64,000 nucleotides of DNA, taken from the sequence record OM386653.1; one strand, 5' to 3'. The stretch's first letter is position 1. The number at the start of each line of letters is the position of its first letter. Below, one piece after another: positions 1 through 64,000 of this stretch. The position numbers were made by a program, and so were the translations under genes. Source of the stretch: Escherichia phage vB_EcoM_ESCO8. The notes beneath the pieces were generated by a model, which searched no databases, was not told where the DNA came from, and saw nothing but the letters and a program-made list of their open reading frames with translations.

Positions 1-330
1 ATTTGATAGTTTATTCCTTTGATGTTTTGTTGTTTGATAGTTATTAGCTATCAATATATAGCGGGATCTTCCGGTGATTATCTTCCCCTGTCCCCAGGTG
101 CCGCCCGTTCCATAATAATAATCAAAAGCAGGGTAAAAGGCAAGATAAAAAGCAAATTATTTCCTATGTGCTTTAAACGCTCTAGATAGCTTTATAACGG
201 CTTTTTCATCCTGGTAAGGTGATTAATCATCACTACCTTGTTTAAGCGGTTATAATCGGTTTTAGGCTGTTTTACGCCACCTTTACGCCTATTCTTTACG
301 TGTTGTTTCCATCGTGAAAAAAGAATACAA

Positions 331-360
331 AAAAGGGCGCTTAGTGCGCCCCTTTCTTTT
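331..360 (-). terminator. Rho-independent terminator-like hairpin (bidirectional)
   Basis: GGGCGC-ttagt-GCGCCC stem-loop at 335-351 flanked by A-run and T-rich tract, immediately 3' of minus-strand ORF 369..758. Confidence 0.55.
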
Positions 361-368
361 ACCGTGTA

Positions 369-758
369 TTAATATTCGTTATAATACATCGCTAATTTTT
401 CATCAAAAGCTGATTGACGATCCGCATACTCCCAGAACATTTCCTGATCCTGTTGTTCGTCATCATCCATCATGTTGAATTGCGCAACCTCCTGGTAAGT
501 GATCGCTATATTATAACGATAGGTGATCTCTTCTGCGATGTTTTCCGGTAAAGATGATTCTACACTGTCTAACAGCATATCTAACATCATTTCAGCCGCT
601 TTTTCATCATTATCAAAGCAGTAAGCAGACCATGCCGCATGATGTTTATTTTTCATCTTTGCAATCAAGCCGTTTACTAAAAAAGGCGCTACGTTGTTAA
701 CGATACCCTGTAAAGATTGGAATTTTTCAACGTTAGAAACAGAAACCAGGTTGCGCAT
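369..758 (-). CDS. hypothetical early protein, acidic C-terminus
   Basis: ORF track 129 aa; no domain recognised. Confidence 0.55.
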   Translation of the reverse strand: MRNLVSVSNVEKFQSLQGIVNNVAPFLVNGLIAKMKNKHHAAWSAYCFDNDEKAAEMMLDMLLDSVESSLPENIAEEITYRYNIAITYQEVAQFNMMDDDEQQDQEMFWEYADRQSAFDEKLAMYYNEY

Positions 759-813
759 AGTATTTACCTTTTTTGATTACCTGGCGGGAAACCATTTCCC
801 GCCTACGTGGTAA

Positions 814-841
814 ATAATACCATATTGGGGATCGGTGTCAA
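814..841 (-). promoter_or_regulatory. sigma70-like early promoter with 5' leader hairpin
   Basis: Minus strand reads TTGACA-16nt-TATTAT; conserved hairpin GGCGGGAAACCATTTCCCGCC (783-803) lies at predicted transcript 5' end upstream of ORF starting at 758. Confidence 0.5.
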
Positions 842-847
842 TACTTT

Positions 848-1234
848 TTATTCAATATAAATCAAATTATCTTCACCAATGTAAGCATGCACCGATGGCA
901 TTAATTTAGCTGCATTTGTTAGGCGGTTGGCGGTGTTAGTAGTGTATATTTCAGGGCGATCCCAAAAGCCTACGCCGTGACCGTTACGGGTGAAATGTAA
1001 GTCATTCCCGATCTGGTTTGCTGTTGCGCCGTCGCTCATTGCCTCAGAGATAGCAGCATCATTGGCATCACAATAAGCCGCTACGTCATGAATGATCCGC
1101 TGATGGGCTTGATCTGAAAAATCATAATCGTCTAAGTTATCAATAAAATAGCCTTCATGATCCCTGGCTGATTCAGCAAAAATAAAGGCTTCTTTATAAC
1201 CGTTGATGATTTCAATAATGATTTCAGTTTTCAT
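848..1234 (-). CDS. hypothetical protein
   Basis: ORF track 128 aa; no domain recognised. Confidence 0.55.
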   Translation of the reverse strand: MKTEIIIEIINGYKEAFIFAESARDHEGYFIDNLDDYDFSDQAHQRIIHDVAAYCDANDAAISEAMSDGATANQIGNDLHFTRNGHGVGFWDRPEIYTTNTANRLTNAAKLMPSVHAYIGEDNLIYIE

Positions 1235-1464
1235 GCTGTACGCTCGACAATAATAATGGTTTGCGGGATCTCGTTTTCTACTACTAACAAGGCTTTTTTC
1301 TGTGTGATAGATATTTTAACACGTTGTAAAGTAGCGGTAAAATCTTTCATTTCATTATGCGCGGATTTAGTGCAATGCCAGATCTCAGGTTTACCTATTT
1401 GCAAGCCGCGTAAAAATTCTGTTTTACCTGTCTTATTCGTGATCATTTGATTCACCTTATCCAA
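1231..1464 (-). CDS. hypothetical protein
   Basis: ORF track 77 aa; start overlaps upstream stop (ATGA). Confidence 0.5.
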   Translation of the reverse strand: MDKVNQMITNKTGKTEFLRGLQIGKPEIWHCTKSAHNEMKDFTATLQRVKISITQKKALLVVENEIPQTIIIVERTA

Positions 1465-1561
1465 TACCGTGGGAAGATAGGATCATGTTAGCCATAGTTG
1501 CAACCAATCCAACCGATAACGCCAGGCCAACTACTACAACCGTGAAAATTTTCTCTAACAT
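1457..1561 (-). CDS. small hydrophobic peptide (34 aa, putative membrane)
   Basis: Manually read ORF MLEKIFTVVVVGLALSVGLVATMANMILSSHGIG, below ORF-track cutoff; single predicted TM helix. Confidence 0.3.
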   Translation of the reverse strand: MLEKIFTVVVVGLALSVGLVATMANMILSSHGIG

Positions 1562-1642
1562 GATTCTACCCTCATTAATGGGCGTTGCCTTATTGCCCCG
1601 CCCTATGTCGTACACTTTACCAGATAACAGCATATTGTCAAA

Positions 1643-1867
1643 CTATTTTTTATAAGGGATCAGTAAACTTCTCGCTATTGCTTCACGTAAACCTTTACTT
1701 TTTATTAGATCTATTGTTGCAGGGTGGCAAGTAAAAGCCTTTGACCATTTTTGATCACCTGGTTTACGGGCGAAAATGTAAACTTCTCCGTCGATTTCAT
1801 CCCAACGAGTATTGCTTGTTAGTTTTTTAAGCGCCATGCTGATTTCTCTTTTAGTTGTGAGCGGCAC
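1643..1867 (-). CDS. hypothetical protein
   Basis: ORF track 74 aa; preceded by conserved leader hairpin 1859-1878. Confidence 0.5.
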   Translation of the reverse strand: MPLTTKREISMALKKLTSNTRWDEIDGEVYIFARKPGDQKWSKAFTCHPATIDLIKSKGLREAIARSLLIPYKK

Positions 1868-1917
1868 TATTGCCGCCCTACGAAATACATTCTACCCGAT
1901 TTATAATTGTTGTCAAA

Positions 1918-2187
1918 CTATTTTTTCAAGCTCGACCAGTCAAAACACGGGGCGATCTCGTTAAAACTTGTACCCTGTAAAGCACATAATTTTTTAGCAA
2001 TAGCCGCCGTAACCTGGCGTTGTACGCGAGGATCTGCTACTGATTGGAGAAAGTAGGCGGCTTTATATGTGATCATGCTTTCGCCTGTTTCCTTGTTAAC
2101 GTGGTGCACGGTTTTAGCCTTATCATCTTTTACCAGGGTGTAACCGGATTCGATGGCCTTGATTGCAACGTCCAAAGATATTTTCAT
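1918..2187 (-). CDS. hypothetical protein
   Basis: ORF track 89 aa. Confidence 0.5.
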   Translation of the reverse strand: MKISLDVAIKAIESGYTLVKDDKAKTVHHVNKETGESMITYKAAYFLQSVADPRVQRQVTAAIAKKLCALQGTSFNEIAPCFDWSSLKK

Positions 2188-2234
2188 GATTTACCTCTTT
2201 ATTGACGGCGGGGAATACTCCCCCGCCTTATTAA

Positions 2235-2435
2235 TTACTCTTCATCGTCGCCGTTATAGTATTCAATGCCGTTTTCATCGGTTACAGTAATGTTAACGCC
2301 ACCGATAGCAACACGATCACGGGCAAACGTCATGGCTTCATTTAAATCTTCAGACCAAAAAATATTGTGACCTTTGCGCGATACGTAAAACATAGTTGGG
2401 ATCATGATTTGTTTCTCTTCTGTTATGAGCGGCAC
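2235..2435 (-). CDS. hypothetical protein
   Basis: ORF track 66 aa; leader hairpin 2427-2446 upstream. Confidence 0.5.
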   Translation of the reverse strand: MPLITEEKQIMIPTMFYVSRKGHNIFWSEDLNEAMTFARDRVAIGGVNITVTDENGIEYYNGDDEE

Positions 2436-2486
2436 TATTGCCGCCCTATGTGATAAACTTTACTACGTTGTTTGCCTAGTGTCAAA

Positions 2487-2771
2487 TTATTTTTTAATGT
2501 TTTGCCCTACAAAATTAATCACTTCCTTAAGCTGTTTCTCAGTCATGATCGTGCCTGGCAATTCTTCTTTGATTTCTTCCGGTAGATAGATATTACCGCG
2601 CCAGGTTAATAAACAACCGTTTTGATCTTCGCAGATAGAATAAGAGAAGATCCACTCATTATCATTCTCAAGCTCCCAAAAGCACAAAAAATCTTCTTTC
2701 CCCAGGTTTTCAACGGTTAAACATAAGCCGCGACGTGCTGCATAGTTGGAAAGTGCTTTTGTGATCTTCAT
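2487..2771 (-). CDS. hypothetical protein
   Basis: ORF track 94 aa; leader hairpin 2791-2812 upstream. Confidence 0.5.
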   Translation of the reverse strand: MKITKALSNYAARRGLCLTVENLGKEDFLCFWELENDNEWIFSYSICEDQNGCLLTWRGNIYLPEEIKEELPGTIMTEKQLKEVINFVGQNIKK

Positions 2772-2825
2772 AGCTTATCTCTTCTTTTAAGGCGGGGGAA
2801 ACCATTTCCCCGCTCTATGAGATAC

Positions 2826-2854
2826 AATATACTACCCGTTCAGTGTGCTGTCAA
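2826..2854 (-). promoter_or_regulatory. sigma70-like early promoter with leader hairpin
   Basis: Minus strand TTGACA-17nt-TATATT followed by hairpin 2791-2812. Confidence 0.5.
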
Positions 2855-3178
2855 TCAATAATCTTCAATATTTTCTACATTGACAAAAGCATGTTTATTT
2901 TCTAAGTTTTCGCCGTACCATTGCCCCATGTTGATTTCTGCGGTGCGCAACCAGGACATGCCGCGTTCTATCTTTTTGCTCGCAATGTCGATCCGGCTTT
3001 TGCATAGTGATTTAGCTTGCAATGTAAAAACACTATTGCCCTGTAATGCTTCCAGGTCATCATGTGCAAGGCGATACTCTTTAAAGCCTGATTCTATCAT
3101 TTCAATCGCATCAAGGAAACGAGCGCGATGATAGAAAAAATCAGAGTTATCCAAATAAACACCGATCACAGATTTCAT
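2855..3178 (-). CDS. hypothetical protein
   Basis: ORF track frame; start moved to internal ATG (MKSVIGV) preceded by AAAGGG RBS. Confidence 0.5.
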   Translation of the reverse strand: MKSVIGVYLDNSDFFYHRARFLDAIEMIESGFKEYRLAHDDLEALQGNSVFTLQAKSLCKSRIDIASKKIERGMSWLRTAEINMGQWYGENLENKHAFVNVENIEDY

Positions 3179-3507
3179 AATTTTACCCTTTTGTTTGCGG
3201 CCTTTGCCGTTTTCAAGATATAGTTTAAAGCATAACAAAAAATTGTCAAGCCTTTAAAGCGTACAACTATAAAACCTATTAAAACACAATGTATAATAAC
3301 ATGGCTATAGTAGCAATACAACATAAAGCCATGCTTGTTTTCCTTCCTTCCTCGTATGCTGGATTTATTACGCTATATTGTACGGGAATAATTTTCATGC
3401 TGTTTCCTTAATGTCTTAAAACGTGGTTTACAATAGAAACAAGCATACAGAAGAAAAAAGATCCTGTCAATAAGATACCGAAAAATAAATGTAAATAGGG
3501 CATGGTT

Positions 3508-3810
3508 TTACTCCTTAAAAAAATCATTGACAATTAAACTGATAACGCCCAGCACCAGATCACCAGGTAGCGCCGCGCTTTCGTTGTTGCTTGTTTGCAC
3601 TTCCTCACTAGTACCAGCATGATAAATCGCATGGTAAGCAATAGTATAATAACCTTTCGTTATTTCTTTAAGATTAATGATTAGCACGTTATTTGTTTCA
3701 TCTTGAAACAATTTAGCGGTGATAGTATTGTTTTCTTTTACACTATCGACTTTTATTGATGGATCATTTACACCAGAAAAAAGAAAAAACGTTTTAGCTA
3801 TGCCGTTCAT
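3508..3810 (-). CDS. hypothetical protein
   Basis: ORF track 100 aa. Confidence 0.5.
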   Translation of the reverse strand: MNGIAKTFFLFSGVNDPSIKVDSVKENNTITAKLFQDETNNVLIINLKEITKGYYTIAYHAIYHAGTSEEVQTSNNESAALPGDLVLGVISLIVNDFFKE

Positions 3811-3857
3811 GTAGTTCTCCTTTGTTGTGTGTATCTTATAACGTGCTTTCTATGTTG

Positions 3858-4259
3858 TCAATCTTTTATCTCGGTGCATTTTGCTAGGGTATACGTTGCA
3901 AGTGCTGACACTAGTTTTTCATTGCTACGATCTGCGGCTGTACTGTGTACTTTTTGAATACTTTTTAACCACGGCGTAAAATTTTGAGTAGTGAGCACAC
4001 TGGTAATAATTTCACATGGCACATCTTCATTTAAGCCATTAACAATAGATTTATCTATTTTTGCCGTTAGTTGTGTAACAGCACCATAAGCGATCATGTG
4101 TGAATCCTCCATGATTTCATCGGGGATCGCATTATTAATAAGCATGACGTTTTCCATTGCATCAACGGCGCTTAATTCTGCTACTGTGGAGGATATCGCC
4201 GCGCTAGATGTTCCAACCATGCCAAAAGAGATTAAACCAGCGATCAATAATTTTTTCAT
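3858..4259 (-). CDS. hypothetical secreted protein (signal peptide)
   Basis: ORF track frame; start at MKKLLIAGLISFGMVGTSSA with GAGG RBS; N-terminal Sec-type signal. Confidence 0.5.
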   Translation of the reverse strand: MKKLLIAGLISFGMVGTSSAAISSTVAELSAVDAMENVMLINNAIPDEIMEDSHMIAYGAVTQLTAKIDKSIVNGLNEDVPCEIITSVLTTQNFTPWLKSIQKVHSTAADRSNEKLVSALATYTLAKCTEIKD

Positions 4260-4267
4260 TTCTTGCC

Positions 4268-4450
4268 TCATATATGTTTTATTGAGATTATATTGTCACT
4301 ATATACAACGTTTTTCAACGTGTCAATAAAAATCTTATTGCCTTCAATCCCCAGGATCACGCCGCTAGTTATGAAGCCATATTGATCACGATATCTGGCG
4401 CATAACCTTTGCCCCTGGGCTAGTGCCTTGCTTATTTCTTCTAATCTCAT
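4268..4450 (-). CDS. hypothetical protein
   Basis: ORF track 60 aa. Confidence 0.4.
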   Translation of the reverse strand: MRLEEISKALAQGQRLCARYRDQYGFITSGVILGIEGNKIFIDTLKNVVYSDNIISIKHI

Positions 4451-4720
4451 TTTAAAGCTCCTGTAAAGCCGTCTAACGTTGATTTATAGGCTTGCCCTGG
4501 CGTTACCATTGCCTATGGGTAACAAGCCTCTATATAAGCTAAAAGGGCGCTTATTGCGCCCTTTTTGTTATTCGTTCCAGTATCTTTTTGTGCTGCGATC
4601 TCTTTTTGTTTTGTTCCGCTTATCGCCTTTTTTGGTGATCTCTTCGTTCCAATTTTTACGCGCCTTGCTGCGGTTGAATTTTTCGATCTGCTGTGATGCG
4701 TTCATGTTTTTTCCTCTTAA

Positions 4721-5080
4721 TTACGCCACGTTATGCTGTTTTGCCAGGGTTACGATCATGCTTGCAATATATAACCAATAATTTTCCCGCTCACGGGTAA
4801 CGGTTGTTTCTTTACTTGTTTCTTTTATGTACTTCCATTCAATTAACAAGTGATCGATCTCGTTATAATCAAAAGCAATATTGATTTCTGACGGTAAACC
4901 TTGTAACCAGGAGGCTATCGCCTTGATCATGTTATGATTGTAACGTTTTTGATTATCGGGATACCAGTATTCAGATTTAAAACGGCGCATCAGTTCGGTG
5001 ATCTTTTCTTTTTCTGTTGTAGTACCATTAAAAGAAATAGCCGACACAATGTAAGTTTTAATTGCTTTTACTGATTTCAT
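4721..5080 (-). CDS. hypothetical protein
   Basis: ORF track 119 aa; leader hairpin 5101-5121 upstream. Confidence 0.55.
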   Translation of the reverse strand: MKSVKAIKTYIVSAISFNGTTTEKEKITELMRRFKSEYWYPDNQKRYNHNMIKAIASWLQGLPSEINIAFDYNEIDHLLIEWKYIKETSKETTVTRERENYWLYIASMIVTLAKQHNVA

Positions 5081-5130
5081 AATCTTATCTCTTTATTGAT
5101 GGCGGGAAACCATTTCCCGCCGTTGTTGTT

Positions 5131-5159
5131 ACTTTACTTATAAATCATGCTACTGTCAA
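5131..5159 (-). promoter_or_regulatory. sigma70-like early promoter with leader hairpin
   Basis: Minus strand TTGACA-17nt-TAAAGT then hairpin GGCGGGAAATGGTTTCCCGCC (5101-5121). Confidence 0.45.
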
Positions 5160-5169
5160 GCGGATATTA

Positions 5170-5337
5170 TTTATTTTTTAACGTTAATGTTCCCAGCTTA
5201 TCAGCGTGACGCAGACCAGGGAAGATCCATTTTCCTGATTCATCTTTTACCGGGGCTTTAAGCGTAGCGCCCAAGTTGGCGGCATTAACTTTACGTGCAA
5301 CGTTGCGAGCGGCTTCACGGGTGGCGAAAGTGATCAT
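5170..5337 (-). CDS. hypothetical small protein (55 aa)
   Basis: Manually read ORF MITFATREAARNVARKVNAANLGATLKAPVKDESGKWIFPGLRHADKLGTLTLKNK with GAGG-type RBS; below ORF-track cutoff. Confidence 0.4.
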
Positions 5338-5408
5338 GGTGTTTTCCTCTTCTCTTTGTTAGGCGGTTGGCTATTCCACCGCCTTGATGAATACAGTTTA
5401 CTCTATTT

Positions 5409-5567
5409 TTATTTCTTTGCAACTACTTTTATATTTTCTTTCTTTGCCTCTTCCACCTGATCCGCCCACTGCTTACCCCACGTTTGAGCGTTATAGTGAT
5501 ATTGACAAAGAGCAACGCCACGTTTTAAACCAGAGATAGACTTTTTACCACATTGGCAAGTTTTCAT
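5409..5567 (-). CDS. hypothetical small Cys-rich protein (52 aa, zinc-ribbon-like)
   Basis: Manually read ORF MKTCQCGKKSISGLKRGVALCQYHY...; CxC...CxxH pattern; AAGGG RBS. Confidence 0.4.
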   Translation of the reverse strand: MKTCQCGKKSISGLKRGVALCQYHYNAQTWGKQWADQVEEAKKENIKVVAKK

Positions 5568-5578
5568 TTTGTGATCCC

Positions 5579-5842
5579 TTAGTTGATAATTGTCAAAGTA
5601 AAATCATAATCTTTTGACAGTTTATATTGCACCTTGTTACCGTATATGTCACCTTTACGTAAAGATCCACGGATACCGATAACATCCTTCACGTCTTTTA
5701 AATTTTTCACGCCTGTAATGTCTTTGTTGAAATACTCGTCATCTGAAAATAAAACTTGACTTGCATTTTTTAACAGTGTGCGGATATTAGCCATTTTGAT
5801 AATCTCTCTTACTATGAGCGGCACTATTGCCGCCCTATGCAT
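5579..5842 (-). CDS. hypothetical protein
   Basis: ORF track 87 aa; hairpin 5806-5825 lies inside the 5' end of this ORF as tracked, so the true start may be an internal ATG. Confidence 0.5.
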   Translation of the reverse strand: MHRAAIVPLIVREIIKMANIRTLLKNASQVLFSDDEYFNKDITGVKNLKDVKDVIGIRGSLRKGDIYGNKVQYKLSKDYDFTLTIIN

Positions 5843-5881
5843 TACATTTTACTGATTTTAGTTATCTTGTCAAGATTATTT

Positions 5882-6109
5882 TTAGTTTAATCCATCCAGG
5901 CACAACAAGCGATCAACATTCAGATCGGTTAGGCTAATCGTTGGCACCTGGTAGGATTCGATGTACTCAACGCTCGACCATTGCCCGAAGTTAGCGACCG
6001 CCCAGCTATTCAAGGAAGAGTGAAGATCATCCCCTTTCTTCTCGGTGATAACTGCTACTACCTGGGAGCTTCCAACCGTACCGGATACGCGAACAATAAC
6101 GATAGCCAT
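5882..6109 (-). CDS. hypothetical protein
   Basis: ORF track 75 aa; leader hairpin 6123-6143 upstream. Confidence 0.5.
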   Translation of the reverse strand: MAIVIVRVSGTVGSSQVVAVITEKKGDDLHSSLNSWAVANFGQWSSVEYIESYQVPTISLTDLNVDRLLCLDGLN

Positions 6110-6154
6110 AATGATAACCTTTCTTTGATTTGGCGGGAAACCATTTCCCGCCCT

Positions 6155-6182
6155 ATGTGATATATCTTACACTAATTTAAAA
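6155..6182 (-). promoter_or_regulatory. sigma70-like early promoter with leader hairpin
   Basis: Minus strand TTGACA-16nt-TAAGAT followed by hairpin 6123-6143. Confidence 0.5.
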
Positions 6183-6286
6183 CGTTGTCAAATTATTTTC
6201 TATTTCTTCCGTAATAGCCTAATTTATGATCTAAGCTAAAACGTTTTGTGAGATAGGTCGAACGATGTTTCATTTTTATATCTCCT

Positions 6287-6526
6287 TTACATTCCAACCA
6301 TCGCGGCGCGGATTGCAGTTTTACTGAACTTGTAACCGTCTGGCGTTTTATCTTGATCCATACTTTCAAGAAATAACATCATATCACGCGCTGCGTCATT
6401 CTTATTGGTGTTAGCTGCGATAAATTCACGCGCAAGATTATAAAAACCTTCATCATTGTTGATCCAAAGGCTTACATTCCAATGAGTTTTGTTTTTGTGA
6501 CCTAAGAACATTTTTGATTTAGCCAT
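6287..6526 (-). CDS. hypothetical protein
   Basis: ORF track 79 aa; leader hairpin 6551-6567. Confidence 0.5.
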   Translation of the reverse strand: MAKSKMFLGHKNKTHWNVSLWINNDEGFYNLAREFIAANTNKNDAARDMMLFLESMDQDKTPDGYKFSKTAIRAAMVGM

Positions 6527-6614
6527 GATGTTAATCTCTTTTTCAGTGAGGCGGGAACTATTCCCGCTCTCTATGTAATACAGTTTACTCTTTTTATTCG
6601 TGCTGTCAATGCTT

Positions 6615-6980
6615 TTATAAATCTTTTTTACGTTTTACATCGCTTGCATGACTGTATACAGTGATCCCATTGTCACGGCAAAAACGGGAAAGGTAGGCAT
6701 AATTTGAAAACTCTTTACCTTCCAGGTTGATAACCTTGCTAAATTCTTCCATTGCTACAGTGTCAAAGTGATCCCCGTATCCATATTGGAACGGCACGTT
6801 TACTACTTCGATCAGTTTACCGCCGATCTCAACGTCAACCATCAAAGAGAAATAAGTATTACCATAAGACTTTTGAAACCAGCGACGGGCGCTAATATGT
6901 ACCGCTTCAATGCTGGATAGTTCAATTTTAGCAGTGTTAGCCAGGGTAGCATAAGCAGAAACATTGATATTTTTAGCCAT
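6615..6980 (-). CDS. hypothetical protein
   Basis: ORF track 121 aa. Confidence 0.55.
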   Translation of the reverse strand: MAKNINVSAYATLANTAKIELSSIEAVHISARRWFQKSYGNTYFSLMVDVEIGGKLIEVVNVPFQYGYGDHFDTVAMEEFSKVINLEGKEFSNYAYLSRFCRDNGITVYSHASDVKRKKDL

Positions 6981-7075
6981 AGTCTTTAATCTCTTTTGAT
7001 TAGTTAGGAGTATTCCCGATAAAAGTTATTATGCTTGTACTATCGTTCGTTGTCAATAGCACAAGACTAAAACTT

Positions 7076-7255
7076 TTAACGATAATCATCATAGGCTTTA
7101 TTGACCTGGCGAATATAGCATTCAAAAGCTAGATCAATAGATTTATATTCACGGATATAATCACCATAGGAAACCACATACATTTCTATAGCTTCCTCAT
7201 ATGCCAAGATGATAGAATCTAAACCTACGATCTCAGTCTTTGCAATAATAGCCAT
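7076..7255 (-). CDS. hypothetical small protein (59 aa)
   Basis: Manually read ORF MAIIAKTEIVGLDSIILAYEEAIEMYVVSYGDY...; just below ORF-track cutoff. Confidence 0.35.
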   Translation of the reverse strand: MAIIAKTEIVGLDSIILAYEEAIEMYVVSYGDYIREYKSIDLAFECYIRQVNKAYDDYR

Positions 7256-7401
7256 GCTTTTATTCCTTAGTAATGTTTCAATCTATATAAGCATTATAGC
7301 TTACTGATTTCAGGTGTCAAGTGATTTTTTATTTCACCTTATGGGGCGTTGCCCCGCTTTATGTGGTACATATTACGGGGCTTGTTTGCATATGTCAAGC
7401 C

Positions 7402-7947
7402 TTACACAATACAATTTTCATAATTTTTTAGGGCTTGTCTTTTTTCCTCTTCTGTCGGCATGTATGGCTGGATCTCTTCCTCTTCCAGGGTAGGCATGAT
7501 TTCTTCCTCTTCCTCCTGGTCTTCCTCTTGCGCTACGGCAACAAGTTTATTGATCTTCTCCTGGGCTTTAATCAATTTTGCATCTAGCACCATTTTAGCG
7601 GTGTTGTATACCGTCCATGCCATGCGTTTTTCTTCGTATGCTTTATCTAGTGCGGCTAATTTAGCGGGATACTCTTCTAACACCTTAAAAGCCGGATCAA
7701 TGCTATATAAGGGATTATTTTTAGCGTCATCGCTTGGATCTGCGGCGCTTGCAATGTCAGCGTTACCATTTGCCAGCCAACCAGGGCGAACGGATCGCGT
7801 CTTTGTGTGCCCGTTGCTCTTTGCCGCTCGATTCCCTATCTGCTCCCCGCTGTACCCTTCCATGTGATCGATCATGTCATCTGGTATTATGCGCGGATCA
7901 TTAGCGTCATGCTTTACCCATGACTGGATCACATATTCACGCCCCAT
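7402..7947 (-). CDS. hypothetical protein with highly acidic E-rich segment
   Basis: ORF track 181 aa; poly-Glu stretch; antisense ORF 7460..7867 judged shadow. Confidence 0.55.
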   Translation of the reverse strand: MGREYVIQSWVKHDANDPRIIPDDMIDHMEGYSGEQIGNRAAKSNGHTKTRSVRPGWLANGNADIASAADPSDDAKNNPLYSIDPAFKVLEEYPAKLAALDKAYEEKRMAWTVYNTAKMVLDAKLIKAQEKINKLVAVAQEEDQEEEEEIMPTLEEEEIQPYMPTEEEKRQALKNYENCIV

Positions 7948-8209
7948 GTTCGTTCGCCTCTTCTGTTAGTAGTTTACACACCTTAAACATGCTTGCCGCG
8001 TCTTTTGACGGTAGCCAGCCTATGCGATACACTCCAGGATCTGGATTCGTTATATCTGTTAATTGAGCGTTACGATGATTAAAGATAGTGTAACCGCCAC
8101 CAGCACGGGGATAAACATTATCTTTAAACCTGATAGCGTATCTCGCCAGGTTGAACGTTGTAGCATGTTCAAAAGCGATCACATTATCAAAAACTTTTAG
8201 AAAAAACAA
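7937..8209 (-). CDS. hypothetical protein
   Basis: ORF track 90 aa. Confidence 0.5.
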   Translation of the reverse strand: MFFLKVFDNVIAFEHATTFNLARYAIRFKDNVYPRAGGGYTIFNHRNAQLTDITNPDPGVYRIGWLPSKDAASMFKVCKLLTEEANEHGA

Positions 8210-8436
8210 GATTATCCTCCCCAGCGTTTAAAGCCCGTTGCACGGTTATTTTTTAACTCTCGTTTTAGTCTCTTGCAACGGTTTACAAGTGCAAACCGTG
8301 CCGGAGTTGTAACAGTAGCGCCGTTTTTGGTGTGAATACTCATTACATATTGTTTCATAAAGTTTTATCCTATGTAAGCGGGAATAGTTCCCGCTTTAAG
8401 ATAGCTTATCAGGTTTTAGTGCAATGTTAACCGTTT

Positions 8437-8799
8437 TTATTCGTAAATTTTACCGCTTTCTACCCATACCATAACACGGCGCATGTTATCCCATGCATCT
8501 TGTCGCAGATTTAAGGCATGCAATTCTTCGGTTGTGCTCATACCTGGTACGGGCTTGCTATATGTTACAAAGAGATCGCCAGCATATTCATAAGCCAGGG
8601 TAAGATCACATTGAATCATCTTTTTAAGCATAGCATTAAGCATCATATTAGCGGCATGTTGATCACGTTTTAGCGGTAGCGTTGCGATCTGTGAGCGATA
8701 GCTTTCGATCCGTGCATCCACTGCATCACGTGGAAGATTTTTCACGTCGTCGCGGAAAGATACCAGGTTTAACATGATAGTATTGATTTGCTTGCTCAT
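8437..8799 (-). CDS. hypothetical protein
   Basis: ORF track 120 aa; leader hairpin 8822-8843 upstream. Confidence 0.55.
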   Translation of the reverse strand: MSKQINTIMLNLVSFRDDVKNLPRDAVDARIESYRSQIATLPLKRDQHAANMMLNAMLKKMIQCDLTLAYEYAGDLFVTYSKPVPGMSTTEELHALNLRQDAWDNMRRVMVWVESGKIYE

Positions 8800-8885
8800 T
8801 GCATTACCCTTTCTTTGATTTGGCGGGAAACCATTTCCCCGCCTTATGTGGTATATATTACAAAATTATTTTTAAGTGTCAAGCC

Positions 8886-9158
8886 TTAAAGCAAAAACGC
8901 TACATCTTGCGCTTTTAGTGTAGTGTCGATCATTTTCGGGCTTTTATAATCCACAAAGCGCGCGGTTTTTTCAATAACGAAGCCGAGATAATCTTGTTTA
9001 TTGAAATTACATTCTTTTTTAAATGTTTCCCGTGCCACGGTGATCGCTGCATCCAGGGATAAACGCCCATCAATATTGATGTTAGCGAAAGATCCGCCAC
9101 CGCGCATAGGTTTACCAGTGATGCCAGCTACGATCATTGATGCGCTATATGATGCCAT
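8886..9158 (-). CDS. hypothetical protein
   Basis: ORF track 90 aa; leader hairpin 9181-9200 upstream. Confidence 0.55.
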   Translation of the reverse strand: MASYSASMIVAGITGKPMRGGGSFANINIDGRLSLDAAITVARETFKKECNFNKQDYLGFVIEKTARFVDYKSPKMIDTTLKAQDVAFLL

Positions 9159-9210
9159 GATTATTTCTCTCTTCTGTTATGAGCGGCACTATTGCCGCCC
9201 TATGTGATAC

Positions 9211-9238
9211 ATCTTATCAGATTAAAAAACGTTGTCAA
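9211..9238 (-). promoter_or_regulatory. sigma70-like early promoter with leader hairpin
   Basis: Minus strand TTGACA-16nt-TAAGAT followed by hairpin GGGCGGCAATAGTGCCGCTC (9181-9200). Confidence 0.5.
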
Positions 9239-9246
9239 GAATATTT

Positions 9247-9342
9247 TTAAAAGATAATAACCGCTACTACAATCCAAAATGGAACGGCTAGAATGATAGC
9301 GTTAATCGTTCCAACCGTCAAGCTGTTTTCTTTCTTGATCAT
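9247..9342 (-). CDS. small hydrophobic peptide (31 aa)
   Basis: Manually read ORF MIKKENSLTVGTINAIILAVPFWIVVAVIIF; first ORF downstream of promoter 9470-9498. Confidence 0.3.
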   Translation of the reverse strand: MIKKENSLTVGTINAIILAVPFWIVVAVIIF

Positions 9343-9469
9343 CGTTATCAACCTTTTATAAGTAATGTTATTGTGACGGTGGATTGTGGAGATCCTCACC
9401 TTTGCCCGTCCTGCATTGCGCCCTCCTTTTGTTTATTGTCGTTGTGCCTCGCCCCCCTCGACAAGATGA

Positions 9470-9498
9470 ATAATACGCTACCAGGTGAGGAACGTCAA
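9470..9498 (-). promoter_or_regulatory. near-consensus sigma70 promoter (leftward, head of early gene array)
   Basis: Minus strand TTGACG-17nt-TATTAT; GC-rich ~120-nt leader follows. Confidence 0.5.
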
Positions 9499-9532
9499 CC
9501 CCTTTTTTAATCTTTTTTCATTTCTTTTTTGC

Positions 9533-9562
9533 TTGCTATCTATAAAGGAAAGGGGCTATTAT
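9533..9562 (+). promoter_or_regulatory. sigma70-like promoter (rightward)
   Basis: TTGCTA-18nt-TATTAT upstream of ORF starting 9610. Confidence 0.4.
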
Positions 9563-9609
9563 CTTTCTACCGCGCCAACCAGGGCGCACATCAAAGAAAG
9601 GGCGATACC

Positions 9610-9876
9610 ATGACAAATACTACTTTACACCTCATGCACTCATTAGGCTGGCAAGGCGGCACGGTGCACCAGGTAGCAAGCGCAACGGGCTTAAAGGTTG
9701 AAACCGTTCTCAACCTGGGCGATCATAAGGTGGAAGAAATAGATCATTTTGATACGTTCGCAAATGGTTATCTATGGGCTTGCAGTGGCGGCGGGGAAAG
9801 CAAGATCCCGCCAGGGGCGCGGGGCGACATGTATTTTTGGCTAGGTGTCCTATCCTGGCAAGAAAACAAAAAATAA
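9610..9876 (+). CDS. hypothetical protein (88 aa) in GC-rich island
   Basis: ORF track frame 9529..9876 trimmed to ATG with AAGGG-type RBS; local GC content clearly above surrounding AT-rich genes. Confidence 0.4.
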   Translation: MTNTTLHLMHSLGWQGGTVHQVASATGLKVETVLNLGDHKVEEIDHFDTFANGYLWACSGGGESKIPPGARGDMYFWLGVLSWQENKK

Positions 9877-9878
9877 TC

Positions 9879-9907
9879 TTGACAAGCCCAGGGATCGGGC
9901 TTATACT
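9879..9907 (+). promoter_or_regulatory. near-consensus sigma70 promoter (rightward)
   Basis: TTGACA-17nt-TATACT; spacer contains inverted repeat AGCCC/GGGCT; no obvious CDS downstream before repeat region. Confidence 0.5.
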
Positions 9908-10140
9908 GTTTTACATACAGAAGAGGAAGCGCCACCCCCACGGCGTAAAGGCGGGGCTAACATACCAGGGCACTACTGGTTGGAAGGTTGATCGCCGGTA
10001 GCTCGTCTAAAATAAATTTGTAAAGAAATGTAAAGATAAAAATAATCGCTTGCTTTTGTTGTTGGTTATGCTATTCTTATTGTATGGCGAGGGGACACGG
10101 GAGCGCGAGACAAACACCGCCCCTGCGCGTTATTCTCTAA

Positions 10141-10250
10141 ATGAGAAAATTCTCATTTGCTAATGATTCTCATTCTCTTACTGAGAATGATTATCACTTA
10201 CATACTTAAATGATAATGATTCTCATTTACAAATGAAAATGATTATCATA
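10141..10250. repeat. Cluster of Fur-box-like / ATGAGAA-TTCTCAT palindromic repeats
   Basis: Repeated units AATGATTCTCATT, GAGAATGATTATCA, AATGATAATGATTCTCATT, AATGAAAATGATTATCA resembling GATAATGATAATCATTATC. Confidence 0.45.
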
Positions 10251-10269
10251 CGCACACCCATAAAAACAC

Positions 10270-10480
10270 GAAATTGAACTTTTCATTTTTGATTTTTCTA
10301 CGGAAAAAGGCAAAAAACTTTAAATAAACTGGGGAATTTTTAAAAAATTGAAGTTTTCATTTTCAAAATCTGGATAGAAATACGTACAAAAACTTTAAAT
10401 AATTTTGACCAAACTTGAACTTTTCATTTTCAAAATTTGTACCCAAAAATCTGTAAAAACTTTAAATAATTTTGTCCTTT
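10270..10480. repeat. Three tandem ~70-bp direct repeats (iteron-like)
   Basis: Unit TTGAAC/G-TTTTCATTTTCAAAAT...AACTTTAAATAA recurs at 10274, 10348, 10415 with 67-74 bp period. Confidence 0.6.
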
Positions 10481-10688
10481 TTATAAAAATGATTTTACTG
10501 TTCTGTTATAAGTAGTAGTTAAGAGATAGTATGCCTTTTAAAGATCAGATACCATAGTCAAACAAACAAATTAAATACTTTATTAACAGAGTACAGAATA
10601 ATATTTACTCTGGATATATTATTCAGAGGGTGGATTTCCGTACATGAAACCCACACCCCTTTTTATAAAAATAAAAATTTTCAAAATA

Positions 10689-11240
10689 TCAGGAAATATC
10701 AGATTGTGCTTTTAGATAAACAGCAAGGTCTGTATGCCATTTTCCTAAAAGATTTTGTCCTTTCCAACAGTCCTTATTTTCCACATCACGATCCCACATT
10801 CCCATTTTGATACCATAAATAGAATCATAAGGGCTTGCCTCTACGAACTCCTTATCTGCGTAAGCGATAAGTTTATTTTTGAGATCTTCATTTTGTGTGT
10901 ATTTAAGATACAAACCACGCTTGACAATCTTCTCCCGTAAAGAAGTCCAAGTAGCTTCATCGTAATCTTTAACTAATCTACCTAGTCGCTTATAATATGC
11001 CTGTTCTTTTTCTCCTGTATATCTTAGATCTCCGGTTAAAATAGAAGATGCAATGTTGTAATCATAAAACAAACATGCTTTTCTCCACATCATATATTGT
11101 TCCACACAAGTAAATTCAACAGAACTTGTAATAGAATTATTATACTTGGGAGCTAAAGGTTCAATAAAAGATGATAGATACCAGTTGCTAAATTCATCTT
11201 TTGCCGAGAAGAAGAACACATACTTATCAGTAATCCGCAT
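10689..11240 (-). CDS. NADAR-domain protein (YbiA-like)
   Basis: 183 aa; motifs FFFS..EFSNWY, VEQY..W.KA, and C-terminal GIKMGMW...G.N.LGK.H align with E. coli YbiA-type NADAR pattern. Confidence 0.65.
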   Translation of the reverse strand: MRITDKYVFFFSAKDEFSNWYLSSFIEPLAPKYNNSITSSVEFTCVEQYMMWRKACLFYDYNIASSILTGDLRYTGEKEQAYYKRLGRLVKDYDEATWTSLREKIVKRGLYLKYTQNEDLKNKLIAYADKEFVEASPYDSIYGIKMGMWDRDVENKDCWKGQNLLGKWHTDLAVYLKAQSDIS

Positions 11241-12413
11241 TTACATCTCCTTACTGTATACTAATTTGCCACCATATTGTGTAATAATTTTTTGAAGATT
11301 TTCCAAATCAGAAACACTTACTGTTTCTGTATAACCATCTTTCAACTCTCTTGCCGTTAAAATACCAGTTTTTAATTTTTTCTTTATAGCTCTTTCAGCA
11401 GCCCTACATTGTTTCACTGTGCTAAAATCATATAAACAAATACGCCCCATAAAAAACAGATTACGGCTCTTTTGACCGTTTAATCGTCTATCGCTATCTT
11501 TAGATATACCAAACTTAAGAGCAACTATAATATCATTATCTTTAACAATATTAATATATAATTGCTGTTGATTATGACCAGCACACTGTGGACAACCTTG
11601 ACCGAGGCTTAATAAATTACGAGCACTCCCTATCTGCTCACCATGCACAAGACAAAGATATTTAAACTTACCTATAGAAGAGGGTTTGGTAATCCAATCT
11701 ACCCAGACATACCCTTTCCCTTCTACTTCCTTTTTTACCCTATAGGTGATCTGGTCTTCTGTATACTGATAGTTCCCACAACGACACGGAATATACCCTT
11801 GTTTAAGGTTATGTCCTGCAGAGTAAAATTTACCATCACAAACACCTGCTTGAACATATTCATCATGGGAGCAAACAGGACACTCAACCATCCATACTGC
11901 ATCACGCTTGTTACGTTTCCCTGTATTGGTGAAGATAGTGCCTTCCTTAAATTCCCCTGTAGAAAAGAAATCTGCAATATGTTGATCGTCGGACATTGTT
12001 TGTCTCTCCCTCTTACATTGTGGACAACCGCTACCACGTTTAAAATTGTTAATACTTGTAGTATCCCATTTATTACCACAATGACACAACAAATCAAGTT
12101 TTGTTTTATTCCCTTTCCATTCTCCCACGTACCCTAACACCTGATACCCCCTCTTCTGTGCTATCTCTTCCAAGATCGGCAATTCTGTTTCCCATGTTAA
12201 CGGCTTCTTACCAGAACAGATAGGACAACCACGTCCCTTCTTAAAATCATTAATGTTCGTGGTGTTCCACTCTCCATGTTTAGGACAAGATAGCTTAAGT
12301 TTAGTCTTGTTCCCTTTCCATTCACCAACATAACCCAGGATTTGAATATTGCGATTTTTAGCAAGGGGTGTTAATTCTTCTTTATATTGTTCCCATGATT
12401 TTGGTGCTGTCAT
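11241..12413 (-). CDS. T5orf172 (GIY-YIG-like) domain protein with tandem zinc-ribbon modules
   Basis: 390 aa; three repeats of GYVGEWKGNKTKL..C..HG.W.TT.IN.FK.G.GCP.C followed by C-terminal LYINIV..GIS...RRL segment typical of T5orf172. Confidence 0.55.
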   Translation of the reverse strand: MTAPKSWEQYKEELTPLAKNRNIQILGYVGEWKGNKTKLKLSCPKHGEWNTTNINDFKKGRGCPICSGKKPLTWETELPILEEIAQKRGYQVLGYVGEWKGNKTKLDLLCHCGNKWDTTSINNFKRGSGCPQCKRERQTMSDDQHIADFFSTGEFKEGTIFTNTGKRNKRDAVWMVECPVCSHDEYVQAGVCDGKFYSAGHNLKQGYIPCRCGNYQYTEDQITYRVKKEVEGKGYVWVDWITKPSSIGKFKYLCLVHGEQIGSARNLLSLGQGCPQCAGHNQQQLYINIVKDNDIIVALKFGISKDSDRRLNGQKSRNLFFMGRICLYDFSTVKQCRAAERAIKKKLKTGILTARELKDGYTETVSVSDLENLQKIITQYGGKLVYSKEM

Positions 12414-12450
12414 CTATTACTCCTCTTATTAAATCTGGCATCAATACAAG

Positions 12451-12476
12451 AAAACCCGCCGGAGCGGGTTTTTATT
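12451..12476 (-). terminator. Rho-independent terminator (bidirectional)
   Basis: AAAACCCGC-cgga-GCGGGTTTT stem-loop with flanking T/A runs, 3' of ATPase gene. Confidence 0.65.
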
Positions 12477-12487
12477 TGCTGGCTTAC

Positions 12488-13615
12488 TTAAAACACGCTT
12501 GCCAAAGTTGCACCATTGGTGATAGTTGGTTCCAGAACAATACGGAAAGAATCTTCTGGATCATCACTAAACACAACGATTTTACCGCCTGTAATAAGAT
12601 CTGCTTTCATTTTTGTCGCATTCAATGGAATTCGAGCATCTCCTTCATCATCAAAAACCACGTAAGAGCTATTAGCAAGGGCTTCTTTAGAGTCTGCATC
12701 ACTTGGAGATGACAAGTACACGTCTAGTGTGCACGAGCCACCTAAAAAGATTGCAGGTGTGAAGTTATGCCAACTAGATACCCAGCTAACTTTCTGAAGT
12801 TTCCCATTAATAACAACGCTGCTGATATCCCACTTATTACCACCACCCAAAGAAACGCCCATCATAGAGATGCATTCTTTAAAGGATAAATCAGGGTAGA
12901 AATTAAGTTCTTCTACTATACCTTGGATCACATCAAAGGACAACTCTAAACTTACATCCCAAAGCCTTTGGAAATTATCAAAGTGTGCTTTGTTATCCAG
13001 GTTTTTATCTAAATAGTCAATCATAGTTTCTAGTGAGATTTTATCATAATTAAAATTATAAAACACACGACTAGGACGATTTAGAAAGAATTCAGAGATA
13101 AAGCCACTGTTTTTAGTTAGAATAAACAGTTTATTACCACTGCCAGTACCATCTAACAAAGTGAGAAGTGCTTCTTGATCTTGTTTCTTCTCATACACTT
13201 TATCAAACTCGTCAAAAATAATCACTGCTTTGTCGGTGATCTTGCTAATAAGTTCAATGAAATTAGCATCGCTGTAGGCTTGAGTAACCATAATAGTTGG
13301 AATACCTTCTTCTACAAGGTCACGACTAATGAGTTTGGCTAACATAGTTTTACCACTACCCTTAGTTCCTGTCAGAAGCAATCCTGTATTTTTACCTTGT
13401 GCACTCCGGCGATGGAATGTACGGATAACGTGATTTGCTCGTTTTTCTGTTTCACCATACAGAACATCCGGTACACCTGTCAGATTACCACGGCTTAAAA
13501 AATAATTGCCAAGGGGATCACGACTAACAGTATAGAATCCAGGTGGAAGATAGTTAGATTCCACGCCCATATCTTTATTTACACTTACAATATCACCATA
13601 AATCGTGTATTTCAT
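12488..13615 (-). CDS. AAA-type ATPase (paralog A)
   Basis: 375 aa; Walker A GTKGSGKT, Walker B IIFDEFDK; paralogous to 28181..29341. Confidence 0.7.
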   Translation of the reverse strand: MKYTIYGDIVSVNKDMGVESNYLPPGFYTVSRDPLGNYFLSRGNLTGVPDVLYGETEKRANHVIRTFHRRSAQGKNTGLLLTGTKGSGKTMLAKLISRDLVEEGIPTIMVTQAYSDANFIELISKITDKAVIIFDEFDKVYEKKQDQEALLTLLDGTGSGNKLFILTKNSGFISEFFLNRPSRVFYNFNYDKISLETMIDYLDKNLDNKAHFDNFQRLWDVSLELSFDVIQGIVEELNFYPDLSFKECISMMGVSLGGGNKWDISSVVINGKLQKVSWVSSWHNFTPAIFLGGSCTLDVYLSSPSDADSKEALANSSYVVFDDEGDARIPLNATKMKADLITGGKIVVFSDDPEDSFRIVLEPTITNGATLASVF

Positions 13616-13626
13616 TTTAACCCCTT

Positions 13627-14064
13627 TTATTTTTGTTGAGATGAACGAATTAAATCAGCAGCAAATTCAATCAGATACACTTTTGGTGCAATAATGATTT
13701 TTAGCCAATCAAAATTCGAAAAGAAAATAACAAATCCTAAAAAGAAAAAGAAAGCACAGACAACAAGGCCAACAATAGGTAAAGCAGATACTTCACCATA
13801 GCGATCTCGTGACCACAGGCATTCTTTATCTTTAATTGCTTTTACGAGGTTCCGCACAGCAATAAAAGTAATAAACATAAAGCAAATACTAAAAAGTTGC
13901 CATAAACCTGCGGATACTGCTTTCCACACTAATAGTTGATGGATTACTTCTGGAATTTGTTGTTTTCCAAACTCTACAACATCACTCATTGTTTGAATAG
14001 TGACGTTAACCATGTTCAGAAGTACATCCGTTGCTTTATCTGCGATTGCGTTTGTTTTACTCAT
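13627..14064 (-). CDS. hypothetical membrane protein
   Basis: ORF track 145 aa; multiple hydrophobic helices. Confidence 0.55.
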   Translation of the reverse strand: MSKTNAIADKATDVLLNMVNVTIQTMSDVVEFGKQQIPEVIHQLLVWKAVSAGLWQLFSICFMFITFIAVRNLVKAIKDKECLWSRDRYGEVSALPIVGLVVCAFFFFLGFVIFFSNFDWLKIIIAPKVYLIEFAADLIRSSQQK

Positions 14065-14078
14065 TCTTTATTCCTCAC

Positions 14079-14252
14079 TTACCTTTTAAGGAAACCAATC
14101 ATAATGAAGAACCACATCCAGGCAGGAGAGATAATAAAGCCAAAGAAACCGCAAATAACCGCTTTCTTAATCTCTTCCAGACAACCCACCAGGAAAAGAA
14201 CGAGTGAGACTACAATCCAGATAGCCATAAATACTGTAACAAAGAAACTCAT
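14079..14252 (-). CDS. small membrane protein (57 aa)
   Basis: Manually read ORF MSFFVTVFMAIWIVVSLVLFLVGCLEEIKKAVICGFFGFIISPAWMWFFIMIGFLKR; GGAGAAAGG RBS. Confidence 0.4.
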   Translation of the reverse strand: MSFFVTVFMAIWIVVSLVLFLVGCLEEIKKAVICGFFGFIISPAWMWFFIMIGFLKR

Positions 14253-14272
14253 ACCTTTCTCCCGTCTGTATT

Positions 14273-14524
14273 TTAAAATTCAACCACCACTTTATCGAGG
14301 TGCTCTGCTTCAACTTGATCTAATGTTAACACCTCAACTAAACCCTTGTCAATACCTAATTTAATAACATCAACATATTGTCCAAACAGATCCTGGATAG
14401 ATATCTTGTGTTCGACAACAACAACCACTTCATTCCCTTTTGTGAATTCTCTCCATACACGTCCACATTTGAAAATAAAGTCTGCTTCATCTGCTGTTAT
14501 CATTTTAGGTTTGATACTTAACAT
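14273..14524 (-). CDS. hypothetical protein
   Basis: ORF track 83 aa. Confidence 0.5.
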   Translation of the reverse strand: MLSIKPKMITADEADFIFKCGRVWREFTKGNEVVVVVEHKISIQDLFGQYVDVIKLGIDKGLVEVLTLDQVEAEHLDKVVVEF

Positions 14525-14862
14525 TATAAAACTCCGTACTCTGGTTCAATATTATGCTTACGACAAATGGCATCCCAACGCTCATTACCAAAACTTCTTC
14601 CATGTAGTGCATCGTATGCGAAATGTTCTGCCAACCACATTACTACACCATCTGGTTCAGTGTCAAGCGGAATTCGAAACTCTCGATCATAACGCATACG
14701 GAGAACAAACTCATTACCGTCTTCCAGCAGGTGCATATGACTTTTAGCTCGTGATGCCAAATCGAAGAAAGGAGGTTCATCGTTCCAAACGTGACGCTCA
14801 ACTTCAACACCATGATCAACTACCAAAGTGGCAATTACTTCTCTCATTTCTTTACTAAACAT
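14524..14862 (-). CDS. hypothetical protein
   Basis: ORF track 112 aa. Confidence 0.55.
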   Translation of the reverse strand: MFSKEMREVIATLVVDHGVEVERHVWNDEPPFFDLASRAKSHMHLLEDGNEFVLRMRYDREFRIPLDTEPDGVVMWLAEHFAYDALHGRSFGNERWDAICRKHNIEPEYGVL

Positions 14863-14960
14863 ATTAAAGCCCTCCTAATTTAATAGTCCACTCAACACCT
14901 GTTAGATAACTTCTTTACACAAGTATACTAAGAACATATAAGTGATTTTACCAGATATGT

Positions 14961-15314
14961 TTAGCTCCACAAATTATGGAAATACTTAGCAAACAAAATA
15001 CGACCTTCTAAACGCTCTTGCCGTTGTTTTTCATTAACTTCTTCAGGTGGAGTTGAATCCTTAAAAGAGGACTCCATTTTTTCAAGAATTTCTAACCAGT
15101 GTTCTGCTGCTCGTTCTTCCATATAAGGTAGATAGTCACCTTTAGCGTGTGGGTACATCCGACGAAGTAACCCGCTAGGAATTTTAACATTGTTTGTGGC
15201 TATCACTTTTGCACGATATGCAGAAAGTGCGTTGTAGATCAGTTTACTTAGTGTCACATCCAGATCAAGAAGATCACTCTCTTCAAATTGAATTTCATCG
15301 TGTACAATTTTCAT
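14961..15314 (-). CDS. hypothetical protein
   Basis: ORF track 117 aa. Confidence 0.55.
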   Translation of the reverse strand: MKIVHDEIQFEESDLLDLDVTLSKLIYNALSAYRAKVIATNNVKIPSGLLRRMYPHAKGDYLPYMEERAAEHWLEILEKMESSFKDSTPPEEVNEKQRQERLEGRILFAKYFHNLWS

Positions 15315-15325
15315 ATCACTCTCCT

Positions 15326-15616
15326 TTATAGTAAAACACGTTTTGCACTGCTTGGTGCATTGTCGAACATGTTTATCACTTTGTCAAGTTTGTGTATTAA
15401 CTCGTTCGTAATGTTCCACTCTTTGTATGATCTCCATTGTTTCTTATTCTCACCTACCTGGTGTAAAACTTTGATTGGTGCATTCAAACGTACATTGCGT
15501 TCTTTGTCCTCTTCAAAAGAGGCTAACCATTTTTCGTTATGCCCATGAACAGCAATAATAATGCCAAAACCATCAAAAGTTTCTGTAATATTCTTAGTTG
15601 CTAGTGTGATGTTCAT
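15326..15616 (-). CDS. hypothetical protein
   Basis: ORF track 96 aa; first gene of leftward block 10.7-15.6 kb. Confidence 0.55.
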   Translation of the reverse strand: MNITLATKNITETFDGFGIIIAVHGHNEKWLASFEEDKERNVRLNAPIKVLHQVGENKKQWRSYKEWNITNELIHKLDKVINMFDNAPSSAKRVLL

Positions 15617-15675
15617 ATCTAACCTCTTTTGTTACGATACCCACAGAGTACCAGAAACTAATTTCAAATCAAGTA

Positions 15676-15703
15676 TTGACATACATTTTTATTTTGTTAA
15701 GAT
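15676..15703 (+). promoter_or_regulatory. sigma70-like promoter (rightward block)
   Basis: TTGACA-16nt-TAAGAT with TGT immediately upstream, ahead of ORF at 15735. Confidence 0.5.
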
Positions 15704-15734
15704 TAGCGCATACCAAATGAAAGGAGAAAAACAA

Positions 15735-15881
15735 ATGCAAAACATCGAACTAACTTCTATCGAAGCTAAAGAAGCAATGAAGGAAGATAGACGTGTTGAA
15801 CATAACCGTTTTTGCGGTGGTGAGTGGTTTGAGATGGAATTCAGATCGGAAGTTTGGCAAGGGAGTGATGGGGGGGTGTAA
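15735..15881 (+). CDS. hypothetical small protein (48 aa)
   Basis: AAAGGAG RBS then ATG; C-terminal part of ORF-track entry 15561..15881. Confidence 0.4.
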   Translation: MQNIELTSIEAKEAMKEDRRVEHNRFCGGEWFEMEFRSEVWQGSDGGV

Positions 15882-15899
15882 TCAAAAAGGAAAGAAGAA

Positions 15900-16046
15900 A
15901 TGATCTACAAAAATAAGTTCACTGGCTGTCTGCGTAAATTTATTGACAAAAAAGGGTATGTTTCTGTTGACAATGGTGTTACGTGGGTGCAAAATGGCAC
16001 TTCAGAACAACTGATCAAGGCTTTACCTTACTATGAGGAGGTTTAA
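15900..16046 (+). CDS. hypothetical small protein (48 aa)
   Basis: Manually read ORF MIYKNKFTGCLRKFIDKKGYVSVDNGVTWVQNG... with RBS. Confidence 0.35.
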   Translation: MIYKNKFTGCLRKFIDKKGYVSVDNGVTWVQNGTSEQLIKALPYYEEV

Positions 16047-16370
16047 ATGTCAAACAGTCTGTTTAGCGTGTCAATTGCACCACGTGTCAATATCCGTTGT
16101 CAGTTTGTTACTTTACCTGGTGTAACGCATATCACATTAGAATACGATCCTCGCTCACGAGACAACCCAATCACAGGGAAAATTGATTGTGCTTATGGTG
16201 ATTTTGTTATGGATCACCAAACCATCTTATGCTGTGTGCAACGCTTACAGGCAGGATCTTTATACATCTTTAAGAAAACGGTGTTCCAAGAGATTGCTCA
16301 AGCAGTTGAAAGTGGTATGGAGACTCTTAACGCTATGATTGAAGCAGCCAACAAGAAGGAGGTTTTATGA
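16047..16370 (+). CDS. hypothetical protein
   Basis: ORF track 107 aa. Confidence 0.55.
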   Translation: MSNSLFSVSIAPRVNIRCQFVTLPGVTHITLEYDPRSRDNPITGKIDCAYGDFVMDHQTILCCVQRLQAGSLYIFKKTVFQEIAQAVESGMETLNAMIEAANKKEVL

Positions 16371-16624
16371 CACTTTATCACGTAACTACAGAAGGCGACT
16401 GTGAAGGCCGCACTACAAAAGATTTGGGGTATGTTGAAGCAGATTCACCTGAACATGCAATTAAGTATCTGCACTCTATTGGTAAGTATGCTTATTATGA
16501 ATATTATATTTATGAGGTTGAGGAAAATCCTATACAAGTAGCAACACCTATGGTAGAGTTGGAACCTCTTAAAGCAAAAGTTAAAACTGGCAGTACATCT
16601 GGATTTAAGGGGGTAGTACAATGA
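16367..16624 (+). CDS. hypothetical protein
   Basis: ORF track 85 aa; ATGA overlap with upstream gene. Confidence 0.5.
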   Translation: MTLYHVTTEGDCEGRTTKDLGYVEADSPEHAIKYLHSIGKYAYYEYYIYEVEENPIQVATPMVELEPLKAKVKTGSTSGFKGVVQ

Positions 16625-16890
16625 AAATTCGTGATAATATTGCAGACTACATTGTAACTTGTGAAGATGGTACAGATGTTTTGCTCCCGCAACCAATTGT
16701 TTGGGAGGATGGTGAAATGTACCGTGTAGCTACGGAACATTGTAAAGGTATTGACATTAAAGCTCTTTGTGCTATGCTTGTCGAAGATCAAGAATCTGAT
16801 CTCTCAGTTGTAACATACCAAGATGTGTATGAAATCTGTGAAACTTTACTACAAATGCATGAAGATGGACAAGAGGTATTTCCAAAATGA
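16621..16890 (+). CDS. hypothetical protein
   Basis: ORF track 89 aa. Confidence 0.5.
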   Translation: MKIRDNIADYIVTCEDGTDVLLPQPIVWEDGEMYRVATEHCKGIDIKALCAMLVEDQESDLSVVTYQDVYEICETLLQMHEDGQEVFPK

Positions 16891-17087
16891 CAGAATGGGT
16901 AAAAGTAGAAGATCCATACGATATCCCACTAGGTGAGTATGTGGTGGTAATGGAAGATGGTGAAAAAGGGTATTGTGAAGTGCATAAAAGTATGTCTGGT
17001 AAGATTATTGTGGTGAACCATCATTTTCACTTTGATTACCCTCCTATTGTGGCATATATGCCTTTACCTAAATATGAAGGGGATTAA
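16887..17087 (+). CDS. hypothetical protein
   Basis: ORF track 66 aa. Confidence 0.5.
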   Translation: MTEWVKVEDPYDIPLGEYVVVMEDGEKGYCEVHKSMSGKIIVVNHHFHFDYPPIVAYMPLPKYEGD

Positions 17088-17234
17088 ATGTTATTCTTTA
17101 GACTTAATATTGCTTTTTGTTTGTTTGCAAACATTGCATTCTGGGTATTGGGTAGTGTAAAATTAGGCTACTTCTTTATTGTACTACAAGCTATTTGTTT
17201 AGCTGGTCAAATAATCACTAAGGGGCGAGTATGA
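17088..17234 (+). CDS. small hydrophobic peptide (48 aa)
   Basis: Manually read ORF MLFFRLNIAFCLFANIAFWVLGSVKLGYFFIVLQAICLAGQIITKGRV. Confidence 0.3.
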   Translation: MLFFRLNIAFCLFANIAFWVLGSVKLGYFFIVLQAICLAGQIITKGRV

Positions 17235-17659
17235 CACAACAAATCCAAGATAAATTTAATGAACTCTATCCAGCAAGCGAAAGCGGCACTCATAACGTGC
17301 GTAAATCGCTCTATAACGTCTTTAAAGCAGGATGGGAGGCTTGCCTTCAGGCTCAAGAAAAACCAGCGTTAGGGACGCGTAACGGCTTTTATATCCCGAT
17401 TGTTGAAAGCGAGGAAGGATGGGGTAGCAAATATGATGGCTATATGGTAGGATTCACCATAGAAGATCTTGAAGAACGCCGTAAAGTCTTTGAGGCAGCT
17501 AATACAGAAAAGTATGGCTACTATTATGAACGACCTATTCGTTACACTCCTGTTGTGCTTAGTCCTAAAGCTGTTGAAACAATGTCTGCAACAGAAAAAG
17601 AAAGGACTCGCCATTGTGTATGGTTTGATGATATTGACGATTTTCGATTTGGAGAATAA
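17231..17659 (+). CDS. hypothetical protein
   Basis: ORF track 142 aa. Confidence 0.55.
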   Translation: MTQQIQDKFNELYPASESGTHNVRKSLYNVFKAGWEACLQAQEKPALGTRNGFYIPIVESEEGWGSKYDGYMVGFTIEDLEERRKVFEAANTEKYGYYYERPIRYTPVVLSPKAVETMSATEKERTRHCVWFDDIDDFRFGE

Positions 17660-17662
17660 TTT

Positions 17663-17935
17663 ATGAAAAATAAACACCCTTACTATCAACTATTGCATGT
17701 ACTGCGCCGATTGCGCAATAAGCAGATTGAAGATTTCCGTCACTTCAAGCGTGATCGTGTGAATCGTCAATGGATGGATCATCGTTTCTTCTCTTTAACT
17801 GTACGTAAGTTCCGTGAAGAGATTAAGAAGACAGACCAGGTAATTGCAGGTGCTAAACGTGCAATCTCTATGTCAAAAATCACAGGTGTAAATCATATGT
17901 ACGACTTCAAAACAGACTCTGTTGTACCTATGTAA
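17663..17935 (+). CDS. hypothetical basic protein
   Basis: ORF track 90 aa. Confidence 0.5.
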   Translation: MKNKHPYYQLLHVLRRLRNKQIEDFRHFKRDRVNRQWMDHRFFSLTVRKFREEIKKTDQVIAGAKRAISMSKITGVNHMYDFKTDSVVPM

Positions 17936-18099
17936 AAGTATTTTGTAAAGTTTTGTGGAGAGTATTGACTTTTTCAGAAAAACATGCTACCCTAAACCTG
18001 AAAGGTGACGAGCGAAGCGAGTTAGTATTCTCTATAGATATTGTTCCTGTCACTCATGGAGGGGCAGGAACAGAGTATATTACTGTATAGGAGAATACT

Positions 18100-18366
18100 A
18101 TGGATGTTACTACACTAAGGTTTATACTTCTCTTCTTACTTATAGTTATAGGATTAATTGTTATACCCTATCTATATGTCTACATGTTATCTCGTAAGTA
18201 TGGTTATGATCGTATACCATTTTACTATTTAATACCTGTCTTAGTTATCTATCTATTTCTCTTTTGTAGATATTGTCCTGAACTAGTTCCTGAACACTGG
18301 AAGTTAGAACCTGTTGAAGTTTACCATTGTGAATGGAAGACAGAGTACAGATCTAACAGTAATTAG
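18100..18366 (+). CDS. hypothetical membrane protein
   Basis: ORF track 88 aa; two hydrophobic helices. Confidence 0.5.
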   Translation: MDVTTLRFILLFLLIVIGLIVIPYLYVYMLSRKYGYDRIPFYYLIPVLVIYLFLFCRYCPELVPEHWKLEPVEVYHCEWKTEYRSNSN

Positions 18367-18426
18367 TTATTGACTCTACCTACTAAATAATCTAGATTCT
18401 ATGTAAAATTTACTAAGGAGACTACT

Positions 18427-18591
18427 ATGCAAAACATTTCTATCACTAAAACAAAAAGATCTGTACCTAAACTTACTCACTCTACCTACCCTGTTATCAT
18501 CCGAAAAGGAAAAGAATGGATTAAAGATGATCATGGTGGTTATGTAGAAGTGTCAAAGCTGAAAGAAGCAGAAGTTAACTTTGTACGCTAA
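18427..18591 (+). CDS. hypothetical small protein (54 aa)
   Basis: Manually read ORF MQNISITKTKRSVPKLTHSTYPVIIRKGKEW... with TAAGGAG RBS. Confidence 0.35.
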   Translation: MQNISITKTKRSVPKLTHSTYPVIIRKGKEWIKDDHGGYVEVSKLKEAEVNFVR

Positions 18592-18601
18592 GGAGTAGAT
18601 T

Positions 18602-18883
18602 ATGACTGAAGAGTTTAAGCAATGGTTTGATAAAAACTTTCTACCCCATCTGTGGCCTAATGAAGAAGAACGTCAAGAGATGATGATCTACACTTGGCTT
18701 GCCTGGCGGGATGGCATCCGTAGCAAAGAAGCACAGGAAGAGGAACCTATTGCTTACATCTTTAAACATCCGGCAGGTAAGTTGTTTTGGGCTTTAACAG
18801 ACGAAAGTAATAAAGATCACCATGATGTTATTCCTGTGTATGCCAAGAACAATGTGAAGGATCAATCAGATGACAATGTATAG
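18602..18883 (+). CDS. hypothetical protein
   Basis: ORF track 93 aa. Confidence 0.5.
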   Translation: MTEEFKQWFDKNFLPHLWPNEEERQEMMIYTWLAWRDGIRSKEAQEEEPIAYIFKHPAGKLFWALTDESNKDHHDVIPVYAKNNVKDQSDDNV

Positions 18884-19352
18884 CATATGGGGTAGAATGG
18901 GTGAAGACCATGACTACTATTGCTTGAAAAGTAACGTTGAACAGGTAGATGTTGATCAAATTATAAAGCACTACCTGAAAACATGGCGTGAGGTGGAGTT
19001 TAGAGAGTTCGCTATCCTCCATAGTCAAGAAGGAGAAAAGGAGATAGACATGAGTACACTAACTAAAGCAGTACAAACGCATAAAGAATATGAGGAAGCA
19101 GTTAAAGATGAAGTAAACCCTACTTCACTGACCTTCGAAAACCTTACCCCTTTGTTTTGGTCATATGATGGTAATGAAATCCTTACACATCATACACCAG
19201 AGGCTGTTAAAAATTGGGAAGGCTGTTGTAATTCCTATGAGGTACGGTATGTTGTAGAAGAAGATGATACGTACATTATGTTCCGCATAGATAACGGTTG
19301 TGGTGATCAATGGGATATTGTTCTTTCTAAACATTTGCAATTGGGTGGTTAA
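18870..19352 (+). CDS. hypothetical protein
   Basis: ORF track 160 aa. Confidence 0.55.
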   Translation: MTMYSIWGRMGEDHDYYCLKSNVEQVDVDQIIKHYLKTWREVEFREFAILHSQEGEKEIDMSTLTKAVQTHKEYEEAVKDEVNPTSLTFENLTPLFWSYDGNEILTHHTPEAVKNWEGCCNSYEVRYVVEEDDTYIMFRIDNGCGDQWDIVLSKHLQLGG

Positions 19353-19353
19353 A

Positions 19354-19716
19354 ATGCTAAAGTACCTGATGATTACTTGGTTATGTTTACTTTCATTTGC
19401 TGGACATGCAACAGAAGGTTTTAAACTTGGTGCTGACGGTACTAAATTCTTTACATATTGGGGTGGGAAAGCCTTATACCAAGAAGAAAAGAATAGCATA
19501 GAATGTACGGTTAGTAAGAAGATTAAATCAGTAGATCAATATGGGGATGCCTATACTGGTGTAGGTTTTAACTGTGGAAAAGATTTATTTCTATTTGTTA
19601 AAAAGTATTTAGATGTTAACCTTGTATTGCTTATTGTTGTAGATCCTGCTAAGTTTGAAGAGCGTAAAGCATATCGTGCAGATATGTTCCTAGAATATGA
19701 TGATAAGGAGAAATAA
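19354..19716 (+). CDS. hypothetical secreted protein
   Basis: ORF track frame trimmed to MLKYLMITWLCLLSFAGHA signal-peptide start. Confidence 0.5.
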   Translation: MLKYLMITWLCLLSFAGHATEGFKLGADGTKFFTYWGGKALYQEEKNSIECTVSKKIKSVDQYGDAYTGVGFNCGKDLFLFVKKYLDVNLVLLIVVDPAKFEERKAYRADMFLEYDDKEK

Positions 19717-20067
19717 ATGCTTGATGTAACTATTAATGGTGTTAAATATATTCCTTACGTAGAGAAAAGCAATCCTGATGCCCTGGATGTTATGTTTGAG
19801 GATTCAGATCTTGGTACTGTCACTGTACGGGAATATTTCCGACAACTACTCTCTACGTTATGGAGAGAAGAAGAGTGTTTTAATGGTAAACGTCCATTTG
19901 GTAACTCATGCTGGCAATTTGATATGATCCGCGCCTTAATTGAGGCAGGGTATATTGAAGGTACAGTTGTGTACGATGAAGATGGATATCCAGAAGAGAC
20001 TGACTACGACAGTAAAGAAGCTAATAAATTTATACAGGGCTTGATTGCACAGATGTGTTTGGGTTAA
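19717..20067 (+). CDS. hypothetical protein
   Basis: ORF track 116 aa. Confidence 0.55.
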   Translation: MLDVTINGVKYIPYVEKSNPDALDVMFEDSDLGTVTVREYFRQLLSTLWREEECFNGKRPFGNSCWQFDMIRALIEAGYIEGTVVYDEDGYPEETDYDSKEANKFIQGLIAQMCLG

Positions 20068-20068
20068 T

Positions 20069-20455
20069 ATGAAAGTATTAAATTTTTACCACTTAGGTAA
20101 AGTAATACCTGAAGGTGCAGTTTACATTGGCAGAGCTATGCCTCATATGGGGTTAAAAGCCTCAAAGTTTGCAAATCCTTTTAAGTTAAAGGATGATGAA
20201 CCACGAGGGTCAACTATACAAAGATATAAAGAGTGGTTGTGGGAACAAATTCGTTGTGGTAAAATCACTCTTGAGGATTTGTTAGAATTAGAAGGGAAAG
20301 ACTTAGTTTGCTTCTGCGCACCTCAACCTTGTCATGGTGATGTGTTGGTAGCAGCGGTTGCTTGGGCTAGAACAGAGTGGGATAAAAGGCATCCTACTTA
20401 CACAGATGATTATTGGATTTGGGAGGATATTTATGAAGACTACACAAGAAATTAA
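20069..20455 (+). CDS. hypothetical protein (DUF4326-like, tentative)
   Basis: ORF track frame trimmed to MKVLNF; G.A.P.......S.F.NPF and CFCAP.PCHGDV motifs. Confidence 0.45.
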   Translation: MKVLNFYHLGKVIPEGAVYIGRAMPHMGLKASKFANPFKLKDDEPRGSTIQRYKEWLWEQIRCGKITLEDLLELEGKDLVCFCAPQPCHGDVLVAAVAWARTEWDKRHPTYTDDYWIWEDIYEDYTRN

Positions 20456-20798
20456 CGTATTTGATCTGTCAGGTTTAGATATGGAAAAAGCAACCCTGTA
20501 TCATCACGATAAAGATAACATTACATACATCTACATCGGAGCAGATAAATATAACATTCCTGAAGACTCCCTGGCAGTAATGAAGGAAGGGGATATGCCT
20601 TTGCAAGAGAAGATGATTGGTTTTTCCTTTCGTCAAGATGTTAAGATGGATGGTGTTATTGCTATCTTCCAGGTGGACGAGTTTTATATGGTTACTTTTG
20701 TAACACCAAATTTCACCAATATCAATGGGGAAGAGGCAGCAAACGATGTTATTGTTCTAACGTTGGGTAATGCCTTAAAAGATTTAGAAAACGTTTAA
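20433..20798 (+). CDS. hypothetical protein
   Basis: ORF track frame trimmed to ATG after GGAGG RBS. Confidence 0.5.
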   Translation: MKTTQEINVFDLSGLDMEKATLYHHDKDNITYIYIGADKYNIPEDSLAVMKEGDMPLQEKMIGFSFRQDVKMDGVIAIFQVDEFYMVTFVTPNFTNINGEEAANDVIVLTLGNALKDLENV

Positions 20799-20819
20799 CA
20801 AACCAATAAGGAAAATATA

Positions 20820-21335
20820 ATGTTTTTTGATGCTCAATCTCCACTTGTTGACTCTGTAAGCAGAGCGGTAATATATCCAGACTTTGATGAAAGAGAAATA
20901 TGGCTTAAGGAACACCACTATGATCCAGAAAATGTCAACTGGTGCAATCTGGATGTTGGTAAGTATCCGCGAGATAAGGGCATCTTGAAATATTATGCTT
21001 GCTATACGGTGGATAACATCTATGAATACTACGTGTTTCGTAGTTTGATTATCCATCTAAATAAATTGGGTGCTCTAACAGGGGATTCTCAATTTACTCT
21101 AGGCCACTATAAACCATTTAAGAAAGGTGGAGAGCACTTTCCAAGCAATTGGATTATACAAACATTAAAAGATAATTCTCGTGCTAGTGATGTTATCCCA
21201 GACAAAAAAGAAAAGTGGACATGGCATGAGCAAATGGAGTATATTATACAACATATGCCACAACGTGTATTGTATGAGGAAAAGTTGGTCAACCGTTGTG
21301 CCGAGTTAATACAGATTGTTAAAGGGTTTTACTAG
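20820..21335 (+). CDS. hypothetical protein
   Basis: ORF track 171 aa. Confidence 0.55.
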   Translation: MFFDAQSPLVDSVSRAVIYPDFDEREIWLKEHHYDPENVNWCNLDVGKYPRDKGILKYYACYTVDNIYEYYVFRSLIIHLNKLGALTGDSQFTLGHYKPFKKGGEHFPSNWIIQTLKDNSRASDVIPDKKEKWTWHEQMEYIIQHMPQRVLYEEKLVNRCAELIQIVKGFY

Positions 21336-21343
21336 GGGGAAAT

Positions 21344-21820
21344 ATGTCTAAACGTTTTGGTCGTAATCAAAAAAGAAAGTTAAGTGCTCAACTAGCAACT
21401 TTGCAAAAAGAGGTTAACACTTTACAAAAAAGTGTTTGTGAACTTAAGGAACAAAACCAACTTGAAAAAGAGTGTATCCAGCTTACACAGGAAGTTATTG
21501 GTGAGTATTTTCCTTCACTAGTTCCTAAGAAGGTGGCTCTTAGGGAAAATCTACCTTTTACTTTATCCTTAATGCAAGCAAATGATAGATTCCAAACTGA
21601 AACTGATGATTTGATGTTTGCAATGCATCAATTACATGGTTTAGAATATACAGCACAAGTGGATAAACTTCGTAACATGTTATATGTGCGGGTAGAAACA
21701 CCTAAAGGTGAGACAGTAGCTTTTAATTATAATTTCCAACAGCTACCTGATCATATTATTGAACAAATTTTAAAACGAGATTTTGTTCCTATGCTTGTTA
21801 AACAAATTAAGAGAGGTTGA
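21344..21820 (+). CDS. hypothetical protein (coiled-coil N-terminus)
   Basis: ORF track 158 aa. Confidence 0.55.
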   Translation: MSKRFGRNQKRKLSAQLATLQKEVNTLQKSVCELKEQNQLEKECIQLTQEVIGEYFPSLVPKKVALRENLPFTLSLMQANDRFQTETDDLMFAMHQLHGLEYTAQVDKLRNMLYVRVETPKGETVAFNYNFQQLPDHIIEQILKRDFVPMLVKQIKRG

Positions 21821-21821
21821 A

Positions 21822-23558
21822 ATGGCTAAGAAAGAGTTGAGCTTCACTCCAACAGAAGAGCAAACAGCTATTAAGGAGGCTTTTCCAGACCATCGCTTTT
21901 TAACTATCCAAGCTAAATCTGGATCAGGCAAAACGTCAACACTTTATTTGCTGGCTAACAGTACAGAAGATCGCATTCTTTACTTAGCTTTCAATAAAAG
22001 CATGGCAGAAGAAGCACGACGTAAGATGCCACTAAATGTAGAATGCCGTACATTGCATTCTATTTGCTATCAATTCCTGGATCATCGTTTACGTGCAAAA
22101 CTGTCACGACCAGAAGGACAGTATGTTAACGTTGCAGGTACAGGTAGCGAGATAGCAAAGAAATTTAAGATTAATAATCTTATTGATAAACGAGGGAAAA
22201 CACTTTTAACTCGTGCTATGATCGGTTTAATGATCAAGCAAACCGTAGGTAAGTTTGAATTTTCGGATGATCCTTTTATCAGCCGTAAACATTTTCCTAG
22301 TGTACATCTTGCAGATATTAAAAGAAAAGGTATTAACGAACACAAACTAATTACAGAAGTAGTTAAGTATGCAAAACAACTGTGGCGAGAGCGCATCGAT
22401 CCTAACACAGATACTTTGATGACGCATGACACCTATGTAAAATTGTTTGAATTGTCTGGTGCTGATCTTGGTTATGATATTATTTTTGGTGATGAATTCC
22501 AGGATGTTAACCCTGCATTCTTGTCTATTCTGCGAAATGCTAAATCTGCAAAACAAGTAGTAGTGGTGGGTGACGAATATCAGAGCATCTACCAGTTCCG
22601 TGGAAGCCAAAATATGATGAAGGAAACCTCTACATATGGGGCAGAGCTTCCATTAACTGCTTGCTTCCGTTTTGGCCCCAAAGTGGCAAACATTGCCAAT
22701 ATGATTTTAAGCGATAAAGAACCTTTGCGTCATCCTTTGGTTGGTAAAGGCTTTGATACTGTAGTAGGTAGCTACAAATCAGATGTTGTAGACTATACAA
22801 AACCTTACACTATCATCTTTCGCAAGAATTTAACCTTGCTTATGGAGGCAATGGATCGTATTGCAGATGGGGAAGAAATTATTATTAACGTAGATACCAG
22901 AGATTTTATCTCTATGGTAGATAGTGTTAATGCTCTTCGGAGAGGAGATATTGAGAAAGTAAAACATGAAACTGTATTACCTTACGCAGACTGGAATGAA
23001 TTTGTTGAGTGTGCAGAGGCTGATCCAGATGCTAAACGCTTGTTAAACATCGTAGTTTCTGGTAAGGCGAACACTATAGCACATACACTTAGAACGCATA
23101 GAAATTCTCCTACAGCAAAAGTCACACTGACTACAGCACACAAGTCTAAAGGTTTGGAGTGGGATCAGGTTATTGTTGCTAATGATTTTCCTTCCAACTA
23201 TGATAAAAAGACTGGTGAATGGATAGGACTGGAAGAGGCAGAGCGAAACCTACTGTATGTAGCGCATACCCGTTGTGTTAAATGCTTACAATGGAACACA
23301 ACCGTACAGGAGATTATAGATATCAACCGTGTTGCAACAGAGAAAGTACCAACAAGCACCACTTTACCGATCAATGGTATTAAACTTGGTGTATTTGGCG
23401 CTGGCACATCTCGAAAAGCTGTAGAAAAATTTGTTGCAGATTCTTTTGATGGTAACTATAATCATGCACAAGCATATGAGAGTTGGTTAGAGGAAGGTGA
23501 AGGTGATTTTTTAGGTGAAATAAATCTTTTACCAGATATAAATAAACTGGTAAACTAA
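21822..23558 (+). CDS. SF1 (UvrD/Dda-like) DNA helicase
   Basis: Walker A AKSGSGKTS, motif II GDEFQDVN, later SF1-like motifs; start at ATG after GAGAGG RBS. Confidence 0.7.
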   Translation: MAKKELSFTPTEEQTAIKEAFPDHRFLTIQAKSGSGKTSTLYLLANSTEDRILYLAFNKSMAEEARRKMPLNVECRTLHSICYQFLDHRLRAKLSRPEGQYVNVAGTGSEIAKKFKINNLIDKRGKTLLTRAMIGLMIKQTVGKFEFSDDPFISRKHFPSVHLADIKRKGINEHKLITEVVKYAKQLWRERIDPNTDTLMTHDTYVKLFELSGADLGYDIIFGDEFQDVNPAFLSILRNAKSAKQVVVVGDEYQSIYQFRGSQNMMKETSTYGAELPLTACFRFGPKVANIANMILSDKEPLRHPLVGKGFDTVVGSYKSDVVDYTKPYTIIFRKNLTLLMEAMDRIADGEEIIINVDTRDFISMVDSVNALRRGDIEKVKHETVLPYADWNEFVECAEADPDAKRLLNIVVSGKANTIAHTLRTHRNSPTAKVTLTTAHKSKGLEWDQVIVANDFPSNYDKKTGEWIGLEEAERNLLYVAHTRCVKCLQWNTTVQEIIDINRVATEKVPTSTTLPINGIKLGVFGAGTSRKAVEKFVADSFDGNYNHAQAYESWLEEGEGDFLGEINLLPDINKLVN

Positions 23559-23568
23559 GGGGGTTAAA

Positions 23569-23820
23569 GTGGCAGGGTATCATTTGAAGGAGATTAGCAA
23601 AGAGGAATATGGTTCTATTGCTAAAATTCAAGAAGAGCTTTATGAACTTCAGGATGCTATTGATCAAGATTGCAAGCTGATGCAACTTATTGAGTTATCA
23701 GATATTGTAGGCGCTGTTGAAGGTGTTCTTGAACAGCATTTTCCTGATATGACGCTTCAAGATTTGATCACTATGTCGAACATTACTAAACGTGCATTCC
23801 GCAATGGAGGTCGCTCATGA
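23569..23820 (+). CDS. MazG-like nucleotide pyrophosphohydrolase domain protein (tentative)
   Basis: 83 aa, GTG start; IQEELYELQDAI ... ELSDIVGAV resembles the EExxE/D helix pair of small MazG proteins. Confidence 0.4.
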   Translation: MAGYHLKEISKEEYGSIAKIQEELYELQDAIDQDCKLMQLIELSDIVGAVEGVLEQHFPDMTLQDLITMSNITKRAFRNGGRS

Positions 23821-24389
23821 ATGTTGAAGTAATAGCCCAAGCTATTGATTACTATGGTCGGTTTGCACAAATGTTGGAAGTTCCATATCTCGTGGATGCT
23901 GATATACTGGTGTACACACTACCAGAAAATAAAGAGGATCGCCCATTAGGGCATCCTAACGGTAAATACTATGTAGCCAGTGCAGAACAATCTTTCCTGC
24001 AAATGGAGAAGGATGGTTTTGAATTTGCAGCAGGTAATCCTTATATGGCACTAACACCATGTTACCGTACAGAAGAAAATTTAGATGATACTCATTTCAA
24101 TATTTTCTTGAAATTGGAGTTGATTGAGTTCTATCCTGATGCTACAATTGAAGAGTATGCTAACTCTATGCGCTGTTTCTTCTCTACTTACTATGGAGTT
24201 AAAACATATTTAGTACCCACTAATATTGGGGTTGACGTAGAGGATGAATATGGTTTAGAATTAGGTTCATTCGGTATGAGGGAGTCTCCAAAAGGTCATC
24301 CTTATATCTATGCAACAGGTATTGCGGAGCCTAGGGCTTCACTGGCAATAAACCGTGTTGTAAATAAGATTCAAAGCATTAGCAAATAA
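23817..24389 (+). CDS. hypothetical protein
   Basis: ORF track 190 aa; weak class II aaRS-like motif (TPCYRTEE) not considered sufficient. Confidence 0.5.
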   Translation: MNVEVIAQAIDYYGRFAQMLEVPYLVDADILVYTLPENKEDRPLGHPNGKYYVASAEQSFLQMEKDGFEFAAGNPYMALTPCYRTEENLDDTHFNIFLKLELIEFYPDATIEEYANSMRCFFSTYYGVKTYLVPTNIGVDVEDEYGLELGSFGMRESPKGHPYIYATGIAEPRASLAINRVVNKIQSISK

Positions 24390-24401
24390 GAGGAGAATAG
24401 A

Positions 24402-24836
24402 ATGTCTATTGTGACACAAATGAAAGCAGATCGTATCTTAGCACGTACAACCGATAAGGGTGCTTTTGCTTTGTTAACTAATATTATTGGTGAGTTTGAC
24501 CTTGCTCGTACTCAAAAGGCAAATCTAAATAAATCAGAAGACGATATTATGATTAACATTGTTAAGATTGGTATTGCACACGCTAAAGAGGAGCTAGACT
24601 CACTTAAGAAAGTTAATGCTTCCCTTAGCAAATGTGAGCGAGCTATGCGTGATATCACCACTCTGGAAAAATATTTACCAGAAATGCTATCTGAAGATGA
24701 CCTTCGAGCGATTGCTGAAGAATTTGCCTTGACAGGCAAGAAAATGCCAGATATGATGAAACACCTTAAAGCAGAGTATCCGAATCAATATGATGGAAAA
24801 CTTGCTTCTACCATTGCAAAAGAAATTTTAAACTAA
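24402..24836 (+). CDS. hypothetical protein
   Basis: ORF track 144 aa. Confidence 0.5.
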   Translation: MSIVTQMKADRILARTTDKGAFALLTNIIGEFDLARTQKANLNKSEDDIMINIVKIGIAHAKEELDSLKKVNASLSKCERAMRDITTLEKYLPEMLSEDDLRAIAEEFALTGKKMPDMMKHLKAEYPNQYDGKLASTIAKEILN

Positions 24837-24853
24837 TTTAGAAGGAGAACATA

Positions 24854-25804
24854 ATGATTGCATTTTACGCTAATAAACTGGAAGTTAAAAAAGCAGCAGA
24901 AGAGATGGGTATCCTGCATATTCTTAACGAAGCAATTCACAAAAGTTTTGGTTACACGTCTGAAGCAGAAATCAATGATCTGATTCACAGTGTTAATGAC
25001 TTGTTCTTCTACCCTAACTTTCTACAGCAATTAGATGGTTGTGGATTTGAATATATGGAGCTTCATCCTGAATATACATTTATGGAAGTAACACCTGAAG
25101 GTTTTCTGGAGATTATTCGTACTGAATATCTTGCTAAAGAGGATAAAGAAAAAGATATGGCTGAAAAAGTACAACTGACTGTGCATAATACGTGTTTCCT
25201 GGATACTGAGGCCACGGAAGAAAATATTAATTACTTGCTTTCCGTTTGTAATCCTCATTGTCCACAACCACATTGGAAAAATGCAGATCATTATCTAATG
25301 TATTCAACTGAAGAAAACATTACTTTCTTCGATGAAAATAGTGGTATTAATGGTGCACATAAGAATTCTCCATATAGGAAAGATCGGTTTGTAGTTGATG
25401 TAAAAACATTTACTAAACTGTTTGAGGAGTATTATTCAAAAAATGAAAGTAAGACTGAATCTTCACCAAAACCACGTTTTCGCCGACCGCGTAAACCTGT
25501 GCCTACTCGTTCTGTAAGTTATGTTCGTATCATTTACACTACGCAGCAGGTATATACTCTTAAGAACGTAAGTACCCTTTCTGTACAAGAAGATGTAATT
25601 AATATTGTGCGTAATAATGTTATTACAGAGGGTATTGAGGAAAAGATTATGTCTGTTATCGATCCTAAACTTGTTATGGCAATCATTATTAATGAACCAA
25701 AAGGTGTAACAACATTGTTCCGAAATATTCATGGCACTTGGGAAACTCAAGTTGACGGTTTGACTTCTGATGGTTGTACACGTATTACCAAAAACCTTGA
25801 CTAA
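24854..25804 (+). CDS. hypothetical protein
   Basis: ORF track 316 aa. Confidence 0.55.
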   Translation: MIAFYANKLEVKKAAEEMGILHILNEAIHKSFGYTSEAEINDLIHSVNDLFFYPNFLQQLDGCGFEYMELHPEYTFMEVTPEGFLEIIRTEYLAKEDKEKDMAEKVQLTVHNTCFLDTEATEENINYLLSVCNPHCPQPHWKNADHYLMYSTEENITFFDENSGINGAHKNSPYRKDRFVVDVKTFTKLFEEYYSKNESKTESSPKPRFRRPRKPVPTRSVSYVRIIYTTQQVYTLKNVSTLSVQEDVINIVRNNVITEGIEEKIMSVIDPKLVMAIIINEPKGVTTLFRNIHGTWETQVDGLTSDGCTRITKNLD

Positions 25805-25852
25805 GATCAAGGACAATCTTACGAAAAAGATTTAAAATAAAGATCCACCCTA

Positions 25853-25880
25853 AAGCCAGCTTAATGCTGGCTTTTATTTT
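25853..25880 (+). terminator. Rho-independent terminator
   Basis: AAGCCAGC-ttaat-GCTGGCTT followed by TTATTTT. Confidence 0.65.
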
Positions 25881-25893
25881 CCACGGAGGATTA

Positions 25894-27693
25894 ATGACCC
25901 AAAAACTATATGAGGATGTAATCGGATTCCTCGAACAAACATCCGAAGAATTTACTCGTGAAAATGCAAACAAACCTGCAATGATTGTTAATACTCACCG
26001 AGACTTACTAGCAGGTATCCTAAGCAAGCACATGGCAATGACCCATATTTTACCGGAAGATCTGGCAGAATGGCATAAAAGTGGGTATGGTCACATTCAC
26101 GATTTAGATTATTTACTCTCACCTTTAACTAATTGTTGCCTGGTAAATTACCAAGATATGCTTGAGAACGGTTTCCGTATTGGTAATGCACATATTGAAA
26201 AACCAAAATCTATCGGTGTAGCGACTACTGTCCTAACTCAAATTATTCAAGCAGTAGCTTCTAGCCAATATGGTGGACAAACTTGTGCACATGTTGATAC
26301 TGGGCTTAGTCAATACGTTAAAGCAAGTTTTAATAAAATATATGCCGATGTTGGCGATTATGATATTGCTATGCGTATGGTAGATAAACAGGTCTATGAT
26401 GCAATGCAAACTTTAATCTACCAGGTGAACACTCTAATGAGTGTAAATGGTCAGTCACCTTTTATAACAATTAGTTTAGGTTTGGATACCTCTGCTTTTG
26501 GTAGAATGATCACTAAAAACTACCTAATGGTGCACAAACAAGGATTGGGAAAAGATAGGGTAACTCCTGTGTTTCCTAAAGTTATCTTCTTCTTGGAAGA
26601 TGGTGTTAACATGAAAGCTGGCGATCCAAATTATGATTTGAAGCAACTGGCAATGGAGTGTTGTGCTGAACGCATTTATCCTGATTTTATCTCTGTACCT
26701 TTAAACAAAGAAGTTACAGGATCTTCAGATGGTCGCGTCACAAGCATGGGTTGCCGTAGCTTCTTGTCATACTATGCAACAGAGCAAGGTGAAAAATATG
26801 ATGGTCGTTTCAACTTAGGCGTAGTTTCTTTAAACTTACCTATCATTGCAGCAGAGTCCCGTGAAAAGGGCATCTTATTTACTGAACTGTTGGAACAACA
26901 TATGGAGATGGCGTATAAGGCACATATGCTACGTGTTAACCGTATTAGACATACCAAAGCATCTCAAAACCCTACATTGTTTATGGAAGGGGCTTTAGCT
27001 CGACTAGAAGCTAATGAAGAGATTGGTAAGCTATTTGAAGGTGGTTATGCCTCTATTAGTATCGGTTATGTAGGTTTAGCAGAAGCTATGGAGATTTTAT
27101 ACCCAGGTAACACCAATCCAAAAGCAATGGGTAAAAACATCCTTCAATATATGAAGGATATCTGTGGCACATTTAAAGAACGTTCTGGTTTAGCTTTTAG
27201 TTTGTATGGAACACCAGCAGAATCCTTGTGCTATAAATTTGCCAAAGCATTAAATGATCGCTATCCTGGTTCTATTGATCGTGACTACTTGACAAACTCT
27301 TTCCATCAACCTGTGTGGATGCACACTACCCCGTTCCAAAAGTGGGATTATGAGGAAGGTTTTGCACAAATCAGTAATGGTGGGAACATAGGCTATGTAG
27401 AAACACCAAACCTTAAAAATAACTTGCAAGCACTGGAAACCCTTGTAGATTATGCCTACAACAAAATTCCTTATTTTGGCGTGAACCAACCTGTAGATCA
27501 GTGTTTCAAATGTGGTTTTCATGGTGAATTTAAGGCAACAGCTAAAGGCTTCGAGTGTCCAAGTTGTGGCAATCATGAGGAAGAATCTATATCTGTAATC
27601 AGAAGAGTGTCAGGATACCTGTCTGCCCCTAACTCTCGCCCTTATAATAAAGGTAAAATGCAAGAGGTATTAGAAAGGGAGAAACATTTTTGA
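25894..27693 (+). CDS. nrdD: Anaerobic ribonucleoside-triphosphate reductase (class III RNR)
   Basis: 600 aa; C-terminal Zn site CFKCGFHGEF...CPSCGN and glycyl-radical motif RRVSGYL; followed by nrdG. Confidence 0.85.
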   Translation: MTQKLYEDVIGFLEQTSEEFTRENANKPAMIVNTHRDLLAGILSKHMAMTHILPEDLAEWHKSGYGHIHDLDYLLSPLTNCCLVNYQDMLENGFRIGNAHIEKPKSIGVATTVLTQIIQAVASSQYGGQTCAHVDTGLSQYVKASFNKIYADVGDYDIAMRMVDKQVYDAMQTLIYQVNTLMSVNGQSPFITISLGLDTSAFGRMITKNYLMVHKQGLGKDRVTPVFPKVIFFLEDGVNMKAGDPNYDLKQLAMECCAERIYPDFISVPLNKEVTGSSDGRVTSMGCRSFLSYYATEQGEKYDGRFNLGVVSLNLPIIAAESREKGILFTELLEQHMEMAYKAHMLRVNRIRHTKASQNPTLFMEGALARLEANEEIGKLFEGGYASISIGYVGLAEAMEILYPGNTNPKAMGKNILQYMKDICGTFKERSGLAFSLYGTPAESLCYKFAKALNDRYPGSIDRDYLTNSFHQPVWMHTTPFQKWDYEEGFAQISNGGNIGYVETPNLKNNLQALETLVDYAYNKIPYFGVNQPVDQCFKCGFHGEFKATAKGFECPSCGNHEEESISVIRRVSGYLSAPNSRPYNKGKMQEVLEREKHF

Positions 27694-28160
27694 ATTACGC
27701 CGGATATGAACCTGTTGACATGCTCAACGGTGATGGTGTAAGATGCTCTTTGTGGGTGAGCGGTTGTAGCCACGGTTGCCGTGGCTGCTTTAACCAGAAA
27801 GCCTGGTCGTATAACTACGGACAAGAGTTCACTACTGAAACATTAGATCTTATCTTGAAAGATTTATCTCGACCTTTCATTAAAGGATTAACAGTTTTAG
27901 GTGGTGAACCTCTTGACAAAGAGAACATTGACACTGTAGAGTATGTTCTTGAGAAGGTAAGAGATTGTTTTGGAAACAAAAAAGATATTGTCTTATATAC
28001 AGGATATCTTTTTGAAGAAATTCCAGAGAAAATTAAAAAACTGGTTGACATAGTAATAGATGGTAAGTATGATATGACTCAACCAACAACGAAACGTTAT
28101 AGAGGTTCAGATAATCAACGAATGTGGGTTAAGAAAGACAACATTTGGGAATCTGACTAA
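27690..28160 (+). CDS. nrdG: Anaerobic RNR activating protein (radical SAM)
   Basis: TTG start; N-terminus MNYAGYEPVDMLNGDGVRCSLWVSGCSHGCRGCFN closely parallels E. coli NrdG N-terminus as recalled. Confidence 0.85.
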   Translation: MNYAGYEPVDMLNGDGVRCSLWVSGCSHGCRGCFNQKAWSYNYGQEFTTETLDLILKDLSRPFIKGLTVLGGEPLDKENIDTVEYVLEKVRDCFGNKKDIVLYTGYLFEEIPEKIKKLVDIVIDGKYDMTQPTTKRYRGSDNQRMWVKKDNIWESD

Positions 28161-28180
28161 ATTAAATAGAGGAGAAAACT

Positions 28181-29341
28181 ATGTTTACAGTATTCGGCAA
28201 TCAAATCTTCCTGCGTCAGAAGTCTGGTACAGATATTGAAGAAATTCCAGCAGGAACTTTTGGTGTAGGTGTTACTCAAAGTGGCGAGTTCTTCCTGTAT
28301 CCTAAAAACGATATGGAAGTCCCTTCAGTAACATACGGTGATACTGATGATAAATCAGAACGTATTATCAAGACGTTCCTTAGCCGCAAAGGTAAAAACA
28401 CAGGTGTTCTCCTTGAGGGTACGAAGGGTAGCGGTAAAACTTTGCAAGCTAAAATGCTGTCTTCTGCTCTTCGTGAAATGGGTATTCCTACTATTTCTAT
28501 CGGTAGTGCTTTTAATGGTGAAGGCTTTATCAATTTTATGTCTAAAATCACACAACCTGTGATGATTATGATCGATGAATTTGATAAACTGTATGCTGAA
28601 AAAGATGCACAGGATGGTTTGCTTACCCTGCTGGATGGTGTTGGTGGCTATGACAAGCTGTTTGTATTGACTAAAAATGATGGTTATGTATCAGAATTTT
28701 TGCGTAATCGCCCTAGCCGTATTTTCTACAGCTTTAACTATAAGAAACTACCTAAAGCTACTATGGATGATTATCTGGCTAAAAATCTGGAGAACAAAGC
28801 CTTTTTACCAGATTTTGAAACGCTTTATAATCTGTCCGTGGACTTGAACTTTGATATTGTTCAGTCATTAGTAGAAGAACTTAACCGTTACCCTAATGAC
28901 AAATTCTCTGATGCACTTGCATTAATGGGTATCAGTATTACTGAACACCGCTATGCTGCAAAAGAAGTTAAACTTCTGAAAGTTAACGGTGTAGATCGTA
29001 CAGGAGATGTTTCGGCAGATACCGATATTGACGGTATGACAGCACAGGGTTTGTTTAGCGGTAATCGTTATGTTGTAGCTGTAGACCATAAGCTAGGAGA
29101 AGAGCATCTTCCTGAAATGGAAGGAGTCGTTACCGTAGAAGATAAAGACGAAGAAGGTGACTACTACTGGGGTGTAGACCGTATCTTGCTGACGTATGAT
29201 GAAAAACACATCCGTACAATGGGCGGTGACGGTTATCACTTTATGTTCACCGATGATAAAGGTAACAACATTGAAGTTGTTATTAAAAACAAAGAACGTA
29301 AAAACTACACAGAGTATGTGTTTGGTGGTCGTTCTTACTAA
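28181..29341 (+). CDS. AAA-type ATPase (paralog B)
   Basis: 386 aa; GTKGSGKT, IMIDEFDK, RPSRIFYSFNY; N-terminal ~250 aa similar to 12488..13615. Confidence 0.7.
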   Translation: MFTVFGNQIFLRQKSGTDIEEIPAGTFGVGVTQSGEFFLYPKNDMEVPSVTYGDTDDKSERIIKTFLSRKGKNTGVLLEGTKGSGKTLQAKMLSSALREMGIPTISIGSAFNGEGFINFMSKITQPVMIMIDEFDKLYAEKDAQDGLLTLLDGVGGYDKLFVLTKNDGYVSEFLRNRPSRIFYSFNYKKLPKATMDDYLAKNLENKAFLPDFETLYNLSVDLNFDIVQSLVEELNRYPNDKFSDALALMGISITEHRYAAKEVKLLKVNGVDRTGDVSADTDIDGMTAQGLFSGNRYVVAVDHKLGEEHLPEMEGVVTVEDKDEEGDYYWGVDRILLTYDEKHIRTMGGDGYHFMFTDDKGNNIEVVIKNKERKNYTEYVFGGRSY

Positions 29342-29348
29342 GTGATAA

Positions 29349-29375
29349 AAGGAGGCGAAAGCCTCCTTTATTTGT
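29349..29375 (+). terminator. Rho-independent terminator
   Basis: AAGGAGGC-gaaa-GCCTCCTT followed by TATTTG. Confidence 0.6.
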
Positions 29376-29387
29376 ATGGAGGGTATT

Positions 29388-29579
29388 ATGGATCATTATT
29401 TTGTTTTTAAAGATAAAGTTGATACCGCAGGTGGTCACGTTGCTAAAAATGATCGTGACATTAAAGAAGTATTAGGAGATCTGATTAACATTTTAGAACA
29501 AAAAGAGTTGCTTTTAGATAAGGATATTGCTAGACTTCTTGGTGTGGGGATAAGTGACATACAAAGATTACCATTCTAA
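29388..29579 (+). CDS. hypothetical protein
   Basis: GGAGGG RBS then ATG; 63 aa. Confidence 0.4.
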   Translation: MDHYFVFKDKVDTAGGHVAKNDRDIKEVLGDLINILEQKELLLDKDIARLLGVGISDIQRLPF

Positions 29580-29590
29580 AGGGGAAGAAA

Positions 29591-29746
29591 ATGCTTACAG
29601 ATGATGAATATAAAGCTATCCAAGAAAAACTAACGGAACTTGAAATTCTTGCTGTCAATATTAAAGATCAATCACATGCTGGAAAGTTACTACATCAAGA
29701 GATCAATAAAATTAAGCAGATGATATTCTTTTGGACGGAGGATTAA
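29591..29746 (+). CDS. hypothetical small protein (51 aa)
   Basis: Manually read ORF MLTDDEYKAIQEKLTELEILAVNIKDQSHAGKLL...; RBS AAAGGGGAAG. Confidence 0.35.
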   Translation: MLTDDEYKAIQEKLTELEILAVNIKDQSHAGKLLHQEINKIKQMIFFWTED

Positions 29747-29748
29747 AA

Positions 29749-30405
29749 ATGACTGTTAAGCATATTTCTTTTGATGTATGGAATACTCTTATTACTGCTA
29801 ATCCTTTGTATGCAGAAGAACGCAACAAGGTTATTGCCGAGTATGCCTCTTGTTCTGAGGTAGAAGCAGCTACCGTATATAAAGAGGTAAAAACTCTCCT
29901 GGATTTAAAAGCAGAAAAAGGCATTTGTGGAACATCTAGAAATGCTTGGGAAACACTTTCTGCTCGTTTGAACATTGATCTTGATAAAGTAGATGGGTTA
30001 AAAAGAGACTGTTTAGCAATGTTTATAAAACATCCTCCAACATTAAACCCTGAACTTTGCAAGAAGTTGGAAGAGCTAAGTTCAACCTATTCTTTGAGTA
30101 TTAAAAGCAATACTAATTTTGTACCTGGTAGTTTTTTAGCTGTATATTCTGGCTTGACAAAATTACCATTCGACTTTATGCATTTTTCTGACGAGTTTTG
30201 CTTGTGTAAACCAGATCCTAGGTTTTTTAAACTCTCTTTTGATGAAATGGTAACGTTTGATCTCGCACCAGAGGAGATCTTACACGTTGGAGATAGTTTG
30301 ATCTATGATGGAAAAGCTGTTGACATAGGGATGAAGTTCTGTCATATTATTAATCCAGAAGACTTGTTGGCTAAACTTAAAAAAGAGGAACTTATTAATG
30401 CGTAA
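29749..30405 (+). CDS. HAD-superfamily hydrolase (phosphatase-like)
   Basis: Motif I FDVWNTL near N-terminus, motif IV VGDSLIYDGK near C-terminus; 8-nt overlap with next gene. Confidence 0.55.
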   Translation: MTVKHISFDVWNTLITANPLYAEERNKVIAEYASCSEVEAATVYKEVKTLLDLKAEKGICGTSRNAWETLSARLNIDLDKVDGLKRDCLAMFIKHPPTLNPELCKKLEELSSTYSLSIKSNTNFVPGSFLAVYSGLTKLPFDFMHFSDEFCLCKPDPRFFKLSFDEMVTFDLAPEEILHVGDSLIYDGKAVDIGMKFCHIINPEDLLAKLKKEELINA

Positions 30406-31255
30406 TCAAATTCAACATTTTGCTAATACTTTTACTAACCTGAAGGAAGCAAAATTTAACATTGCAGATTATTCCAAGCTAAAGTTTGGTAGTAACCAGG
30501 CAGCAAAAAGAATGGGGCGCATTCTGGCTGAAAGTTTCTTTTCCAAGTATGAAGAACGACTGGTAAATGAAAGTTTTGTTGTTATTCCATCTCCATATAA
30601 CTATGTGAAAAATGCAGCTACAGTGTTATCTGAACATTTTGTAGATCACCTCAACTACCTAATCTCTATCAAAGGAGGTAAAGCAGTGGAGTGGGATATC
30701 GTTCATCGTAAAGTGAGCTATATCAATGATTATGGATTTCTTAGCAAAGAAGATCGTAAGGCTTTGATCGATGGTGACACTTTCTCTATCAATCGTGATT
30801 TCTGGGGTAATAAAACTCTGATTTTCATTGATGATGTTAATATTACAGGAACGCACGAAGAAAAACTTATTGAAATTTTAGACAAAGAAGGTGTTGAAAA
30901 CGATACGTTTTTCCTGTACTTTGCAAAGTATGAAGGTACAGAAGCCAATACCGAAGCTGCACTTAACTTCAACTATATCAATAACCTGGCAGCTTTTATT
31001 AAAATGATTAAACAAGAAACTGATGCTAAATGTTTGGTTCGTCCTATTAAGTATCTAATGAGTCAAAGCGAAGTTGATTTTAAAATTGCACTTTCACAGC
31101 TTCCTTTGTATTATGTAGAACAACTGTTCTTTGGTTGCCTTGCAGAAGGCTACAATAACATTGAAAAATATAAAGAGAACTTTGATTTCCTACGTCAATT
31201 TTTTGAAAGCAACATTATCAACAAATCTAATGTTAAAGGGGATTATTATGTCTAA
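30398..31255 (+). CDS. Phosphoribosyltransferase-like protein (divergent type I PRTase)
   Basis: 285 aa; LIFIDDVNITGTHEE resembles PRPP-binding loop of type I PRTases; translationally coupled to HAD and macro genes. Confidence 0.45.
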   Translation: MRNQIQHFANTFTNLKEAKFNIADYSKLKFGSNQAAKRMGRILAESFFSKYEERLVNESFVVIPSPYNYVKNAATVLSEHFVDHLNYLISIKGGKAVEWDIVHRKVSYINDYGFLSKEDRKALIDGDTFSINRDFWGNKTLIFIDDVNITGTHEEKLIEILDKEGVENDTFFLYFAKYEGTEANTEAALNFNYINNLAAFIKMIKQETDAKCLVRPIKYLMSQSEVDFKIALSQLPLYYVEQLFFGCLAEGYNNIEKYKENFDFLRQFFESNIINKSNVKGDYYV

Positions 31256-31964
31256 TAAAGTAATGACTTTCGGAGATCCTATCACCAATATTACAGAAAA
31301 AGATTTTGGGCGTGTAGCAACAGATAAAGATGGTGTCTTAAGAATTCGTGTACAAGGTATTACAGCACAGGATGAATATGCTGTGTATGTTTCAGGTCTT
31401 AACTATATTGATGATCGCATTACACAAAACTTTGCACTGATCGGTGGTGTAGAGAAAATGTATTGGGAAGATGAAATTGTAACAAGTTATCCGGCAGGTA
31501 TCATTGAGGTATACGGTGATCTTTTAGCAGCAGCCGAGAGAGGCGATATAGACGCTATAGCACACTGCTGTAACTGTTTTTGCACTATGGGTAGTGGTAT
31601 TGCACCAAAAATTAAAAGCAAGTGGCCTGGTGCGTTTAAAGCAGATTGTGCCACTAAACATGGTGATTATAAAAAATTAGGTACGTTTACCAAATATATA
31701 GAAAACAATTTGACAATTTATAATTTATATGGACAATATGGTTATAGTCGTCGTGAGGAAGGTAAGCGTGACCTGAATTATGAAGCTATCTACAATGCGT
31801 TAGATAGTATGGGAGACGATGTTGTATCTTCAGGCGGTAAAATTGTAGGTTTACCAATGCTTGGTTGTGGTTTGGCTGGAGGTTCTTGGAGTATTGTAAA
31901 ACTTATGATCGAAGAAACTCTAGTAAACAAAGGTTTAAATGTAATTGTTTACAAACTGAAATAA
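31248..31964 (+). CDS. Macro-domain protein with unknown N-terminal domain
   Basis: ATG preceded by AAAGGGG; C-terminal half has macro-like IDAIAHCCNCFCTMGSGIA and LPMLGCGLAGGS motifs; ORF-track start 31131 rejected. Confidence 0.55.
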   Translation: MSNKVMTFGDPITNITEKDFGRVATDKDGVLRIRVQGITAQDEYAVYVSGLNYIDDRITQNFALIGGVEKMYWEDEIVTSYPAGIIEVYGDLLAAAERGDIDAIAHCCNCFCTMGSGIAPKIKSKWPGAFKADCATKHGDYKKLGTFTKYIENNLTIYNLYGQYGYSRREEGKRDLNYEAIYNALDSMGDDVVSSGGKIVGLPMLGCGLAGGSWSIVKLMIEETLVNKGLNVIVYKLK

Positions 31965-31973
31965 GGAGAAAGT

Positions 31974-32180
31974 ATGGCAGGTGTTTTAGCAGTATTAGGT
32001 TGTTTTATTGTTGTGTTTTTGATTGTGTTAATCCCTAGTTGGCTACTGCTTTTAGCATACAACTATATGATTGACATTATCGGCTTAGACTGGCATCATG
32101 TTCCTGTAACGTTTTGGAGTGTAGTCTGTGTGACGTTCATTCTTGCGGTACTTCGTGGTATCTTTCAATCTAACAAATAA
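31974..32180 (+). CDS. hypothetical small membrane protein
   Basis: ORF track 68 aa; two TM helices. Confidence 0.45.
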   Translation: MAGVLAVLGCFIVVFLIVLIPSWLLLLAYNYMIDIIGLDWHHVPVTFWSVVCVTFILAVLRGIFQSNK

Positions 32181-32194
32181 GAGAGGATTTTTAT

Positions 32195-32443
32195 ATGCGT
32201 AAAGTAAATGTTGAAGTGCTTGAAAAATTTAGAAACACTCGTGATTGTACTATCGGCAAGGTTTACGAGGCTATTCTCCTTGAAGATGGAGATCAAGTTC
32301 CTGCCCCGTATCACGCCTTTAATGGTCAAATCAGCAAAGTGGAAGGTGGTCTTGCTATTTGCTTTATTGATGACGTAGGTGATGCTGTAGCTTTCCCTGT
32401 CATTAACAAAGAAGATAAACTTAAAATTACAGAACTGAACTAG
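32195..32443 (+). CDS. hypothetical protein
   Basis: ORF track 82 aa. Confidence 0.5.
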   Translation: MRKVNVEVLEKFRNTRDCTIGKVYEAILLEDGDQVPAPYHAFNGQISKVEGGLAICFIDDVGDAVAFPVINKEDKLKITELN

Positions 32444-32471
32444 TTGACTTTCTTTAAAAACAGTTTATAGT
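32444..32471 (+). promoter_or_regulatory. sigma70-like promoter with leader hairpin ahead of TerC gene
   Basis: TTGACT-16nt-TATAGT followed by CATAGAG and hairpin GCGGAGGA-ttgt-CCTCCGC (32484-32502), same architecture as early-array promoters. Confidence 0.5.
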
Positions 32472-32520
32472 ATAAGACATAGAGCGGAGGATTGTCCTCC
32501 GCATTAAAGAGGAGAAAAGA

Positions 32521-33498
32521 ATGCAACTGGGTTTCCCAATTATTGATGTGGTTGTTTTAGTGGGTATTTTAGTCTTGTCGATTTGTATTGACTTCTTTGG
32601 ACACAGAGAAAACAAAGAAATTTCATTTAAATCTGCAATTGGCTGGTCAATTTTCTGGATTGGGGTATCATTAGCCTACTATGGTTTTGTATACTTCCAA
32701 CACGGTGCTGATTTTGCGAGCTTGTTCTTGAGTGGGTATGTGTTGGAGAAATCTCTTTCTGTAGATAACTTAGTAGTATTTGTAGCAGTATTCGCAAGTT
32801 TTGGTATTAAAAGCACACACTTGCAGCACAAGATTCTACTTTGGGGTATTGCAGGTGCGATTGTCTTCCGAGGTGTGTTTGTAGCAGTAGGTACTTACTT
32901 GTTGAGTTTGGGCTGGTATGTTAATATCTTCTTCGGTGCTGTCATCCTTTTCTGTGCGGCTAAAATGGTATTCGCTGGAGATAATGATGCAGAAGTTGAT
33001 TACTCTAAACACTGGGCTACTCGCATTGTTCGTAAGCTGTTCCCTGTATCTGATCAGATGGATGGTGAGAAGTTCTTCACAATCAAAAATGGTGTTCGTG
33101 TAGCAACTCCGGCTCTGGTTTGTGTGTTTGTAATGGAAATGGTTGACGTAATCTTTGCAGTAGACTCTGTTCCAGCAGTAATTGCAGTGACACAAGAACC
33201 TCTGCTGGTGTTCTCTTCGATGCTCTGTGCAATCTTAGGTTTACGTGCTCTGTTCTTTGTTCTTAGTGTTGCACTGAAGTATTTGGTTCATCTGGAGAAA
33301 GCAGTTATCGTAGTCCTGGTGTTTGTGGGTGTAAAACTGATGTATCACCCGTTTGCAGAAACTCTGCACGCAAAAGTGAGTTTCCTGCCAGCACACATTG
33401 ACCCGACGATCAGTATGTATATTGTGTTAGGTACTCTTGGGCTGGGTGTTCTTGCAAGTTTAATCTTCCCTGAAAAAGAAGACCAGGCTGTTGCTTAA
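32521..33498 (+). CDS. TerC-family integral membrane protein
   Basis: 325 aa, multi-TM; conserved EKSLSVDNLVVF and DVIFAVDSVPAV motifs. Confidence 0.75.
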   Translation: MQLGFPIIDVVVLVGILVLSICIDFFGHRENKEISFKSAIGWSIFWIGVSLAYYGFVYFQHGADFASLFLSGYVLEKSLSVDNLVVFVAVFASFGIKSTHLQHKILLWGIAGAIVFRGVFVAVGTYLLSLGWYVNIFFGAVILFCAAKMVFAGDNDAEVDYSKHWATRIVRKLFPVSDQMDGEKFFTIKNGVRVATPALVCVFVMEMVDVIFAVDSVPAVIAVTQEPLLVFSSMLCAILGLRALFFVLSVALKYLVHLEKAVIVVLVFVGVKLMYHPFAETLHAKVSFLPAHIDPTISMYIVLGTLGLGVLASLIFPEKEDQAVA

Positions 33499-33504
33499 TT
33501 CATT

Positions 33505-33528
33505 AAGCCCCTTCGGGGGCTTTATTGA
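33505..33528 (+). terminator. Rho-independent terminator
   Basis: AAGCCCC-ttcg-GGGGCTT followed by TATTGA. Confidence 0.55.
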
Positions 33529-33537
33529 GGTGATCTG

Positions 33538-33744
33538 ATGGTGGTTTTACGTGTTCTTTGGATTCTGTTTGAAAATATTTGTTTTGCTCTAGGTTTGTTT
33601 TGTTTGATTTTTATCTTGACAACATATATTGATAACCATACAATTACTATCAACAGGAACGGAGAACAGATGTATTGTTTCTCTAGGGATTTTAAAAATT
33701 GTGTTGAGATTTTAAATGAGAGGGTTACAAATGAAAAACATTAA
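33538..33744 (+). CDS. hypothetical small membrane protein
   Basis: ORF track 68 aa. Confidence 0.35.
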   Translation: MVVLRVLWILFENICFALGLFCLIFILTTYIDNHTITINRNGEQMYCFSRDFKNCVEILNERVTNEKH

Positions 33745-34321
33745 ATCTTTTATTGTTGCAGTTGTTTTAGGTAGTGCATTGCTGGTAGGTTGTGATGATT
33801 CTGAAAATGTACAAAATCAACGTTACCAACAAACACCAAATCAGATGGTAGATGAACAATATGTAAATCAGCCTGCACCTCAAGTTGTTCAAGCAGCACC
33901 TGCACAACCTTCAACAGTTGTTGTGCAAGGAGGCGGCAGTGGTTCTTCTGGCGTAGGTGAGTTTGCTACAGGTATGCTTCTTGGTCATATGTTGAGTGGT
34001 AATAGTGGCGGTGGTGGTTATAGAGATGGCGGTAGCAATACAACAATTATCAATAACAACGCTGCTCCTACAACTAATAGTAAAGCATATACAACACAAA
34101 AGCATAGGTTTTATGATAAACAAGGGAATACATATACAACCACTAAACAAAACACAATTAAGCAGCAAAGTGTACAAACGTATTCACGCCCATCAACAAC
34201 AAAAGTGAATAGTGATTACTCTGCTCGTAAGTCTTACTCAAGTCCTATTAGCTCTTATAGTAAGTCTTCGAAAAGTTATTCTTCGTCGAAACGTAGTTTT
34301 AGTAGCTCACGTCGTCGTTAA
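33731..34321 (+). CDS. Putative lipoprotein with Ser/Tyr-rich low-complexity tail
   Basis: Start MKNIKSFIVAVVLGSALLVGC (lipobox LVGC) after GAGAGGG RBS; G-rich and S/Y/K-rich C-terminus. Confidence 0.5.
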   Translation: MKNIKSFIVAVVLGSALLVGCDDSENVQNQRYQQTPNQMVDEQYVNQPAPQVVQAAPAQPSTVVVQGGGSGSSGVGEFATGMLLGHMLSGNSGGGGYRDGGSNTTIINNNAAPTTNSKAYTTQKHRFYDKQGNTYTTTKQNTIKQQSVQTYSRPSTTKVNSDYSARKSYSSPISSYSKSSKSYSSSKRSFSSSRRR

Positions 34322-34356
34322 TAATTTAATACAGATTAAATAAGAAGGAGAAACAG

Positions 34357-35208
34357 ATGAAACTAGAAGTTGGTAAAGTGTATCGCCTGGAAGGTTGGAT
34401 CTTTAATCAAGAAATTCTTGAGAAGAATAAAGATGGTTTTGAGTTTGTTGGTACTACCAAGGAAAGTATGCACAATGACGAATACTGTAAATTCGTTGGT
34501 AAAAATACAGGTCAAGAACAATTTTGCTTTAAGAGCGCAATCGGTGATTATGCTTCTGTAATGCCAACACCAGAAAAGACTTCGAAGCAATATACTGTCT
34601 TTGGTGTAAAACTTGAAGAACTTGTAGAACACCCACGTTTTGAAGAGTTCAAGGTTGCTGCAATGCGCAAGCATTCTGAAATTAAAATACATAATTTGTT
34701 TGATTTAGAAGATCGGTTTGATATCTTTATGTATGATCGCAGGGAAAAGCATTTTGATGCAACGACTTCAAAATTTGCTGCAACAGAGGATATTAAAATC
34801 CTTGATGTTGATACCTTTCTTGAGAGTGTATCGTTTGTATTCATTCCTAAATACAAAAAACGTAGTGATCATAAACGTGTGAAAGGAACTCCTCGTAAAA
34901 AACGTACTGTAAACAAAGCAACTTTGCACTTCACTTCTGGTGATAAATATACTCTCAAAGGGTTTGAAAGTGTTTTGTATGATGCTGGAACGGGTAATAT
35001 CAAGTTTATCATTAAGGCAACCTACAAAGGTACGGTATTGCACGAAGAGGCTGTTACACTACCTGTATTCGATATCTCTCGTGTTGAGGTACGGGGTGTT
35101 AAAGAGTCCTTCGATCTGGATTTCTTAACTGCTAATACCACGGGTTATGTTAATCTGGAAGCAGATGGAGCATTTATTACTACAAATTATTTAGATATGT
35201 TTGTTTAA
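34357..35208 (+). CDS. hypothetical protein
   Basis: ORF track 283 aa. Confidence 0.55.
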   Translation: MKLEVGKVYRLEGWIFNQEILEKNKDGFEFVGTTKESMHNDEYCKFVGKNTGQEQFCFKSAIGDYASVMPTPEKTSKQYTVFGVKLEELVEHPRFEEFKVAAMRKHSEIKIHNLFDLEDRFDIFMYDRREKHFDATTSKFAATEDIKILDVDTFLESVSFVFIPKYKKRSDHKRVKGTPRKKRTVNKATLHFTSGDKYTLKGFESVLYDAGTGNIKFIIKATYKGTVLHEEAVTLPVFDISRVEVRGVKESFDLDFLTANTTGYVNLEADGAFITTNYLDMFV

Positions 35209-35276
35209 TACTTAACTTGTGTTATGATGGTGGTATAGAAGTATCACCATCTACTAAAGAATATGGAGGAAATTGA

Positions 35277-36380
35277 ATGTCCAGTCCTTTTATCAGTGCC
35301 GTAAAAAGCAAACCGTCTGAAATGAGTGTATTCACGGCAACAACAGAAAAAAGTAAGTCTTTGTTTGCTCCAACTGCTATGGATGCAAGTCCTGTATATG
35401 CCCCTGCTGTTGCACGACCTGTACAAATGCTGCCTCCAATGTCTCGTGAAGAGATTGAACAGGTTGGTGCTGATGCAGGACTTACTCTTCGTAACCTTAA
35501 TGCTGAAGTGCTTAAACACCAGCGTTCATCTCAGGGAGATGAAATGAGTGAACGTTTAACTGCGCTTATTAAGCAAGCAAAGCAACTTGATCCTAACTCT
35601 ATTAAACAATCTAAAGGTTTAGGTAAACTAGTTAAGAAAGTTTTAGGTATGAAAGAAGATTTGTTTGGAGAATTTGACACCATCAATAACCGTATTGAAG
35701 GTTTGGTAAAGACACTCCAAACAGACTTGAAAAAAGAAGAAGATTCTTTACGATATCTGCAACGTTTAGAAGAGGCTATTGCAAAATATGCCCTTAGTTT
35801 AAACAGGGATATAGAGCTTCTAACAGCTACTTATGAAAAAGAAGAAATTCGCCTTAATACACTGCCTGAAAATGAGGTAGAAGAGCGTCAACGTACTCGT
35901 GATACTATGGATCTGCTTGAAATTCGTATTGCAGACCTGAAAGCCTTACGCTTACTATGTGTTCAGATGGGGCCACGTGTACAAAGTATGCAGAAAGTAT
36001 CTGCAAGTTTGATGCGATCAGCCCGTAATATTGTGAATAATGTTATCCCTGCTTACTCTGCAAACTTTTCTATGCATATTGAAAGTCTACGCCAGAAGAA
36101 AGCAGCCGATACACAGAACAATGTACTAAATGAATTTAATGCTGCTATTGCAATGGGTAGTGATTTGGCTGCACAAAACCAAATTGAAGCTACACAACTT
36201 GCTAATCGTCAAGTATTGGATATTGAAACATTACGTCGTGATCAAGAAAACTTGGTTAAAATGTTGGAAGAAACTAACCGAATCAACACTGAAGCCCGTG
36301 CTGCTCGTATTGATTACATTCAAGAAGTGCAATCTCTTGAAGATGGTATGATTCAAACTGTTAAACGTGGTCTACTTTAA
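35277..36380 (+). CDS. TelA-like (toxic anion resistance family) protein, tentative
   Basis: 367 aa, predominantly coiled-coil, size and context (between TerC and TerD/vWA) fit TelA/KlaA family; not confirmed by motif. Confidence 0.4.
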   Translation: MSSPFISAVKSKPSEMSVFTATTEKSKSLFAPTAMDASPVYAPAVARPVQMLPPMSREEIEQVGADAGLTLRNLNAEVLKHQRSSQGDEMSERLTALIKQAKQLDPNSIKQSKGLGKLVKKVLGMKEDLFGEFDTINNRIEGLVKTLQTDLKKEEDSLRYLQRLEEAIAKYALSLNRDIELLTATYEKEEIRLNTLPENEVEERQRTRDTMDLLEIRIADLKALRLLCVQMGPRVQSMQKVSASLMRSARNIVNNVIPAYSANFSMHIESLRQKKAADTQNNVLNEFNAAIAMGSDLAAQNQIEATQLANRQVLDIETLRRDQENLVKMLEETNRINTEARAARIDYIQEVQSLEDGMIQTVKRGLL

Positions 36381-36393
36381 GGAGAAATATATT

Positions 36394-36600
36394 ATGAATA
36401 TTAAAATTTACAAACTGTCTGGTTCTATGATTGCTGTTCAGTATGATAATGAAGATCGTTATGTTCTCCTCCAGGATGCTTGGTTAGATGATCCTAATGT
36501 ATTCACTGTCCTGCGAGAACTACGTTCTGTCTATACCTATTCTTCTAAAGATGGTTTTGACAATTCAACGATGGAATTGGTAAAAGAGGAGAATGTGTAA
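36394..36600 (+). CDS. hypothetical protein
   Basis: ORF track frame trimmed to ATG after GGAG RBS. Confidence 0.45.
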   Translation: MNIKIYKLSGSMIAVQYDNEDRYVLLQDAWLDDPNVFTVLRELRSVYTYSSKDGFDNSTMELVKEENV

Positions 36601-36800
36601 TGAGTAAAGATATTCACTTAACTCGTGAAGAATTGCAAACCATTATGGAAGATGCTTTCATTGATGGTTGGAAACAAGGTCAAGAATCAGATTGGTATGA
36701 TGCCGAAGATTTTTTGTATTATCATATGACTGCACCTGTAGACGAGCAAACACACTCTGAAACAACTTTGGCTTTAATTGATCTTAAGGCTGGTGTATAA
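36600..36800 (+). CDS. hypothetical protein sharing motif with C-terminus of next gene
   Basis: 66 aa; LTREELQTIMEDAFIDGWKQG matches ISLNELQKITREAFYLGWKVG in 36800..37363. Confidence 0.45.
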   Translation: MSKDIHLTREELQTIMEDAFIDGWKQGQESDWYDAEDFLYYHMTAPVDEQTHSETTLALIDLKAGV

Positions 36801-37363
36801 TGGGGTGTTTTAGTTTCTTGTGCAAAGAGTCTGGTAATGCTGCTCTTTCTACCTCTTTTGATGGCTCTCCTTGCTACCTATTTCTTTTGAAAGGTGGTAA
36901 GGTTGTCGAAGAGATGTATGGGAATTATGATAGCTATGGTAGTGTTTTCTCTAACGAAGAAGATAAACATGGCAATCGTAAAAGATTTAAGTGGTCTATG
37001 CCTTGGGAAGAAGTTTGTAATTTGATGTTCTCTTCCGATCTTGGAGATGGGATTGCTCTGGTATTAGAAGAGCACTTTACAGGTGAGATCCCAACAGAAA
37101 GATCTGAAGAAGATCCTAACCAGGGTTGGGGTGATGGAGAAGAAGATCCAGATTGCTTCTTCAACACTGAAAATAATAAATTTAAACGTGTTGACAATCC
37201 TTACCACAAAGTGCATAATACTTGCATTGAGACAGAAGAAGACTCAAAGCTAGAAATTGAAGATGATTTAGTTGTAACTATCTCTTTAAACGAGTTGCAA
37301 AAAATCACTAGAGAGGCTTTCTATTTAGGTTGGAAAGTAGGTAAAGGAGGAGATAGTGCTTAA
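36800..37363 (+). CDS. hypothetical protein
   Basis: ORF track 187 aa. Confidence 0.5.
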   Translation: MGCFSFLCKESGNAALSTSFDGSPCYLFLLKGGKVVEEMYGNYDSYGSVFSNEEDKHGNRKRFKWSMPWEEVCNLMFSSDLGDGIALVLEEHFTGEIPTERSEEDPNQGWGDGEEDPDCFFNTENNKFKRVDNPYHKVHNTCIETEEDSKLEIEDDLVVTISLNELQKITREAFYLGWKVGKGGDSA

Positions 37364-37625
37364 ATTTAATATCAAAGACGACAAATCAGATGAACCTAAA
37401 TGTTTTGGAGAACTTGACGTAGGTGATACATTTGTATATTATGTTGCCTATCAAGATTCTGGTTTAGATACGTTCAGAAACTTAGTGTTTATTAAAGTTA
37501 ATACAAACCAAGCAATGTGTCTGAACGGTTCGCAAAGAGGTCAACTTAGCTGTATTTCGTATGATACAGAAATGGTAGAAGTGGATTTAGAAGTTACTAA
37601 CATTACACTCAGAAAGGAGAAATAA
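37356..37625 (+). CDS. hypothetical protein
   Basis: ORF track 89 aa; GTG start. Confidence 0.4.
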   Translation: MLKFNIKDDKSDEPKCFGELDVGDTFVYYVAYQDSGLDTFRNLVFIKVNTNQAMCLNGSQRGQLSCISYDTEMVEVDLEVTNITLRKEK

Positions 37626-37626
37626 T

Positions 37627-38421
37627 ATGTCCAATAAAATCAGTCTTAAAAAACGTCAAGAAACTCTTACCGTATCTCTGCGTAAGAAAAAGATTAACGA
37701 TGTTGTTCTTCGTGTCGGTAGCGCCTTAGATATTTCGGGTAGTATGTGTGAGCTGTATCGTGATGGCACTGTTAGTGATTTTGTAGGTAAGCTACTGCCG
37801 TTTGGTATGAAGTTTGATGATAATGCACAGATTGACATGTGGGCTTTCAATAGTTCTTCTTTTGAACTGCCTCCTGCAACGGCTGATGTATATGATGATT
37901 ATGTCGGCTCTTGTATGTCTAATGTTTGCATCAATGGTGGTACAGCTTATGCTCCAGTAATGCAAGAGATCTATGATACATACTTCGGTAGTGTACCTAT
38001 GAAAAATATTACACGCGAAGTCGTTGAGTATGAAGAAGTTCCGGCTAAGGGTTTCCTTGCTAAACTAACTGGTAAAAAAGAACGTGTAGAAGTTACACGT
38101 ACTGTTGTAGAACAGGTTGTAGATACTGATGCACAAGTTGATCGTACTCCTGCAATGATTTTCTTCCAAACTGACGGGGAGAACATGGATACTTCAGCAG
38201 TACGTAGTTTGCTGAACAAACACCGCAACACTCCTGTTTACTGGTTTATGGTTGGTGTAGGTAATGCAAACTTTAAATTCCTGAAAGACTTGGCAAAAGA
38301 ATACGATAACGTTGATTTTATCGGTATTGCAGATTTGTCCTTGTCTGACGAAGAACTTTACGATAAACTGCTATCCGAAGAGTTTGGCGAGTGGGTTAAA
38401 AAATTTGGAGCAAAAGCGTAA
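37627..38421 (+). CDS. von Willebrand factor A (vWA) domain protein (TerY-like)
   Basis: 264 aa; MIDAS motif LDISGSM near N-terminus, later FFQTDGEN; adjacent to TerD. Confidence 0.6.
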   Translation: MSNKISLKKRQETLTVSLRKKKINDVVLRVGSALDISGSMCELYRDGTVSDFVGKLLPFGMKFDDNAQIDMWAFNSSSFELPPATADVYDDYVGSCMSNVCINGGTAYAPVMQEIYDTYFGSVPMKNITREVVEYEEVPAKGFLAKLTGKKERVEVTRTVVEQVVDTDAQVDRTPAMIFFQTDGENMDTSAVRSLLNKHRNTPVYWFMVGVGNANFKFLKDLAKEYDNVDFIGIADLSLSDEELYDKLLSEEFGEWVKKFGAKA

Positions 38422-38493
38422 AAAACGCTTGACTTTGTAGAAAAGATTAGTAAAATAGACAACGTAAATTAACAACAAAGGAGATAATAAATT

Positions 38494-39090
38494 ATGACTC
38501 AGAAAATTTCCCTGAAAAAAGGTTCTAGCGAAAAAGTTTCTCTGAAAAAGATTGCACCAGCACTGAAACGCATTCGTCTGGAATTCTCTTGGAAATCTAA
38601 CGAAAAACTGGATCTGGATGTTAGTGCTCTGATTTGCCGACACAATGCATCTGGTCTGCCGGAACTGTTGTCTCCTCGCCACCTGGTATGCTACGCACAG
38701 AAATTTGATCCTGAACGTTCTACTTTTGCAGGTGAAGATGTTCGTGACGGTGTAGGACAAATGGAGCAGATTGATGTTACACTGGATAATATCTCTGCTG
38801 AAGCACAGGAAATTGCATTCGTAATCACTATTGATGACGAAACGGGTAAGAAACGCCTTGGTCACGCTACCGAAGGTTTCCTTAAAATCTTCGATGATGA
38901 ACGTAACGTTGAACTGCTGGATTTTGACTTCTTGGCTCCAGAACTTGCAGGTAATACCATTTGCCACGTTGCCTCCCTGGTGCGGGAAGATAGCGAATGG
39001 AAACTGAAAGCATATGGTGTAGGTAAAGCTGGACTTGACATTTATGATGTAGTTAAAGCGTTTGGCGCTGGCGACGATTGGTTCGAGTAA
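38494..39090 (+). CDS. TerD-family protein
   Basis: 198 aa; ISLKKGSSEKVSLKK, DLDVSAL, ITIDD, EWKLKAYGVG pattern matches TerD/TerE/TerZ family as recalled. Confidence 0.75.
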   Translation: MTQKISLKKGSSEKVSLKKIAPALKRIRLEFSWKSNEKLDLDVSALICRHNASGLPELLSPRHLVCYAQKFDPERSTFAGEDVRDGVGQMEQIDVTLDNISAEAQEIAFVITIDDETGKKRLGHATEGFLKIFDDERNVELLDFDFLAPELAGNTICHVASLVREDSEWKLKAYGVGKAGLDIYDVVKAFGAGDDWFE

Positions 39091-39099
39091 TAAATCATA

Positions 39100-39124
39100 G
39101 CGCCCTTCGGGGCGCATATTTTAA
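39100..39124 (+). terminator. Rho-independent terminator
   Basis: GCGCCC-ttcg-GGGCGC followed by ATATTTT. Confidence 0.6.
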
Positions 39125-39142
39125 ATAGAAGAGGAGAAAACA

Positions 39143-39745
39143 ATGGGTATTACTTTAGAAGGTCAAAAACTTATTCGCAGCGGTAATTTTCTTGTGGATA
39201 TTGACAACAATGAAGATTATGCTTTAGAAGTTAGTGATGTACTGTTTAATGCTTTGCAGTCTGGTTTCAATTTTGAAGTTTATGAAGTAATCCGTGGAAC
39301 TAAACTCAGAGAAACCCTTGGATCAACTAGTGATGTTTATTCTGCGATCTGGCAATATTTCGGGTTAATGGATGGTAAGACATACCTTACTGATAGTTAT
39401 TCTGAAGATGTTGTTTATCTTGATATGGAAGAGTTTCGTCGTCTGTTCAAAAGTGAAGAAAATGAAGAAGAGGGTGAACTTTTTGAAGGAATTACTCTCG
39501 AAGGTAATGTTGAAATTGTGTATAAAGCAGGAAAAACATTCCACTTGCGTGAAAACGGTAAAGCAAAAGTTGATTTTGTAAACAAGACAGTAACAACTGA
39601 ACATAATTATCTTAAAGATGGTCAACCAGCTTTTGAACGTGTAACAATTAAATTTAAAGTATTGTCTGCACTAGTTACGGATCAAGAACGTATTGATTTT
39701 GTAGAAGATGGTGTAGTAACTCATACAAAGGTTTACAACATCTAA
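39143..39745 (+). CDS. hypothetical protein
   Basis: ORF track 200 aa. Confidence 0.55.
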   Translation: MGITLEGQKLIRSGNFLVDIDNNEDYALEVSDVLFNALQSGFNFEVYEVIRGTKLRETLGSTSDVYSAIWQYFGLMDGKTYLTDSYSEDVVYLDMEEFRRLFKSEENEEEGELFEGITLEGNVEIVYKAGKTFHLRENGKAKVDFVNKTVTTEHNYLKDGQPAFERVTIKFKVLSALVTDQERIDFVEDGVVTHTKVYNI

Positions 39746-39777
39746 CAGGGTGTAAGAGGGGGATAATCCCCCTCCAC

Positions 39778-39806
39778 TTGCAAAACAGCCTCTTCTGTGT
39801 TACAAT
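39778..39806 (+). promoter_or_regulatory. sigma70-like promoter
   Basis: TTGCAA-17nt-TACAAT; preceded by hairpin GAGGGGG-ataat-CCCCCTC (39759-39777). Confidence 0.45.
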
Positions 39807-39837
39807 AAAAGTTCGTTTAACAAAATAGGAGGCAAGT

Positions 39838-40347
39838 TTGTCAATAAAAACCTTTGTCGCAATTGCGTTACTATCCTTAACTGCTTTTACATTTACACCT
39901 GTTGTGGCGCAAGCCGAAGCTGCAAACGTAAAAACTGCTAAAGTAGTTCACAAGTGTACAAAGCGTGATAGTAAAGAAAATCTATTAGCTTGTGCAATCT
40001 ATGCAGAAAGTCGTAATCAAGGAAAGCGAGGTATGTCTGCTGTTGGTAATGTAGTATTGAATAGGGCTAGAGATTCATATTTCCCTGATACTATAAAAGA
40101 AGTTTTGTTTCAAAAAGGACAATTCTCTTACACAAAGACATTCAACGTTATGGAACGTGATAAGTGGAAGGAAGCTAAGACTATAGCAGAACGTCTACGT
40201 TATCTCGATACGCATTTTCCAGAATTACGAATTGCATTAGATATTACAAAAGGAGCATTATACTTTAAAAAATCTACAATAAGAGCACACTGGGAAAAAG
40301 ATATGGTTCTAGTGTACCGCTACAAAGAACATCAATTCTATCGCTAA
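39838..40347 (+). CDS. Cell-wall hydrolase (SleB/Hydrolase_2-like) with signal peptide
   Basis: TTG start after AGGAGG RBS; signal peptide ending AQA; LACAIYAESRNQG...GNVVLNRAR motif. Confidence 0.55.
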   Translation: MSIKTFVAIALLSLTAFTFTPVVAQAEAANVKTAKVVHKCTKRDSKENLLACAIYAESRNQGKRGMSAVGNVVLNRARDSYFPDTIKEVLFQKGQFSYTKTFNVMERDKWKEAKTIAERLRYLDTHFPELRIALDITKGALYFKKSTIRAHWEKDMVLVYRYKEHQFYR

Positions 40348-40357
40348 GGAGATATAG

Positions 40358-40636
40358 ATGAAAGATGGCGTTATCGTTGCAAGTTATCTTGTTATTGGTC
40401 TTACAGAAGAGGATGTACATTACATTAGGAAACATTTAGAACAGTTTGCAATGATGTTCATCGAAGACGAAGACAATATGGATGTTTATTCAATTGAAAT
40501 GATCAATGATAACGTCTATCCTTGTATAGCTTTACGAGTCGATGAAGATGTTTGGGAACGTTTTTCACGTAGTCACGATAATGTTGAATGTTCTATGGTT
40601 ATGTCACAAAGCAACATACTGGGAGTGTTACACTGA
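40358..40636 (+). CDS. hypothetical protein
   Basis: ORF track 92 aa. Confidence 0.5.
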   Translation: MKDGVIVASYLVIGLTEEDVHYIRKHLEQFAMMFIEDEDNMDVYSIEMINDNVYPCIALRVDEDVWERFSRSHDNVECSMVMSQSNILGVLH

Positions 40637-40866
40637 TGGCTGATGTTATTGAAGTTAACTTTAAAACAAAAAAGAAAGTTGATAAGTATACAATCTTAAA
40701 AAATATTTGCGTTGTGTGCTTCAATTCTGTAATATATGACTCACGTAAGGGCGAAAATGAAAATGAACCTTACATCCAGATTTCTAAAGGTAAAGGGCAG
40801 TGTATCTGCAAAAACTGTGCTGTAGCAATTAAGGAGGTTGTAGATGAAAACCATTGGGATCAATGA
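40636..40866 (+). CDS. hypothetical small Cys-rich protein
   Basis: ORF track frame trimmed to MADVIEV; CVVCF...CICKNC. Confidence 0.4.
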   Translation: MADVIEVNFKTKKKVDKYTILKNICVVCFNSVIYDSRKGENENEPYIQISKGKGQCICKNCAVAIKEVVDENHWDQ

Positions 40867-41038
40867 TACTGGCGAAGTTGTAAAATCTTGGGATGATCTT
40901 AGTGGTATCCCTACAGATAAATTGATTAAACTGCGTGATGTTTGTCGTGATCATCTTAATGAAACGTATAAAGAGTATATGGAAGCACGAGATCACAGTT
41001 TAGCTATCCAAATGGAACTCGCAAAACGTAATCAATAG
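40844..41038 (+). CDS. hypothetical protein
   Basis: ORF track 64 aa. Confidence 0.4.
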   Translation: MKTIGINDTGEVVKSWDDLSGIPTDKLIKLRDVCRDHLNETYKEYMEARDHSLAIQMELAKRNQ

Positions 41039-41095
41039 GTAAAACCATTTAGACTTTTTAGTCTAAAAATGCTAAAGTAATAATACGGAGGGAGT

Positions 41096-41659
41096 ATGAT
41101 ATTTCACATAACTCCCTATCTTTCTGGAGATATTGGAAAAGGTATCAATGACACAATAAGTGTCTTACCAGAAGATAGTTGGATTTGCCTAAGAGACATT
41201 GATACAATGTTTCTTCTTCCAGAACAACCTGCTTGGCTGGAATCAATAGTCCGTTCAAATCCTGATTTTGATGTTCTTGGTGCATCTTGTAATAGATTGG
41301 GATCAACATATCAATTATTTAATAATGAAAGAAGTGAAGATCCGAATATACTACACCACATTGAGATTGCAAAAAGAGCACATCTAGAATGGGGAAACTC
41401 AATAGAGGAAGTACCTACAGATGCTATCTTAGCAGGATTCTTTCTTCTCTTTCGTAAGAGTCTGTGGAATGAAATCCCTTTTGAGGAAAGATCAATACAG
41501 TTTGATATAATTTTCTCTAAAGCATTGCACGCTAACAATAAAAGGCTAGGTTTACTACGTGGGTTATATTTATTTCACACATACCGTTTAGGTAATGATG
41601 ATCCTAGAAAAGCTATTTCACACCTTTTACATTGTCAAGACATGAATAAAATTATTTAA
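41096..41659 (+). CDS. hypothetical protein (possible nucleotide-sugar transferase fold)
   Basis: ORF track 187 aa; DxD-like LRDIDTMF; assignment weak. Confidence 0.45.
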   Translation: MIFHITPYLSGDIGKGINDTISVLPEDSWICLRDIDTMFLLPEQPAWLESIVRSNPDFDVLGASCNRLGSTYQLFNNERSEDPNILHHIEIAKRAHLEWGNSIEEVPTDAILAGFFLLFRKSLWNEIPFEERSIQFDIIFSKALHANNKRLGLLRGLYLFHTYRLGNDDPRKAISHLLHCQDMNKII

Positions 41660-41668
41660 GGAGTTATT

Positions 41669-42355
41669 TTGGAAAATACAAAAATTGGTGTTGGTGTTAT
41701 TACTGTAGGTAAGCGTCCTCTTAAAGATTATCTTGTGACTGATCCTAATGCTACTTTTGTTGTACAGTATGATCGGGAGCGAAAAGGTGTTGCATATGCT
41801 CGTAATGAACTGATGAAAAAGTTTTATGATGAAGGGTATGATTACTGGTTTATTTTTGATGATGATTGCTATCCTGTTGTTCAAGGTTGGGAAACATATT
41901 TTGTAAAACAGGCGAAGGAAAATGGTTGGGATTTCTTTGGTATGCCTGAATACTTTAAAGATAAAGTAAAAGGTATTGAAGGGGAAGTGGTTATTTGGGA
42001 ACTAGGTATGTGCCAGTTTGGTATGTATTCCCGTGCAGTTATTGAGAAAGCTGGCTATTTCCGCTCATACACCCACGGTTATGGATATGAAGATGCAGAG
42101 TGGATTCATCGCGTTCCACTGGCAGGTTTGAACCGAGGTATTCAAGGCGTGCCATGTCCTATTCGAATTATGGCGTTTATCCATCCTGATGATGTATTTG
42201 GAGACAATCCTTTACCTTTTGCGAATCTGTCAAAAGAAGAGAAAGAACAGGGGATTGGTGTAAACTGGGAACAATATAAACAATCCTTGGAGGATCTTCG
42301 CAATGGTAAAACTTTTATCTCTTATGAGGAGGCTCAAAAATATGGTAAATCCTAA
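41669..42355 (+). CDS. Putative glycosyltransferase (GT-A-like)
   Basis: 228 aa, TTG start; Rossmann-like N-terminus and FIFDDDCYP DxD-type motif. Confidence 0.45.
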   Translation: MENTKIGVGVITVGKRPLKDYLVTDPNATFVVQYDRERKGVAYARNELMKKFYDEGYDYWFIFDDDCYPVVQGWETYFVKQAKENGWDFFGMPEYFKDKVKGIEGEVVIWELGMCQFGMYSRAVIEKAGYFRSYTHGYGYEDAEWIHRVPLAGLNRGIQGVPCPIRIMAFIHPDDVFGDNPLPFANLSKEEKEQGIGVNWEQYKQSLEDLRNGKTFISYEEAQKYGKS

Positions 42356-43316
42356 TACTCCTGTACTTAAGTGTGATAATAAGTTAGGCAGTGGTTGTGA
42401 TTACCATCGTATTGTAATGCCATTTGCTGGAAATACGTTTAAACCTAAGAAAGACGTTTTAGTTTTTAATAGAGTGTATTCTCGTGGAGCAGACGAGGTT
42501 AAACGCCTGAAGGCACAAGGTGTTAAGATTATTGTTGATTTAGATGACTTTTATTCACTTAATCCTGAACATTATATGGCTGGCGTATTTACTAATCATT
42601 CAAAGACTATTGTAGAGATGGTTAAGTTAGCAGATGTTGTTACTGTAACAACAGAATACCTAGCTTACAAAATTCGTCATTTAAATCGTAATGTTGTCGT
42701 AATTAGAAACGCACTACCTTACGACGAAGGTCAATTTACTTTGACAAAAGACCGTAATTCTGACACGCCTATTATCTGGGCTGGAGGAGCAAGCCACGAG
42801 CCTGATTTATCTCTTGTAGCTAATACATTTGATGATACACTATTGACAATTGCAGGGTATGAAGTGTATCCTTCTGCACCTGTTGGAAATAACAGTCAGT
42901 ATCTAACTACTGCGGAGTGGGTTAAAATAAAACGTAAAATTCCAAATGCACAGTATAAACCAGCTATTAAAAATTTAGGTGAGTATATGTCTGTGTATGA
43001 CGGTCACAGCATTGCAATTGCTCCCCTGGTAGATAATGACTTCAACAACTGTAAAAGCAATTTGAAGATTTTGGAAGCAGGTGCAAAGGGTCTTCCTATT
43101 ATCTGTTCTCCTGTGCTGCCGTACTTCAATCCGGTAGATGCAAAGGCTGTTATCTATGCAGACTCTAAAGCATCTTGGCATTATGAAGTTGTCAAGCTAA
43201 TGAGGAACCCTAGATACACAGAAGATCGTGGTATGATGCTTGCAGAACACGTTCGTCTTAATTATAATCTTGCAGATGCCAATGAACTGCGTCGTCAAGT
43301 TATTGAAAGTCTTTAA
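42342..43316 (+). CDS. Putative glycosyltransferase (GT-B-like), paralog 1
   Basis: Start ATG after AGGAGG; LKILEAGAKGLPIICSP motif; paralog of 43328..44272. Confidence 0.5.
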   Translation: MVNPNTPVLKCDNKLGSGCDYHRIVMPFAGNTFKPKKDVLVFNRVYSRGADEVKRLKAQGVKIIVDLDDFYSLNPEHYMAGVFTNHSKTIVEMVKLADVVTVTTEYLAYKIRHLNRNVVVIRNALPYDEGQFTLTKDRNSDTPIIWAGGASHEPDLSLVANTFDDTLLTIAGYEVYPSAPVGNNSQYLTTAEWVKIKRKIPNAQYKPAIKNLGEYMSVYDGHSIAIAPLVDNDFNNCKSNLKILEAGAKGLPIICSPVLPYFNPVDAKAVIYADSKASWHYEVVKLMRNPRYTEDRGMMLAEHVRLNYNLADANELRRQVIESL

Positions 43317-43327
43317 CAAGGAGTTAT

Positions 43328-44272
43328 ATGCCTAATATTATTCTTGACACACGCGGAAATGAAAAGTATAGTGTATGTGATTTTCATAGAATCATTTTGC
43401 CATATAAACGCAAACTGACCATTAATCCTAAGCATAATATTTTTGTGTTCAATGGTGTACCAACACGTGGAAAGCCAGGTTTCCTGGCTCTTAAACAACT
43501 TGGGTTTAAATTGGTAATGGATCTGGATGATTCTTTAATTATTCCTGAAGGACATATGCTTGAAGGACTATTTGAAAATCAAATCCGAGATGACCTAAAA
43601 TGGTTTCTTGAAAGAAGCGATCTTGTAACTACAACAACTCCGGCATTAAAGGTTGAATTAAGCCAATACAATGATAATGTACATATTGTGCCTAACGGAC
43701 TACCTTTTGATGAAGGACAGTTTGTTCTTACTAAAGATCGTTATTCTAAAAGTCCACTGGTTTGGGCGGGAAGTGAAACCCATAAACATGATTTAGCAAT
43801 TCTTCCTGATTTTGGTAAAGATTTAACTTTATGTGGATTTCGTAGAGATCACGAAGAGTTAAGTAGTGCTCAATGGTTGCAAATTAAAGAAGATATTCAA
43901 CCAGATTGTGTTTATGAAGGTATTCGTCCTTATGAGTGTTATATGGAAGCATACGATGGTCATCAAATCTCCATAGCTCCATTAGTAAATAATCATTTTA
44001 ATAATGCCAAAAGTAATTTAAAAATTCTTGAAGCTGGTGCTAAAGGTTTGCCACTCGTTTGTTCGCCACGAGAGAACTATTATACTGAAGAATTTAAAGA
44101 TCTAATCTTCTTTGCTGATTCAGTTAAAGAGTGGAAAGATATTGTAGAATACTTAATCGAATCTCCTGATGTTTGTATTGAGAAAGGATTGGCTCTTGCT
44201 AAGTATGTAAGAGATAACTACAATATTGATGATTTAAATGAAACCCGCAGACTGCTTATCGAGGATTTATAA
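43328..44272 (+). CDS. Putative glycosyltransferase (GT-B-like), paralog 2
   Basis: 314 aa; shares GQF.LTKDR, ISIAPLV.N.FNN.KSNLKILEAGAKGLP blocks with 42342..43316. Confidence 0.5.
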   Translation: MPNIILDTRGNEKYSVCDFHRIILPYKRKLTINPKHNIFVFNGVPTRGKPGFLALKQLGFKLVMDLDDSLIIPEGHMLEGLFENQIRDDLKWFLERSDLVTTTTPALKVELSQYNDNVHIVPNGLPFDEGQFVLTKDRYSKSPLVWAGSETHKHDLAILPDFGKDLTLCGFRRDHEELSSAQWLQIKEDIQPDCVYEGIRPYECYMEAYDGHQISIAPLVNNHFNNAKSNLKILEAGAKGLPLVCSPRENYYTEEFKDLIFFADSVKEWKDIVEYLIESPDVCIEKGLALAKYVRDNYNIDDLNETRRLLIEDL

Positions 44273-44541
44273 TGAACACTTTTGATTTTGAGTATAAACA
44301 AGATAATAAAGAACCTATTATTGTTGAAGTAGATTACTATTATGAAGAACCTAACCCTTTCTCACGAGAAAGTGATTGGGATTATTATGGTGGTCTTATT
44401 GTTGATGGTATTAGGTTTTATTCTGGTACAAAAGAACTTTTTGATATAGATATTTCCCCATCGGAAATTGTTTACCAATTTAAGAAACATATGGAAGATT
44501 TGGAAATGCAATATATTATGGAGACAAACGAATCATTTTAG
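44272..44541 (+). CDS. hypothetical protein
   Basis: ORF track 89 aa. Confidence 0.5.
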   Translation: MNTFDFEYKQDNKEPIIVEVDYYYEEPNPFSRESDWDYYGGLIVDGIRFYSGTKELFDIDISPSEIVYQFKKHMEDLEMQYIMETNESF

Positions 44542-44553
44542 TAGGAGAATCCT

Positions 44554-46326
44554 GTGTCTTATGTTGTAAATAAATATGGGTATAACATTGATCTAAGTCA
44601 AGAAGGACATACTGGGTGTCCTCGTTGTATGAAAGGAGGGCGTGATCGATCACAAAACAATTTGATGGTATATGGCTTAGATGCCGATGAAGACCATCGA
44701 GGCGCACATTGTTTTTCTTGTGGCTTTACTATCCCTGATCAAAAATGGTTAAATGCACACGGCGAAGAAATTGAAGAGGAGGATATCTTGGGTAGTGAGT
44801 TTAATCCAGAAGTACATGATAAACTAAAAGCCAGCACTGGAACTAATCCAAAAGGTTATCGCGGTATTCGTGAAGATATCTCTAAGCCTTTCGGTGTACG
44901 TTATATGTACGATGAAGCTACTGGCGAAGTAATTTCAACACTATACCCTACAACTAAAGATTACAATATTGCTGGGTATAAACAACGTATCGATCCAAAA
45001 GATTTCTCGCATCCTATCGGTGAAACAGGAAAGGATTGTGATCTTTTTGGGGAGTTTAAATATCGTAACCACAGCGGTACTATTCTAATCGTTGGTGGTG
45101 AACACGATATGCTGGCTGCAACACAGATGCTAAAAGATTATAACAAGGGTGGTAAATATCCTGTTCCTGCTGTAGTATCTGGTACTTGTGGCGAAACATC
45201 TCTGCATAAGCAGCTTCAACATCGTTATAAATTCTTAGATCAATTTAAAAAGATTGTTCTATGTATGGATAATGATGAAGCTGGACGTGCAGCAGTTGAG
45301 AAATGTGTTAAAATCTTACCACGTAATAAAGTTTACGTGATGGAACTAACGGATGTTAAAGATCCTAACCAGGCACTAGTAGAAGGAAAAATTGATCATT
45401 TTATTGATCGCTTTTTCAAAGCTAAATTGTACACACCTGCTGGTGTTTACGCTTCTAACGTACTGTATGAAGCAGCCTTGGAATGCCTGGAAGCTAAAAT
45501 GATCACCCTTCCTCCATTCATGCGTGTTGCTTCTAATATGTTAGGTGGAGGCTTGGTAGAAGAAGAAATTACTGTTATACTTGCAAAAACAAGTATCGGT
45601 AAGACACTGTTGGTTAACGAGATTACAAAGCACATTATTCTTGCACATCCAGAACATACTCTTGGTATTTTATCTTTGGAGGCAACGTATAAGAAGTATT
45701 CTCGTAACTTACTGTCTTCATTCTTGCATATCCCTCTTCACCGTAAAACGAAAGAAGAGAAGGAAAAGATTTTAAAAGATAATGAAGAAAAGATTCGTGA
45801 TTTTTACGAACGAGAAGATGGAACACCACGTTTCTATGTTTGTGATGATCGTGGAGCTAACGTAGATGTGATTAAAGAGAAGGTTCTGGAAATGATTATT
45901 TATTTCGGAGTAACCATTCTTGTTATCGACCCTTATTCTGATTTGCTTTCTGGTATGGACGTGTCACAACAAGAGGAACTTGCGACGTGGCTGAAACGCA
46001 TTATGAAAGAGTATGCAATAACCATTGTTGTAATTTCACACGTTAAAAAGTCTTCTAACAATAGTAATGAACATATTGTAGAAGATGATGCAATGGGTAG
46101 TAGCTTCCTTGCTAAAGGTGCTGGTATCACAATTGCGCTGGAGCGTGATAAACAAGCTGAAGATCCTATGGAACGTAACCGCACATATTGCTACATTCTA
46201 AAGAACCGTGAGTTCTCAGAGACTGGTGCAGCAGGTAGTTTCTTCTATGAGATTAAAACAGCTACACTTCACGATTACGATCAATACACAAGTAACCCAG
46301 AGAACATCTCTGCTGGTTCTTATTAA
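44554..46326 (+). CDS. Bifunctional DNA primase-helicase (T7 gp4-like)
   Basis: GTG start; N-terminal Zn ribbon CPRC...CFSCGF, TOPRIM-like GGEHDM and CMDNDEAGR, C-terminal helicase Walker A KTSIGKT and Walker B VIDPY. Confidence 0.8.
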   Translation: MSYVVNKYGYNIDLSQEGHTGCPRCMKGGRDRSQNNLMVYGLDADEDHRGAHCFSCGFTIPDQKWLNAHGEEIEEEDILGSEFNPEVHDKLKASTGTNPKGYRGIREDISKPFGVRYMYDEATGEVISTLYPTTKDYNIAGYKQRIDPKDFSHPIGETGKDCDLFGEFKYRNHSGTILIVGGEHDMLAATQMLKDYNKGGKYPVPAVVSGTCGETSLHKQLQHRYKFLDQFKKIVLCMDNDEAGRAAVEKCVKILPRNKVYVMELTDVKDPNQALVEGKIDHFIDRFFKAKLYTPAGVYASNVLYEAALECLEAKMITLPPFMRVASNMLGGGLVEEEITVILAKTSIGKTLLVNEITKHIILAHPEHTLGILSLEATYKKYSRNLLSSFLHIPLHRKTKEEKEKILKDNEEKIRDFYEREDGTPRFYVCDDRGANVDVIKEKVLEMIIYFGVTILVIDPYSDLLSGMDVSQQEELATWLKRIMKEYAITIVVISHVKKSSNNSNEHIVEDDAMGSSFLAKGAGITIALERDKQAEDPMERNRTYCYILKNREFSETGAAGSFFYEIKTATLHDYDQYTSNPENISAGSY

Positions 46327-46336
46327 GGAGAAAAAT

Positions 46337-46732
46337 ATGAAAGACAACGAAAACATCCTCTATGGGGTATGCCCTTCTGCTTTAGCGTATGATTATACGA
46401 AAACTATTGCTAAGTTTAAATTTCAAGACGGATCAGAATTAGAACCATACGGTTATGCTTATGGTGAACATTTGTGGTTTGAGGATGGTTGTCTATACCT
46501 TCTCATTCAAACTACCAGTGGTTTTGTGGGAGAGCTTGTAGATCGTATGTTGAAAAATGTCAGTGATAAAGTTATTCTTGATATCACTAGTAAGGATGAA
46601 AACATTAATAACATTGTTTCCACTTTTAATGGTTTGACAGGCACTGTTAAAATTGAACGTGTAGGCTTGAGAAATACCAATGGTGTCCCTAATTGCCTTA
46701 TTAAAGTACAACTAAGTGCTGACAATAAATAA
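46337..46732 (+). CDS. hypothetical protein
   Basis: ORF track frame trimmed to ATG after AAGGAG RBS. Confidence 0.5.
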   Translation: MKDNENILYGVCPSALAYDYTKTIAKFKFQDGSELEPYGYAYGEHLWFEDGCLYLLIQTTSGFVGELVDRMLKNVSDKVILDITSKDENINNIVSTFNGLTGTVKIERVGLRNTNGVPNCLIKVQLSADNK

Positions 46733-46736
46733 CAAG

Positions 46737-46754
46737 AAGGGGCGAAAGCCCCTT
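46737..46754 (+). terminator. Hairpin, weak terminator
   Basis: AAGGGGC-gaaa-GCCCCTT; weak T tract. Confidence 0.35.
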
Positions 46755-46781
46755 TACAAAACAATTAATTTGTGGTACAGT
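46753..46781 (+). promoter_or_regulatory. sigma70-like promoter ahead of DNA polymerase gene
   Basis: TTTACA-17nt-TACAGT. Confidence 0.4.
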
Positions 46782-46822
46782 ATTAACAAATTAAGACTTT
46801 AGAAATATTTTAAGGAGGGAGA

Positions 46823-49402
46823 ATGGGAGCTTTTACTTTCGACATTGAAAGTAACAACTTGCTTAATGACGAAAGTGTAGATTACTTGGCAAGTCCATAT
46901 CGTTTAAAAGATAGTTTTGCAATGCACTGTATTGTGTGCGAAAGTCATGATACTGGAGAGATTATTGCTTTCCATGATGGTGATAAATATCTTTTCGATG
47001 GTCGTCCGTATGTTGAGACTGACGGAAAGTATGAATACCGACTGGAGGAATATGAGCATTTAGAATATACCCATTTCCCTCTTAAAGATTTTCCTGATTT
47101 TGTAAATGGAACAGGTAAATTTAAAGGTAATTCAAACTATAAAATTACCAAAGTAGTTGGACATAACATCATTAACTTTGACTTACTGGCAATTAAATTA
47201 TTTTTTAAACTCAACTACAGTATTAAGTACAATACTTGGGGTAATAGTAACATTGAAATTTGTGATACTATGATCTTAAGTAAGACACTAAACCCTGATC
47301 GCTTCGGTGGTCATAGTCTGGCAGAGTTATCTAAGAAAGCTGGAGGGGATGTTAAAATTGATTTTAGAAAAAACATTCCTGAAACTGAAAGATTTAAAAC
47401 ATTTGCAGCAGATATGCTGTATTACTGTATTTACGATAACAAAGCTAACACCGCAGTGTTCCGTTATTTGATGGAAGAGTGGGGTGATTATAACAAGTGG
47501 TCTGAACCATTTAACTTAGAACAACGTGTAGCTGATATTATTACACGTCAAGAGCACCGTGGCTTTGCTTTCAATATGAAACAAGCAGAAGATAATATTC
47601 GTGATCTGGATGCTCGAATGGAAGCATGTCGTTTAGAGGCAGAACCTGTGCTACCTCCTAAACCTGCTACTAAAGGTTATTTGAAATCATTCATTCCACC
47701 TAAACTACAGTTTAAAAAGAATGGTGAACCTTCAAGTAACATGATAAAGTTTGCAGAGAAACATTCTGGTGAACTTGTACAAAAAGAAGATGGTTGGTGG
47801 CTATTTGCATTAGGTAAAGAGTTTAAACTACCTATTCCAGCAGAAGAACCTATTTGTGATCCTACAGTACCTGCTACTTTAGACGACACTACACATATTA
47901 AAAACTGGTTAGTTGGTTTAGGTTGGAGTCCATCTGAATATAAAGATAAAGATATCACTCTTAAATCTGGCACTAAGATTAAGAAAGATGAAGCACAAAT
48001 GGAGAAAGCTATTCGTGACTATGTTGATCAAACATTAGCATCTAACTTCTGCCAGGACAGATGTGATCATCTGGAGTGCACACCAGAAACTTTGGAATGG
48101 AAACTAAGAGATCGTATTGCTAAAGCTAAAGGTCGTGGTGTTAAAGTGCTTACGAACCCTTCCTTTACAAAAGGGCAAGAGAAAGATATTTGTCCTAACT
48201 TGGAAGCACTAGGTGAAAAGTTTCCTTATGCTACGCAGATTGTGCAGTATCTTACGTATAAACACCGTAGGAACTCTATTCTAGGGGGTGGTGCTGATTG
48301 GGAAGAAGATGAAGAGGATTACGATAAAGGTTATCTGGCAGCAGTAAGGGCTGATGGTCGTATACCAACTCCTGCTGCAACGTGTGATGCAGCTACGTCT
48401 CGTATGAAACATAGGCTAGTAGCAAATATCCCACGTGTAACATCTCTGTACGGATATGAAATGCGTAACTTATTTGGTGTAGAAGTTCCAAAATACTTCC
48501 AAATTGGTTATGACTTTGATTCTCTTGAGGCAAAAATAGAATCACACTACTGTTGGCGGTACGAGCAGGAACCACACGAATATTGTAATGCTCTGTTATT
48601 GGAAAAACCTAATGACGTTCATACAATGATGGCTCGACGTATTTCTGACACTATTGGTCGTAAGTTTGAACGAAGCCCTGCTAAATCTGTTAAGTATGGT
48701 ATTACTTATGGTGCTCAAGCTGCAAAAGTAGCAAAAACTATAGGTAGTGATATGTATACAGGACAGCTTGTATACGATGCTTTCTGGGAAGCTGCAAAAC
48801 CTCTTGCGCTTCTTAAAGAACGTCTGCATGACTTTTGGGTTAAAACAGGTAAGAAATACATTCTGGGTATTGATGGTAGGAAAGTACCTACACGATCTGC
48901 ACACGCAATACTTAACTCTCTGTTCCAGAGTGGTGGTGTTATTTGTGCAAAAAGAGCAATGGTTATCTACGACGATCTTATCGAAGAAGAAGGATTAGCT
49001 GTTGACTTTTTTGTTGATGACTGGAAAAATAAGTCATTCGTTCAACAAATGATTGCATATCACGATGAAGCACAGCTTGAAGTAACTCGTGATCTGGTGC
49101 ATTTTAAATGGTTCTCTAAAGAATCTTTAGGTTGGACTCAAGTTGATGATCCAGAAGAACAAAAGAAAATTGATAAAGAATGTTTGGATAAAGTTAATGC
49201 CTGGAAAGAAGAGGAAGAGAAACGTACTGGCAAGATTTGGGCTAACGTACATGAATCTCCGAAAGGTGGTTGGTTTACAGCCTACAGTCGTGCTGGAGAA
49301 TTAGCATCTATCGCTGTTAATAAAGCTGGTGAGTATTACAATCTTAATGTACCTCTCACTGCTGGTTACGATGTTGGTAACTCATGGGCGTCTTGTCACT
49401 GA
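46823..49402 (+). CDS. DNA polymerase, family A, with 3'-5' exonuclease domain
   Basis: 859 aa; exo I FDIESNNL; pol motif A GYDFDSLEAKI, motif B RSPAKSVKYGITYG, motif C AYHDEAQLEV. Confidence 0.85.
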   Translation: MGAFTFDIESNNLLNDESVDYLASPYRLKDSFAMHCIVCESHDTGEIIAFHDGDKYLFDGRPYVETDGKYEYRLEEYEHLEYTHFPLKDFPDFVNGTGKFKGNSNYKITKVVGHNIINFDLLAIKLFFKLNYSIKYNTWGNSNIEICDTMILSKTLNPDRFGGHSLAELSKKAGGDVKIDFRKNIPETERFKTFAADMLYYCIYDNKANTAVFRYLMEEWGDYNKWSEPFNLEQRVADIITRQEHRGFAFNMKQAEDNIRDLDARMEACRLEAEPVLPPKPATKGYLKSFIPPKLQFKKNGEPSSNMIKFAEKHSGELVQKEDGWWLFALGKEFKLPIPAEEPICDPTVPATLDDTTHIKNWLVGLGWSPSEYKDKDITLKSGTKIKKDEAQMEKAIRDYVDQTLASNFCQDRCDHLECTPETLEWKLRDRIAKAKGRGVKVLTNPSFTKGQEKDICPNLEALGEKFPYATQIVQYLTYKHRRNSILGGGADWEEDEEDYDKGYLAAVRADGRIPTPAATCDAATSRMKHRLVANIPRVTSLYGYEMRNLFGVEVPKYFQIGYDFDSLEAKIESHYCWRYEQEPHEYCNALLLEKPNDVHTMMARRISDTIGRKFERSPAKSVKYGITYGAQAAKVAKTIGSDMYTGQLVYDAFWEAAKPLALLKERLHDFWVKTGKKYILGIDGRKVPTRSAHAILNSLFQSGGVICAKRAMVIYDDLIEEEGLAVDFFVDDWKNKSFVQQMIAYHDEAQLEVTRDLVHFKWFSKESLGWTQVDDPEEQKKIDKECLDKVNAWKEEEEKRTGKIWANVHESPKGGWFTAYSRAGELASIAVNKAGEYYNLNVPLTAGYDVGNSWASCH

Positions 49403-49429
49403 CATCTCTTTGATTTTAAAGGAGTTTTT

Positions 49430-50026
49430 ATGCTTACCGTATATGGTGAAGGTATTAATGATTTGGAAGGCGAGAGTACGCTACCTGGTAGTAAGAAACT
49501 AACGCCGCATTATATGAAATGGATGGCTATGTTGGGGAGGTGTTACTCCCCTTGTCAACAAGAACGTGATCCTTGTTATAATGGGGTGACGGTTTGTGAA
49601 GAATGGAAACTGTTCTCCAATTTCTACTCCTGGTTGCAAACTTGGGATAACTGGGAAAACTTAGAACTTGATAAAGATATTATAGGAGGGAGAGTTTACT
49701 CTCCCGATACCTGTCTTTTAGTAACAGGAGATCTTAACAAGTTCTTAGCTTATAGAGTAAGTAAAAGATCTCATGGGACTATGGTAGGATGTAGTTACGA
49801 AAAAGATCGTAAAAAGTATAAAGCCCATATTCAACGTGATGGACGTATTATAACGCTGGGACGTTTTAATACTGAAATTGAAGCGCATCTTTGCTGGTTG
49901 AAAGCTAAGGCAGAGCAGCTTACAAAATTCTTTGAAACTGAAGATGAAAGAGTTGTTCCACATCTTAAAGCACTATATAATGAAATGCTTGAGTATGTAG
50001 AACAACACAAAGAGTGGACACGATAG
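49430..50026 (+). CDS. AP2-domain DNA-binding protein (homing-endonuclease-associated type)
   Basis: 198 aa; GCSYEKDRKKYKAHIQRDGRIITLGRFNTEIEAH matches AP2/HNH-associated DNA-binding module; catalytic HNH motif not identified. Confidence 0.45.
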   Translation: MLTVYGEGINDLEGESTLPGSKKLTPHYMKWMAMLGRCYSPCQQERDPCYNGVTVCEEWKLFSNFYSWLQTWDNWENLELDKDIIGGRVYSPDTCLLVTGDLNKFLAYRVSKRSHGTMVGCSYEKDRKKYKAHIQRDGRIITLGRFNTEIEAHLCWLKAKAEQLTKFFETEDERVVPHLKALYNEMLEYVEQHKEWTR

Positions 50027-50034
50027 GAGAAAAT

Positions 50035-50628
50035 ATGAATATTGAAGATCAAAAAGTACGAGCTTTAGAAGTATTACGTATGTGCCAACTGGTAGATCCG
50101 TTTGCAATTGTAGCTGGCGGCGCTGTACGTGATTGGCGATTAGAGAAACCTGCGCAAGATATTGACATTTACTTGCGTATGCCTAACCACAATACACTCG
50201 TACTAGTAGAGAAATTTTTGATGTTGGGTGTTGGTGCACGTAATGTTAAACAACTTACTAAGCAAACAGAACACACTTATGCCGAACTACCACATTTGAA
50301 ATGGGTATTTGAAGCATACTATAAAGATCTTAAGTTTAACTTTATGATCATGGAAGAGGGTGTACGCAGTGAAATCGTATGGAACTTTGATGTGGCTATT
50401 TGCCTGTGTTACTGGGATGGTCAAAATTATGTATATCATCCAGACTTTGAATTTGCACTGAAAACTAATATTTGTACTATTAATCACCGATACACAGGTA
50501 AGGAAGCACACGTCCGTAAAATGGCAGAACGTTTCCCTATGTTCCGCTTTGTAAAAGACGTTTTCATTCCCAAAGAACCAGAAGTACGTACACTGGATTC
50601 ATTTAACAACGAAGAATTTAAGATTTAA
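50035..50628 (+). CDS. Nucleotidyltransferase, CCA-adding-enzyme head-domain-like
   Basis: Start ATG after AGGAG; AIVAGGAVRDWRL...DIDIY parallels GGAVRD...D.D motif of tRNA nucleotidyltransferases; only ~197 aa. Confidence 0.5.
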   Translation: MNIEDQKVRALEVLRMCQLVDPFAIVAGGAVRDWRLEKPAQDIDIYLRMPNHNTLVLVEKFLMLGVGARNVKQLTKQTEHTYAELPHLKWVFEAYYKDLKFNFMIMEEGVRSEIVWNFDVAICLCYWDGQNYVYHPDFEFALKTNICTINHRYTGKEAHVRKMAERFPMFRFVKDVFIPKEPEVRTLDSFNNEEFKI

Positions 50629-50671
50629 GTGTTGACAAACATTATAATTATGTGTTATTATGAGGACTTGA

Positions 50672-51070
50672 ATGACAGATAATCGTTCTAAAATCTTAGT
50701 CGAGACGTTCTACAGTAGAGAAACTAACCGTCTTGAGCTAACTAAAAAAGATGTTGAACCTCAAGATAATACCTTTTTTATTCAAATACTATGTCTCTTT
50801 GGTGGATACAACCGTTTAACAGTGCGGGTAGAAAACAAAGAGATATCTGAAACCACTATCACAAAACGTGAGCTTATGTTACTACAGGATACAATACGAG
50901 ATGTTTTGGATAATCCTGGAAAAGCAAAAGTAATTAACCTTGGTGGAGAAAAGATACAAATCCTCCATTTCGAAAGTGGTGAAATAGGATTTGGTATTGG
51001 TCTTGGTAAATACCTGTTGGAAGAAACTGACGCTACTCTTTTACGAGAGTTTTGTGTTAAAGTAATGTAA
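50672..51070 (+). CDS. hypothetical protein
   Basis: ORF track 132 aa. Confidence 0.5.
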   Translation: MTDNRSKILVETFYSRETNRLELTKKDVEPQDNTFFIQILCLFGGYNRLTVRVENKEISETTITKRELMLLQDTIRDVLDNPGKAKVINLGGEKIQILHFESGEIGFGIGLGKYLLEETDATLLREFCVKVM

Positions 51071-51086
51071 TTATAGAGGAGAATTT

Positions 51087-52034
51087 ATGCCAGTAATTAA
51101 TTCTGAAATCGACCGTCGTACTAAAAAAGAAGCATTCTGGGCTGAAGGTATCGTTGAATATGTCAAACTGGATAAGTTTGATGAAATGAAAGTCTCTTAT
51201 ATTAAGGTTGCAGGTCAGCCAGATAAGAAAATTGAATCAACTCACAAAGCATCTCTGCTTATTAAAGAGAAAGGTGCTAGTGCTGATGATAAAGGTGTTT
51301 GGGTTAGCCTAGGTGAAGTTAAACTGCATCCAGAACATGAAAACCTGCAAGTTAAAGATGGTGACAAGTGGGTTACTATCGAAAAAGGTGTAGAACTAAC
51401 TATGGATGTTAAACCTTCTGAATGGAATGGCAAAACATACTACAATTCCTCTAAAGGTAAAATCACTATTCTTTCAACAGAAGGTGTTCAGCAAGCACAA
51501 TCTTCTTCAAAAGGTGGAAATAAGCCATCTAATAACGAAGGTAGCAAGCCTAACTACAAAAAACGTGATACCGTAGGGATTGAAACAGGACACGCTGTAA
51601 ACGGCGCTCTGGAGCTTCTACGTGCTGGTGTGAAAGGTGATGCTTTCGACTTGGCTGGTGTGGTACAATCTGCAACTGTTACTCTGAAAGCAGAAATTGC
51701 TAAAGATCGTGGCGTTGATGTGACTGACTATGATCTTGGTGCTTCAGTTGGACACGCAATTCTTAACGCTTGTCGTGATCATACAGGTAAAACTGTAACG
51801 GCAGAAGAGATTATTGAAGCTGCTCGTGAAGTTCTTGCTTTGTCTGATAAAGTAGCTGCTGCTATCCGTGGAATGTCTACCCCAGTACAAGAAGTTAAGA
51901 AAGAAACTAAAAAAGTAGAGAAGAAAGAGCCAGCACCGAAAGAACCAGAACCTGTTGTTCAAGATTTCGATGATGATATCCCATTTGCTCCTATTGGTTT
52001 GCAGTATGGTCGAAACTTCCTGCACTGTTTCTAA
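51087..52034 (+). CDS. SSB-like protein with internal DFDDDIPF motif
   Basis: 315 aa; DFDDDIPF (E. coli SSB C-terminal tip) located 15 residues before C-terminus; context among replication genes. Confidence 0.45.
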   Translation: MPVINSEIDRRTKKEAFWAEGIVEYVKLDKFDEMKVSYIKVAGQPDKKIESTHKASLLIKEKGASADDKGVWVSLGEVKLHPEHENLQVKDGDKWVTIEKGVELTMDVKPSEWNGKTYYNSSKGKITILSTEGVQQAQSSSKGGNKPSNNEGSKPNYKKRDTVGIETGHAVNGALELLRAGVKGDAFDLAGVVQSATVTLKAEIAKDRGVDVTDYDLGASVGHAILNACRDHTGKTVTAEEIIEAAREVLALSDKVAAAIRGMSTPVQEVKKETKKVEKKEPAPKEPEPVVQDFDDDIPFAPIGLQYGRNFLHCF

Positions 52035-52056
52035 TAGTTAAATATTGTGTAAATAT

Positions 52057-52083
52057 AAGGAGCCTAACGGCTCCTTTTCTTTG
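52057..52083 (+). terminator. Rho-independent terminator
   Basis: AAGGAGCC-taac-GGCTCCTT followed by TTCTTTG. Confidence 0.6.
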
Positions 52084-52094
52084 AAGGAGATATA

Positions 52095-52826
52095 ATGAGC
52101 GAATTTGTAAACAACACCGCGTTAAACTACCTGCAAACCCTCGAAAGCAATAGTGTAGATTTGATTCTTACTGACCCACCATATGCTATTTCTCGTGACA
52201 CAAATTTTCAATCTGGAGAGCCTACTGGAAAAGATACAGATAGATTCCGTGTATCTTACAACTTTGGGGATTGGGATGTTGTAGATATTCCTTACTTTAA
52301 AGAAGTATTCAAAGAAGCCTATAGGGTGCTTAGAAAAGGTGGTACTTGCATAGTTTGGTATGATATCTGGAAGATCCAGGAGCTACGTGAAATCCTTGAA
52401 CCGCTTGGTTTTCGTATGTTCCGTACTATTGAATGGATTAAAACAAACCCTGTACCCATCAACAGTGGTGTTAACTACCTTAGTAACGCTAAAGAGATGG
52501 CTATTGTTTGTGTTAAAGGTTCTAAGCCAACCTTCAATGCCTCCTACCACAAGGGTGTGTTTGAGTATCCTATCTATCAAGGAGCAGATCGTTTTCATCC
52601 GACACAAAAACACTTGACTTTGTTTTGTGACCTTATTAATATACATACCAACGAAGGAGATGTAGTCTTAGACTTCTTCTCTGGAAGTGCAACAACACAA
52701 GTTGCGGCACTTTTAACAGGTAGAGAATACTTAGGCTGTGAAGCCGATGTAAATATTTTTAAGCAAGCGGAGGAACGACTAAATGAGTACACTGAACAGC
52801 AAAATCACCCTGAAAGCACTGATTAA
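52095..52826 (+). CDS. DNA methyltransferase, beta-class amino-MTase (N6A or N4C)
   Basis: 243 aa; motif IV LILTDPPYAI near N-terminus, motif I DFFSGSATT near C-terminus (beta-class order). Confidence 0.7.
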   Translation: MSEFVNNTALNYLQTLESNSVDLILTDPPYAISRDTNFQSGEPTGKDTDRFRVSYNFGDWDVVDIPYFKEVFKEAYRVLRKGGTCIVWYDIWKIQELREILEPLGFRMFRTIEWIKTNPVPINSGVNYLSNAKEMAIVCVKGSKPTFNASYHKGVFEYPIYQGADRFHPTQKHLTLFCDLINIHTNEGDVVLDFFSGSATTQVAALLTGREYLGCEADVNIFKQAEERLNEYTEQQNHPESTD

Positions 52827-53214
52827 CAACGGTATGAACCTGGACTCTGGTCTGTCTCCAAAGATTTCTATGGCACGACTAGAACAAGTTACTGGTCTTC
52901 GTCAAGTAAGTAATGGCGGTAAGATTATTCGTGATGACGCTGTACCTTTTAATAAATTTCAGATTGAACGTCATTACGATCCTGTAACTGCAAGTCTCAC
53001 TGGTGTAACTTTCTCAGGTTATCGTACTGCCGGATACCAACGTAAGGTTGTAGCTGAACGTATTAAAAATCGCAAACAGAAAATTGCAACATTGAAGAAA
53101 CTAGTAGAGAAAGATGTTTCAGAACTTCTTAACCTGTATGAAACTCTTGAGACAAAAGGTGAAGATCATAAACTCTTCTCTAAAGAAGATGTGAGCGTAA
53201 TTTTCACTGATTAA
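52783..53214 (+). CDS. hypothetical protein (start uncertain)
   Basis: ORF track 143 aa; overlaps MTase 3' end by 44 nt, later ATG possible. Confidence 0.4.
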   Translation: MSTLNSKITLKALINNGMNLDSGLSPKISMARLEQVTGLRQVSNGGKIIRDDAVPFNKFQIERHYDPVTASLTGVTFSGYRTAGYQRKVVAERIKNRKQKIATLKKLVEKDVSELLNLYETLETKGEDHKLFSKEDVSVIFTD

Positions 53215-53223
53215 GATAAAAGA

Positions 53224-53248
53224 AAAGGAGCCTATTGGCTCCTTTTTG
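53224..53248. terminator. Bidirectional terminator between convergent genes
   Basis: AAAAGGAGCC-tatt-GGCTCCTTTT with T/A runs both sides. Confidence 0.65.
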
Positions 53249-53249
53249 T

Positions 53250-55136
53250 TTATGTAACATTGACTGTAAATCTGACAAGAGGTGATAACACGTCATTATC
53301 AGCATCATAGTGTGCAACATCAAACACTGCTGTACCTGCTGCAAACCCGTATTGTTCAACCTGATCTGCATAAGTAAATGTGTAAGTGTTAGTATCAAGA
53401 GTTTGTTCTGTAAGAATTGCTGCTGTGAGGACGTTTACATTTCGGAAGTAATGTTTGGTATATCCTGCTGGTTCCCAAGAAATAATTGCATCTTGGTTAG
53501 CTTGTCTTACAGCGGCTCCTCCTGTTGGAACAGACATATCAACCCAAACAGGTGGTGTTGATGTTAAATCTGTACCGTCTGCTGCTGATTTAGCAAGTTT
53601 TGTAGCTGCTGTTTGATATACAGAAGAAATATAATGGATACGACCATCAATACCTTCTTCATAAACATAACCACTGTAACGTTCAGCACCATCTACCCAA
53701 GAACCAATGATAACATCATCACGTGCTGTAGAGATGGTTCTTTGTACATTTCTGTACTTCTGCCAATCCACACCATTAACTTCTACACCATATAAATAAG
53801 AACGTCCTAGGATCTGCCAAACAATTTTTGCTTGAGAAGCAGGAACTATTGTACGCATCTTATCAAAGATAGCTATCGTAGCATCATGGTAACGTGTAGT
53901 GTTACTGTACCTACCTGCAACAGTCGAAGATGCTGATACAGCATCATTTTCACCTTGTCCCCAAATAATTGCTTTAACCTTACTTGCATAAGGTGTGACT
54001 TTAGTGATAAAGTTAGTTAAGCATGGCCCATCTGCTGTGTTATCCAGATCATACCAGTAGTTGTCTGGTGTACCTGTTCCAGCTTTATCGTCAGCATATT
54101 TATCTGCTGCTGATGATCCAGAAGCTGTATTTAACGGAAGAACTTCAGCATTTGCTAAACCACGTTGCGTAGCATATGCATTACGGGTTGTTGTGCTACT
54201 CATTACTGCTTTATTTGCACCAGATAATTCTGTAAAGTGTGCATTTACGTTATCTTGTCCAGCAAAGACAATAACTTCTTTAATGAACGAATCATCTGTA
54301 GCTATTGAGTTATTAAAGATAACGGCTGCTGCTTTGGTGCTCTTAACGCTAATTTTAAGGTATGTTGGAGCAAACCCATAAAGAGGAATAGAGTCAGAGA
54401 TATCAAAGTAAGCGTAAGTATTCGTGGTTGTTGTAGTCCACTGAACACTATTATCACTTAAATCTAATACTTCTACAGTATAAGTATCACCGTCTAGTGG
54501 ATCAGTTACATCCCAAGCAACACGAACGTCTCCATAACTGTTTGCCACGGCTGTTACATTAGAAATAACAGGAATAGCATTAACACCTAAATAAGAACTA
54601 TCAGAGGCCACAACTGTTCCTTGATACGTTGCAGTACAACCTATACGGCAATTGCCATCTTTAAGAGCAGTTATTAATCCTGTAGGGCTTACAGTAGCTA
54701 CTTCTGGATCTGTTGTGGTGTATGTAATTACCATATCTGGAAGGTCTTTAGCACCTTCTGGACTGATTGTAGCAACCAACTGTTGAGTAGTGCCTACATC
54801 CATAGCCGATAGACTTTCAGTGTACACACTTAATTCTGAAGCATAACCACCAGATTGATCAGTTAAGACAGCACCTAAATTATTTTTAGCTGTCATTATT
54901 GCATCAAAACCACCTTCAGCAACAAACTCCATCATACCATTATTATCTATAACCATTTTGGTATTATCTGAAGATGAAAAAGCTATATCAAATAACGCAC
55001 CATCTTCGGGTGTAACTGTATATGTCAGTTGTTTTTTACTACCAACTATTGCAATGCCAATAGAGGAAGTGGTTATAGATGTAGCTGTTACTACTGAAGC
55101 TGATGTTGTTGACATAAATAAAGGAATAGGATACAT
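53250..55136 (-). CDS. Tail fiber / receptor-binding protein with Ig-like (Big_2) domains and SASA-type carbohydrate esterase domain
   Basis: 628 aa; Big_2-like ATVSPTGLITALKDGNCRIGCTA; esterase-like motifs IVFAGQDNVNAH and IIWGQGENDA. Confidence 0.55.
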   Translation of the reverse strand: MYPIPLFMSTTSASVVTATSITTSSIGIAIVGSKKQLTYTVTPEDGALFDIAFSSSDNTKMVIDNNGMMEFVAEGGFDAIMTAKNNLGAVLTDQSGGYASELSVYTESLSAMDVGTTQQLVATISPEGAKDLPDMVITYTTTDPEVATVSPTGLITALKDGNCRIGCTATYQGTVVASDSSYLGVNAIPVISNVTAVANSYGDVRVAWDVTDPLDGDTYTVEVLDLSDNSVQWTTTTTNTYAYFDISDSIPLYGFAPTYLKISVKSTKAAAVIFNNSIATDDSFIKEVIVFAGQDNVNAHFTELSGANKAVMSSTTTRNAYATQRGLANAEVLPLNTASGSSAADKYADDKAGTGTPDNYWYDLDNTADGPCLTNFITKVTPYASKVKAIIWGQGENDAVSASSTVAGRYSNTTRYHDATIAIFDKMRTIVPASQAKIVWQILGRSYLYGVEVNGVDWQKYRNVQRTISTARDDVIIGSWVDGAERYSGYVYEEGIDGRIHYISSVYQTAATKLAKSAADGTDLTSTPPVWVDMSVPTGGAAVRQANQDAIISWEPAGYTKHYFRNVNVLTAAILTEQTLDTNTYTFTYADQVEQYGFAAGTAVFDVAHYDADNDVLSPLVRFTVNVT

Positions 55137-55154
55137 TTAATCTCCTTAAACAAT

Positions 55155-55172
55155 AAGCCCCCGAAGGGGCTT
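55155..55172 (-). terminator. Hairpin terminator
   Basis: AAGCCCC-cgaa-GGGGCTT 3' of minus gene 55176..57137. Confidence 0.5.
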
Positions 55173-55175
55173 TGA

Positions 55176-57137
55176 TTATGTGCGTTTAGCAACAATAGCA
55201 TCCACGTAATCACCAACACCACAATATGTTAGTTGTAGTATTGTTACTCCGTTAGGATCTGTATTAATATCACTAGAACCAATTACTTTATAAGATGGAT
55301 CTAAAGTAACAGTACGACCTCCAGTGGCATCTTGGATAAGATAAACTATTGCAGAGAATGGTTTAGGTTTTGTGCTATCTTCGACACCAGGCCATGCTTT
55401 TATAGTAGAGTTACCAGTAAGATTCAACACATTCATGTTATGTGTTCCTGGAGGTGTCCAGTCACCTGTAACAGAGTTGTTGGTATATGCTGTAACCTCT
55501 ATAAAATTAGTTGTTACTTTTGTTGGAACTATATCTTGACCATCTACAGAACTGGTGAGTTCTTCCCATGCTCCATCTTTACGAGCATAGATCTTACCGT
55601 CACTAGGTGCATCTGTAATGCTAGGTAGTGTACCTTGAGAAGTCCAGACAGTTGCAGATGTTTTTAAGAACACCTCGCCAGTGGAGATATTAAAGGCATA
55701 ATCCCCTTGTTTACCATCACTAGAGATTGGATCTGTTGTTTTAACAATCCAAGTTGCACCGTCTGTACCGTTAGTACCAGCGTCACCTTTCTCACCCTTA
55801 TCACCTTTCAAACTGCCCATATCTACATATTCAGCAGTTTGAGTTTGTTCATCATAGGTGTAAATGTAAAGATGACCTGTGTCTTCCGTTAGATAAGCAT
55901 CACCGTAATTGGATGTAGGAGGAAGTGCACTTGCAGACGCAACGTGTCCTTTTGCAGTGATTGGAGTACCAGCTAAACGACCAACATTTGTCCACTGTGT
56001 GGCTCCTTGCAACCAAACCCAAAGTTCATTATTGATCAGATAACCATCACCATCTTCTCCAGTTTGTGGTAGTTCAGAAGTGTCAGTCAGAATATCAATA
56101 ATGGTCAACCCTGCACCAGTTGGCCCCGTCAAGCCTTGTATACCCTGCTCACCTTGATCACCCTTGTCTCCCTTATCACCTTTTTCTCCTTTCAGAGAGG
56201 CAATATATTCGTCAATAGTACCAACGTTACCAGCGTTTAACCAGACTTGATAAGCTGAATCACCAGTGTTACCCTTATCTCCTTTGTCGCCTTTATCTCC
56301 TTTTGGCCCCACTATAGCACCCATATTGATCCATTCTACACCGTTTGACACGTATAGATATGTACCAATACTCCATGCTTGAGATGTGTTTCCAGGAGAT
56401 GCAGAAGGAAGATCTGAAACGGAATTAGCTGCACCTTGGTAATCAAAACCATTAGCATTGTTACCTGGTACACCTTGTGGCCCCTCTGGGCCAGGCTCCC
56501 CTTTATCACCTTTAATTGAAGCAAGATAATCTAGTTCTGTACCTTGGTTTCCTGCTGCAAGCCAAACTTGATAAGCTGATTTACCTTCTGGCCCCTGTGA
56601 GTTTACTTTTCTCCAAGCAGTACCATCCCAAGCATACATATTCTCGCCTACAATCCATGCATCTCCTGCATTGTTTCCAGTTGTAGGTAATTGGTTGGTA
56701 TTAGATAGCGTCCCTAGCAGCTTTAATGGAGCACCTGGATCACCTTTTAAAGAAGCCAACCACTCTGTCTCAGTACCTTGGAAACCATTGTCTACGGCAA
56801 TCTGGTAAGCTGATTTACCAGCTTCTGGAATGGATTCTCTAAGATCTTCAATTTCAGCTTCAATAGCATCTAATTCTGATTCTATTTGAGCAATGTCATC
56901 TGCATTACCCACATTTTTCCAAGCTGTATCTGAAATACCTCCAGTAGATGTAGGAGTAGAGTTAGCAGGTACAACTTTAGGTAGAGAACCTTTCCACTGA
57001 TAGTAGTTACCGTCAGTTTCAAAGAGCAATGCTTCACGAGCATCTCTTAAGGTAAAACCACTTGCAAAACTTCTACGCTTTCTATAGCGAGACTCTACCA
57101 TGTCTGCAATGGCACTATTTGGACGTGTTAAAATCAC
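55176..57137 (-). CDS. Tail fiber protein with collagen-like Gly-X-Y repeats
   Basis: 653 aa; runs GDKGDKGDKGNTG and GEKGDKGDKGDQGEQGIQGLTGPTG. Confidence 0.65.
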   Translation of the reverse strand: MILTRPNSAIADMVESRYRKRRSFASGFTLRDAREALLFETDGNYYQWKGSLPKVVPANSTPTSTGGISDTAWKNVGNADDIAQIESELDAIEAEIEDLRESIPEAGKSAYQIAVDNGFQGTETEWLASLKGDPGAPLKLLGTLSNTNQLPTTGNNAGDAWIVGENMYAWDGTAWRKVNSQGPEGKSAYQVWLAAGNQGTELDYLASIKGDKGEPGPEGPQGVPGNNANGFDYQGAANSVSDLPSASPGNTSQAWSIGTYLYVSNGVEWINMGAIVGPKGDKGDKGDKGNTGDSAYQVWLNAGNVGTIDEYIASLKGEKGDKGDKGDQGEQGIQGLTGPTGAGLTIIDILTDTSELPQTGEDGDGYLINNELWVWLQGATQWTNVGRLAGTPITAKGHVASASALPPTSNYGDAYLTEDTGHLYIYTYDEQTQTAEYVDMGSLKGDKGEKGDAGTNGTDGATWIVKTTDPISSDGKQGDYAFNISTGEVFLKTSATVWTSQGTLPSITDAPSDGKIYARKDGAWEELTSSVDGQDIVPTKVTTNFIEVTAYTNNSVTGDWTPPGTHNMNVLNLTGNSTIKAWPGVEDSTKPKPFSAIVYLIQDATGGRTVTLDPSYKVIGSSDINTDPNGVTILQLTYCGVGDYVDAIVAKRT

Positions 57138-57154
57138 TTTACTACTCCTTTTAT

Positions 57155-57176
57155 AAAGGGGCTTTCGCCCCTTTTT
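57155..57176 (-). terminator. Rho-independent terminator
   Basis: AAAGGGGC-tttc-GCCCCTTT with flanking T run, 3' of tailspike gene. Confidence 0.6.
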
Positions 57177-57178
57177 AA

Positions 57179-59593
57179 TTAAGCATTATTGACAGTAACA
57201 AAAGTAACAGGATTCAGAGCTTTAATTTGTGTATTCTCTGCTGTAGGTGTTACAATTGGATCTGCAATATCTATTGTGTACAAACTATTTGTCACGTATG
57301 TAGCACGTGCTATAGTTGTCACAAGATCGCCGCCATTTGCACCTGCACCTGGAATAACAATCTTAGTACCTGCTGCTTTAGCGTAGCCATTACTAGCCCA
57401 GTTTAAAGCATTAGACTGTAGATAGGTTTGACCTGTAACAGTTGCTTTTATTTTCTCGTTGGCACTAAAGAAAGCACCACCTACTGTAACAACATGTTTT
57501 TTACCGCTTGCACAATGAATAACTGTTCCAGTAGGGAATTCACGCCCACCTGGGAATTCATCATAAGCTGTAAAATATTGTTCAGAAATAGTAGTTAAAA
57601 CTGGCCCACGATGACCTGTACCATCAACAGCAGTTGGAACACCAAAGTTATTTCCAACCTGATCGCAACGATCAGTGTAGATTTTAGCAAAAGAAACTGT
57701 TGTTTCATCTCCGCTAAGTGCTGTACATCCTACCCACTTCATATACGTGAATTGGCTGCGAGTATAGAAACCGCCACCACTTCCTTCTCCGCTTCCGTGT
57801 TGACCAATAAAGTCAATACTACGGCAACGAATATTATTAAAGGTAGAGCTAGATGGTAGCCCACGCCATTTAAAAACATTACAATTGATGTTACTAACAA
57901 TTGTAGAGTTTTCCCAGGCATCTGATCCAGCCGTTGCAATCTCAATTGAAGATTCTGGAATATCCAAATTCTTAATTGTAAAGTTAATTGGTGGCCCCGC
58001 ATATCTTCCACTGTTAACACCCCAGTCAATAAAGACCATGCGTGTTGAAACAGACGGATCATTAAGCAGATAACCAGTTAAACCATCAACTTCAAAATCT
58101 TGGCATCCGTATAATGCAACACCACAAGTAGTTAAACCTGTACCTGTTGAAACTGCTGTGTTAGGATAAACTTCGTTATCACGTATTGTGAAGTTTTTAC
58201 CCATTTCAACGTGTAGACATTGACGGCAATTGTAAACCCTATTCCCAACGATACTGAAATTACGTACATATTGTGAGTCAGGAACATCAACACCATATGG
58301 GCCACTACCTGCTACACCAATACCAATACCCCAGTTTGCCCCTTGTCCAGAAGCATCTACGTTAGCAATGTGGTTATTCTCGATAATCAAACCTTCAGTG
58401 TAGTGTTTTTGAACTACGTTAAGTTCAATAGCATCACCTTTAATATCGTGAATATAGTTGTTAGAGTAACGCCCGTAGGTCATTACTTCTCCAGTACCTT
58501 GTTGCAGGATCGCATATTTACAACCATACATTTCGTTGTAACTGAAGTCCAACGTACCTTCACTTGTCATTGCTTGCATTAAGAATGCTGCTGTAGATGT
58601 TGCGTTGGAGAAGATATTACGATAGAATCGGCAATCACCACCTAACATCTTAACATAACATTTTTCAAAGCGAACGTTTTCCATCCAACAGGACACAGTA
58701 GAAATCATTGTTCCACCGTTACCAGTGAATGTACCACCATACCAACGAATACCAGACATAGCAATTGAGCTTGTGAATCTATAATTCTTATCTGCACGTA
58801 CTTGAATGTTATTCGTGTTAGCGAAAGTAATAGTTTTTAAAATTGCTTGAGTATCATCGGTAACTCCATCACCAATTGCACCAAACTGCTCAGGCGTTAC
58901 AAAGTATTGAGCTTGTAACAGGTTGCCTCCAGATGGAAGACCAACCATTGCTGCACCAGTGGTAGATGACAAAAGGTTTTTCTCTACGTAAGAAGTAGAG
59001 GCTGTTGTTTTACCAATAAAAGCAAACAATTTGTTAGGTAGACCAGTAGACGGATCTAAACCTAATGGTTCTGCCAGAATAATTTTACTATCTCTGATAG
59101 TAAATGCTTCACCTTGAATCTGAATTACACCGTTAATGGTGACAATAGCATTATCAAAGATATAAGGAGGACTGATTTCTGTTTCATATCCTGTAGCACC
59201 TTTAAAATACCAAGGATACACATCTGAAGCTAACTGTTCAGTTTTAAGAGCGTATAGAGTCCAGTTACTGTCTCCTACAGGTGTACCCTGCATAGGTACA
59301 GGGTTCGCAGTAGTGGCAGATGGGGCATAATAGTACCCACTCAAGATACCGTTTTCAAAATAACGTAACTGGTTAAATACAGTTTCAGTTGATCCTGCTG
59401 ACCAAGCAACAGGACTCTTAAAGAAGAAGTTATCAACAAGTGCTTTACGCAGTGTAGGTATTAAACCTGTTTCGGTTTCTACAGTTGCTGTAGCATCTCC
59501 ATTAATAACATCATGCATCTGGTTAGACGAGAATATAACAAGATCAACACCTTGTTCTAGTGTCGTAGCAGGATATGTTGGAAAATTCGCCAT
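57179..59593 (-). CDS. Tailspike protein (pectate-lyase-like beta-helix)
   Basis: 804 aa; GAIGDGVTDDTQAIL motif typical of beta-helix depolymerases; G/N/S-rich repeats. Confidence 0.65.
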   Translation of the reverse strand: MANFPTYPATTLEQGVDLVIFSSNQMHDVINGDATATVETETGLIPTLRKALVDNFFFKSPVAWSAGSTETVFNQLRYFENGILSGYYYAPSATTANPVPMQGTPVGDSNWTLYALKTEQLASDVYPWYFKGATGYETEISPPYIFDNAIVTINGVIQIQGEAFTIRDSKIILAEPLGLDPSTGLPNKLFAFIGKTTASTSYVEKNLLSSTTGAAMVGLPSGGNLLQAQYFVTPEQFGAIGDGVTDDTQAILKTITFANTNNIQVRADKNYRFTSSIAMSGIRWYGGTFTGNGGTMISTVSCWMENVRFEKCYVKMLGGDCRFYRNIFSNATSTAAFLMQAMTSEGTLDFSYNEMYGCKYAILQQGTGEVMTYGRYSNNYIHDIKGDAIELNVVQKHYTEGLIIENNHIANVDASGQGANWGIGIGVAGSGPYGVDVPDSQYVRNFSIVGNRVYNCRQCLHVEMGKNFTIRDNEVYPNTAVSTGTGLTTCGVALYGCQDFEVDGLTGYLLNDPSVSTRMVFIDWGVNSGRYAGPPINFTIKNLDIPESSIEIATAGSDAWENSTIVSNINCNVFKWRGLPSSSTFNNIRCRSIDFIGQHGSGEGSGGGFYTRSQFTYMKWVGCTALSGDETTVSFAKIYTDRCDQVGNNFGVPTAVDGTGHRGPVLTTISEQYFTAYDEFPGGREFPTGTVIHCASGKKHVVTVGGAFFSANEKIKATVTGQTYLQSNALNWASNGYAKAAGTKIVIPGAGANGGDLVTTIARATYVTNSLYTIDIADPIVTPTAENTQIKALNPVTFVTVNNA

Positions 59594-59934
59594 TAATTTT
59601 TGTCCTTACTTTGTGTGCGCTTTGTAATCTCCTCTAGCATTAATTGAACAGGAGCATTTTTTAAATCCATTATTTTTTCAATCTTCTGTTCTAAGGCAGT
59701 ATTATTTGCCATTAATGTAGAGTTGATCTGGTTAAGCATTTGAGCAAGTTCTGCTTTGGTAGCATAAGTGGATTCAACAAACACCAACTTCTTTTCTAGT
59801 TCGCGGTATTTGTCTTCCATTTTATCCAAATCACTTGCCATATCATCTATCTTCTGTTTGAAGACCACCCAGATTACGCCAATAAGAGGGATAATCGCCT
59901 CTTTAGCGATATCCCATACTTCTGTTAGCTCCAT
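59593..59934 (-). CDS. hypothetical membrane/coiled-coil protein
   Basis: ORF track 113 aa; one TM helix then coiled coil. Confidence 0.5.
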   Translation of the reverse strand: MELTEVWDIAKEAIIPLIGVIWVVFKQKIDDMASDLDKMEDKYRELEKKLVFVESTYATKAELAQMLNQINSTLMANNTALEQKIEKIMDLKNAPVQLMLEEITKRTQSKDKN

Positions 59935-59943
59935 ACATTGCCC

Positions 59944-60495
59944 CTATTTCTTAGGTCTTGTAGGCCAAGTTATATTAGGTGCATCTTCAACGTTAATTTG
60001 AATTAATGTTGCACGATAGAGTTTAACTTTTCCTAACCAATCTTTTTGTTCTTCAGATAAACCTTGTAATTCCTCTAAATCTTGAATCGCAGACACTTGA
60101 TTCGTAGCCCAAGTTAGCTCCTTTTCTAACTTAAGAGTAGCATCTTCAATAGCAAGATTATTGTGAGGAACAAACTTACCTTCAACATATTGCCAAGAGC
60201 CAATGTTACTTTCATCTTCTATTTTATCTGGTACATTATATGTAACTAAAATAGATTGTCCGGCAGGGAAATAGGTAGTAACATCTTTAGTAGCACCACG
60301 TACAATATTATTATCATCTAAGGTAATAAAATAAGCGTCGGGATATTCTACCATCAAAGTTTTTTGAAGCTGATACCAGTCGTTACCATCTTTGTCTTGC
60401 AAAAAACCACCACCAACAGAAAGATAAAGAATATTTTCTTCTGTTAACTCTGGTTCATACAATTCAAAACCTGTAAAAATAACGTCTTTTTTCAT
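59944..60495 (-). CDS. hypothetical tail-associated protein
   Basis: ORF track 183 aa; in tail gene block. Confidence 0.5.
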   Translation of the reverse strand: MKKDVIFTGFELYEPELTEENILYLSVGGGFLQDKDGNDWYQLQKTLMVEYPDAYFITLDDNNIVRGATKDVTTYFPAGQSILVTYNVPDKIEDESNIGSWQYVEGKFVPHNNLAIEDATLKLEKELTWATNQVSAIQDLEELQGLSEEQKDWLGKVKLYRATLIQINVEDAPNITWPTRPKK

Positions 60496-60504
60496 AGACT
60501 CTCC

Positions 60505-61488
60505 TTACGAAACGTTGGTTACTGTTATCCAGCTACCATTAATATAATATTGTAGCGGGGCTGACCAATACCAAGCACCACGAAGTTCTTTCTTGTCACC
60601 AAAACCCCAACCTGTGATCACGTGACCAGCATAGAAACGAGACTCAGATACACCAGCTTGGATACGTGTTCCAAGACGGATAGCAGACACAACAGAAGAA
60701 ACTCTATTGTTAATGCTATTAATTTGGCCTTGCAAGTTACTATTAACGTTGTTAATATTATTTTGCAGTGTGCTTTGCAATGAGTTTAGTCTGGAGTTAA
60801 GATAATCTAATCTTACAAGAGCATTACCATTGCCAGTATCTTGACCAGAATTAGAACGAGGATTGTCTATTAAAACATAACCTGCATCATACAAACGGAC
60901 TCCACAAGATGTTCCTCCAGTAGATGGATTTATTCTATAAATATAGAGTTGACCACCTGCACCTGGTTCAGAAGACATATTGCCTACTGTTTGTCCATTA
61001 TAGTTTCTAAAAAATAATGTTGCAGGATCTGTAGCACCTGTACCACAAGTGTAAATATCACCTGCATAGATAGCACCACCATTATCACGCTTAACAAGGA
61101 CATTCCCTACAACTTGGTTTGATGTTGCGTCTGTAATGTTAGCTGATAAGTGATTATGGCTGTTATCTACTACTTGAATAGATAATGTTACAGCAGCATT
61201 ACCATTCCATGTGACTTCACCTGTAGCATCACCTGCCATTGTAATTTTAGTACCGACTATAGGAAGATATGTAGTAGGCAATGTTGGGAAGAATTCATCT
61301 TGCATATAGCGAATCCAAGACCCAATATTGTTTAAGATCCAGTTCATTTCTTCACAAGTCATAATCTGACCAAAGTCCATACCAACATTACGGATGGTTT
61401 CTTTTGGTCTAATCTTGTTTGTGTTTCCCGTTCCTGGGAGGGTTACTGTTTGTGTCGCCCAGTCAGGGTAGTATTGTGGCTTTGCCAT
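60505..61488 (-). CDS. Putative tail fiber protein
   Basis: 327 aa; G/N/T-rich repeats and C-terminal coiled coil. Confidence 0.45.
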   Translation of the reverse strand: MAKPQYYPDWATQTVTLPGTGNTNKIRPKETIRNVGMDFGQIMTCEEMNWILNNIGSWIRYMQDEFFPTLPTTYLPIVGTKITMAGDATGEVTWNGNAAVTLSIQVVDNSHNHLSANITDATSNQVVGNVLVKRDNGGAIYAGDIYTCGTGATDPATLFFRNYNGQTVGNMSSEPGAGGQLYIYRINPSTGGTSCGVRLYDAGYVLIDNPRSNSGQDTGNGNALVRLDYLNSRLNSLQSTLQNNINNVNSNLQGQINSINNRVSSVVSAIRLGTRIQAGVSESRFYAGHVITGWGFGDKKELRGAWYWSAPLQYYINGSWITVTNVS

Positions 61489-61501
61489 TAAGAGTAACTC
61501 C

Positions 61502-62131
61502 TTATTCTATTTGAGCTATCAGCATAGTCATTCGCCCTGTATCATCTCCTTCAGCCTCGGTGTAAAGAGAACCTAAACCACCTATACCATGAGGTGGAGT
61601 TGTGGCATAATAGGAAGTGAAACCAAAGGCTGCACCCGCTTTCGCACCTAAGCGATAACTACTTAGGATCGGGAAAACGTTAAGTAACTGTGCTACTGCC
61701 TGATCGGATTGTAGACACAAATTATAAAAGAATACGTCGAATGTTTTATTTAATCCAACGTATGTATTGATCGTTTCTTTTTCTGTTCCTGTAAAACGAG
61801 CGAACATATCAATGATATCATCTCGCGTACCAGAAGACGCAACACGATAAGCCCTGATTTTTAATATTGTACGATACTCTTCATCTGTAGCACCATTTCT
61901 TTCCATTCCCATCTCTTCACCAATAAGATCTAAATACTTACCAGTTGCAGTAGAGATTAAGCGGTGTTTGGCAAGATAGATCATTGCCTGATCTATCTTT
62001 TGTTTTTCGCTAGAAATGATATAGAGTAGTTTGACAATGTTCGGAGAAGATTTAAAATCTTCAATCAGTAGGTCTTTAACATCTTCATTGATACTATCCC
62101 ACGTTGTCACATGGTCAACACTCACTGCCAT
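61502..62131 (-). CDS. hypothetical baseplate/tail protein
   Basis: ORF track 209 aa; adjacent to baseplate J-like gene. Confidence 0.45.
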   Translation of the reverse strand: MAVSVDHVTTWDSINEDVKDLLIEDFKSSPNIVKLLYIISSEKQKIDQAMIYLAKHRLISTATGKYLDLIGEEMGMERNGATDEEYRTILKIRAYRVASSGTRDDIIDMFARFTGTEKETINTYVGLNKTFDVFFYNLCLQSDQAVAQLLNVFPILSSYRLGAKAGAAFGFTSYYATTPPHGIGGLGSLYTEAEGDDTGRMTMLIAQIE

Positions 62132-62133
62132 TT

Positions 62134-63621
62134 TTAGACTCCGTACTCGTAGGAAATATTATCAAGGTCAAAGGATGGTACAACATTGTACGCTGGAGTG
62201 ATATCTCCCTCATTATATTTACTGTCATCCTCAGTATTAAGTTTAACATAAACACGGAGAGAAGTCAAGCGTCCGAACGCAAGTGCAGAATAAATTACAC
62301 CTTTTATCTGATCGTTAGTTACTGTTGACCCTAGCTCAAAATAAGCCTGTAAGTTTGCAAGAGCAGAAACAATATTTTCCCTTTCTGTTGTACTTAGCAC
62401 ACTACCATTGCCAGTTTGATACACCAGTTTAAGTGAATATTCAGCATTGTCACCAGGAGAAAAACGAATTACTTCTTGACCGCCATCTTCTGTTACGATA
62501 GTAATTGCTGTTGTACCATAGGTTAAGGTGTTAATAGGCTTAGTATTATAAATAACCTGTGCAACTTCTTCTGCTGTACCACCATACACAATAGTCTGGA
62601 ATGTCATAGCTGGAGCATGTTCCTGATCATGTAATGTAGGGTTATCATAAATCTTAACCTTTGTCACACCATCTGTCAGTAGCAGAGCTTTAACAATAGC
62701 AGCACGAGTAGCAGCATTAGCTTCATCCATATTATCATTGAAACGAGAACGGAATTCTGCATCTGTTTCAACATCTGTACCTGGAGAGAATGGATAGAAG
62801 TTACCTGTATCTAAAAAGCCTGTAAACGTTGAAGAAATACCTGTGATACTTTCTGTACCTACTGGATTATAACCAACGTCTGAACACGTAACTGGAATTT
62901 CACTCCATTTTGTACCAATTGCAATAGATGCGTAAAATTTCACTGGTGTTACTAGACCTATTGGGTTAACATTATCTTCTGGATTATAACCCATATAAAC
63001 ATTACTAGCATCATTCCATACTAAAGCACGATCTGTTGTTGATACGTTAGCTTTAATGAAATTCGTGAGATCTAAAATAAAGTTTGTATTGCTAGGACTT
63101 AATGTTTTACTGTTAAGACCACCATCAATAGCACTTTGAATGTAGAAAGTAATAGAAGTTTCACCAGAAGCTGTTGCGTTTGCTTTAGAAATGGTGTATG
63201 CTCCAATCTTAGCATTCAACATTGTTGGTGCACTGATATAATATGTCAAATCGTTATCGGCATTAAAATAAACATCTGTGCTTAGTTCATAAGTCCAAGC
63301 TGCCTTATTGTTAGATTTAACATAAGCATAACCACTACCAGCAGAAGCAGCTTTACGATAAAAACCTCTTTTAGAGAAGATTTCATCAAGGTAAATACCT
63401 TCTGCACCATCTAAGGTTTGGGTATTGTAAACACCTTGCATACCTTCCCAAAGGGTGTAATCTGTATATGCAATAATACGAAACAGTTGACCAAAGACAG
63501 TATCTTCAGATGTAGCTGTATCTGCACCGAAAGTGTTTTTCAATGCTGTCATATAATTATTTAAAATATCATCAAACGTTGGAATTACAAAACCAGCATC
63601 TGTTAAACCATAATCTGCCAT
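62134..63621 (-). CDS. Baseplate J-like protein (tentative)
   Basis: 495 aa; size, position and N-terminal pattern consistent with baseplate J family; not motif-verified. Confidence 0.4.
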   Translation of the reverse strand: MADYGLTDAGFVIPTFDDILNNYMTALKNTFGADTATSEDTVFGQLFRIIAYTDYTLWEGMQGVYNTQTLDGAEGIYLDEIFSKRGFYRKAASAGSGYAYVKSNNKAAWTYELSTDVYFNADNDLTYYISAPTMLNAKIGAYTISKANATASGETSITFYIQSAIDGGLNSKTLSPSNTNFILDLTNFIKANVSTTDRALVWNDASNVYMGYNPEDNVNPIGLVTPVKFYASIAIGTKWSEIPVTCSDVGYNPVGTESITGISSTFTGFLDTGNFYPFSPGTDVETDAEFRSRFNDNMDEANAATRAAIVKALLLTDGVTKVKIYDNPTLHDQEHAPAMTFQTIVYGGTAEEVAQVIYNTKPINTLTYGTTAITIVTEDGGQEVIRFSPGDNAEYSLKLVYQTGNGSVLSTTERENIVSALANLQAYFELGSTVTNDQIKGVIYSALAFGRLTSLRVYVKLNTEDDSKYNEGDITPAYNVVPSFDLDNISYEYGV

Positions 63622-63866
63622 TAATTATCCTCCTTATCAGGGGCAGGTGATCTGCCCCAACGTAAATCTATTAAATTCTTCATTAGTCTGGATGGTGTGA
63701 TCATAAAAACAAAAGCCCAGCCCATCCATTCAGGAATTTCTTTATCAATTCCCAAATAAATAAACATACTGGACATAACAATCATACCAATAGCATTCCA
63801 AACTTTAGTAGAACTGACTTTATTATCAGGATATGTACAGAACATACCTATTAAAAATTTTCTCAT
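63621..63866 (-). CDS. hypothetical small membrane protein
   Basis: ORF track 81 aa; two hydrophobic helices. Confidence 0.4.
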   Translation of the reverse strand: MRKFLIGMFCTYPDNKVSSTKVWNAIGMIVMSSMFIYLGIDKEIPEWMGWAFVFMITPSRLMKNLIDLRWGRSPAPDKEDN

Positions 63867-64000
63867 GGTGCGTTCTCATTACTTTTTAAATCACGATATA
63901 CAGCTAATTCCCCAAGGTCTACAGAACCCGCTGAATGCACAAGTACAGCAGCACTAAGACTAAAAGCAGTTCACCTGATTCATTCATAATATTACCGTAA

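What the first reader, a model, noticed from the sequence alone, without database searches (positions are those of the whole stretch)
32444..39745. Phage-borne Ter-like module: TerC, TelA-like, vWA (TerY-like) and TerD under its own promoter
A contiguous rightward cluster encodes a TerC-family membrane protein, a lipoprotein, a coiled-coil TelA-like protein, a vWA protein with MIDAS motif and a clear TerD-family protein, bounded by terminators at 33505 and 39100. Ter clusters are classically bacterial or plasmid stress, tellurite, phage and colicin resistance systems. A near-complete set in a lytic phage, driven by an early-type promoter with leader hairpin, suggests the phage brings its own membrane or Ca2+-linked stress module, possibly for superinfection exclusion, defence against host abortive-infection membrane attack, or control of lysis timing. 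Several intervening proteins (34357..35208, 36394..37625, 39143..39745) have no recognisable domain and may be novel components.
Basis: partly seen in the sequence, partly recalled or inferred. Interest (0 to 1): 0.85.

Follow-up and report, generated by a model that had tools for sequence, protein, structure and literature searches.

The report
Phage-borne abbreviated Ter membrane/cation module
A virulent E. coli phage (phage outra, a phi92 relative) really does carry TerC, TelA, a TerF-type vWA protein and TerD, but this cluster is already annotated and discussed in phi92-like and many other large phages, and its function is still untested.

Summary
The window is Escherichia phage outra (Justusliebigvirus), 100% identical. 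All four domain calls hold: TerC 1.2e-38, TelA 5.7e-34, vWA-TerF-like 7.2e-39 with an intact MIDAS motif, TerD 5.1e-28. The lipoprotein, the promoter-like site with leader hairpin, and the 39100 terminator are also present.

Corrections:
- The 33506 hairpin lies inside the cluster, directly after terC. Sigma-70-like sites are enriched along the coding strand, so this is a multi-promoter region, not one operon.
- The set is abbreviated, not near-complete. There is no TerB, TerA or TerZ and only one TerD.
- A HAD / PRTase_3 pair at 29749-31255 probably belongs to the system.
- ORF 39143-39745 is missing from the sister genus.
- ORF 36800-37363 is a widespread phage domain that sits away from Ter genes in other phages.

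In 76 viral loci, TerD follows the vWA gene in 69. The transporter varies (TerC, DUF475 or a Ca2+ P-type ATPase), and so does the helical partner (TelA or PspA-like).

This points to an early-expressed module that handles divalent cations and stabilises the membrane, with superinfection or colicin exclusion as the likely phenotype. That reading is inferred, and it was already proposed in print (2018-2022). Already known; modest interest.

The parts
29749..30405 (+). HAD-superfamily hydrolase. Probable 'metabolite arm' partner of the PRTase. Motif I reads FDVWNT, so the Asp at +2 is replaced by Trp.
   Evidence: Pfam Hydrolase 6.5e-6; NCBIfam HAD-IA families. It lies directly upstream of PRTase_3 in each of the 3 metagenomic phage contig types examined and in phAPEC8. 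Motif conserved in 5 of 5 phage homologues.
30398..31255 (+). ComF-like phosphoribosyltransferase (PRTase_3) with an intact PRPP loop, FIDDVNITGTHE.
   Evidence: PF15610 1.1e-41. Found in 156 phage records, mostly in the same genera that carry the TerF-type vWA. In metagenomic contig L008 it sits in one block with TerC, TerD and vWA.
31248..31964 (+). TARG1/DarG-type macrodomain protein with an ~85-aa N-terminal extension. A neighbour; probably a separate ADP-ribose-removing (counter-defence) gene.
   Evidence: Pfam Macro 1.1e-6; PADLOC DarG 4.3e-13 and NCBIfam DarG 9.5e-13; PDB 5e3b, TARG1/OARD1. Lies next to TerC or DUF475 in several phage groups. The phAPEC8 record notes similar proteins in rV5, FelixO1 and PVP-SE1.
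31974..32180 (+). 68-aa hydrophobic (probably two-TM) protein. Membership of the module is uncertain.
   Evidence: 60% identical to the phAPEC8 homologue. PHROG 16065, unknown function.
32444..32471 (+). Sigma-70-like promoter, TTGACT-16-TATAGT, upstream of terC.
   Evidence: The -35 element and spacing are conserved in phAPEC8, where a host-dependent promoter is annotated.
32484..32502 (+). 5'-leader hairpin, GCGGAGGA-TTG-TCCTCCGC. Likely an mRNA 5' stabiliser (inferred).
   Evidence: dG -15 kcal/mol, z -3.9. Two compensatory base-pair changes against phAPEC8. No Rfam family anywhere in the window.
32521..33498 (+). TerC/Alx-family inner-membrane divalent-cation transporter.
   Evidence: PF03741 1.2e-38. 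TIGR03718 322.9 bits against a 246.4 cut-off. 46% identical over its full length to plasmid TerC.
33506..33523 (+). Stem-loop after terC, AAGCCCC-TTCG-GGGGCTT, with a weak T tail. Possible leaky terminator.
   Evidence: Read directly. Not called by the scan.
33538..33744 (+). 68-aa single-TM protein overlapping the start of the lipoprotein gene.
   Evidence: PHROG 17591. 49% identical to phAPEC8. Found in 5 Stephanstirmvirinae-like viral loci.
33616..33644 (+). Strong sigma-70-like site, TTGACA-17-TACAAT (11 of 12), inside the 68-aa ORF and upstream of the lipoprotein gene.
   Evidence: TTGACA is conserved in phAPEC8, although the site lies in coding sequence.
33716..34321 (+). Lipoprotein (lipobox LLVG|C, Asp at +2) with the conserved glycine-rich motif GEFATGMLLGHMLSG and a Ser/Lys-rich tail. 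Candidate accessory component.
   Evidence: Homologues sit between the transporter gene and telA in phAPEC8 and in the more distant viral loci L023, L024 and L027 (E ~1e-12).
34357..35208 (+). 283-aa ORF of unknown function, lineage-restricted.
   Evidence: Only 2 clusters among 5.8 billion proteins. Partial match to phAPEC8 gp055, 41% over 71 aa. Weak matches to 70-aa ORFs at the same position in L021-L027.
35277..36380 (+). TelA-family helical protein.
   Evidence: PF05816 5.7e-34. 78% identical to phAPEC8. Found in 219 phage records.
36394..36800 (+). Two small ORFs (36394-36600 and 36600-36800) of unknown function.
   Evidence: PHROGs 26823 and 14200, unknown function. 36394-36600 is absent from phAPEC8.
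36800..37363 (+). 187-aa protein whose N-terminal ~140 aa form a widespread, highly conserved phage domain (MGCFSFLC...GNYDSYG...DPNQGWG). Probably an unrelated insert.
37356..37625 (+). 89-aa ORF of unknown function, directly upstream of the vWA gene.
   Evidence: PHROG 11278. 65% identical to phAPEC8, which also has a paralogue.
37627..38421 (+). TerF-type vWA protein with an intact MIDAS motif and a ~40-aa lineage-specific insertion.
   Evidence: PF10138 7.2e-39. Aligns to the C-terminal half of E. coli TerF. Found in 215 phage records.
38429..38456 (+). Sigma-70-like site, TTGACT-16-TAAAAT, upstream of terD.
   Evidence: Not conserved in phAPEC8.
38494..39090 (+). TerD-domain protein with a divergent Ca2+-loop.
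   Evidence: PF02342 5.1e-28. PDB 2kxt, 8.6e-15. The loop GDNRTGEGDGDDE aligns to GED-VRDG--VGQMEQ, whereas other phage TerDs keep GDDE. TerD follows the vWA gene in 69 of 76 viral loci.
39100..39115 (+). Terminator-like hairpin, GCGCCC-TTCG-GGGCGC, followed by a T-run.
39143..39745 (+). 200-aa ORF. Not part of the conserved module.

Best explanation
This is the abbreviated Ter system typical of large virulent phages, here in Escherichia phage outra (phi92-like).

Shown. The cluster encodes a TerC/Alx-type inner-membrane divalent-cation transporter, a TelA helical protein, a TerF-type vWA protein with an intact MIDAS metal site, and one TerD beta-sandwich protein. All lie on the strand that also carries the replication and nucleotide-metabolism genes. 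Sigma-70-like promoters precede terC and terD. A HAD / PRTase_3 pair lies 1.3 kb upstream.

Inferred. The genes are expressed early by host RNA polymerase. The proteins work together at the inner membrane of the infected cell. TerC moves a divalent cation (Mn2+ or Ca2+ class). TerD and the vWA MIDAS site bind or sense cations on the cytoplasmic side. TelA acts as a membrane-associated scaffold.

The net effect would be to keep ion balance and membrane integrity or energisation stable during the latent period. The observable phenotypes should be those of bacterial Ter systems: reduced entry or establishment of superinfecting phages and resistance to pore-forming colicins.

The HAD / PRTase_3 pair would make or process a ribosylated small molecule that feeds into the system. 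This is the weakest step of the explanation.
For: - Domain identities.
- Similarity to the plasmid ter locus: TerC 46% identical, vWA matches the TerF C-terminal half, TerD 28% identical to TerD/TerE.
- Conserved synteny in the sister genus, with 65-81% identity for the core proteins.
- The same TelA-vWA-TerC/DUF475-TerD set occurs in unrelated Pseudomonas, Caulobacter and Acinetobacter phages.
- TerD lies directly downstream of the vWA gene in 69 of 76 viral loci.
- Non-orthologous displacement around that pair. The transporter is TerC, DUF475 or a PMCA-type Ca2+ P-type ATPase; one of these ATPases scores 525 bits against a 507 cut-off. The helical partner is TelA or a PspA/IM30-like protein. 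This is what a cation-plus-membrane machine would predict.
- HAD-PRTase_3 is a fixed gene pair that co-occurs with Ter genes. It is in one block with them in L008, within 10 kb in L009, and present in the same phage genera.
- The promoter and leader hairpin are conserved with compensatory changes. Sigma-70-like sites are enriched on the coding strand: 13 against 3.3 +/- 2.0 expected.
- Phage ter genes were expressed early in an unrelated phage by RNA-seq (bioRxiv 10.1101/2025.10.29.685362).
- Bacterial data: terC, terD and terZ are needed for phage inhibition and colicin resistance; TerC-TerD is the minimal unit; terC affects Zn/Mn tolerance and plaque size (PMC12054061).
Against: - No experiment on any phage-borne Ter module was found.
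- The cluster lacks TerB, TerA and TerZ, which contribute to the bacterial phenotypes.
- The TerD Ca2+-loop is degenerate in this phage lineage, so Ca2+ binding is uncertain here.
- The HAD lacks the Asp+2 general acid of canonical phosphatases.
- The phage PRTase and HAD are not homologous to those of the plasmid ter locus at E<=0.01.
- PRTase_3 is far from the Ter genes in Rhizobium and Caulobacter phages, and absent from the Pseudomonas and Acinetobacter phages examined.
- The 53 loci with the ATPase/PspA-like arrangement are related phages, so they count as few independent events. The PspA hits are below Pfam's gathering score.
- Timing of expression is inferred from promoter consensus only.
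Confidence: 0.5

Rival explanations
1. Metal supply. The selected function is TerC/Alx-type export of Mn2+ (or a related cation) to the periplasm or out of the cytoplasm. This would metalate exported phage proteins, or tune cytoplasmic metal levels for phage enzymes. TerD, vWA and TelA would only regulate the transporter.
For: - TerC reaches the curated Alx/TerC 'metal homeostasis' family cut-off.
- terC has its own conserved promoter, leader and terminator-like hairpin. It has been swapped between genera as a cassette: 94-95% identical in some Phapecoctavirus phages whose TelA is 78% and PRTase 65% identical.
- TerC occurs without the other Ter genes' genera in the Proteus, Cronobacter, Vibrio and Pectobacterium phage lists.
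- Exported proteins are encoded nearby: a lipoprotein, and a SleB-type hydrolase with an N-terminal signal peptide.
- E. coli Alx is described as a Mn2+ exporter in the abstract of PMC10197570.
Against: - It does not explain why vWA and TerD are the invariant pair while the transporter is interchangeable.
- No metal-dependent exported phage enzyme was identified here.
Confidence: 0.2
2. Lysis timing. The module holds the membrane energised so that the signal-peptide-bearing SleB-type endolysin encoded just downstream stays inactive until the holin fires.
For: - The SleB-like hydrolase at 39838-40347 (PF07486, 2.7e-19) begins with a signal-peptide-like N-terminus, read directly. It follows the Ter genes in both genera.
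- In a related module the helical partner is PspA-like.
Against: - In Pseudomonas, Caulobacter and Acinetobacter phages the Ter genes are not annotated next to lysis genes.
- Sigma-70-type promoters suggest early expression, not late.
- This is adjacency in a single lineage only.
Confidence: 0.1
3. Separate counter-defence genes that happen to be neighbours. On this view PRTase_3/HAD and the DarG-type macrodomain act on nucleotide- or ADP-ribose-based host immunity, and the Ter genes have no functional link to them.
For: - The macrodomain is of the DarG/TARG1 type. According to the phAPEC8 record it also occurs in rV5, FelixO1 and PVP-SE1.
- In contig L011 the HAD-PRTase_3 pair has no Ter gene within 10 kb.
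- In Rhizobium and Caulobacter phages the pair lies tens of kb from the Ter genes.
Against: - The genus-level distributions of PRTase_3 and the TerF-type vWA are nearly the same in Escherichia, Klebsiella, Rhizobium and Brevundimonas phages.
- In L008 all of these genes lie in a single block.
- This rival concerns only the upstream arm, not the Ter core.
Confidence: 0.12
4. Literal tellurite or xenobiotic resistance conferred on the host, or decaying cargo with no role in infection.
For: This is the family name and the historical phenotype. Iyer et al. mention xenobiotic resistance during pseudolysogeny.
Against: - The phage is virulent.
- The genes are intact and 65-81% conserved across genera, with conserved regulatory signals.
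- G+C content matches the rest of the genome.
- The PhiPsa374 authors judged tellurium resistance unlikely from such a subset.
Confidence: 0.05

Closest known systems
Abbreviated phage Ter operons (TerD, TerC, TerF-vWA, TelA, with or without PRTase and HAD) described by Iyer, Anantharaman, Krishnan, Burroughs & Aravind 2021 (PMC7824862). The same genes are annotated in phi92 gp172-gp187, phAPEC8, ZCKP1, phiKp34 and PhiPsa374.
   Same: The same four core families. The same PRTase + HAD accessory arm. The hosts are large virulent phages. The hypothesis proposed there is the same: exclusion of rival phages.
   Different: Nothing essential; this is a member of that set. In this lineage the core genes are spread over 6.6 kb with lineage-specific ORFs in between. 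terC behaves as a separately exchangeable cassette. The TerD Ca2+-loop is degenerate.
Plasmid / O-island terZABCDEF locus of Enterobacteriaceae (R478 type), seen here in E. coli plasmid NZ_CP068707.
   Same: TerC is 46% identical. TerD is 28% identical to TerD/TerE. The vWA protein is homologous to the C-terminal half of TerF. Both loci are accompanied by a PRTase and a HAD enzyme.
   Different: The phage lacks TerZ, TerA, TerB, TerE, the TerXYW/TerY-C genes, and the ATP-grasp, StiP and HpcH enzymes. Its PRTase (PRTase_3) and HAD show no detectable similarity to the plasmid ones. The phage has TelA, which that locus lacks.
Bacillus subtilis yceCDEFGH envelope-stress operon: TerD paralogues, the TerC protein MeeF/YceF, and the TelA homologue YceH. 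This comparison rests on my own knowledge and was not tested here.
   Same: It combines TerD, TerC and TelA without TerB. It is linked to cell-envelope stress and to Mn2+ handling by TerC.
   Different: The bacterial operon has three TerD paralogues and no TerF-type vWA, and is stress-regulated. I made no sequence comparison with it.
The individual genes were noted in gut jumbo phages (PMC12880540).
   Same: The vWA-TerD pair is homologous (26-31% identity). The layout is the same: a cation transporter plus a helical, membrane-associated protein.
   Different: The transporter and the helical protein are not homologous to TerC and TelA (hhalign probability 0.3%). TerD is often triplicated.

Membership tests
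Phage-type abbreviated Ter system (Iyer et al. 2021) | TerC-family (or DUF475) membrane protein | tested here: met
   PF03741 1.2e-38. TIGR03718 scores above its cut-off.
Phage-type abbreviated Ter system (Iyer et al. 2021) | TerD-domain protein | tested here: met
   PF02342 5.1e-28. PDB 2kxt, 8.6e-15.
Phage-type abbreviated Ter system (Iyer et al. 2021) | TerF-type vWA protein with a MIDAS motif | tested here: met
   PF10138 7.2e-39. DxSxS, GGT and TDG residues are conserved.
Phage-type abbreviated Ter system (Iyer et al. 2021) | TelA protein | tested here: met
   PF05816 5.7e-34.
Phage-type abbreviated Ter system (Iyer et al. 2021) | Optional 'signal biosynthesis' arm: PRTase plus a HAD-fold enzyme | tested here: met
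   PRTase_3 1.1e-41 and HAD 6.5e-6, encoded by overlapping adjacent genes. Catalytic competence of the HAD is uncertain because Asp+2 is replaced by Trp.
Phage-type abbreviated Ter system (Iyer et al. 2021) | Function: inhibition of rival phages or xenobiotics | not testable with these tools
   This needs infection and expression experiments. None were found in the literature searches.
Canonical terZABCDEF tellurite / phage-inhibition / colicin-resistance operon | TerB | tested here: not met
   tblastn with E. coli TerB finds nothing in the 64-kb window at E<=0.01. No Pfam TerB hit among the cluster ORFs.
Canonical terZABCDEF tellurite / phage-inhibition / colicin-resistance operon | Several TerD-domain paralogues (TerZ, TerA, TerD, TerE, and the TerF N-terminal half) | tested here: not met
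   Only one TerD-domain ORF is present. The vWA protein matches only TerF residues ~190-404.
Canonical terZABCDEF tellurite / phage-inhibition / colicin-resistance operon | TerC plus TerD, reported as the minimal functional unit | tested here: met
   Both are present. The minimal-unit statement is quoted from PMC12054061.
TerC/Alx subfamily (TIGR03718, 'R_switched_Alx') | Whole-protein score above the curated cut-off | tested here: met
   322.9 bits against 246.4.
TerC/Alx subfamily (TIGR03718, 'R_switched_Alx') | Riboswitch (yybP-ykoY type) in the leader | tested here: not met
   No Rfam family reaches its gathering score anywhere in the window. The leader is only ~45 nt and holds a single hairpin.
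TerY-P or other catalogued anti-phage defence systems (PADLOC) | A match of the Ter proteins to any defence-system model | tested here: not met
   No PADLOC hit for TerC, TelA, vWA, TerD, PRTase or HAD. Only the macrodomain matches a model, DarG.
DarTG toxin-antitoxin (for the neighbouring macrodomain gene) | DarG-type macrodomain | tested here: met
   PADLOC DarG 4.3e-13. NCBIfam DarG 9.5e-13, covering only the first ~145 positions of the model.
DarTG toxin-antitoxin (for the neighbouring macrodomain gene) | Full-length DarG (score above cut-off) together with an adjacent DarT toxin | tested here: not met
   48 bits against a cut-off of 250. The neighbouring genes are PRTase_3 and a 68-aa membrane protein.

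The most novel reading that the evidence does not exclude
Phage Ter clusters are one form of a modular machine. Its fixed core would be a copine-like vWA protein plus a TerD beta-sandwich that sense divalent cations. Its interchangeable parts would be a cation transporter (TerC, DUF475 or a PMCA-type Ca2+ ATPase) and a membrane-binding helical protein (TelA or PspA/IM30-like). On this reading the machine works as a cation-triggered system that guards or repairs the infected cell's inner membrane against incoming phage DNA, colicin pores or membrane-attacking abortive-infection effectors. In phi92-like phages a PRTase_3/HAD-made ribosylated metabolite would tune it.
Probability: 0.3. Interest if true: 0.65.

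Novelty: already known. Interest (0 to 1): 0.3.

Why it matters
Ter genes are among the most widespread 'stress' genes of bacteria, plasmids and large phages, yet no mechanism has been established for them. A virulent, easily grown E. coli K-12 phage that carries a compact TerC-TelA-vWA-TerD set would be a convenient system for finding out what the core does. Candidate roles include superinfection or colicin exclusion, cation homeostasis and membrane protection. As a finding, however, the presence of the cluster and the exclusion hypothesis are already in the literature. The value here is confirmation, better-defined boundaries, and comparative hints about which parts are core and which are interchangeable.

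Tried and rejected
- A riboswitch in the terC leader, suggested by the 'R_switched_Alx' family name. Rejected: no Rfam hit in the window.
- Recent capture of terC from the host. Rejected: only ~69% DNA identity over ~200 nt to E. coli terC, no alx match, and phage-typical G+C.
- The unknown ORFs as hidden Ter components (TerB, or divergent TerD).
  - No Pfam, PHROG-function, PADLOC or NCBIfam hit.
  - No homologues in distant Ter loci by phmmer.
  - 34357-35208 has too few homologues to model.
- The PspA-like protein of related operons as a divergent TelA. Rejected by hhalign, probability 0.3%.
- The tm68/lipoprotein pair as a spanin. Not supported: the lipoprotein is ~200 aa, low-complexity, and has Asp at +2. 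The spanin survey paper groups phi92 with phAPEC8 but gave no coordinates in the text searched.
- Anantharaman et al. 2012 (PMC4104200) could not be read because it is not held.
- The afdb50 fold library was unavailable.
- A six-sequence vWA alignment was too divergent to use for the viral-contig scan.
- The Bacillus phage WH1 vWA neighbourhood did not show the Ter or ATPase layout.
- No transcriptome of any Stephanstirmvirinae phage was found.

Full report
**Identity of the window.** The region 32444-39745 is 100% identical to Escherichia phage outra (MN850645.1; Justusliebigvirus, Stephanstirmvirinae). This is a virulent phi92-like myovirus isolated on E. coli K-12. Some 54 further phage records cover at least 80% of the region. 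In outra's own record most of these genes are labelled 'hypothetical'. In phi92, Paula, JLBYU50, ALITA, VEcB and other records they are annotated as TerC, tellurite or toxic-anion resistance, VWA and TerD proteins.

**Observation check.**
- 32521-33498 is TerC (1.2e-38).
- 35277-36380 is TelA (5.7e-34).
- 37627-38421 is vWA-TerF-like (7.2e-39).
- 38494-39090 is TerD (5.1e-28).

The vWA protein keeps the MIDAS residues DxSxS, GGT and TDG when aligned with E. coli TerF and five other phage homologues. ORF 33716-34321 has a lipobox (LLVG|C) followed by Asp-Asp. The ORFs 34357-35208, 36394-37625 (four ORFs) and 39143-39745 have no significant family match in Pfam, PHROGs (function), PADLOC or NCBIfam.

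**Transcription signals.** A TTGACT-16-TATAGT site at 32444-32471 is followed by a stable hairpin at 32484-32502 (dG -15 kcal/mol, z -3.9) and a strong RBS. Promoter and hairpin are conserved in phAPEC8. Two hairpin base pairs there have changed on both sides (A-T to G-C, G-C to A-T). The phAPEC8 record annotates a host-dependent promoter at the same spot. No Rfam family is detected, so this is not a riboswitch.

The hairpin at 33506-33523 has a weak T tail and was not called as a terminator. It sits directly after terC, inside the claimed cluster. A second good promoter-like site lies at 33616-33644 (11 of 12 matches), and another at 38429-38456 just before terD. A clean terminator follows terD at 39100-39115.

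Sites matching at least 10 of 12 consensus positions number 13 on the coding strand of 27.5-41.5 kb, against 3.3 +/- 2.0 expected. The other strand has one. The region therefore looks like a host-polymerase-transcribed, probably early, multi-promoter region. It does not look like one operon under one promoter. Timing itself is not shown, and no transcriptome of this subfamily was found.

**Extent of the module.** Upstream on the same strand lie three further genes.
- A HAD-fold hydrolase (29749-30405).
- A ComF-like phosphoribosyltransferase whose start overlaps the HAD gene's end (30398-31255; PRTase_3, 1.1e-41).
- A macrodomain protein (31248-31964).

HAD immediately followed by PRTase_3 is a fixed pair in phAPEC8 and in all three metagenomic phage contig types examined.
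- In L008 the order is TerC, 389 aa, 178 aa, TerD, 311 aa, vWA, two small ORFs, HAD, PRTase_3, all in one block.
- In L009 vWA and two TerD genes lie about 9 kb upstream of the pair.
- In L011 no Ter gene lies within 10 kb.

Among isolated phages, PRTase_3 (156 records) and the TerF-type vWA (215 records) show almost the same counts in Escherichia, Klebsiella, Rhizobium and Brevundimonas phages. Pseudomonas phages account for 38 of the vWA records but do not appear in the PRTase_3 listing, and the Pseudomonas and Acinetobacter loci examined carry only the four core genes. I therefore include the HAD / PRTase_3 pair as a probable accessory arm, as Iyer et al. did for another phage.

The macrodomain is of the DarG/TARG1 type. 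According to the phAPEC8 record, similar proteins occur in rV5, FelixO1 and PVP-SE1. It is more likely an independent ADP-ribose-removing gene.

At the other end, ORF 39143-39745 is absent from phAPEC8 and rare overall, with 12 clusters. It is not part of the conserved module.

**Conservation.** Identities to phAPEC8 are:

| Protein | Identity |
|---|---|
| TerD | 81% |
| TelA | 78% |
| 36800-37363 | 76% |
| TerC | 71% |
| vWA | 67% |
| PRTase_3 | 65% |
| HAD | 50% |
| Lipoprotein | 35% |
| 34357-35208 | 41% over 71 aa |

Some Phapecoctavirus phages (Mt1B1_P17, tuntematon, phiWec188) carry a TerC that is 94-95% identical to outra's. Their TelA is 78% and their PRTase 65% identical. The terC cassette, which has its own promoter and hairpin, has therefore been exchanged between genera.

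**Comparison across phages.** The order TelA, vWA, TerC (or DUF475), TerD is found compactly in Pseudomonas phage Kremar, Caulobacter phage CcrColossus and an Acinetobacter phage.

A scan of viral contigs with a vWA alignment gave 76 loci. I labelled their ORFs with profiles built from the sequences in hand.
- TerD lies directly downstream of the vWA gene in 69 of 76 loci.
- TelA is present in 15, TerC in 6, DUF475 in 6, and HAD/PRTase_3 in 5.
- In 53 loci the vWA gene is preceded by a P-type cation ATPase of the PMCA Ca2+ type. One example scores above the curated cut-off (525 against 507 bits).
- In those same loci the TerD gene or genes are followed by a PspA/IM30-like protein. Eight of nine members hit PF04012 (best E 7.7e-6, below the gathering score). 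It is not homologous to TelA.

These 53 loci come from related uncultivated phages, so they count as few independent events. The pattern is still informative. The vWA-TerD pair is fixed, while the cation transporter and the helical partner are replaceable by non-homologous proteins of similar general role.

In a group with 55-63% vWA identity (L021-L027), DUF475 replaces TerC. A homologue of the lipoprotein still sits between the transporter gene and telA (E ~1e-12).

**Protein details.**
- TerC belongs to the TerC/Alx 'metal homeostasis' subfamily. It is 46% identical to plasmid TerC.
- The TerD loop that reads GDNRTGEGDGDDE in Klebsiella/E. coli TerD reads GED-VRDG--VGQMEQ here and in phAPEC8. 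Other phage TerDs keep GDDE. Ca2+ binding by this TerD is therefore uncertain.
- HAD motif I is FDVWNT in all five phage homologues. The Asp at +2 used by canonical HAD phosphatases is missing. Its role as a plain phosphatase is therefore uncertain (this inference rests on established HAD enzymology).

**Unknown ORFs.**
- 39143-39745 also models well (mean pLDDT 86.7) and gives only generic small beta-barrel matches.
- 34357-35208 has almost no homologues.

None of these can be called a Ter component. Only the lipoprotein has comparative support.

**Mechanism.** The gene content, its conservation and the conserved regulatory signals are shown. The rest is inferred from three sources: the families involved, the displacement pattern, and bacterial data quoted in PMC12054061. 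That paper reports that terC, terD and terZ are needed for phage inhibition and colicin resistance. It also reports that TerC-TerD is the minimal unit, and that terC affects Zn/Mn tolerance and plaque size.

My inference is an early-expressed complex at the inner membrane that handles divalent cations and stabilises the membrane. The expected phenotype is exclusion of superinfecting phages and pore-forming colicins. Early expression of phage ter genes has been seen by RNA-seq in an unrelated phage.

The rivals are metal supply through TerC alone, control of lysis timing (a signal-peptide SleB-type hydrolase is encoded next door), and an unrelated counter-defence role for the upstream enzymes. 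I put about 0.5 on the membrane/cation reading.

**Comparison with what is known, and novelty.** The cluster meets every defining feature of the abbreviated phage Ter operon described by Iyer et al. 2021. It fails the tests for the canonical terZABCDEF operon, because TerB and the TerZ/TerA paralogues are absent. It matches no PADLOC defence system.

The exclusion hypothesis has already been stated for close relatives: ZCKP1, phiKp34, jumbo and related phages, and PhiPsa374. The phi92 genes are named as TerD and tellurite-resistance proteins in a 2015 cocktail study. No functional experiment on a phage Ter module was found.

**Verdict.** The boundaries and the single-operon picture need correction. 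Novelty: already known. Interest is modest.

Noticed in passing
L032-L091 (for example L036 7189-11971 and L073 7109-13306): In 53 of 76 viral loci that carry a TerF-type vWA, the genes form a tight same-strand row. The order is a PMCA-type Ca2+ P-type ATPase, then vWA, then one or three TerD genes, then a PspA/IM30-like protein. A 2026 paper reports the ATPase, terD and a pspA-like gene in gut phages, but its main text contains neither 'vWA' nor 'von Willebrand', and the passages read describe no such four-gene row.
   Followed up: partly
[not shown]
   Followed up: partly
window 36600-36800 and 37290-37363: The 66-aa ORF carries the motif LTREELQTIMEDAFIDGWKQG. This resembles the C-terminal tail of the next protein, LNELQKITREAFYLGWKVG. 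A short module appears to be shared by the two adjacent genes.
   Followed up: no
window 32444-33523: The terC cassette (promoter, leader hairpin, gene and hairpin) looks mosaic. Some Phapecoctavirus phages have a TerC that is 94-95% identical to outra's, although their flanking PRTase (65%) and TelA (78%) are far more divergent.
   Followed up: partly
window 31248-31964: The macrodomain protein is of the DarG/TARG1 type and has an extra ~85-aa N-terminal region that phAPEC8 lacks. It is a candidate anti-DarT or other ADP-ribosylation-reversing factor.
   Followed up: partly
window 29749-30405: The HAD enzyme paired with PRTase_3 has FDVWNT as motif I, with Trp in place of the second Asp. This holds in all five phage homologues aligned, which is unusual for a phosphatase.
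   Followed up: partly
window 27500-41500: Sigma-70-like promoter matches of at least 10 of 12 positions are strongly enriched on the coding strand: 13 observed against 3.3 expected, with only one on the other strand. Three of them match 11 of 12 positions, at 28045, 33616 and 37191.
   Followed up: partly
window 39838-40347: The SleB-type cell-wall hydrolase (annotated as the endolysin in relatives) starts with what reads as a Sec signal peptide ending in AQA. This suggests an exported endolysin, encoded right after the Ter genes.
   Followed up: no
GenBank MG065689, MG065639, MG065645, MG065650, MG065656: Five records named 'Campylobacter phage', with C. jejuni given as host, encode proteins 78-100% identical to those of E. 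coli Justusliebigvirus/Phapecoctavirus phages. The host labels look doubtful.
   Followed up: no
L007 1388-4162 (phage JohannJBalmer): In this close relative the UvrD/Rep helicase gene upstream of the region is annotated as containing an intein.
   Followed up: no
L023 6715-7317: In a more distant Ter module (Macro, DUF475, lipoprotein, then further ORFs, TelA, vWA, TerD), a SprT-like metallopeptidase ORF (1.7e-10) sits between the lipoprotein gene and telA. In outra that position is occupied by the unknown 283-aa ORF.
   Followed up: no

Follow-up and report, generated by a model that had tools for sequence, protein, structure and literature searches.

Two adjacent genes in the Ter-like gene cluster of Escherichia phage vB_EcoM_ESCO8, which we call ORF A and ORF B, encode proteins that share a short segment (~27 amino acids) whose similarity is above chance. 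The interpretation that we favor, and to which we give about an even chance of being correct, is that ORF B of the Stephanstirmvirinae is a chimera in which a core and a linker are followed by a partial copy of ORF A helix 1 that acts as a docking element. The window analysed here is a stretch of 64,000 nucleotides from this phage (sequence record OM386653.1), and all positions refer to it.

Gene arrangement and the Ter-like cluster

Over positions 35200-39800 the window matches Escherichia phage outra (MN850645; Stephanstirmvirinae, Justusliebigvirus) with 100% identity, and phi92 and many relatives with about 98%. The genes and signals discussed here are the following (strand is given as + where it was recorded):

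29731..30405: HAD hydrolase
30398..31255: ComF-like PRTase (PRTase_3)
31131..31964: Macro domain
32521..33498: TerC
35277..36380, + strand: TelA-family gene (Pfam PF05816, E 5.7e-34)
36394..36600, + strand: upstream 68-aa ORF (phi92 gp177; phrog_26823), whose stop overlaps the ORF A start
36600..36800, + strand: ORF A, 66 aa (= phi92 gp176; phrog_14200)
36800..37363, + strand: ORF B, 187 aa (phi92 gp175; phrog_14928)
37345..37349 and 37356..37358, + strand: AGGAG ribosome binding site and GTG start of the 89-aa gene, within the last ORF B codons
37356..37625, + strand: downstream 89-aa ORF (phi92 gp174; phrog_11278), whose start overlaps the ORF B end
37627..38421, + strand: vWA-TerF-like gene (Pfam PF10138, E 7e-39)
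38494..39090, + strand: TerD gene (Pfam PF02342, E 5e-28)

The window does contain a genuine Ter-like cluster, and a fairly complete one. Abbreviated Ter operons of virulent phages contain TerC, TelA, a TerF-type vWA protein and TerD, with or without a PRTase and a HAD protein (Iyer et al. 2021, PMC7824862; phiKp34, PMC8386662), and a role in superinfection exclusion or stress tolerance has been proposed for them (PMC7824862; PMC8386662). The window cluster likewise has TerC, TelA, vWA-TerF, TerD, HAD and PRTase_3 genes, and it has a Macro domain gene as well; ORF A and ORF B, which are placed between the TelA and vWA-TerF-like genes, differ from these in matching no Ter family profile. A lipoprotein-like ORF is also present among the cluster neighbours.

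ORF A and ORF B are "hypothetical" in all annotations, and our literature search found no paper that describes either one. Neither has a match in Pfam, NCBIfam or PADLOC, so neither belongs to a Ter family by sequence. Both match PHROGs families over their full lengths, ORF A phrog_14200 (E 8.8e-39, with residues 1-65 aligned to positions 7-70 of the 73 in the profile) and ORF B phrog_14928 (E 2e-123). PHROGs lists these two families separately, without function, and treats them as unrelated; the helix described below links them at the profile-profile level only.

The 68-aa ORF, ORF A, ORF B and the 89-aa ORF form a run of four genes whose successive stops and starts overlap (TAATG, TAATG and GTGCTTAA), an arrangement from which we infer that they are translationally coupled and hence made together. 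The ribosome binding site inside the 3' end of ORF B is noted in the phi92 annotation of gp174 as "rbs motif: AGGAG". Promoter- and terminator-like sites are no more frequent here than background and the two shared coding segments are no notable DNA repeat, and we therefore rejected a role for the repeat at the DNA or RNA level.

The two proteins and their families

ORF A is an acidic protein (pI 4.2) that is predicted by AF2 to be a three-helix bundle (mean pLDDT 85) with helices at residues 9-27, 35-44 and 54-64. The shared segment is helix 1 of this predicted bundle, and conservation in the ORF A family alignment is highest there. The family is tiny: its profile yields just nine matches in a search of 1.84 billion cluster representatives, and one of the nine, the 2264-aa protein P0133 with its 17 stretches, was rejected as spurious, as these are a low-complexity fibre repeat ("TNDAFIGGTLSA"). 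With so few matches, the idea of a broader superfamily around ORF A was dropped. In outra, ZCKP1 and Hena1 the ORF A domain makes up a protein by itself. It also occurs as the C-terminal part of fusions, following a ~70-aa domain in phAPEC8 gp060 and a homologue of the 68-aa upstream ORF in Klebsiella phage KP2025. The N-terminal fusion domains of the last two are unrelated to one another; the ORF A domain is thus modular.

ORF B has three parts, which are listed here with the two copies of the shared segment:

36800..37222, + strand: ORF B core, residues 1-141, a beta-rich conserved phage domain (MGCFSFLCK...GNYDSYG...DPNQGWG...PYHKV)
37223..37273, + strand: ORF B acidic linker, residues 142-158, AF2 pLDDT below 50, predicted to be disordered
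36612..36692, + strand: motif copy 1, ORF A residues 5-31, helix 1 of the predicted bundle (helix proper 36624..36680)
37274..37354, + strand: motif copy 2, ORF B residues 159-185, predicted C-terminal amphipathic helix (helix proper 37286..37324)

The core (residues 1-141, AF2 pLDDT about 90) has neither a Pfam model nor a match to a solved fold. Its family is represented by 294 matches with 45-65% identity, and ORF B carries the invariant columns of this family (G2, C3, F4, S5, C8, GNYDSYG, DPNQGWG and P134-x-H136). Most members are 120-149 amino acids long and end directly after PYHKV; the others include at least seven unrelated types of C-terminal extension. The extension that bears the motif occurs in five of the 120 listed representatives, all of them phi92- or phAPEC8-like, and no copy of the motif was found in the other 115. 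A profile of this extension searched against 5.8 billion proteins returned just two fragments of ORF B itself. The acidic linker plus helix is present only in the Stephanstirmvirinae clade, where phages with the ORF B extension always encode the ORF A domain immediately upstream. In the AF2 model the extension has a single helix (residues 163-175, pLDDT 63-71) that is followed by GKGGDSA, and the chain ends 12 residues past it.

The sequence-only reading had taken the similarity to mark a duplicated small domain, and this does not hold: according to the models, the ORF A domain needs helices 1-3 and ORF B holds a counterpart of helix 1 only. As the extension is confined to those five phi92- or phAPEC8-like representatives, the shared unit is a single helix and a lineage-specific addition in ORF B. 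We also asked whether the 89-aa ORF might supply, in another frame, the missing remainder of an ORF A-like domain; compared by eye, it has "F.YY" alone in common with ORF A, with the wrong spacing and at positions that are not conserved in the ORF A family, and this idea was rejected.

Association with Ter genes holds in the Stephanstirmvirinae and in KP2025, and it is not conserved across lineages for either family. In Erwinia phage Hena1 the ORF A homologue is between Sir2 and DNA ligase genes without Ter neighbours, and the distant ORF A members at metagenomic loci L010-L014 adjoin a DNA methyltransferase fragment or lie a few genes from a DUF2201 gene, again without Ter genes. The ORF B core at loci L006-L009 adjoins DNA polymerase, kinase, phosphatase or unannotated genes, with no Ter neighbours. 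The proposal that the shared motif is a component of the Ter module is contradicted by these non-Ter contexts of both families (Hena1 and L006-L014) and by the 115 of 120 ORF B representatives that are free of the motif. Rather than recognised Ter components, the two ORFs are passengers or additions particular to their lineage. The link to TerD or vWA proteins that was suggested at first is speculative and is based on gene position.

A shared segment above chance

The two strings first noticed are found exactly where they were reported, LTREELQTIMEDAFIDGWKQG at ORF A residues 7-27 (nucleotides 36618..36680) and ISLNELQKITREAFYLGWKVG at ORF B residues 161-181 (37280..37342), in the C-terminal part of the protein. 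The pattern L..EL..I...AF..GWK.G that was drawn from them is present, but its "GWK" is polymorphic: the residue at ORF B position 178 is W or L within the genus (GLK in phi92, in the context GLKVG) and F in Phapecoctavirus (GFK).

Pairwise and profile alignment, shuffled controls and structure prediction of both proteins had been proposed as checks on the similarity, which is beyond the shuffled controls. BLASTP aligns ORF A residues 5-31 with ORF B residues 159-185 without gaps (11 of 27 identical, 16 of 27 positive, 26.2 bits, pairwise E = 2e-5); a second BLASTP alignment, of ORF A 6-46 with ORF B 92-134, is not significant (E 0.17) and was discarded. The Smith-Waterman score of 56 is reached by none of 15,000 shuffled sequences (mean 26, sd 4.5). 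The corresponding Gumbel p of ~1e-4 would by itself be borderline, given the ~5,000 gene pairs that a reader could scan. In an all-versus-all comparison of the 116 window ORFs the pair ranks third (E 0.002), behind two true paralog pairs. When a profile of 13 ORF A-family domains is aligned by hhalign with one of seven ORF B C-terminal extensions, the score is 31.2 (E 4e-6, 29 columns). Column shuffles of the ORF B alignment give a mean of 9.6 and a maximum of 18.2, and 0 of 300 reach the observed score; among 300 column shuffles of the ORF A alignment one does so, a single unexplained outlier at 130.5. AF2 places a helix at the motif in both proteins (ORF A 9-27, ORF B 163-175), so that the segments appear to share a secondary-structure element as well.

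The similarity is also reciprocal and keeps one register across lineages, as a paralogous segment should. Among the 263 predicted proteins of the complete 145-kb outra genome, the ORF A and ORF B families are each other's best non-self matches, with profile scores of 31.6 against 21.6 for the next best in one direction and 27.8 against 20.2 in the other. ORF A members from outside phi92 aligned with phAPEC8-type ORF B extensions give an hhalign score of 26.0 (E 5e-5), and four combinations of lineage subsets that do not depend on phi92 score 25-27 with the register unchanged.

The chief alternative is that the two segments are ordinary amphipathic helices, each with a (T/S)xxE plus hydrophobic N-cap and a Gly-aromatic C-cap, that came to resemble one another by convergence or chance and without common descent; we consider this unlikely, though it is the most serious of the alternatives. 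Several observations count for it, most of them also against the chimera. The match is short (~27 residues), the (T/S)xxEL part of the pattern is a generic helix N-cap, and the ORF A domain profile finds ORF B only marginally with HMMER (11.3 bits, E 0.014 at genome scale), while HMMs of the motif alone, from either family, fail to cross-detect (E about 1). The pairwise similarity of the phAPEC8 pair is not significant by itself (p ~0.12). The DNA identity of the two coding segments is an unremarkable 59% over 81 nucleotides, and as a DNA repeat the pair does not rank with the top ones of the region; the same codon is used at nine of the 11 identical residues, but these look like simply the common codons of an AT-rich genome, codon usage being assumed here. 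Finally, LTxxELxxI is present in another type of ORF B extension, that of P0040, P0045 and P0046 ("DAFWLG", "LTDDELMVIY"). This last extension served as a negative control, however, and its hhalign scores against the motif (15.1 and 11.9) are at background, so we rejected a relationship; the LTxxELxxI-bearing sequence thus reaches 15 where the ORF A/ORF B pair reaches 31. Convergence is further opposed by the shuffle and real-protein controls, which put the pair well above background, and by the four lineage-independent comparisons with their one register. Nor would it lead one to expect that the best non-self match in a 263-gene genome should be the adjacent gene, in both directions, or that there should be no third copy anywhere in that genome; none was found with a combined motif HMM in the six-frame translation of the 145-kb genome and of all fetched loci. 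A duplication-type origin, as originally suggested, is the best reading of the similarity.

Selection on the ORF B extension

Values of dN/dS were calculated from 12 ORF B genes of GenBank phages (in IMG/VR two of nine loci carry the extension, which is too few). By segment they are:

ORF B core, residues 1-140: dN/dS 0.05-0.12
ORF B linker, residues 141-160: dN/dS 0.13-0.39
ORF B helix, residues 161-180: dN/dS 0.16-0.27
ORF B tail, residues 181-187: dN/dS above 1 (about 2 to 3.5) within Phapecoctavirus and between genera, with low dS

Within Justusliebigvirus the tail value is 0.16. Purifying selection acts on the ORF B helix, whose dN/dS is about 0.2. Since the helix value is low and the AGGAG and GTG of the next gene fall within the tail, selection keeps the helix as protein and constrains the tail for the translation signal that it carries. 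The hydrophobic face that is conserved in ORF B consists of L166, I169, A173, F/Y174, G177 and an aromatic residue or Leu at 178, and its counterparts in ORF A are L12, I15, A19, F20, G23 and W24.

These values bear on the possibility that the extension is a neutral remnant of recombination that persists only because the ribosome binding site and start of the downstream gene lie in its 3' end. The AGGAG and GTG of the 89-aa gene are indeed in the last seven ORF B codons, the same codons in which synonymous sites are constrained and dN/dS exceeds 1, and phage PD06 (below) has lost ORF B and kept exactly its last 93 nucleotides, untranslated. On the other hand, helix codons 161-180 are upstream of the ribosome binding site and still have dN/dS of 0.16-0.27, the hydrophobic face of the helix is kept across two genera, and the frame through linker and helix is open in every full-length ORF B copy examined. 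The selection on the helix makes a purely neutral remnant unlikely, and we think this explanation has little chance of being the right one.

Another reading gives the ORF B helix a different task. MinD and FtsA have C-terminal amphipathic helices that target them to the membrane, and the ORF B helix could similarly hold the core at the inner membrane, its likeness to ORF A being historical or coincidental. Like those helices it is terminal, behind a linker that is flexible in the AF2 model, with a high hydrophobic moment (0.53-0.61; 0.57 for the window copy) and a net positive charge (+1 to +2; +2 for the window copy). The FtsA helix is comparable (0.57, +3), and ORF A helix 1 has values of 0.18 and -3. 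Some neighbours are membrane-associated as well (TerC, TelA and the lipoprotein-like ORF); TerC and TelA are thought to act at the inner membrane. Unlike the MinD and FtsA helices, however, that of ORF B is less charged, has acidic surroundings and appears to be related to a helix that is predicted to be buried in a soluble bundle. The helix is only weakly positive and includes acidic residues; the net charge of -7 on segment 141-160 and the whole-protein pI of 4.5 disfavor binding to an anionic membrane; and the specific match to ORF A is left unexplained. Membrane targeting seems to us improbable, to about the same degree as a neutral remnant.

Natural rearrangements at the locus

Natural recombination between the ORF A and ORF B copies takes place in register. 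Each copy contains the same 9-mer:

36666..36674, + strand: GGTTGGAAA copy in ORF A (codons G23-W24-K25), the hybrid crossover site
37328..37336, + strand: GGTTGGAAA copy in ORF B (codons G177-W178-K179), the second identical 9-mer

The ORF A profile search uncovered a 33-aa A/B hybrid protein, MSKDIHLTREELQTIMEDAFIDGWKVGKGGDSA, on three metagenomic phi92-like contigs of 50-200 kb, with the junction MSKDIHLTREELQTIMEDAFIDGWK|VGKGGDSA. In the DNA alignment of hybrid locus L005 the sequence is that of ORF A through GGTTGGAAA and that of ORF B thereafter, an in-register crossover within the 9-mer by which 662 nucleotides are gone (ORF A residues 26-66 and ORF B residues 1-176). The remaining Ter cluster is intact on the hybrid contigs. 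A separate deletion, at a "TTTAGTT" microhomology, is found in phage PD06, where all of ORF B is removed except its last 93 nucleotides; this remnant is out of frame and untranslated, and it retains the downstream ribosome binding site and start. In some phAPEC8-like genomes ORF B is split by a frameshift (P0016, P0140 and P0141). The PD06 deletion, the hybrids and the frameshift splits together show that ORF B is dispensable for propagation in at least some settings. This dispensability in some relatives, and the aromatic position that is not fixed (W, L or F), also count against the chimera and its docking role.

Origin and possible role of the ORF B helix

If ORF B is a chimera, the following course of events may be proposed. 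A core of ~140 amino acids would have gained a C-terminal extension made up of an acidic disordered linker and one amphipathic helix, the latter a partial copy of helix 1 from the upstream ORF A. Either a partial duplication or an illegitimate recombination with the adjacent gene would have produced the copy, at a time when Justusliebigvirus and Phapecoctavirus had not yet split. The ORF A domain is wider in distribution (Hena1, KP2025 and metagenomic phages) than the ORF B extension, which occurs only beside an upstream ORF A; ORF A is therefore favored as the source, and copying probably went from ORF A to ORF B, as judged from these sequence distributions.

The tethered helix would then be a docking element in which the hydrophobic face of ORF A helix 1 is preserved. 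Because that face (L, I, A, F/Y, G, aromatic) is kept, the ORF B helix could bind the target of helix 1; it might bind ORF A helices 2-3 by helix exchange, or else a partner common to both proteins, and such docking would bring the ORF B core to a complex that ORF A joins. The earlier suggestion of an interaction or regulatory module can be carried only as far as a plausible interaction, to which the fusions of the ORF A domain and the purifying selection on the ORF B helix point. That the ORF B helix mimics ORF A helix 1, with ORF A as an adaptor that recruits, or is regulated by, the ORF B core, we regard as a doubtful proposition; an adaptor role would fit the joint translation of the four coupled genes and the readiness with which the ORF A domain forms fusions. 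It would follow, and is as doubtful, that the pair is a lineage-specific add-on to a phage Ter-like superinfection or stress module.

Tailed phages are mosaics in which neighbouring accessory genes undergo partial duplication and recombination at short homologies. The situation here resembles this in that adjacent genes share a short segment, extensions are lineage-restricted, and deletions and hybrids occur at homologies of 7-9 nucleotides; it is unlike usual mosaicism in that the copied piece is a single structural helix that is kept under selection in a new host protein. It falls within ordinary phage mosaicism, as one more case of a known type of event and not a new kind of system.

As such it is a small and clean illustration of accessory phage genes acquiring modules from adjacent genes, and of the in-register deletions that repeats of this sort then drive. 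It also gives a lead to the partners of two families without assigned function, one of which, the ORF B core, is widespread and strongly conserved; this core family is itself a more interesting by-product than the shared helix. Should the helix turn out to mediate binding, the two ORFs together would be the first handle on the role of the ORF B core, and would also reveal whether the two proteins modulate the phage Ter-like cluster.

The ORF B core family and its C-terminal extensions

The core of ORF B, the protein of 187 amino acids encoded immediately downstream of ORF A (a predicted three-helix bundle), belongs to a large and very strongly conserved family of phage proteins:

36800..37222, ORF B core (residues 1-141)

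All members of this family have MGCFSFLCK as their N-terminal start; G2, C3, F4, S5, C8 and H136 are invariant and C73 is nearly so, a pattern which suggests that Cys and His form a metal site or that the N-terminus is functional. The core has no model in Pfam, NCBIfam or PADLOC, and it finds no fold match in the PDB although its predicted model is confident. At least seven unrelated types of C-terminal extension are found in the family.

The ORF B 3'-end and deletions at ORF A/ORF B

Two features lie near the 3'-end of ORF B:

37191..37219, sigma-70-like site (TTGACA, 17 nt, CATAAT; 11/12 positions match)
37340..37363, last seven codons of ORF B, overlapping the AGGAG and GTG of the downstream 89-aa gene

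The sigma-70-like site is within ORF B, directly 5' of the acidic linker and C-terminal helix, and sites of this kind are as frequent in the region as in the shuffle background. In the last seven codons dN/dS is about 2 to 3.5, both inside Phapecoctavirus and in comparisons of the two genera, where synonymous divergence is low and non-synonymous divergence is high; within Justusliebigvirus it is 0.16, a value derived from very few differences. The low synonymous and high non-synonymous divergence points to this tail being constrained as nucleotide sequence rather than as protein.

Natural deletions have altered this region in two ways (coordinates are those of the comparison loci):

L005 4001..4102, ORF A/ORF B hybrid (ENA ERZ28621247 scaffold_133), compared with 36600..37363 of the window
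L001 2489..2593, ORF B remnant in phage PD06, in which the last 93 nt of ORF B are retained

The hybrid is an in-register protein of 33 amino acids, present in three metagenomic phi92-like contigs, in which the crossover falls within the common GGTTGGAAA and 662 nt are deleted. In PD06 the deletion that removed the rest of ORF B took place at a TTTAGTT microhomology. The piece left behind is no longer in frame and still provides the downstream gene with its ribosome-binding site and start.

Variants, fusions and neighbourhoods of ORF A

The ORF A domain is also found in fusions, and two distant members of its family lie a few genes 3' of a DUF2201 gene (vWA-like or metallopeptidase):

L004 3279..3692, ORF A-domain fusion in KP2025
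L002 2103..2501, ORF A-domain fusion, phAPEC8 gp060
L012 1040..2518 and L013 1956..3485, DUF2201 neighbourhoods of the ORF A family
36710..36715 (window), T6 run in ORF A

In KP2025 the fusion partner of the ORF A domain is homologous to the 68-aa ORF upstream of ORF A, a hint that these two proteins act together, while in phAPEC8 gp060 the domain is joined to a different N-terminal domain of about 70 amino acids. The DUF2201 context is another vWA-type neighbourhood of the family, the second, and a weak one. The database also has shortened ORF A variants, which may reflect either genuine frameshifts or errors of sequencing: one (P0008) ends in ...EDFCIII, the outcome expected from a one-base change in the T6 run, and the other (P0005) stops after residue 44 and is found on contigs of up to 146 kb.

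Other similarities within the window

Two clear paralog pairs are present in the window, and a weaker match ranks directly below the ORF A/ORF B pair:

12488..13615 (-) and 28181..29341 (+), AAA-type ATPase pair, 47% identity over 254 aa
42303..43316 and 43328..44272 (+), genes in tandem (41% over 324 aa), one of them with a match to a glycosyltransferase-like family
1231..1464 (-), 77-aa ORF, and 39143..39745 (+), 200-aa ORF (the next after TerD), 34% over 59 aa at a within-window E of 0.007

The Ter-like module and its surroundings

The module and the element that follows it are:

29731..39090, Ter-like module
39100..39115, GC-rich hairpin (GCGCCC-TTCG-GGGCGC), each strand having a T-rich tail

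The hairpin, directly 3' of TerD, looks like a bidirectional terminator. In the phAPEC8 stretch (L002) no gene is annotated as TerD at the place where phage outra has it. Two phAPEC8 genes, gp062 (L002 3057..3335) and gp065 (L002 4357..4626), were judged by eye to be look-alikes of the 89-aa ORF. The module in the window is fuller than TelA, vWA and TerD only, as a HAD hydrolase, a ComF-like PRTase_3, a Macro-domain protein and TerC all lie upstream. Full Ter systems have been described as including a nucleotide-derivative biosynthesis arm, and these upstream genes show that this phage likewise carries that arm.

Follow-up and report, generated by a model that had tools for sequence, protein, structure and literature searches.

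Organisation of the glycosyltransferase cassette

The window analysed here, a stretch of 64,000 nucleotides from Escherichia phage vB_EcoM_ESCO8 (sequence record OM386653.1), is 100% identical to MN850645 (Escherichia phage outra, a phi92-like phage of the genus Justusliebigvirus). Four open reading frames were confirmed at the positions given in Table 1. All four proteins were assigned to families annotated as 'glycosyltransferase' in PHROGs (E-values 2e-80 to 6e-149), which, in combination with their motifs and two modelled folds, upholds the four-gene glycosyltransferase cassette proposed from the letters alone (hereafter the sequence-only reading); in RefSeq relatives, the four genes already carry this annotation. 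The genes are tightly spaced, with a 14-nt overlap between the second and the third, and no convincing terminator-like site was found within the cassette.

Table 1. Genes of the glycosyltransferase (GT) cassette, in positions of the window
Product	Coordinates	Strand	Features
Small GT-A-fold glycosyltransferase, 187 aa, phi92 gp166 homolog	41096..41659	+	Invariant D34-x-D36
GT-A-type glycosyltransferase, 228 aa, phi92 gp165 homolog	41669..42355	+	TTG start; invariant DDD64-66, E141-D142
GT-B glycosyltransferase, putative ancestral-type copy, 324 aa, phi92 gp164 homolog	42342..43316	+	Homology to modelled paralog
GT-B glycosyltransferase, putative diverged tandem duplicate, 314 aa, phi92 gp163 homolog	43328..44272	+	AlphaFold2 model

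Within the replication module, the cassette directly precedes the genes for primase/helicase and DNA polymerase. Immediately upstream of it, on the same strand, is a 9-kb Ter-type cluster encoding HAD hydrolase, PRTase_3, Macro, TerC, TelA, vWA-TerF and TerD proteins; no PADLOC or defence-related match was found. All four cassette proteins are hydrophilic (GRAVY -0.16 to -0.54) and three of them are acidic (pI 5.1-5.6). No flippase, polymerase or GtrA/B/C-like membrane partner is encoded in or beside the cassette, and the GtrA flippase, the GtrB bactoprenol glucosyltransferase and an integral-membrane GtrC are absent from the annotated 43 kb around it.

The first gene, listed by the sequence-only reading as another possible transferase, encodes a compact protein with a Rossmann-like GT-A fold and a conserved DxD motif. 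The second, described there as GT-A-like with a DDD motif, is of GT-A type by sequence; its motif reads FIFDDDCYP, an AAGGAG site lies upstream of its start codon, and it matches phrog_2456 (E 2e-80). In an alignment of 17 relatives, DDD64-66 and E141-D142 are invariant and R45 nearly so, and the residue following the ED pair is A, S, T or G, not Y/F. Many GT-A families share DDD and ED.

The two GT-B genes align from end to end with 41% identity (BLASTP E 8e-82), a similarity that, on the strength of the alignment, is far beyond chance, and the tandem paralogy noted earlier is thus clear. The shared blocks pointed out then recur in both copies as DEGQF(T/V)LTKDR and NN(C/A)KSNLKILEAGAKGLP, and 18 of the 18 invariant residues of the family alignment are retained in each. 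The longest open reading frame of the first copy begins at an alternative upstream start (42303); the ATG at 42342 has a GAGGAGG ribosome-binding site in front of it and is also the start in the phi92 annotation. The GT-B-like assignment holds for the second copy by its model (pLDDT 94.5), which has two Rossmann domains in a GT4-like arrangement, and for the first by homology. The first copy matches phrog_7162 (E 6e-149). It falls below every Pfam threshold (PF13524, Glyco_trans_1_2, CgeB-like: 14.6 against a gathering threshold of 25), whereas the second scores 26.8 for PF13524; neither copy matches an NCBIfam model.

The modelled second copy resembles the retaining GT4-type enzymes in fold and exceeds the PF13524 threshold, the first being assigned by homology, but solved structures are only 10-15% identical to the phage GT-B. 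The copies are short and carry a family-specific N-terminal motif, C-D-(Y/F)-H-R, and a K-S-N-L-K-x-L-E motif, which we take to occupy the place of the classic GT4 EX7E. Among the best 50 matches of the model in a viral structure library, the named entries are generic group-1 or CgeB-like glycosyltransferases. Its other structural neighbours include enzymes with lipid-linked or lipopolysaccharide (LPS) acceptors (PglA/PglH-type 8dqd and 6eji, PimA, WbnH, WaaG and WaaB) and small-molecule enzymes (BshA, trehalose- and sucrose-phosphate synthases, a tetrahydrobiopterin glycosyltransferase and SenB); among the top neighbours, sugar, lipid or small-molecule acceptors are as frequent as protein acceptors, a point against a protein acceptor here. 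Outgroup homologs from a Klebsiella phage, Pseudomonas prophages, Burkholderiaceae and metagenomic phages all score higher to the first copy than to the second, and we propose that the second probably arose by tandem duplication before the Justusliebigvirus/Phapecoctavirus split.

Shared distribution with the dTDP-L-rhamnose pathway and relatives of the module

RmlA, RmlB, RmlC and RmlD of the close relative EmilieFrey all exceed their NCBIfam equivalog cutoffs, and outra itself encodes RmlC. The rml genes lie outside the window, about 70 kb from the cassette in the phage record. A total of 50,697 phage records were searched with GT-B, small GT-A, GT-A and RmlC, the counts being compared per identity band and not record by record. 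The respective numbers are 53, 54, 55 and 54 records at 95% identity or above and 74, 77, 71 and 77 records at 60-80% identity, the members of these bands being Justusliebigvirus, Phapecoctavirus and 8-10 Klebsiella phages. The tail sheath matches 219 records under the name 'Escherichia', roughly double the 105-106 with the glycosyltransferases and RmlC, and neither Vequintavirus nor Seunavirus occurs among the GT-B and small GT-A matches listed. The cassette therefore co-occurs with a bona fide phage-encoded dTDP-L-rhamnose pathway in the same phage groups. Rhamnose is suggested as the donor because the two distributions match, rather than by sequence specificity. In one divergent viral contig, where the primase/polymerase synteny is the same, an NDP-hexose 4,6-dehydratase-like gene stands between small GT-A and GT-B.

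The adjacency of GT-A and the first GT-B recurs in Pseudomonas prophages, where the pair (GT-A 42% identical, E 1e-59; GT-B 37%) stands directly upstream of the genes for a metallopeptidase, the small and the large terminase and the portal; in other phage contigs also, the module adjoins packaging and capsid genes. This pair of 228 and 324 aa has the look of a two-gene core that is mobile. Klebsiella relatives have the minimal set, small GT-A and one GT-B, at the same locus. Recurrent neighbours of the family members are GT2 enzymes (8 of 150), hexapeptide acyltransferases (4) and terminases.

Alternative acceptors

The sequence-only reading offered two functions for the cassette, glycosylation of modified DNA bases against restriction, or seroconversion through host surface polysaccharide. 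Its structural part stands, but the functional dichotomy is incomplete and neither branch fits well. Rhamnosylated DNA had already been proposed, as speculation, by Olsen et al. 2020 for the rml genes of phi92-like phages and Phapecoctavirus (PMC7552041); the enzymes would glycosylate a modified base of the phage DNA, which would thereby evade nucleases. The location in the replication module agrees with this and speaks against a protein acceptor, as known DNA-modifying glycosyltransferases, including those of T4, RB69, DLP3 and RL38JI, also sit among replication genes. The oligoglycosylated cytosines of RB69, DLP3 and RL38JI are made by sets of several glycosyltransferases together with a phage-encoded sugar-nucleotide pathway (PMC13326640), a further likeness. 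The DDD and ED motifs of GT-A resemble, except in the residue after ED, the active-site motifs R...DDD...ED(Y/F) of TAGT/JGT-like DNA GT-A enzymes (10.1101/2023.12.21.572611), and the protein has a weak match to Pfam TAGT (PF20691; E 3.9e-5) and another to phrog_842 (beta-glucosyl-HMC-alpha-glucosyltransferase). A Dcm-like C5 methyltransferase is encoded in the genome, about 60 kb from the cassette.

However, the TAGT score of 24.1 bits is under the cutoff of 27.5, and the alignment (residues 16-79 against profile positions 37-100) spans 64 of 205 positions. Among the fold matches of the GT-B model, the T4 alpha-glucosyltransferase comes only 16th and the beta-glucosyltransferase 34th (12-14% identity); both are outranked by many GT4 enzymes and show no specific similarity, and the T4 glucosyltransferase families of Pfam gave no match at E <= 0.1. 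Moreover, no enzyme was found that would create the hydroxyl handle, and in this the phages differ from T4, RB69, DLP3 and RL38JI. A phmmer search with E. coli ThyA against all six-frame open reading frames, taken from the window and from the complete EmilieFrey genome, found no homolog (best E 0.97), and the annotated thymidylate synthase is of the ThyX type, matching ThyX only (TIGR02170, 35.5 bits). No Tet_JBP domain was detected in 20 mid-size hypothetical proteins, including the neighbours of the Dcm-like gene, and there is no C5-methyltransferase or TET/5mYOX dioxygenase within 20 kb on either side of the cassette. Among IMG/VR loci with a family member, a ThyA homolog is nearby in only 2 of 80. 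The recurrent neighbours named above and the acidic pI of three of the four enzymes likewise speak against DNA. The GT-A and GT-B pair also resides in temperate Pseudomonas prophages, and Stephanstirmvirinae are not in the list of a published HMM survey of DNA GT-A homologs in NCBI viral genomes. The phi92-like phages Bas60-62 are reported to be 'exceptionally susceptible' to restriction-modification systems (PMC8594841; also PMC10844046), and Bas61 and Bas62 are also hit by nuclease-based defences that leave the hypermodified T-even phages unharmed. DNA is thus disfavoured as the acceptor, its glycosylation being quite improbable, and the evidence points to a protein or a surface glycan.

Enzymes acting at the cytoplasmic face of the inner membrane could instead modify lipid-linked or core intermediates of host envelope glycans (LPS core, ECA, an N4-type glycan receptor or colanic acid), adding rhamnose-containing residues that may, for example, block superinfection or the adsorption of progeny to debris. 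dTDP-rhamnose is a classic donor for O-antigen and cell-wall polysaccharide, and the best structural neighbours of GT-B include the undecaprenyl-linked, lipid-linked and LPS-acceptor enzymes mentioned above. The GT2 enzymes and sugar acyltransferases near family members are typical of polysaccharide loci. Several surface glycans are recognised by these phages, which also depend on the LPS core (PMC8594841; PMC11990801). Nevertheless, the hydrophilic character of all four proteins and the lack of a membrane-spanning partner in or beside the cassette weigh against envelope remodelling; the pre-existing envelope would presumably stay unchanged within one lytic cycle, and in the Pseudomonas prophages and small phages the module is grouped with genes for packaging and the head instead of lysogenic-conversion genes. 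Envelope remodelling consequently appears unlikely, though by no means negligible. Its classical form, the seroconversion branch of the sequence-only reading, fares worse: the cassette shares with the GtrABC and O-antigen acetylase systems a phage-borne sugar transfer that could alter a receptor glycan, but GtrABC belongs to temperate phages, and in a lytic phage with soluble proteins and no adjacent GtrA, GtrB or GtrC, seroconversion would have no obvious benefit.

Other cytoplasmic acceptors, such as a host or phage non-structural protein (in host takeover or anti-defence) or a small molecule, are rather improbable. One candidate is the predicted nucleoside-like product of the adjoining Ter-type cluster, whose position and strand favour it, as do the small-molecule enzymes among the GT4-like fold neighbours and the label 'putative disaccharide synthase' given to both paralogs by the BASEL annotators. 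Bacterial effectors that rhamnosylate or glycosylate host proteins offer a precedent. Against this, the phi92 record has a PVP-SE1 homolog note on at least one Ter-type gene and on none of the four glycosyltransferase genes, which suggests that the Ter cluster is the more widely distributed; a Klebsiella relative keeps the Ter genes while the glycosyltransferases at the locus are down to two, and the module moves independently into prophages and small phages with no Ter genes in the examined flanks. No defence-related match supports such a role, and four glycosyltransferases with a dedicated sugar pathway would fit a product made in bulk better than a modification with a regulatory role.

Proposed glycosylation of virion proteins

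A third option, unlisted in the sequence-only reading and at least as well supported as its two branches, is the glycosylation of proteins, especially virion proteins. We tentatively prefer, at somewhat under even odds, the view that a glycan containing rhamnose is assembled step by step on a protein, which is probably part of the virion. The four soluble cytoplasmic enzymes would act in series during infection and produce a short oligosaccharide; dTDP-L-rhamnose from the phage's own RmlABCD most likely serves in one step or more. The acceptor, most likely not DNA, would probably be a protein, the best candidate class being the phage's own capsid, tail or fibre proteins, in parallel to virion O-glycosylation in mycobacteriophages and to the capsid and fibril glycosylation of giant viruses.

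GT-A shares homology with the N-terminal domain of Boomer gp102, a large glycosyltransferase from the right-end cassette of cluster F mycobacteriophages (E 5e-14, with 26% identity across about 190 aa), and 351 Mycobacterium phage records match. Virions of Che8, a phage of cluster F, reportedly bear glycans (PMC12363180; PMC11256854), and Che8 gp110 is reported to be essential for capsid glycosylation (PMC12363180). The location of the module beside packaging, capsid and terminase genes in Pseudomonas prophages and other phage contigs also speaks for a virion acceptor. As far as citing papers describe them (PMC12363180; PMC11256854), the Che8, Corndog and Myrna cassettes of Freeman et al. 2023 likewise consist of soluble phage-encoded glycosyltransferases without membrane partners, several of which act jointly on one product. 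The phi92-like cassette differs in its Gram-negative host and large lytic myovirus, in its place in the replication module and in its pairing with a full dTDP-rhamnose pathway. None of the tested cassette proteins resembles the Boomer gp105 glucosyltransferase (E > 0.5), taken here as the counterpart of Che8 gp110. Further, a C-terminal acceptor tail rich in Ser/Thr is lacking in both the major capsid protein and the tube protein; a Ser/Asn-rich tail of the sheath (…NRTANSQNSNSSTVSS) is also found in relatives absent among the glycosyltransferase matches listed and is missing in the cassette-bearing Phapecoctavirus anhysbys, so that, as judged from these sequences, it does not appear to track with the cassette. 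The literature covered, to which the phi92 proteomics paper does not belong, holds no report of a glycosylated protein of these phages.

Coliphages of the phi92-like and phAPEC8-like groups are common, have broad host ranges and are under consideration for therapy and biocontrol; about 7 kb of their genome is devoted to a private rhamnose pathway and four glycosyltransferases. New in the present analysis are the distribution shared by cassette and rml genes, the disfavouring of DNA and the relatives that point to non-DNA acceptors; the glycosyltransferase annotation was already known. The repeated idea of DNA rhamnosylation is thus made unlikely, and attention shifts to envelope glycans and the proteins of the virion. 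An envelope target would mean that a lytic phage remodels receptors in a new way. To our knowledge, virion glycosylation is known only from actinobacteriophages and giant viruses; glycosylated virions here would extend the phenomenon to Gram-negative phages, with a bearing on antibody recognition, gut stability and the clearance of therapeutic phages. It is conceivable, if doubtful, that these phages equip their own virion proteins with a rhamnose-containing glycan that they build themselves, which would be the first demonstrated case among phages of Gram-negative bacteria. The machinery would be a mobile GT-A and GT-B module that is also found in Pseudomonas prophages, many uncultured phages and, for GT-B, autotransporter-adhesin loci.

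Bacterial relatives of GT-B are 34-36% identical over their full length. In B. dolosa and Trinickia their gene adjoins one for an inverse autotransporter, and in a metagenomic contig a GT-B homolog stands next to a pertactin-type autotransporter. Such an arrangement is typical of dedicated adhesin glycosyltransferases, for example the TibC/Aah heptosyltransferases and HMW1C, and counts in favour of a protein acceptor. The adhesins next to the bacterial homologs have no detectable similarity to any phage protein, and the association comprises two independent gene arrangements only. Nucleotide-pool enzymes flank one distant relative, which, like the place of the cassette in the replication module, speaks against a protein acceptor.

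The glycosyltransferase cassette

In a megablast search, region 41000-44600 matched Escherichia phage outra (MN850645) at 100%; a further 55 or so phi92-like phages of the genus Justusliebigvirus (subfamily Stephanstirmvirinae) matched at 98-99%. Counterparts of its four ORFs in phi92 are gp166, gp165, gp164 and gp163; predicted glycosyltransferase (GT) folds are noted for them in the phi92 record, all four RefSeq copies in relatives are named 'glycosyltransferase', and the two paralogs appear as 'putative disaccharide synthase' in the BASEL annotation. The existence of the cassette is therefore public knowledge and the observation itself is not new.

The sequence-only reading of a GT cassette with tandem paralogs is correct, and the feature is real and more than chance. 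All four ORFs are present as it described them; the two predicted GT-B genes are evident paralogs, 41% identical from end to end (E 8e-82), and contain the motif blocks it had quoted, and the 228-aa GT-A-like protein credited with a DDD motif carries an invariant DDD and an invariant ED downstream. The 187-aa product, proposed only as a possible transferase, is modelled as a compact GT-A fold (pLDDT 95.0) with an invariant DxD; this predicted fold assignment of the fourth gene is new here. The 187-aa protein has no sequence match in Pfam, NCBIfam or PDB; PDB sequence searches, whether with single proteins (three) or with the profiles of the two GT-A families, gave chance-level matches only, and NCBIfam and PADLOC returned nothing for the four cassette proteins. 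The four predicted enzymes are new representatives of known GT superfamilies. Both GT-B paralogs keep every one of the 18 residues that are invariant in the family alignment (32 members) and are thus probably catalytically active.

A GAGGAGG ribosome-binding site supports 42342 over 42303 as the probable start of the first paralog, whose first 14 nt lie within the GT-A gene. Promoter-like sites number 57 against 44 +/- 6 expected, and a terminator scan found none convincing inside the cassette; neither result is informative. The stop codon of the last GT-B gene overlaps the start codon of the phi92 gp162 homolog, which is probably a replication-module gene rather than a cassette member, since PVP-SE1 gp008 is its homolog (a note in the phi92 record) and a gene of this type also comes after GT-B in Klebsiella phage phi1_175008.

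Features of the cassette region and of related loci (L002, phi92 record; L004, EmilieFrey record; other L numbers, loci of relatives)
Feature	Coordinates	Strand	Remarks
HAD hydrolase	29731-30405	+	Ter-type cluster
PRTase_3/ComF-like	30398-31255	+	Ter-type cluster
Macro-domain protein	31131-31964	+	Ter-type cluster
TerC	32521-33498	+	Ter-type cluster
TelA	35277-36380	+	Ter-type cluster
vWA-TerF-like	37627-38421	+	Ter-type cluster
TerD	38494-39090	+	Ter-type cluster
SleB-like cell-wall hydrolase	39838-40347	+	Pfam Hydrolase_2, E 3e-19
Small GT-A (predicted)	41096-41659	+	187 aa
GT-A-like	41669-42355	+	228 aa
GT-B-like paralog	42342-43316	+	324 aa
GT-B-like paralog	43328-44272	+	314 aa
Small, very acidic protein, phi92 gp162	44272-44541	+	89 aa, pI 4.1
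DNA polymerase	46823-49402		2580 nt
phi92 DNA polymerase	phi92 record 96335-99649 (L002:13936-17250)		3315 nt
ThyX-like thymidylate synthase	L004:9840-10811	-	EmilieFrey, outside window; long, 323 aa, divergent
GT-B homolog locus	L005:3025-8440 and L025:2807-8960		Burkholderia dolosa, Trinickia; conserved order
Uncultured phage contig	L006:116-14823		
Phage-like contig	L027:371-10739		Binned with Acetivibrio MAG

The GT-B family and its genomic contexts

The GT-B family is bigger than a word-indexed search indicates, that search giving 57 clusters and IMG/VR at least 552 relatives. Without exception, outgroup homologs score better against the 324-aa copy than against the 314-aa one; the former is therefore ancestral and the latter a diverged duplicate, a direction of duplication that is new here. 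As to when the duplication took place, Phapecoctavirus carries both GT-B copies, while phi1_175008 has only the small GT-A and one GT-B at the same locus. In four Pseudomonas genomes a GT-A (42% identical) is followed directly by a GT-B (37-38% identical), and at one annotated prophage locus among these the pair is followed by a phage metallopeptidase, small and large terminase and portal genes. A putative mobile GT-A+GT-B core that the phage shares with prophages is likewise reported here for the first time, as is the occurrence of GT-B homologs in bacterial adhesin loci.

Family members in other phage contigs adjoin packaging and head genes, accompanied by GT2 enzymes, sugar acyltransferases, methyltransferases, and polysaccharide deacetylase or UDP-galactopyranose mutase. 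Contig L006, from an uncultured phage, has a UDP-galactopyranose mutase upstream of the terminase; the stretch from the terminase to the portal gene holds two small GT-A homologs together with one GT2, one polysaccharide deacetylase and a pair of methyltransferases, which makes a rich glycan-building gene set within a structural module. A Pfam census of 150 neighbours from 16 viral lineages recovered Glycos_transf_2 (8), hexapeptide transferases (4) and terminase domains as recurrent families, and no thymidylate-synthase or TET family was common to two or more of the 150. Contrary contexts are the replication or nucleotide-metabolism surroundings in this phage and two distant relatives. In the phage-like contig L027, genes for dATP/dGTP diphosphohydrolase, MazG, RNR and RecA surround a GT-B homolog and another group-1 GT; such surroundings would be consistent with nucleotide-pool editing and are the chief hint against a non-DNA role of the family.

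Bacterial GT-B homologs are 34-36% identical over the full length. In Burkholderia dolosa and Trinickia the homolog lies in the same order at both loci, namely an inverse autotransporter (intimin/invasin type), a protein of about 560 aa and the GT, and in a metagenomic contig it adjoins a pertactin-type autotransporter. Dedicated adhesin glycosyltransferases are encoded in the same way, beside an autotransporter, and the B. dolosa/Trinickia locus is suggested to be a candidate adhesin-glycosylation system. A link from these adhesins to the phage was rejected, as no phage protein, including the 'intimin-domain' tail fibre, matches the adhesins of these loci at E <= 0.01.

Probable sugar donor and acceptor

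RmlA, B, C and D are encoded elsewhere in phi92-like genomes; in EmilieFrey, a close phi92-like relative, all four proteins pass NCBIfam equivalog thresholds, and RmlC is present in outra itself (database match H210). Co-distribution was examined by comparing record counts per identity band in a collection of 50,697 phage records. The GT-B, small GT-A, 228-aa GT-A and RmlC were found in 53, 54, 55 and 54 records, respectively, at >=95% identity and in 74, 77, 71 and 77 records at 60-80%, both bands being made up of Justusliebigvirus, Phapecoctavirus and 8-10 Klebsiella phages. Among 'Escherichia'-named records, the tail sheath occurs in 219 as against 105-106 with the GTs and RmlC (about two-fold), and neither Vequintavirus nor Seunavirus is among the GT-B and small GT-A matches listed. 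In the divergent viral contig L034, which keeps the primase/polymerase synteny of the phage, an NDP-hexose 4,6-dehydratase-like gene separates the small GT-A from the GT-B. From this arrangement and the matching distribution of GT and rml genes, the latter new here, we infer that at least one cassette transferase uses dTDP-L-rhamnose.

The best explanation, held tentatively, is that the cassette enzymes would carry out a four-step glycan assembly with phage-made dTDP-rhamnose on an acceptor other than DNA, most probably a protein and most plausibly a virion protein. Weak points of this explanation are that GT4-like folds use lipid, sugar and small-molecule acceptors as readily as proteins, that the adhesins of the bacterial loci have no counterpart in the phage, and the two negative results on gp105 and on acceptor tails given below; remodelling of envelope glycans is an unlikely alternative to it, and another cytoplasmic acceptor, including a link to the neighbouring Ter-type cluster, is more doubtful. 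The GT cassette is immediately preceded by this stress-response cluster (29731-39090, plus strand). Ter-type sets are said to have been predicted by Anantharaman, Iyer and Aravind (2012) to make a nucleoside-like metabolite. The cluster was rejected as a functional partner and a link to it is unlikely, since its distribution appears wider and the GT set changes independently.

Rhamnosylation of hydroxymethylated nucleotides was suggested by Olsen et al. 2020 (PMC7552041) and repeated in PMC10844046; that the transferases rhamnosylate phage DNA bases is considered improbable, though a sparse, site-specific modification may occur, and a reasoned case against the idea is new here. In all known glycosylated pyrimidines, a ThyA-family enzyme or a TET dioxygenase has to supply the hydroxyl handle (PMC13326640; 10.1101/2023.12.21.572611). 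The sole thymidylate synthase of these phages is ThyX-like (in EmilieFrey, 35.5 bits where the equivalog cutoff is 87.9), E. coli ThyA found no homolog among six-frame ORFs of the window and the whole EmilieFrey genome (best E 0.97), and a Tet_JBP domain occurred in none of the 20 mid-size hypothetical proteins scanned (136-386 aa), including those around the Dcm-like methyltransferase. Moreover, Maffei et al. describe these phages as 'exceptionally susceptible' to restriction-modification despite 'putative dTDP glycosylation machinery' (PMC8594841). The DNA-base branch of the sequence-only reading is disfavoured on these grounds. Also against it, T4 AGT comes 16th and BGT 34th in the ranking of fold matches, the Pfam TAGT match of the GT-A is sub-threshold, three of the four enzymes are acidic, Stephanstirmvirinae are not listed by a published HMM survey that searched NCBI viral genomes for DNA GT-A enzymes, and a ThyA homolog lies in the flanks of just two of the best 80 IMG/VR loci with a family member.

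The virion reading has a parallel in mycobacteriophage cluster F, where the N-terminal domain of the large GT of the right-end cassette is homologous to the 228-aa GT-A (E 5e-14 with Boomer gp102; 351 Mycobacterium phage records matched). None of the four cassette proteins resembles Boomer gp105, which is the presumed counterpart of Che8 gp110. Virion glycosylation is reported for Che8, a cluster F phage (PMC12363180; PMC11256854), with gp110 reportedly essential for capsid glycosylation (PMC12363180). No acceptor signature (Ser/Thr-rich C-terminal tails) was found on the capsid, tube and sheath proteins. The EmilieFrey tail sheath ends in a Ser/Asn-rich tail, which was rejected as a correlate of the cassette because similar tails occur on the sheaths of Vequintavirus and Seunavirus but not on that of the cassette-bearing Phapecoctavirus anhysbys.

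Other genes and database records

The SleB-like hydrolase has a hydrophobic, signal-like N-terminus and lies in the replication/early region, distant from the lysis genes; EmilieFrey has a second annotated endolysin elsewhere in its genome. The DNA polymerase gene of EmilieFrey is of the same length as that in the window, whereas the longer phi92 gene points to an insertion of about 735 nt in phi92 only, which may be an intein or homing element. NrdD is annotated as split or spliced in phi92. Four 'Campylobacter phage' records with Campylobacter jejuni as host (MG065645, MG065689, MG065639 and MG065650; hits H46, H47, H194 and H76) closely match coliphage proteins, with GT-B at 99.4% in MG065645 and MG065689, RmlC at 100% in MG065639 and MG065689, and GT-B at 76%, the Phapecoctavirus level, in MG065650; their host assignment is probably erroneous or a result of contamination.
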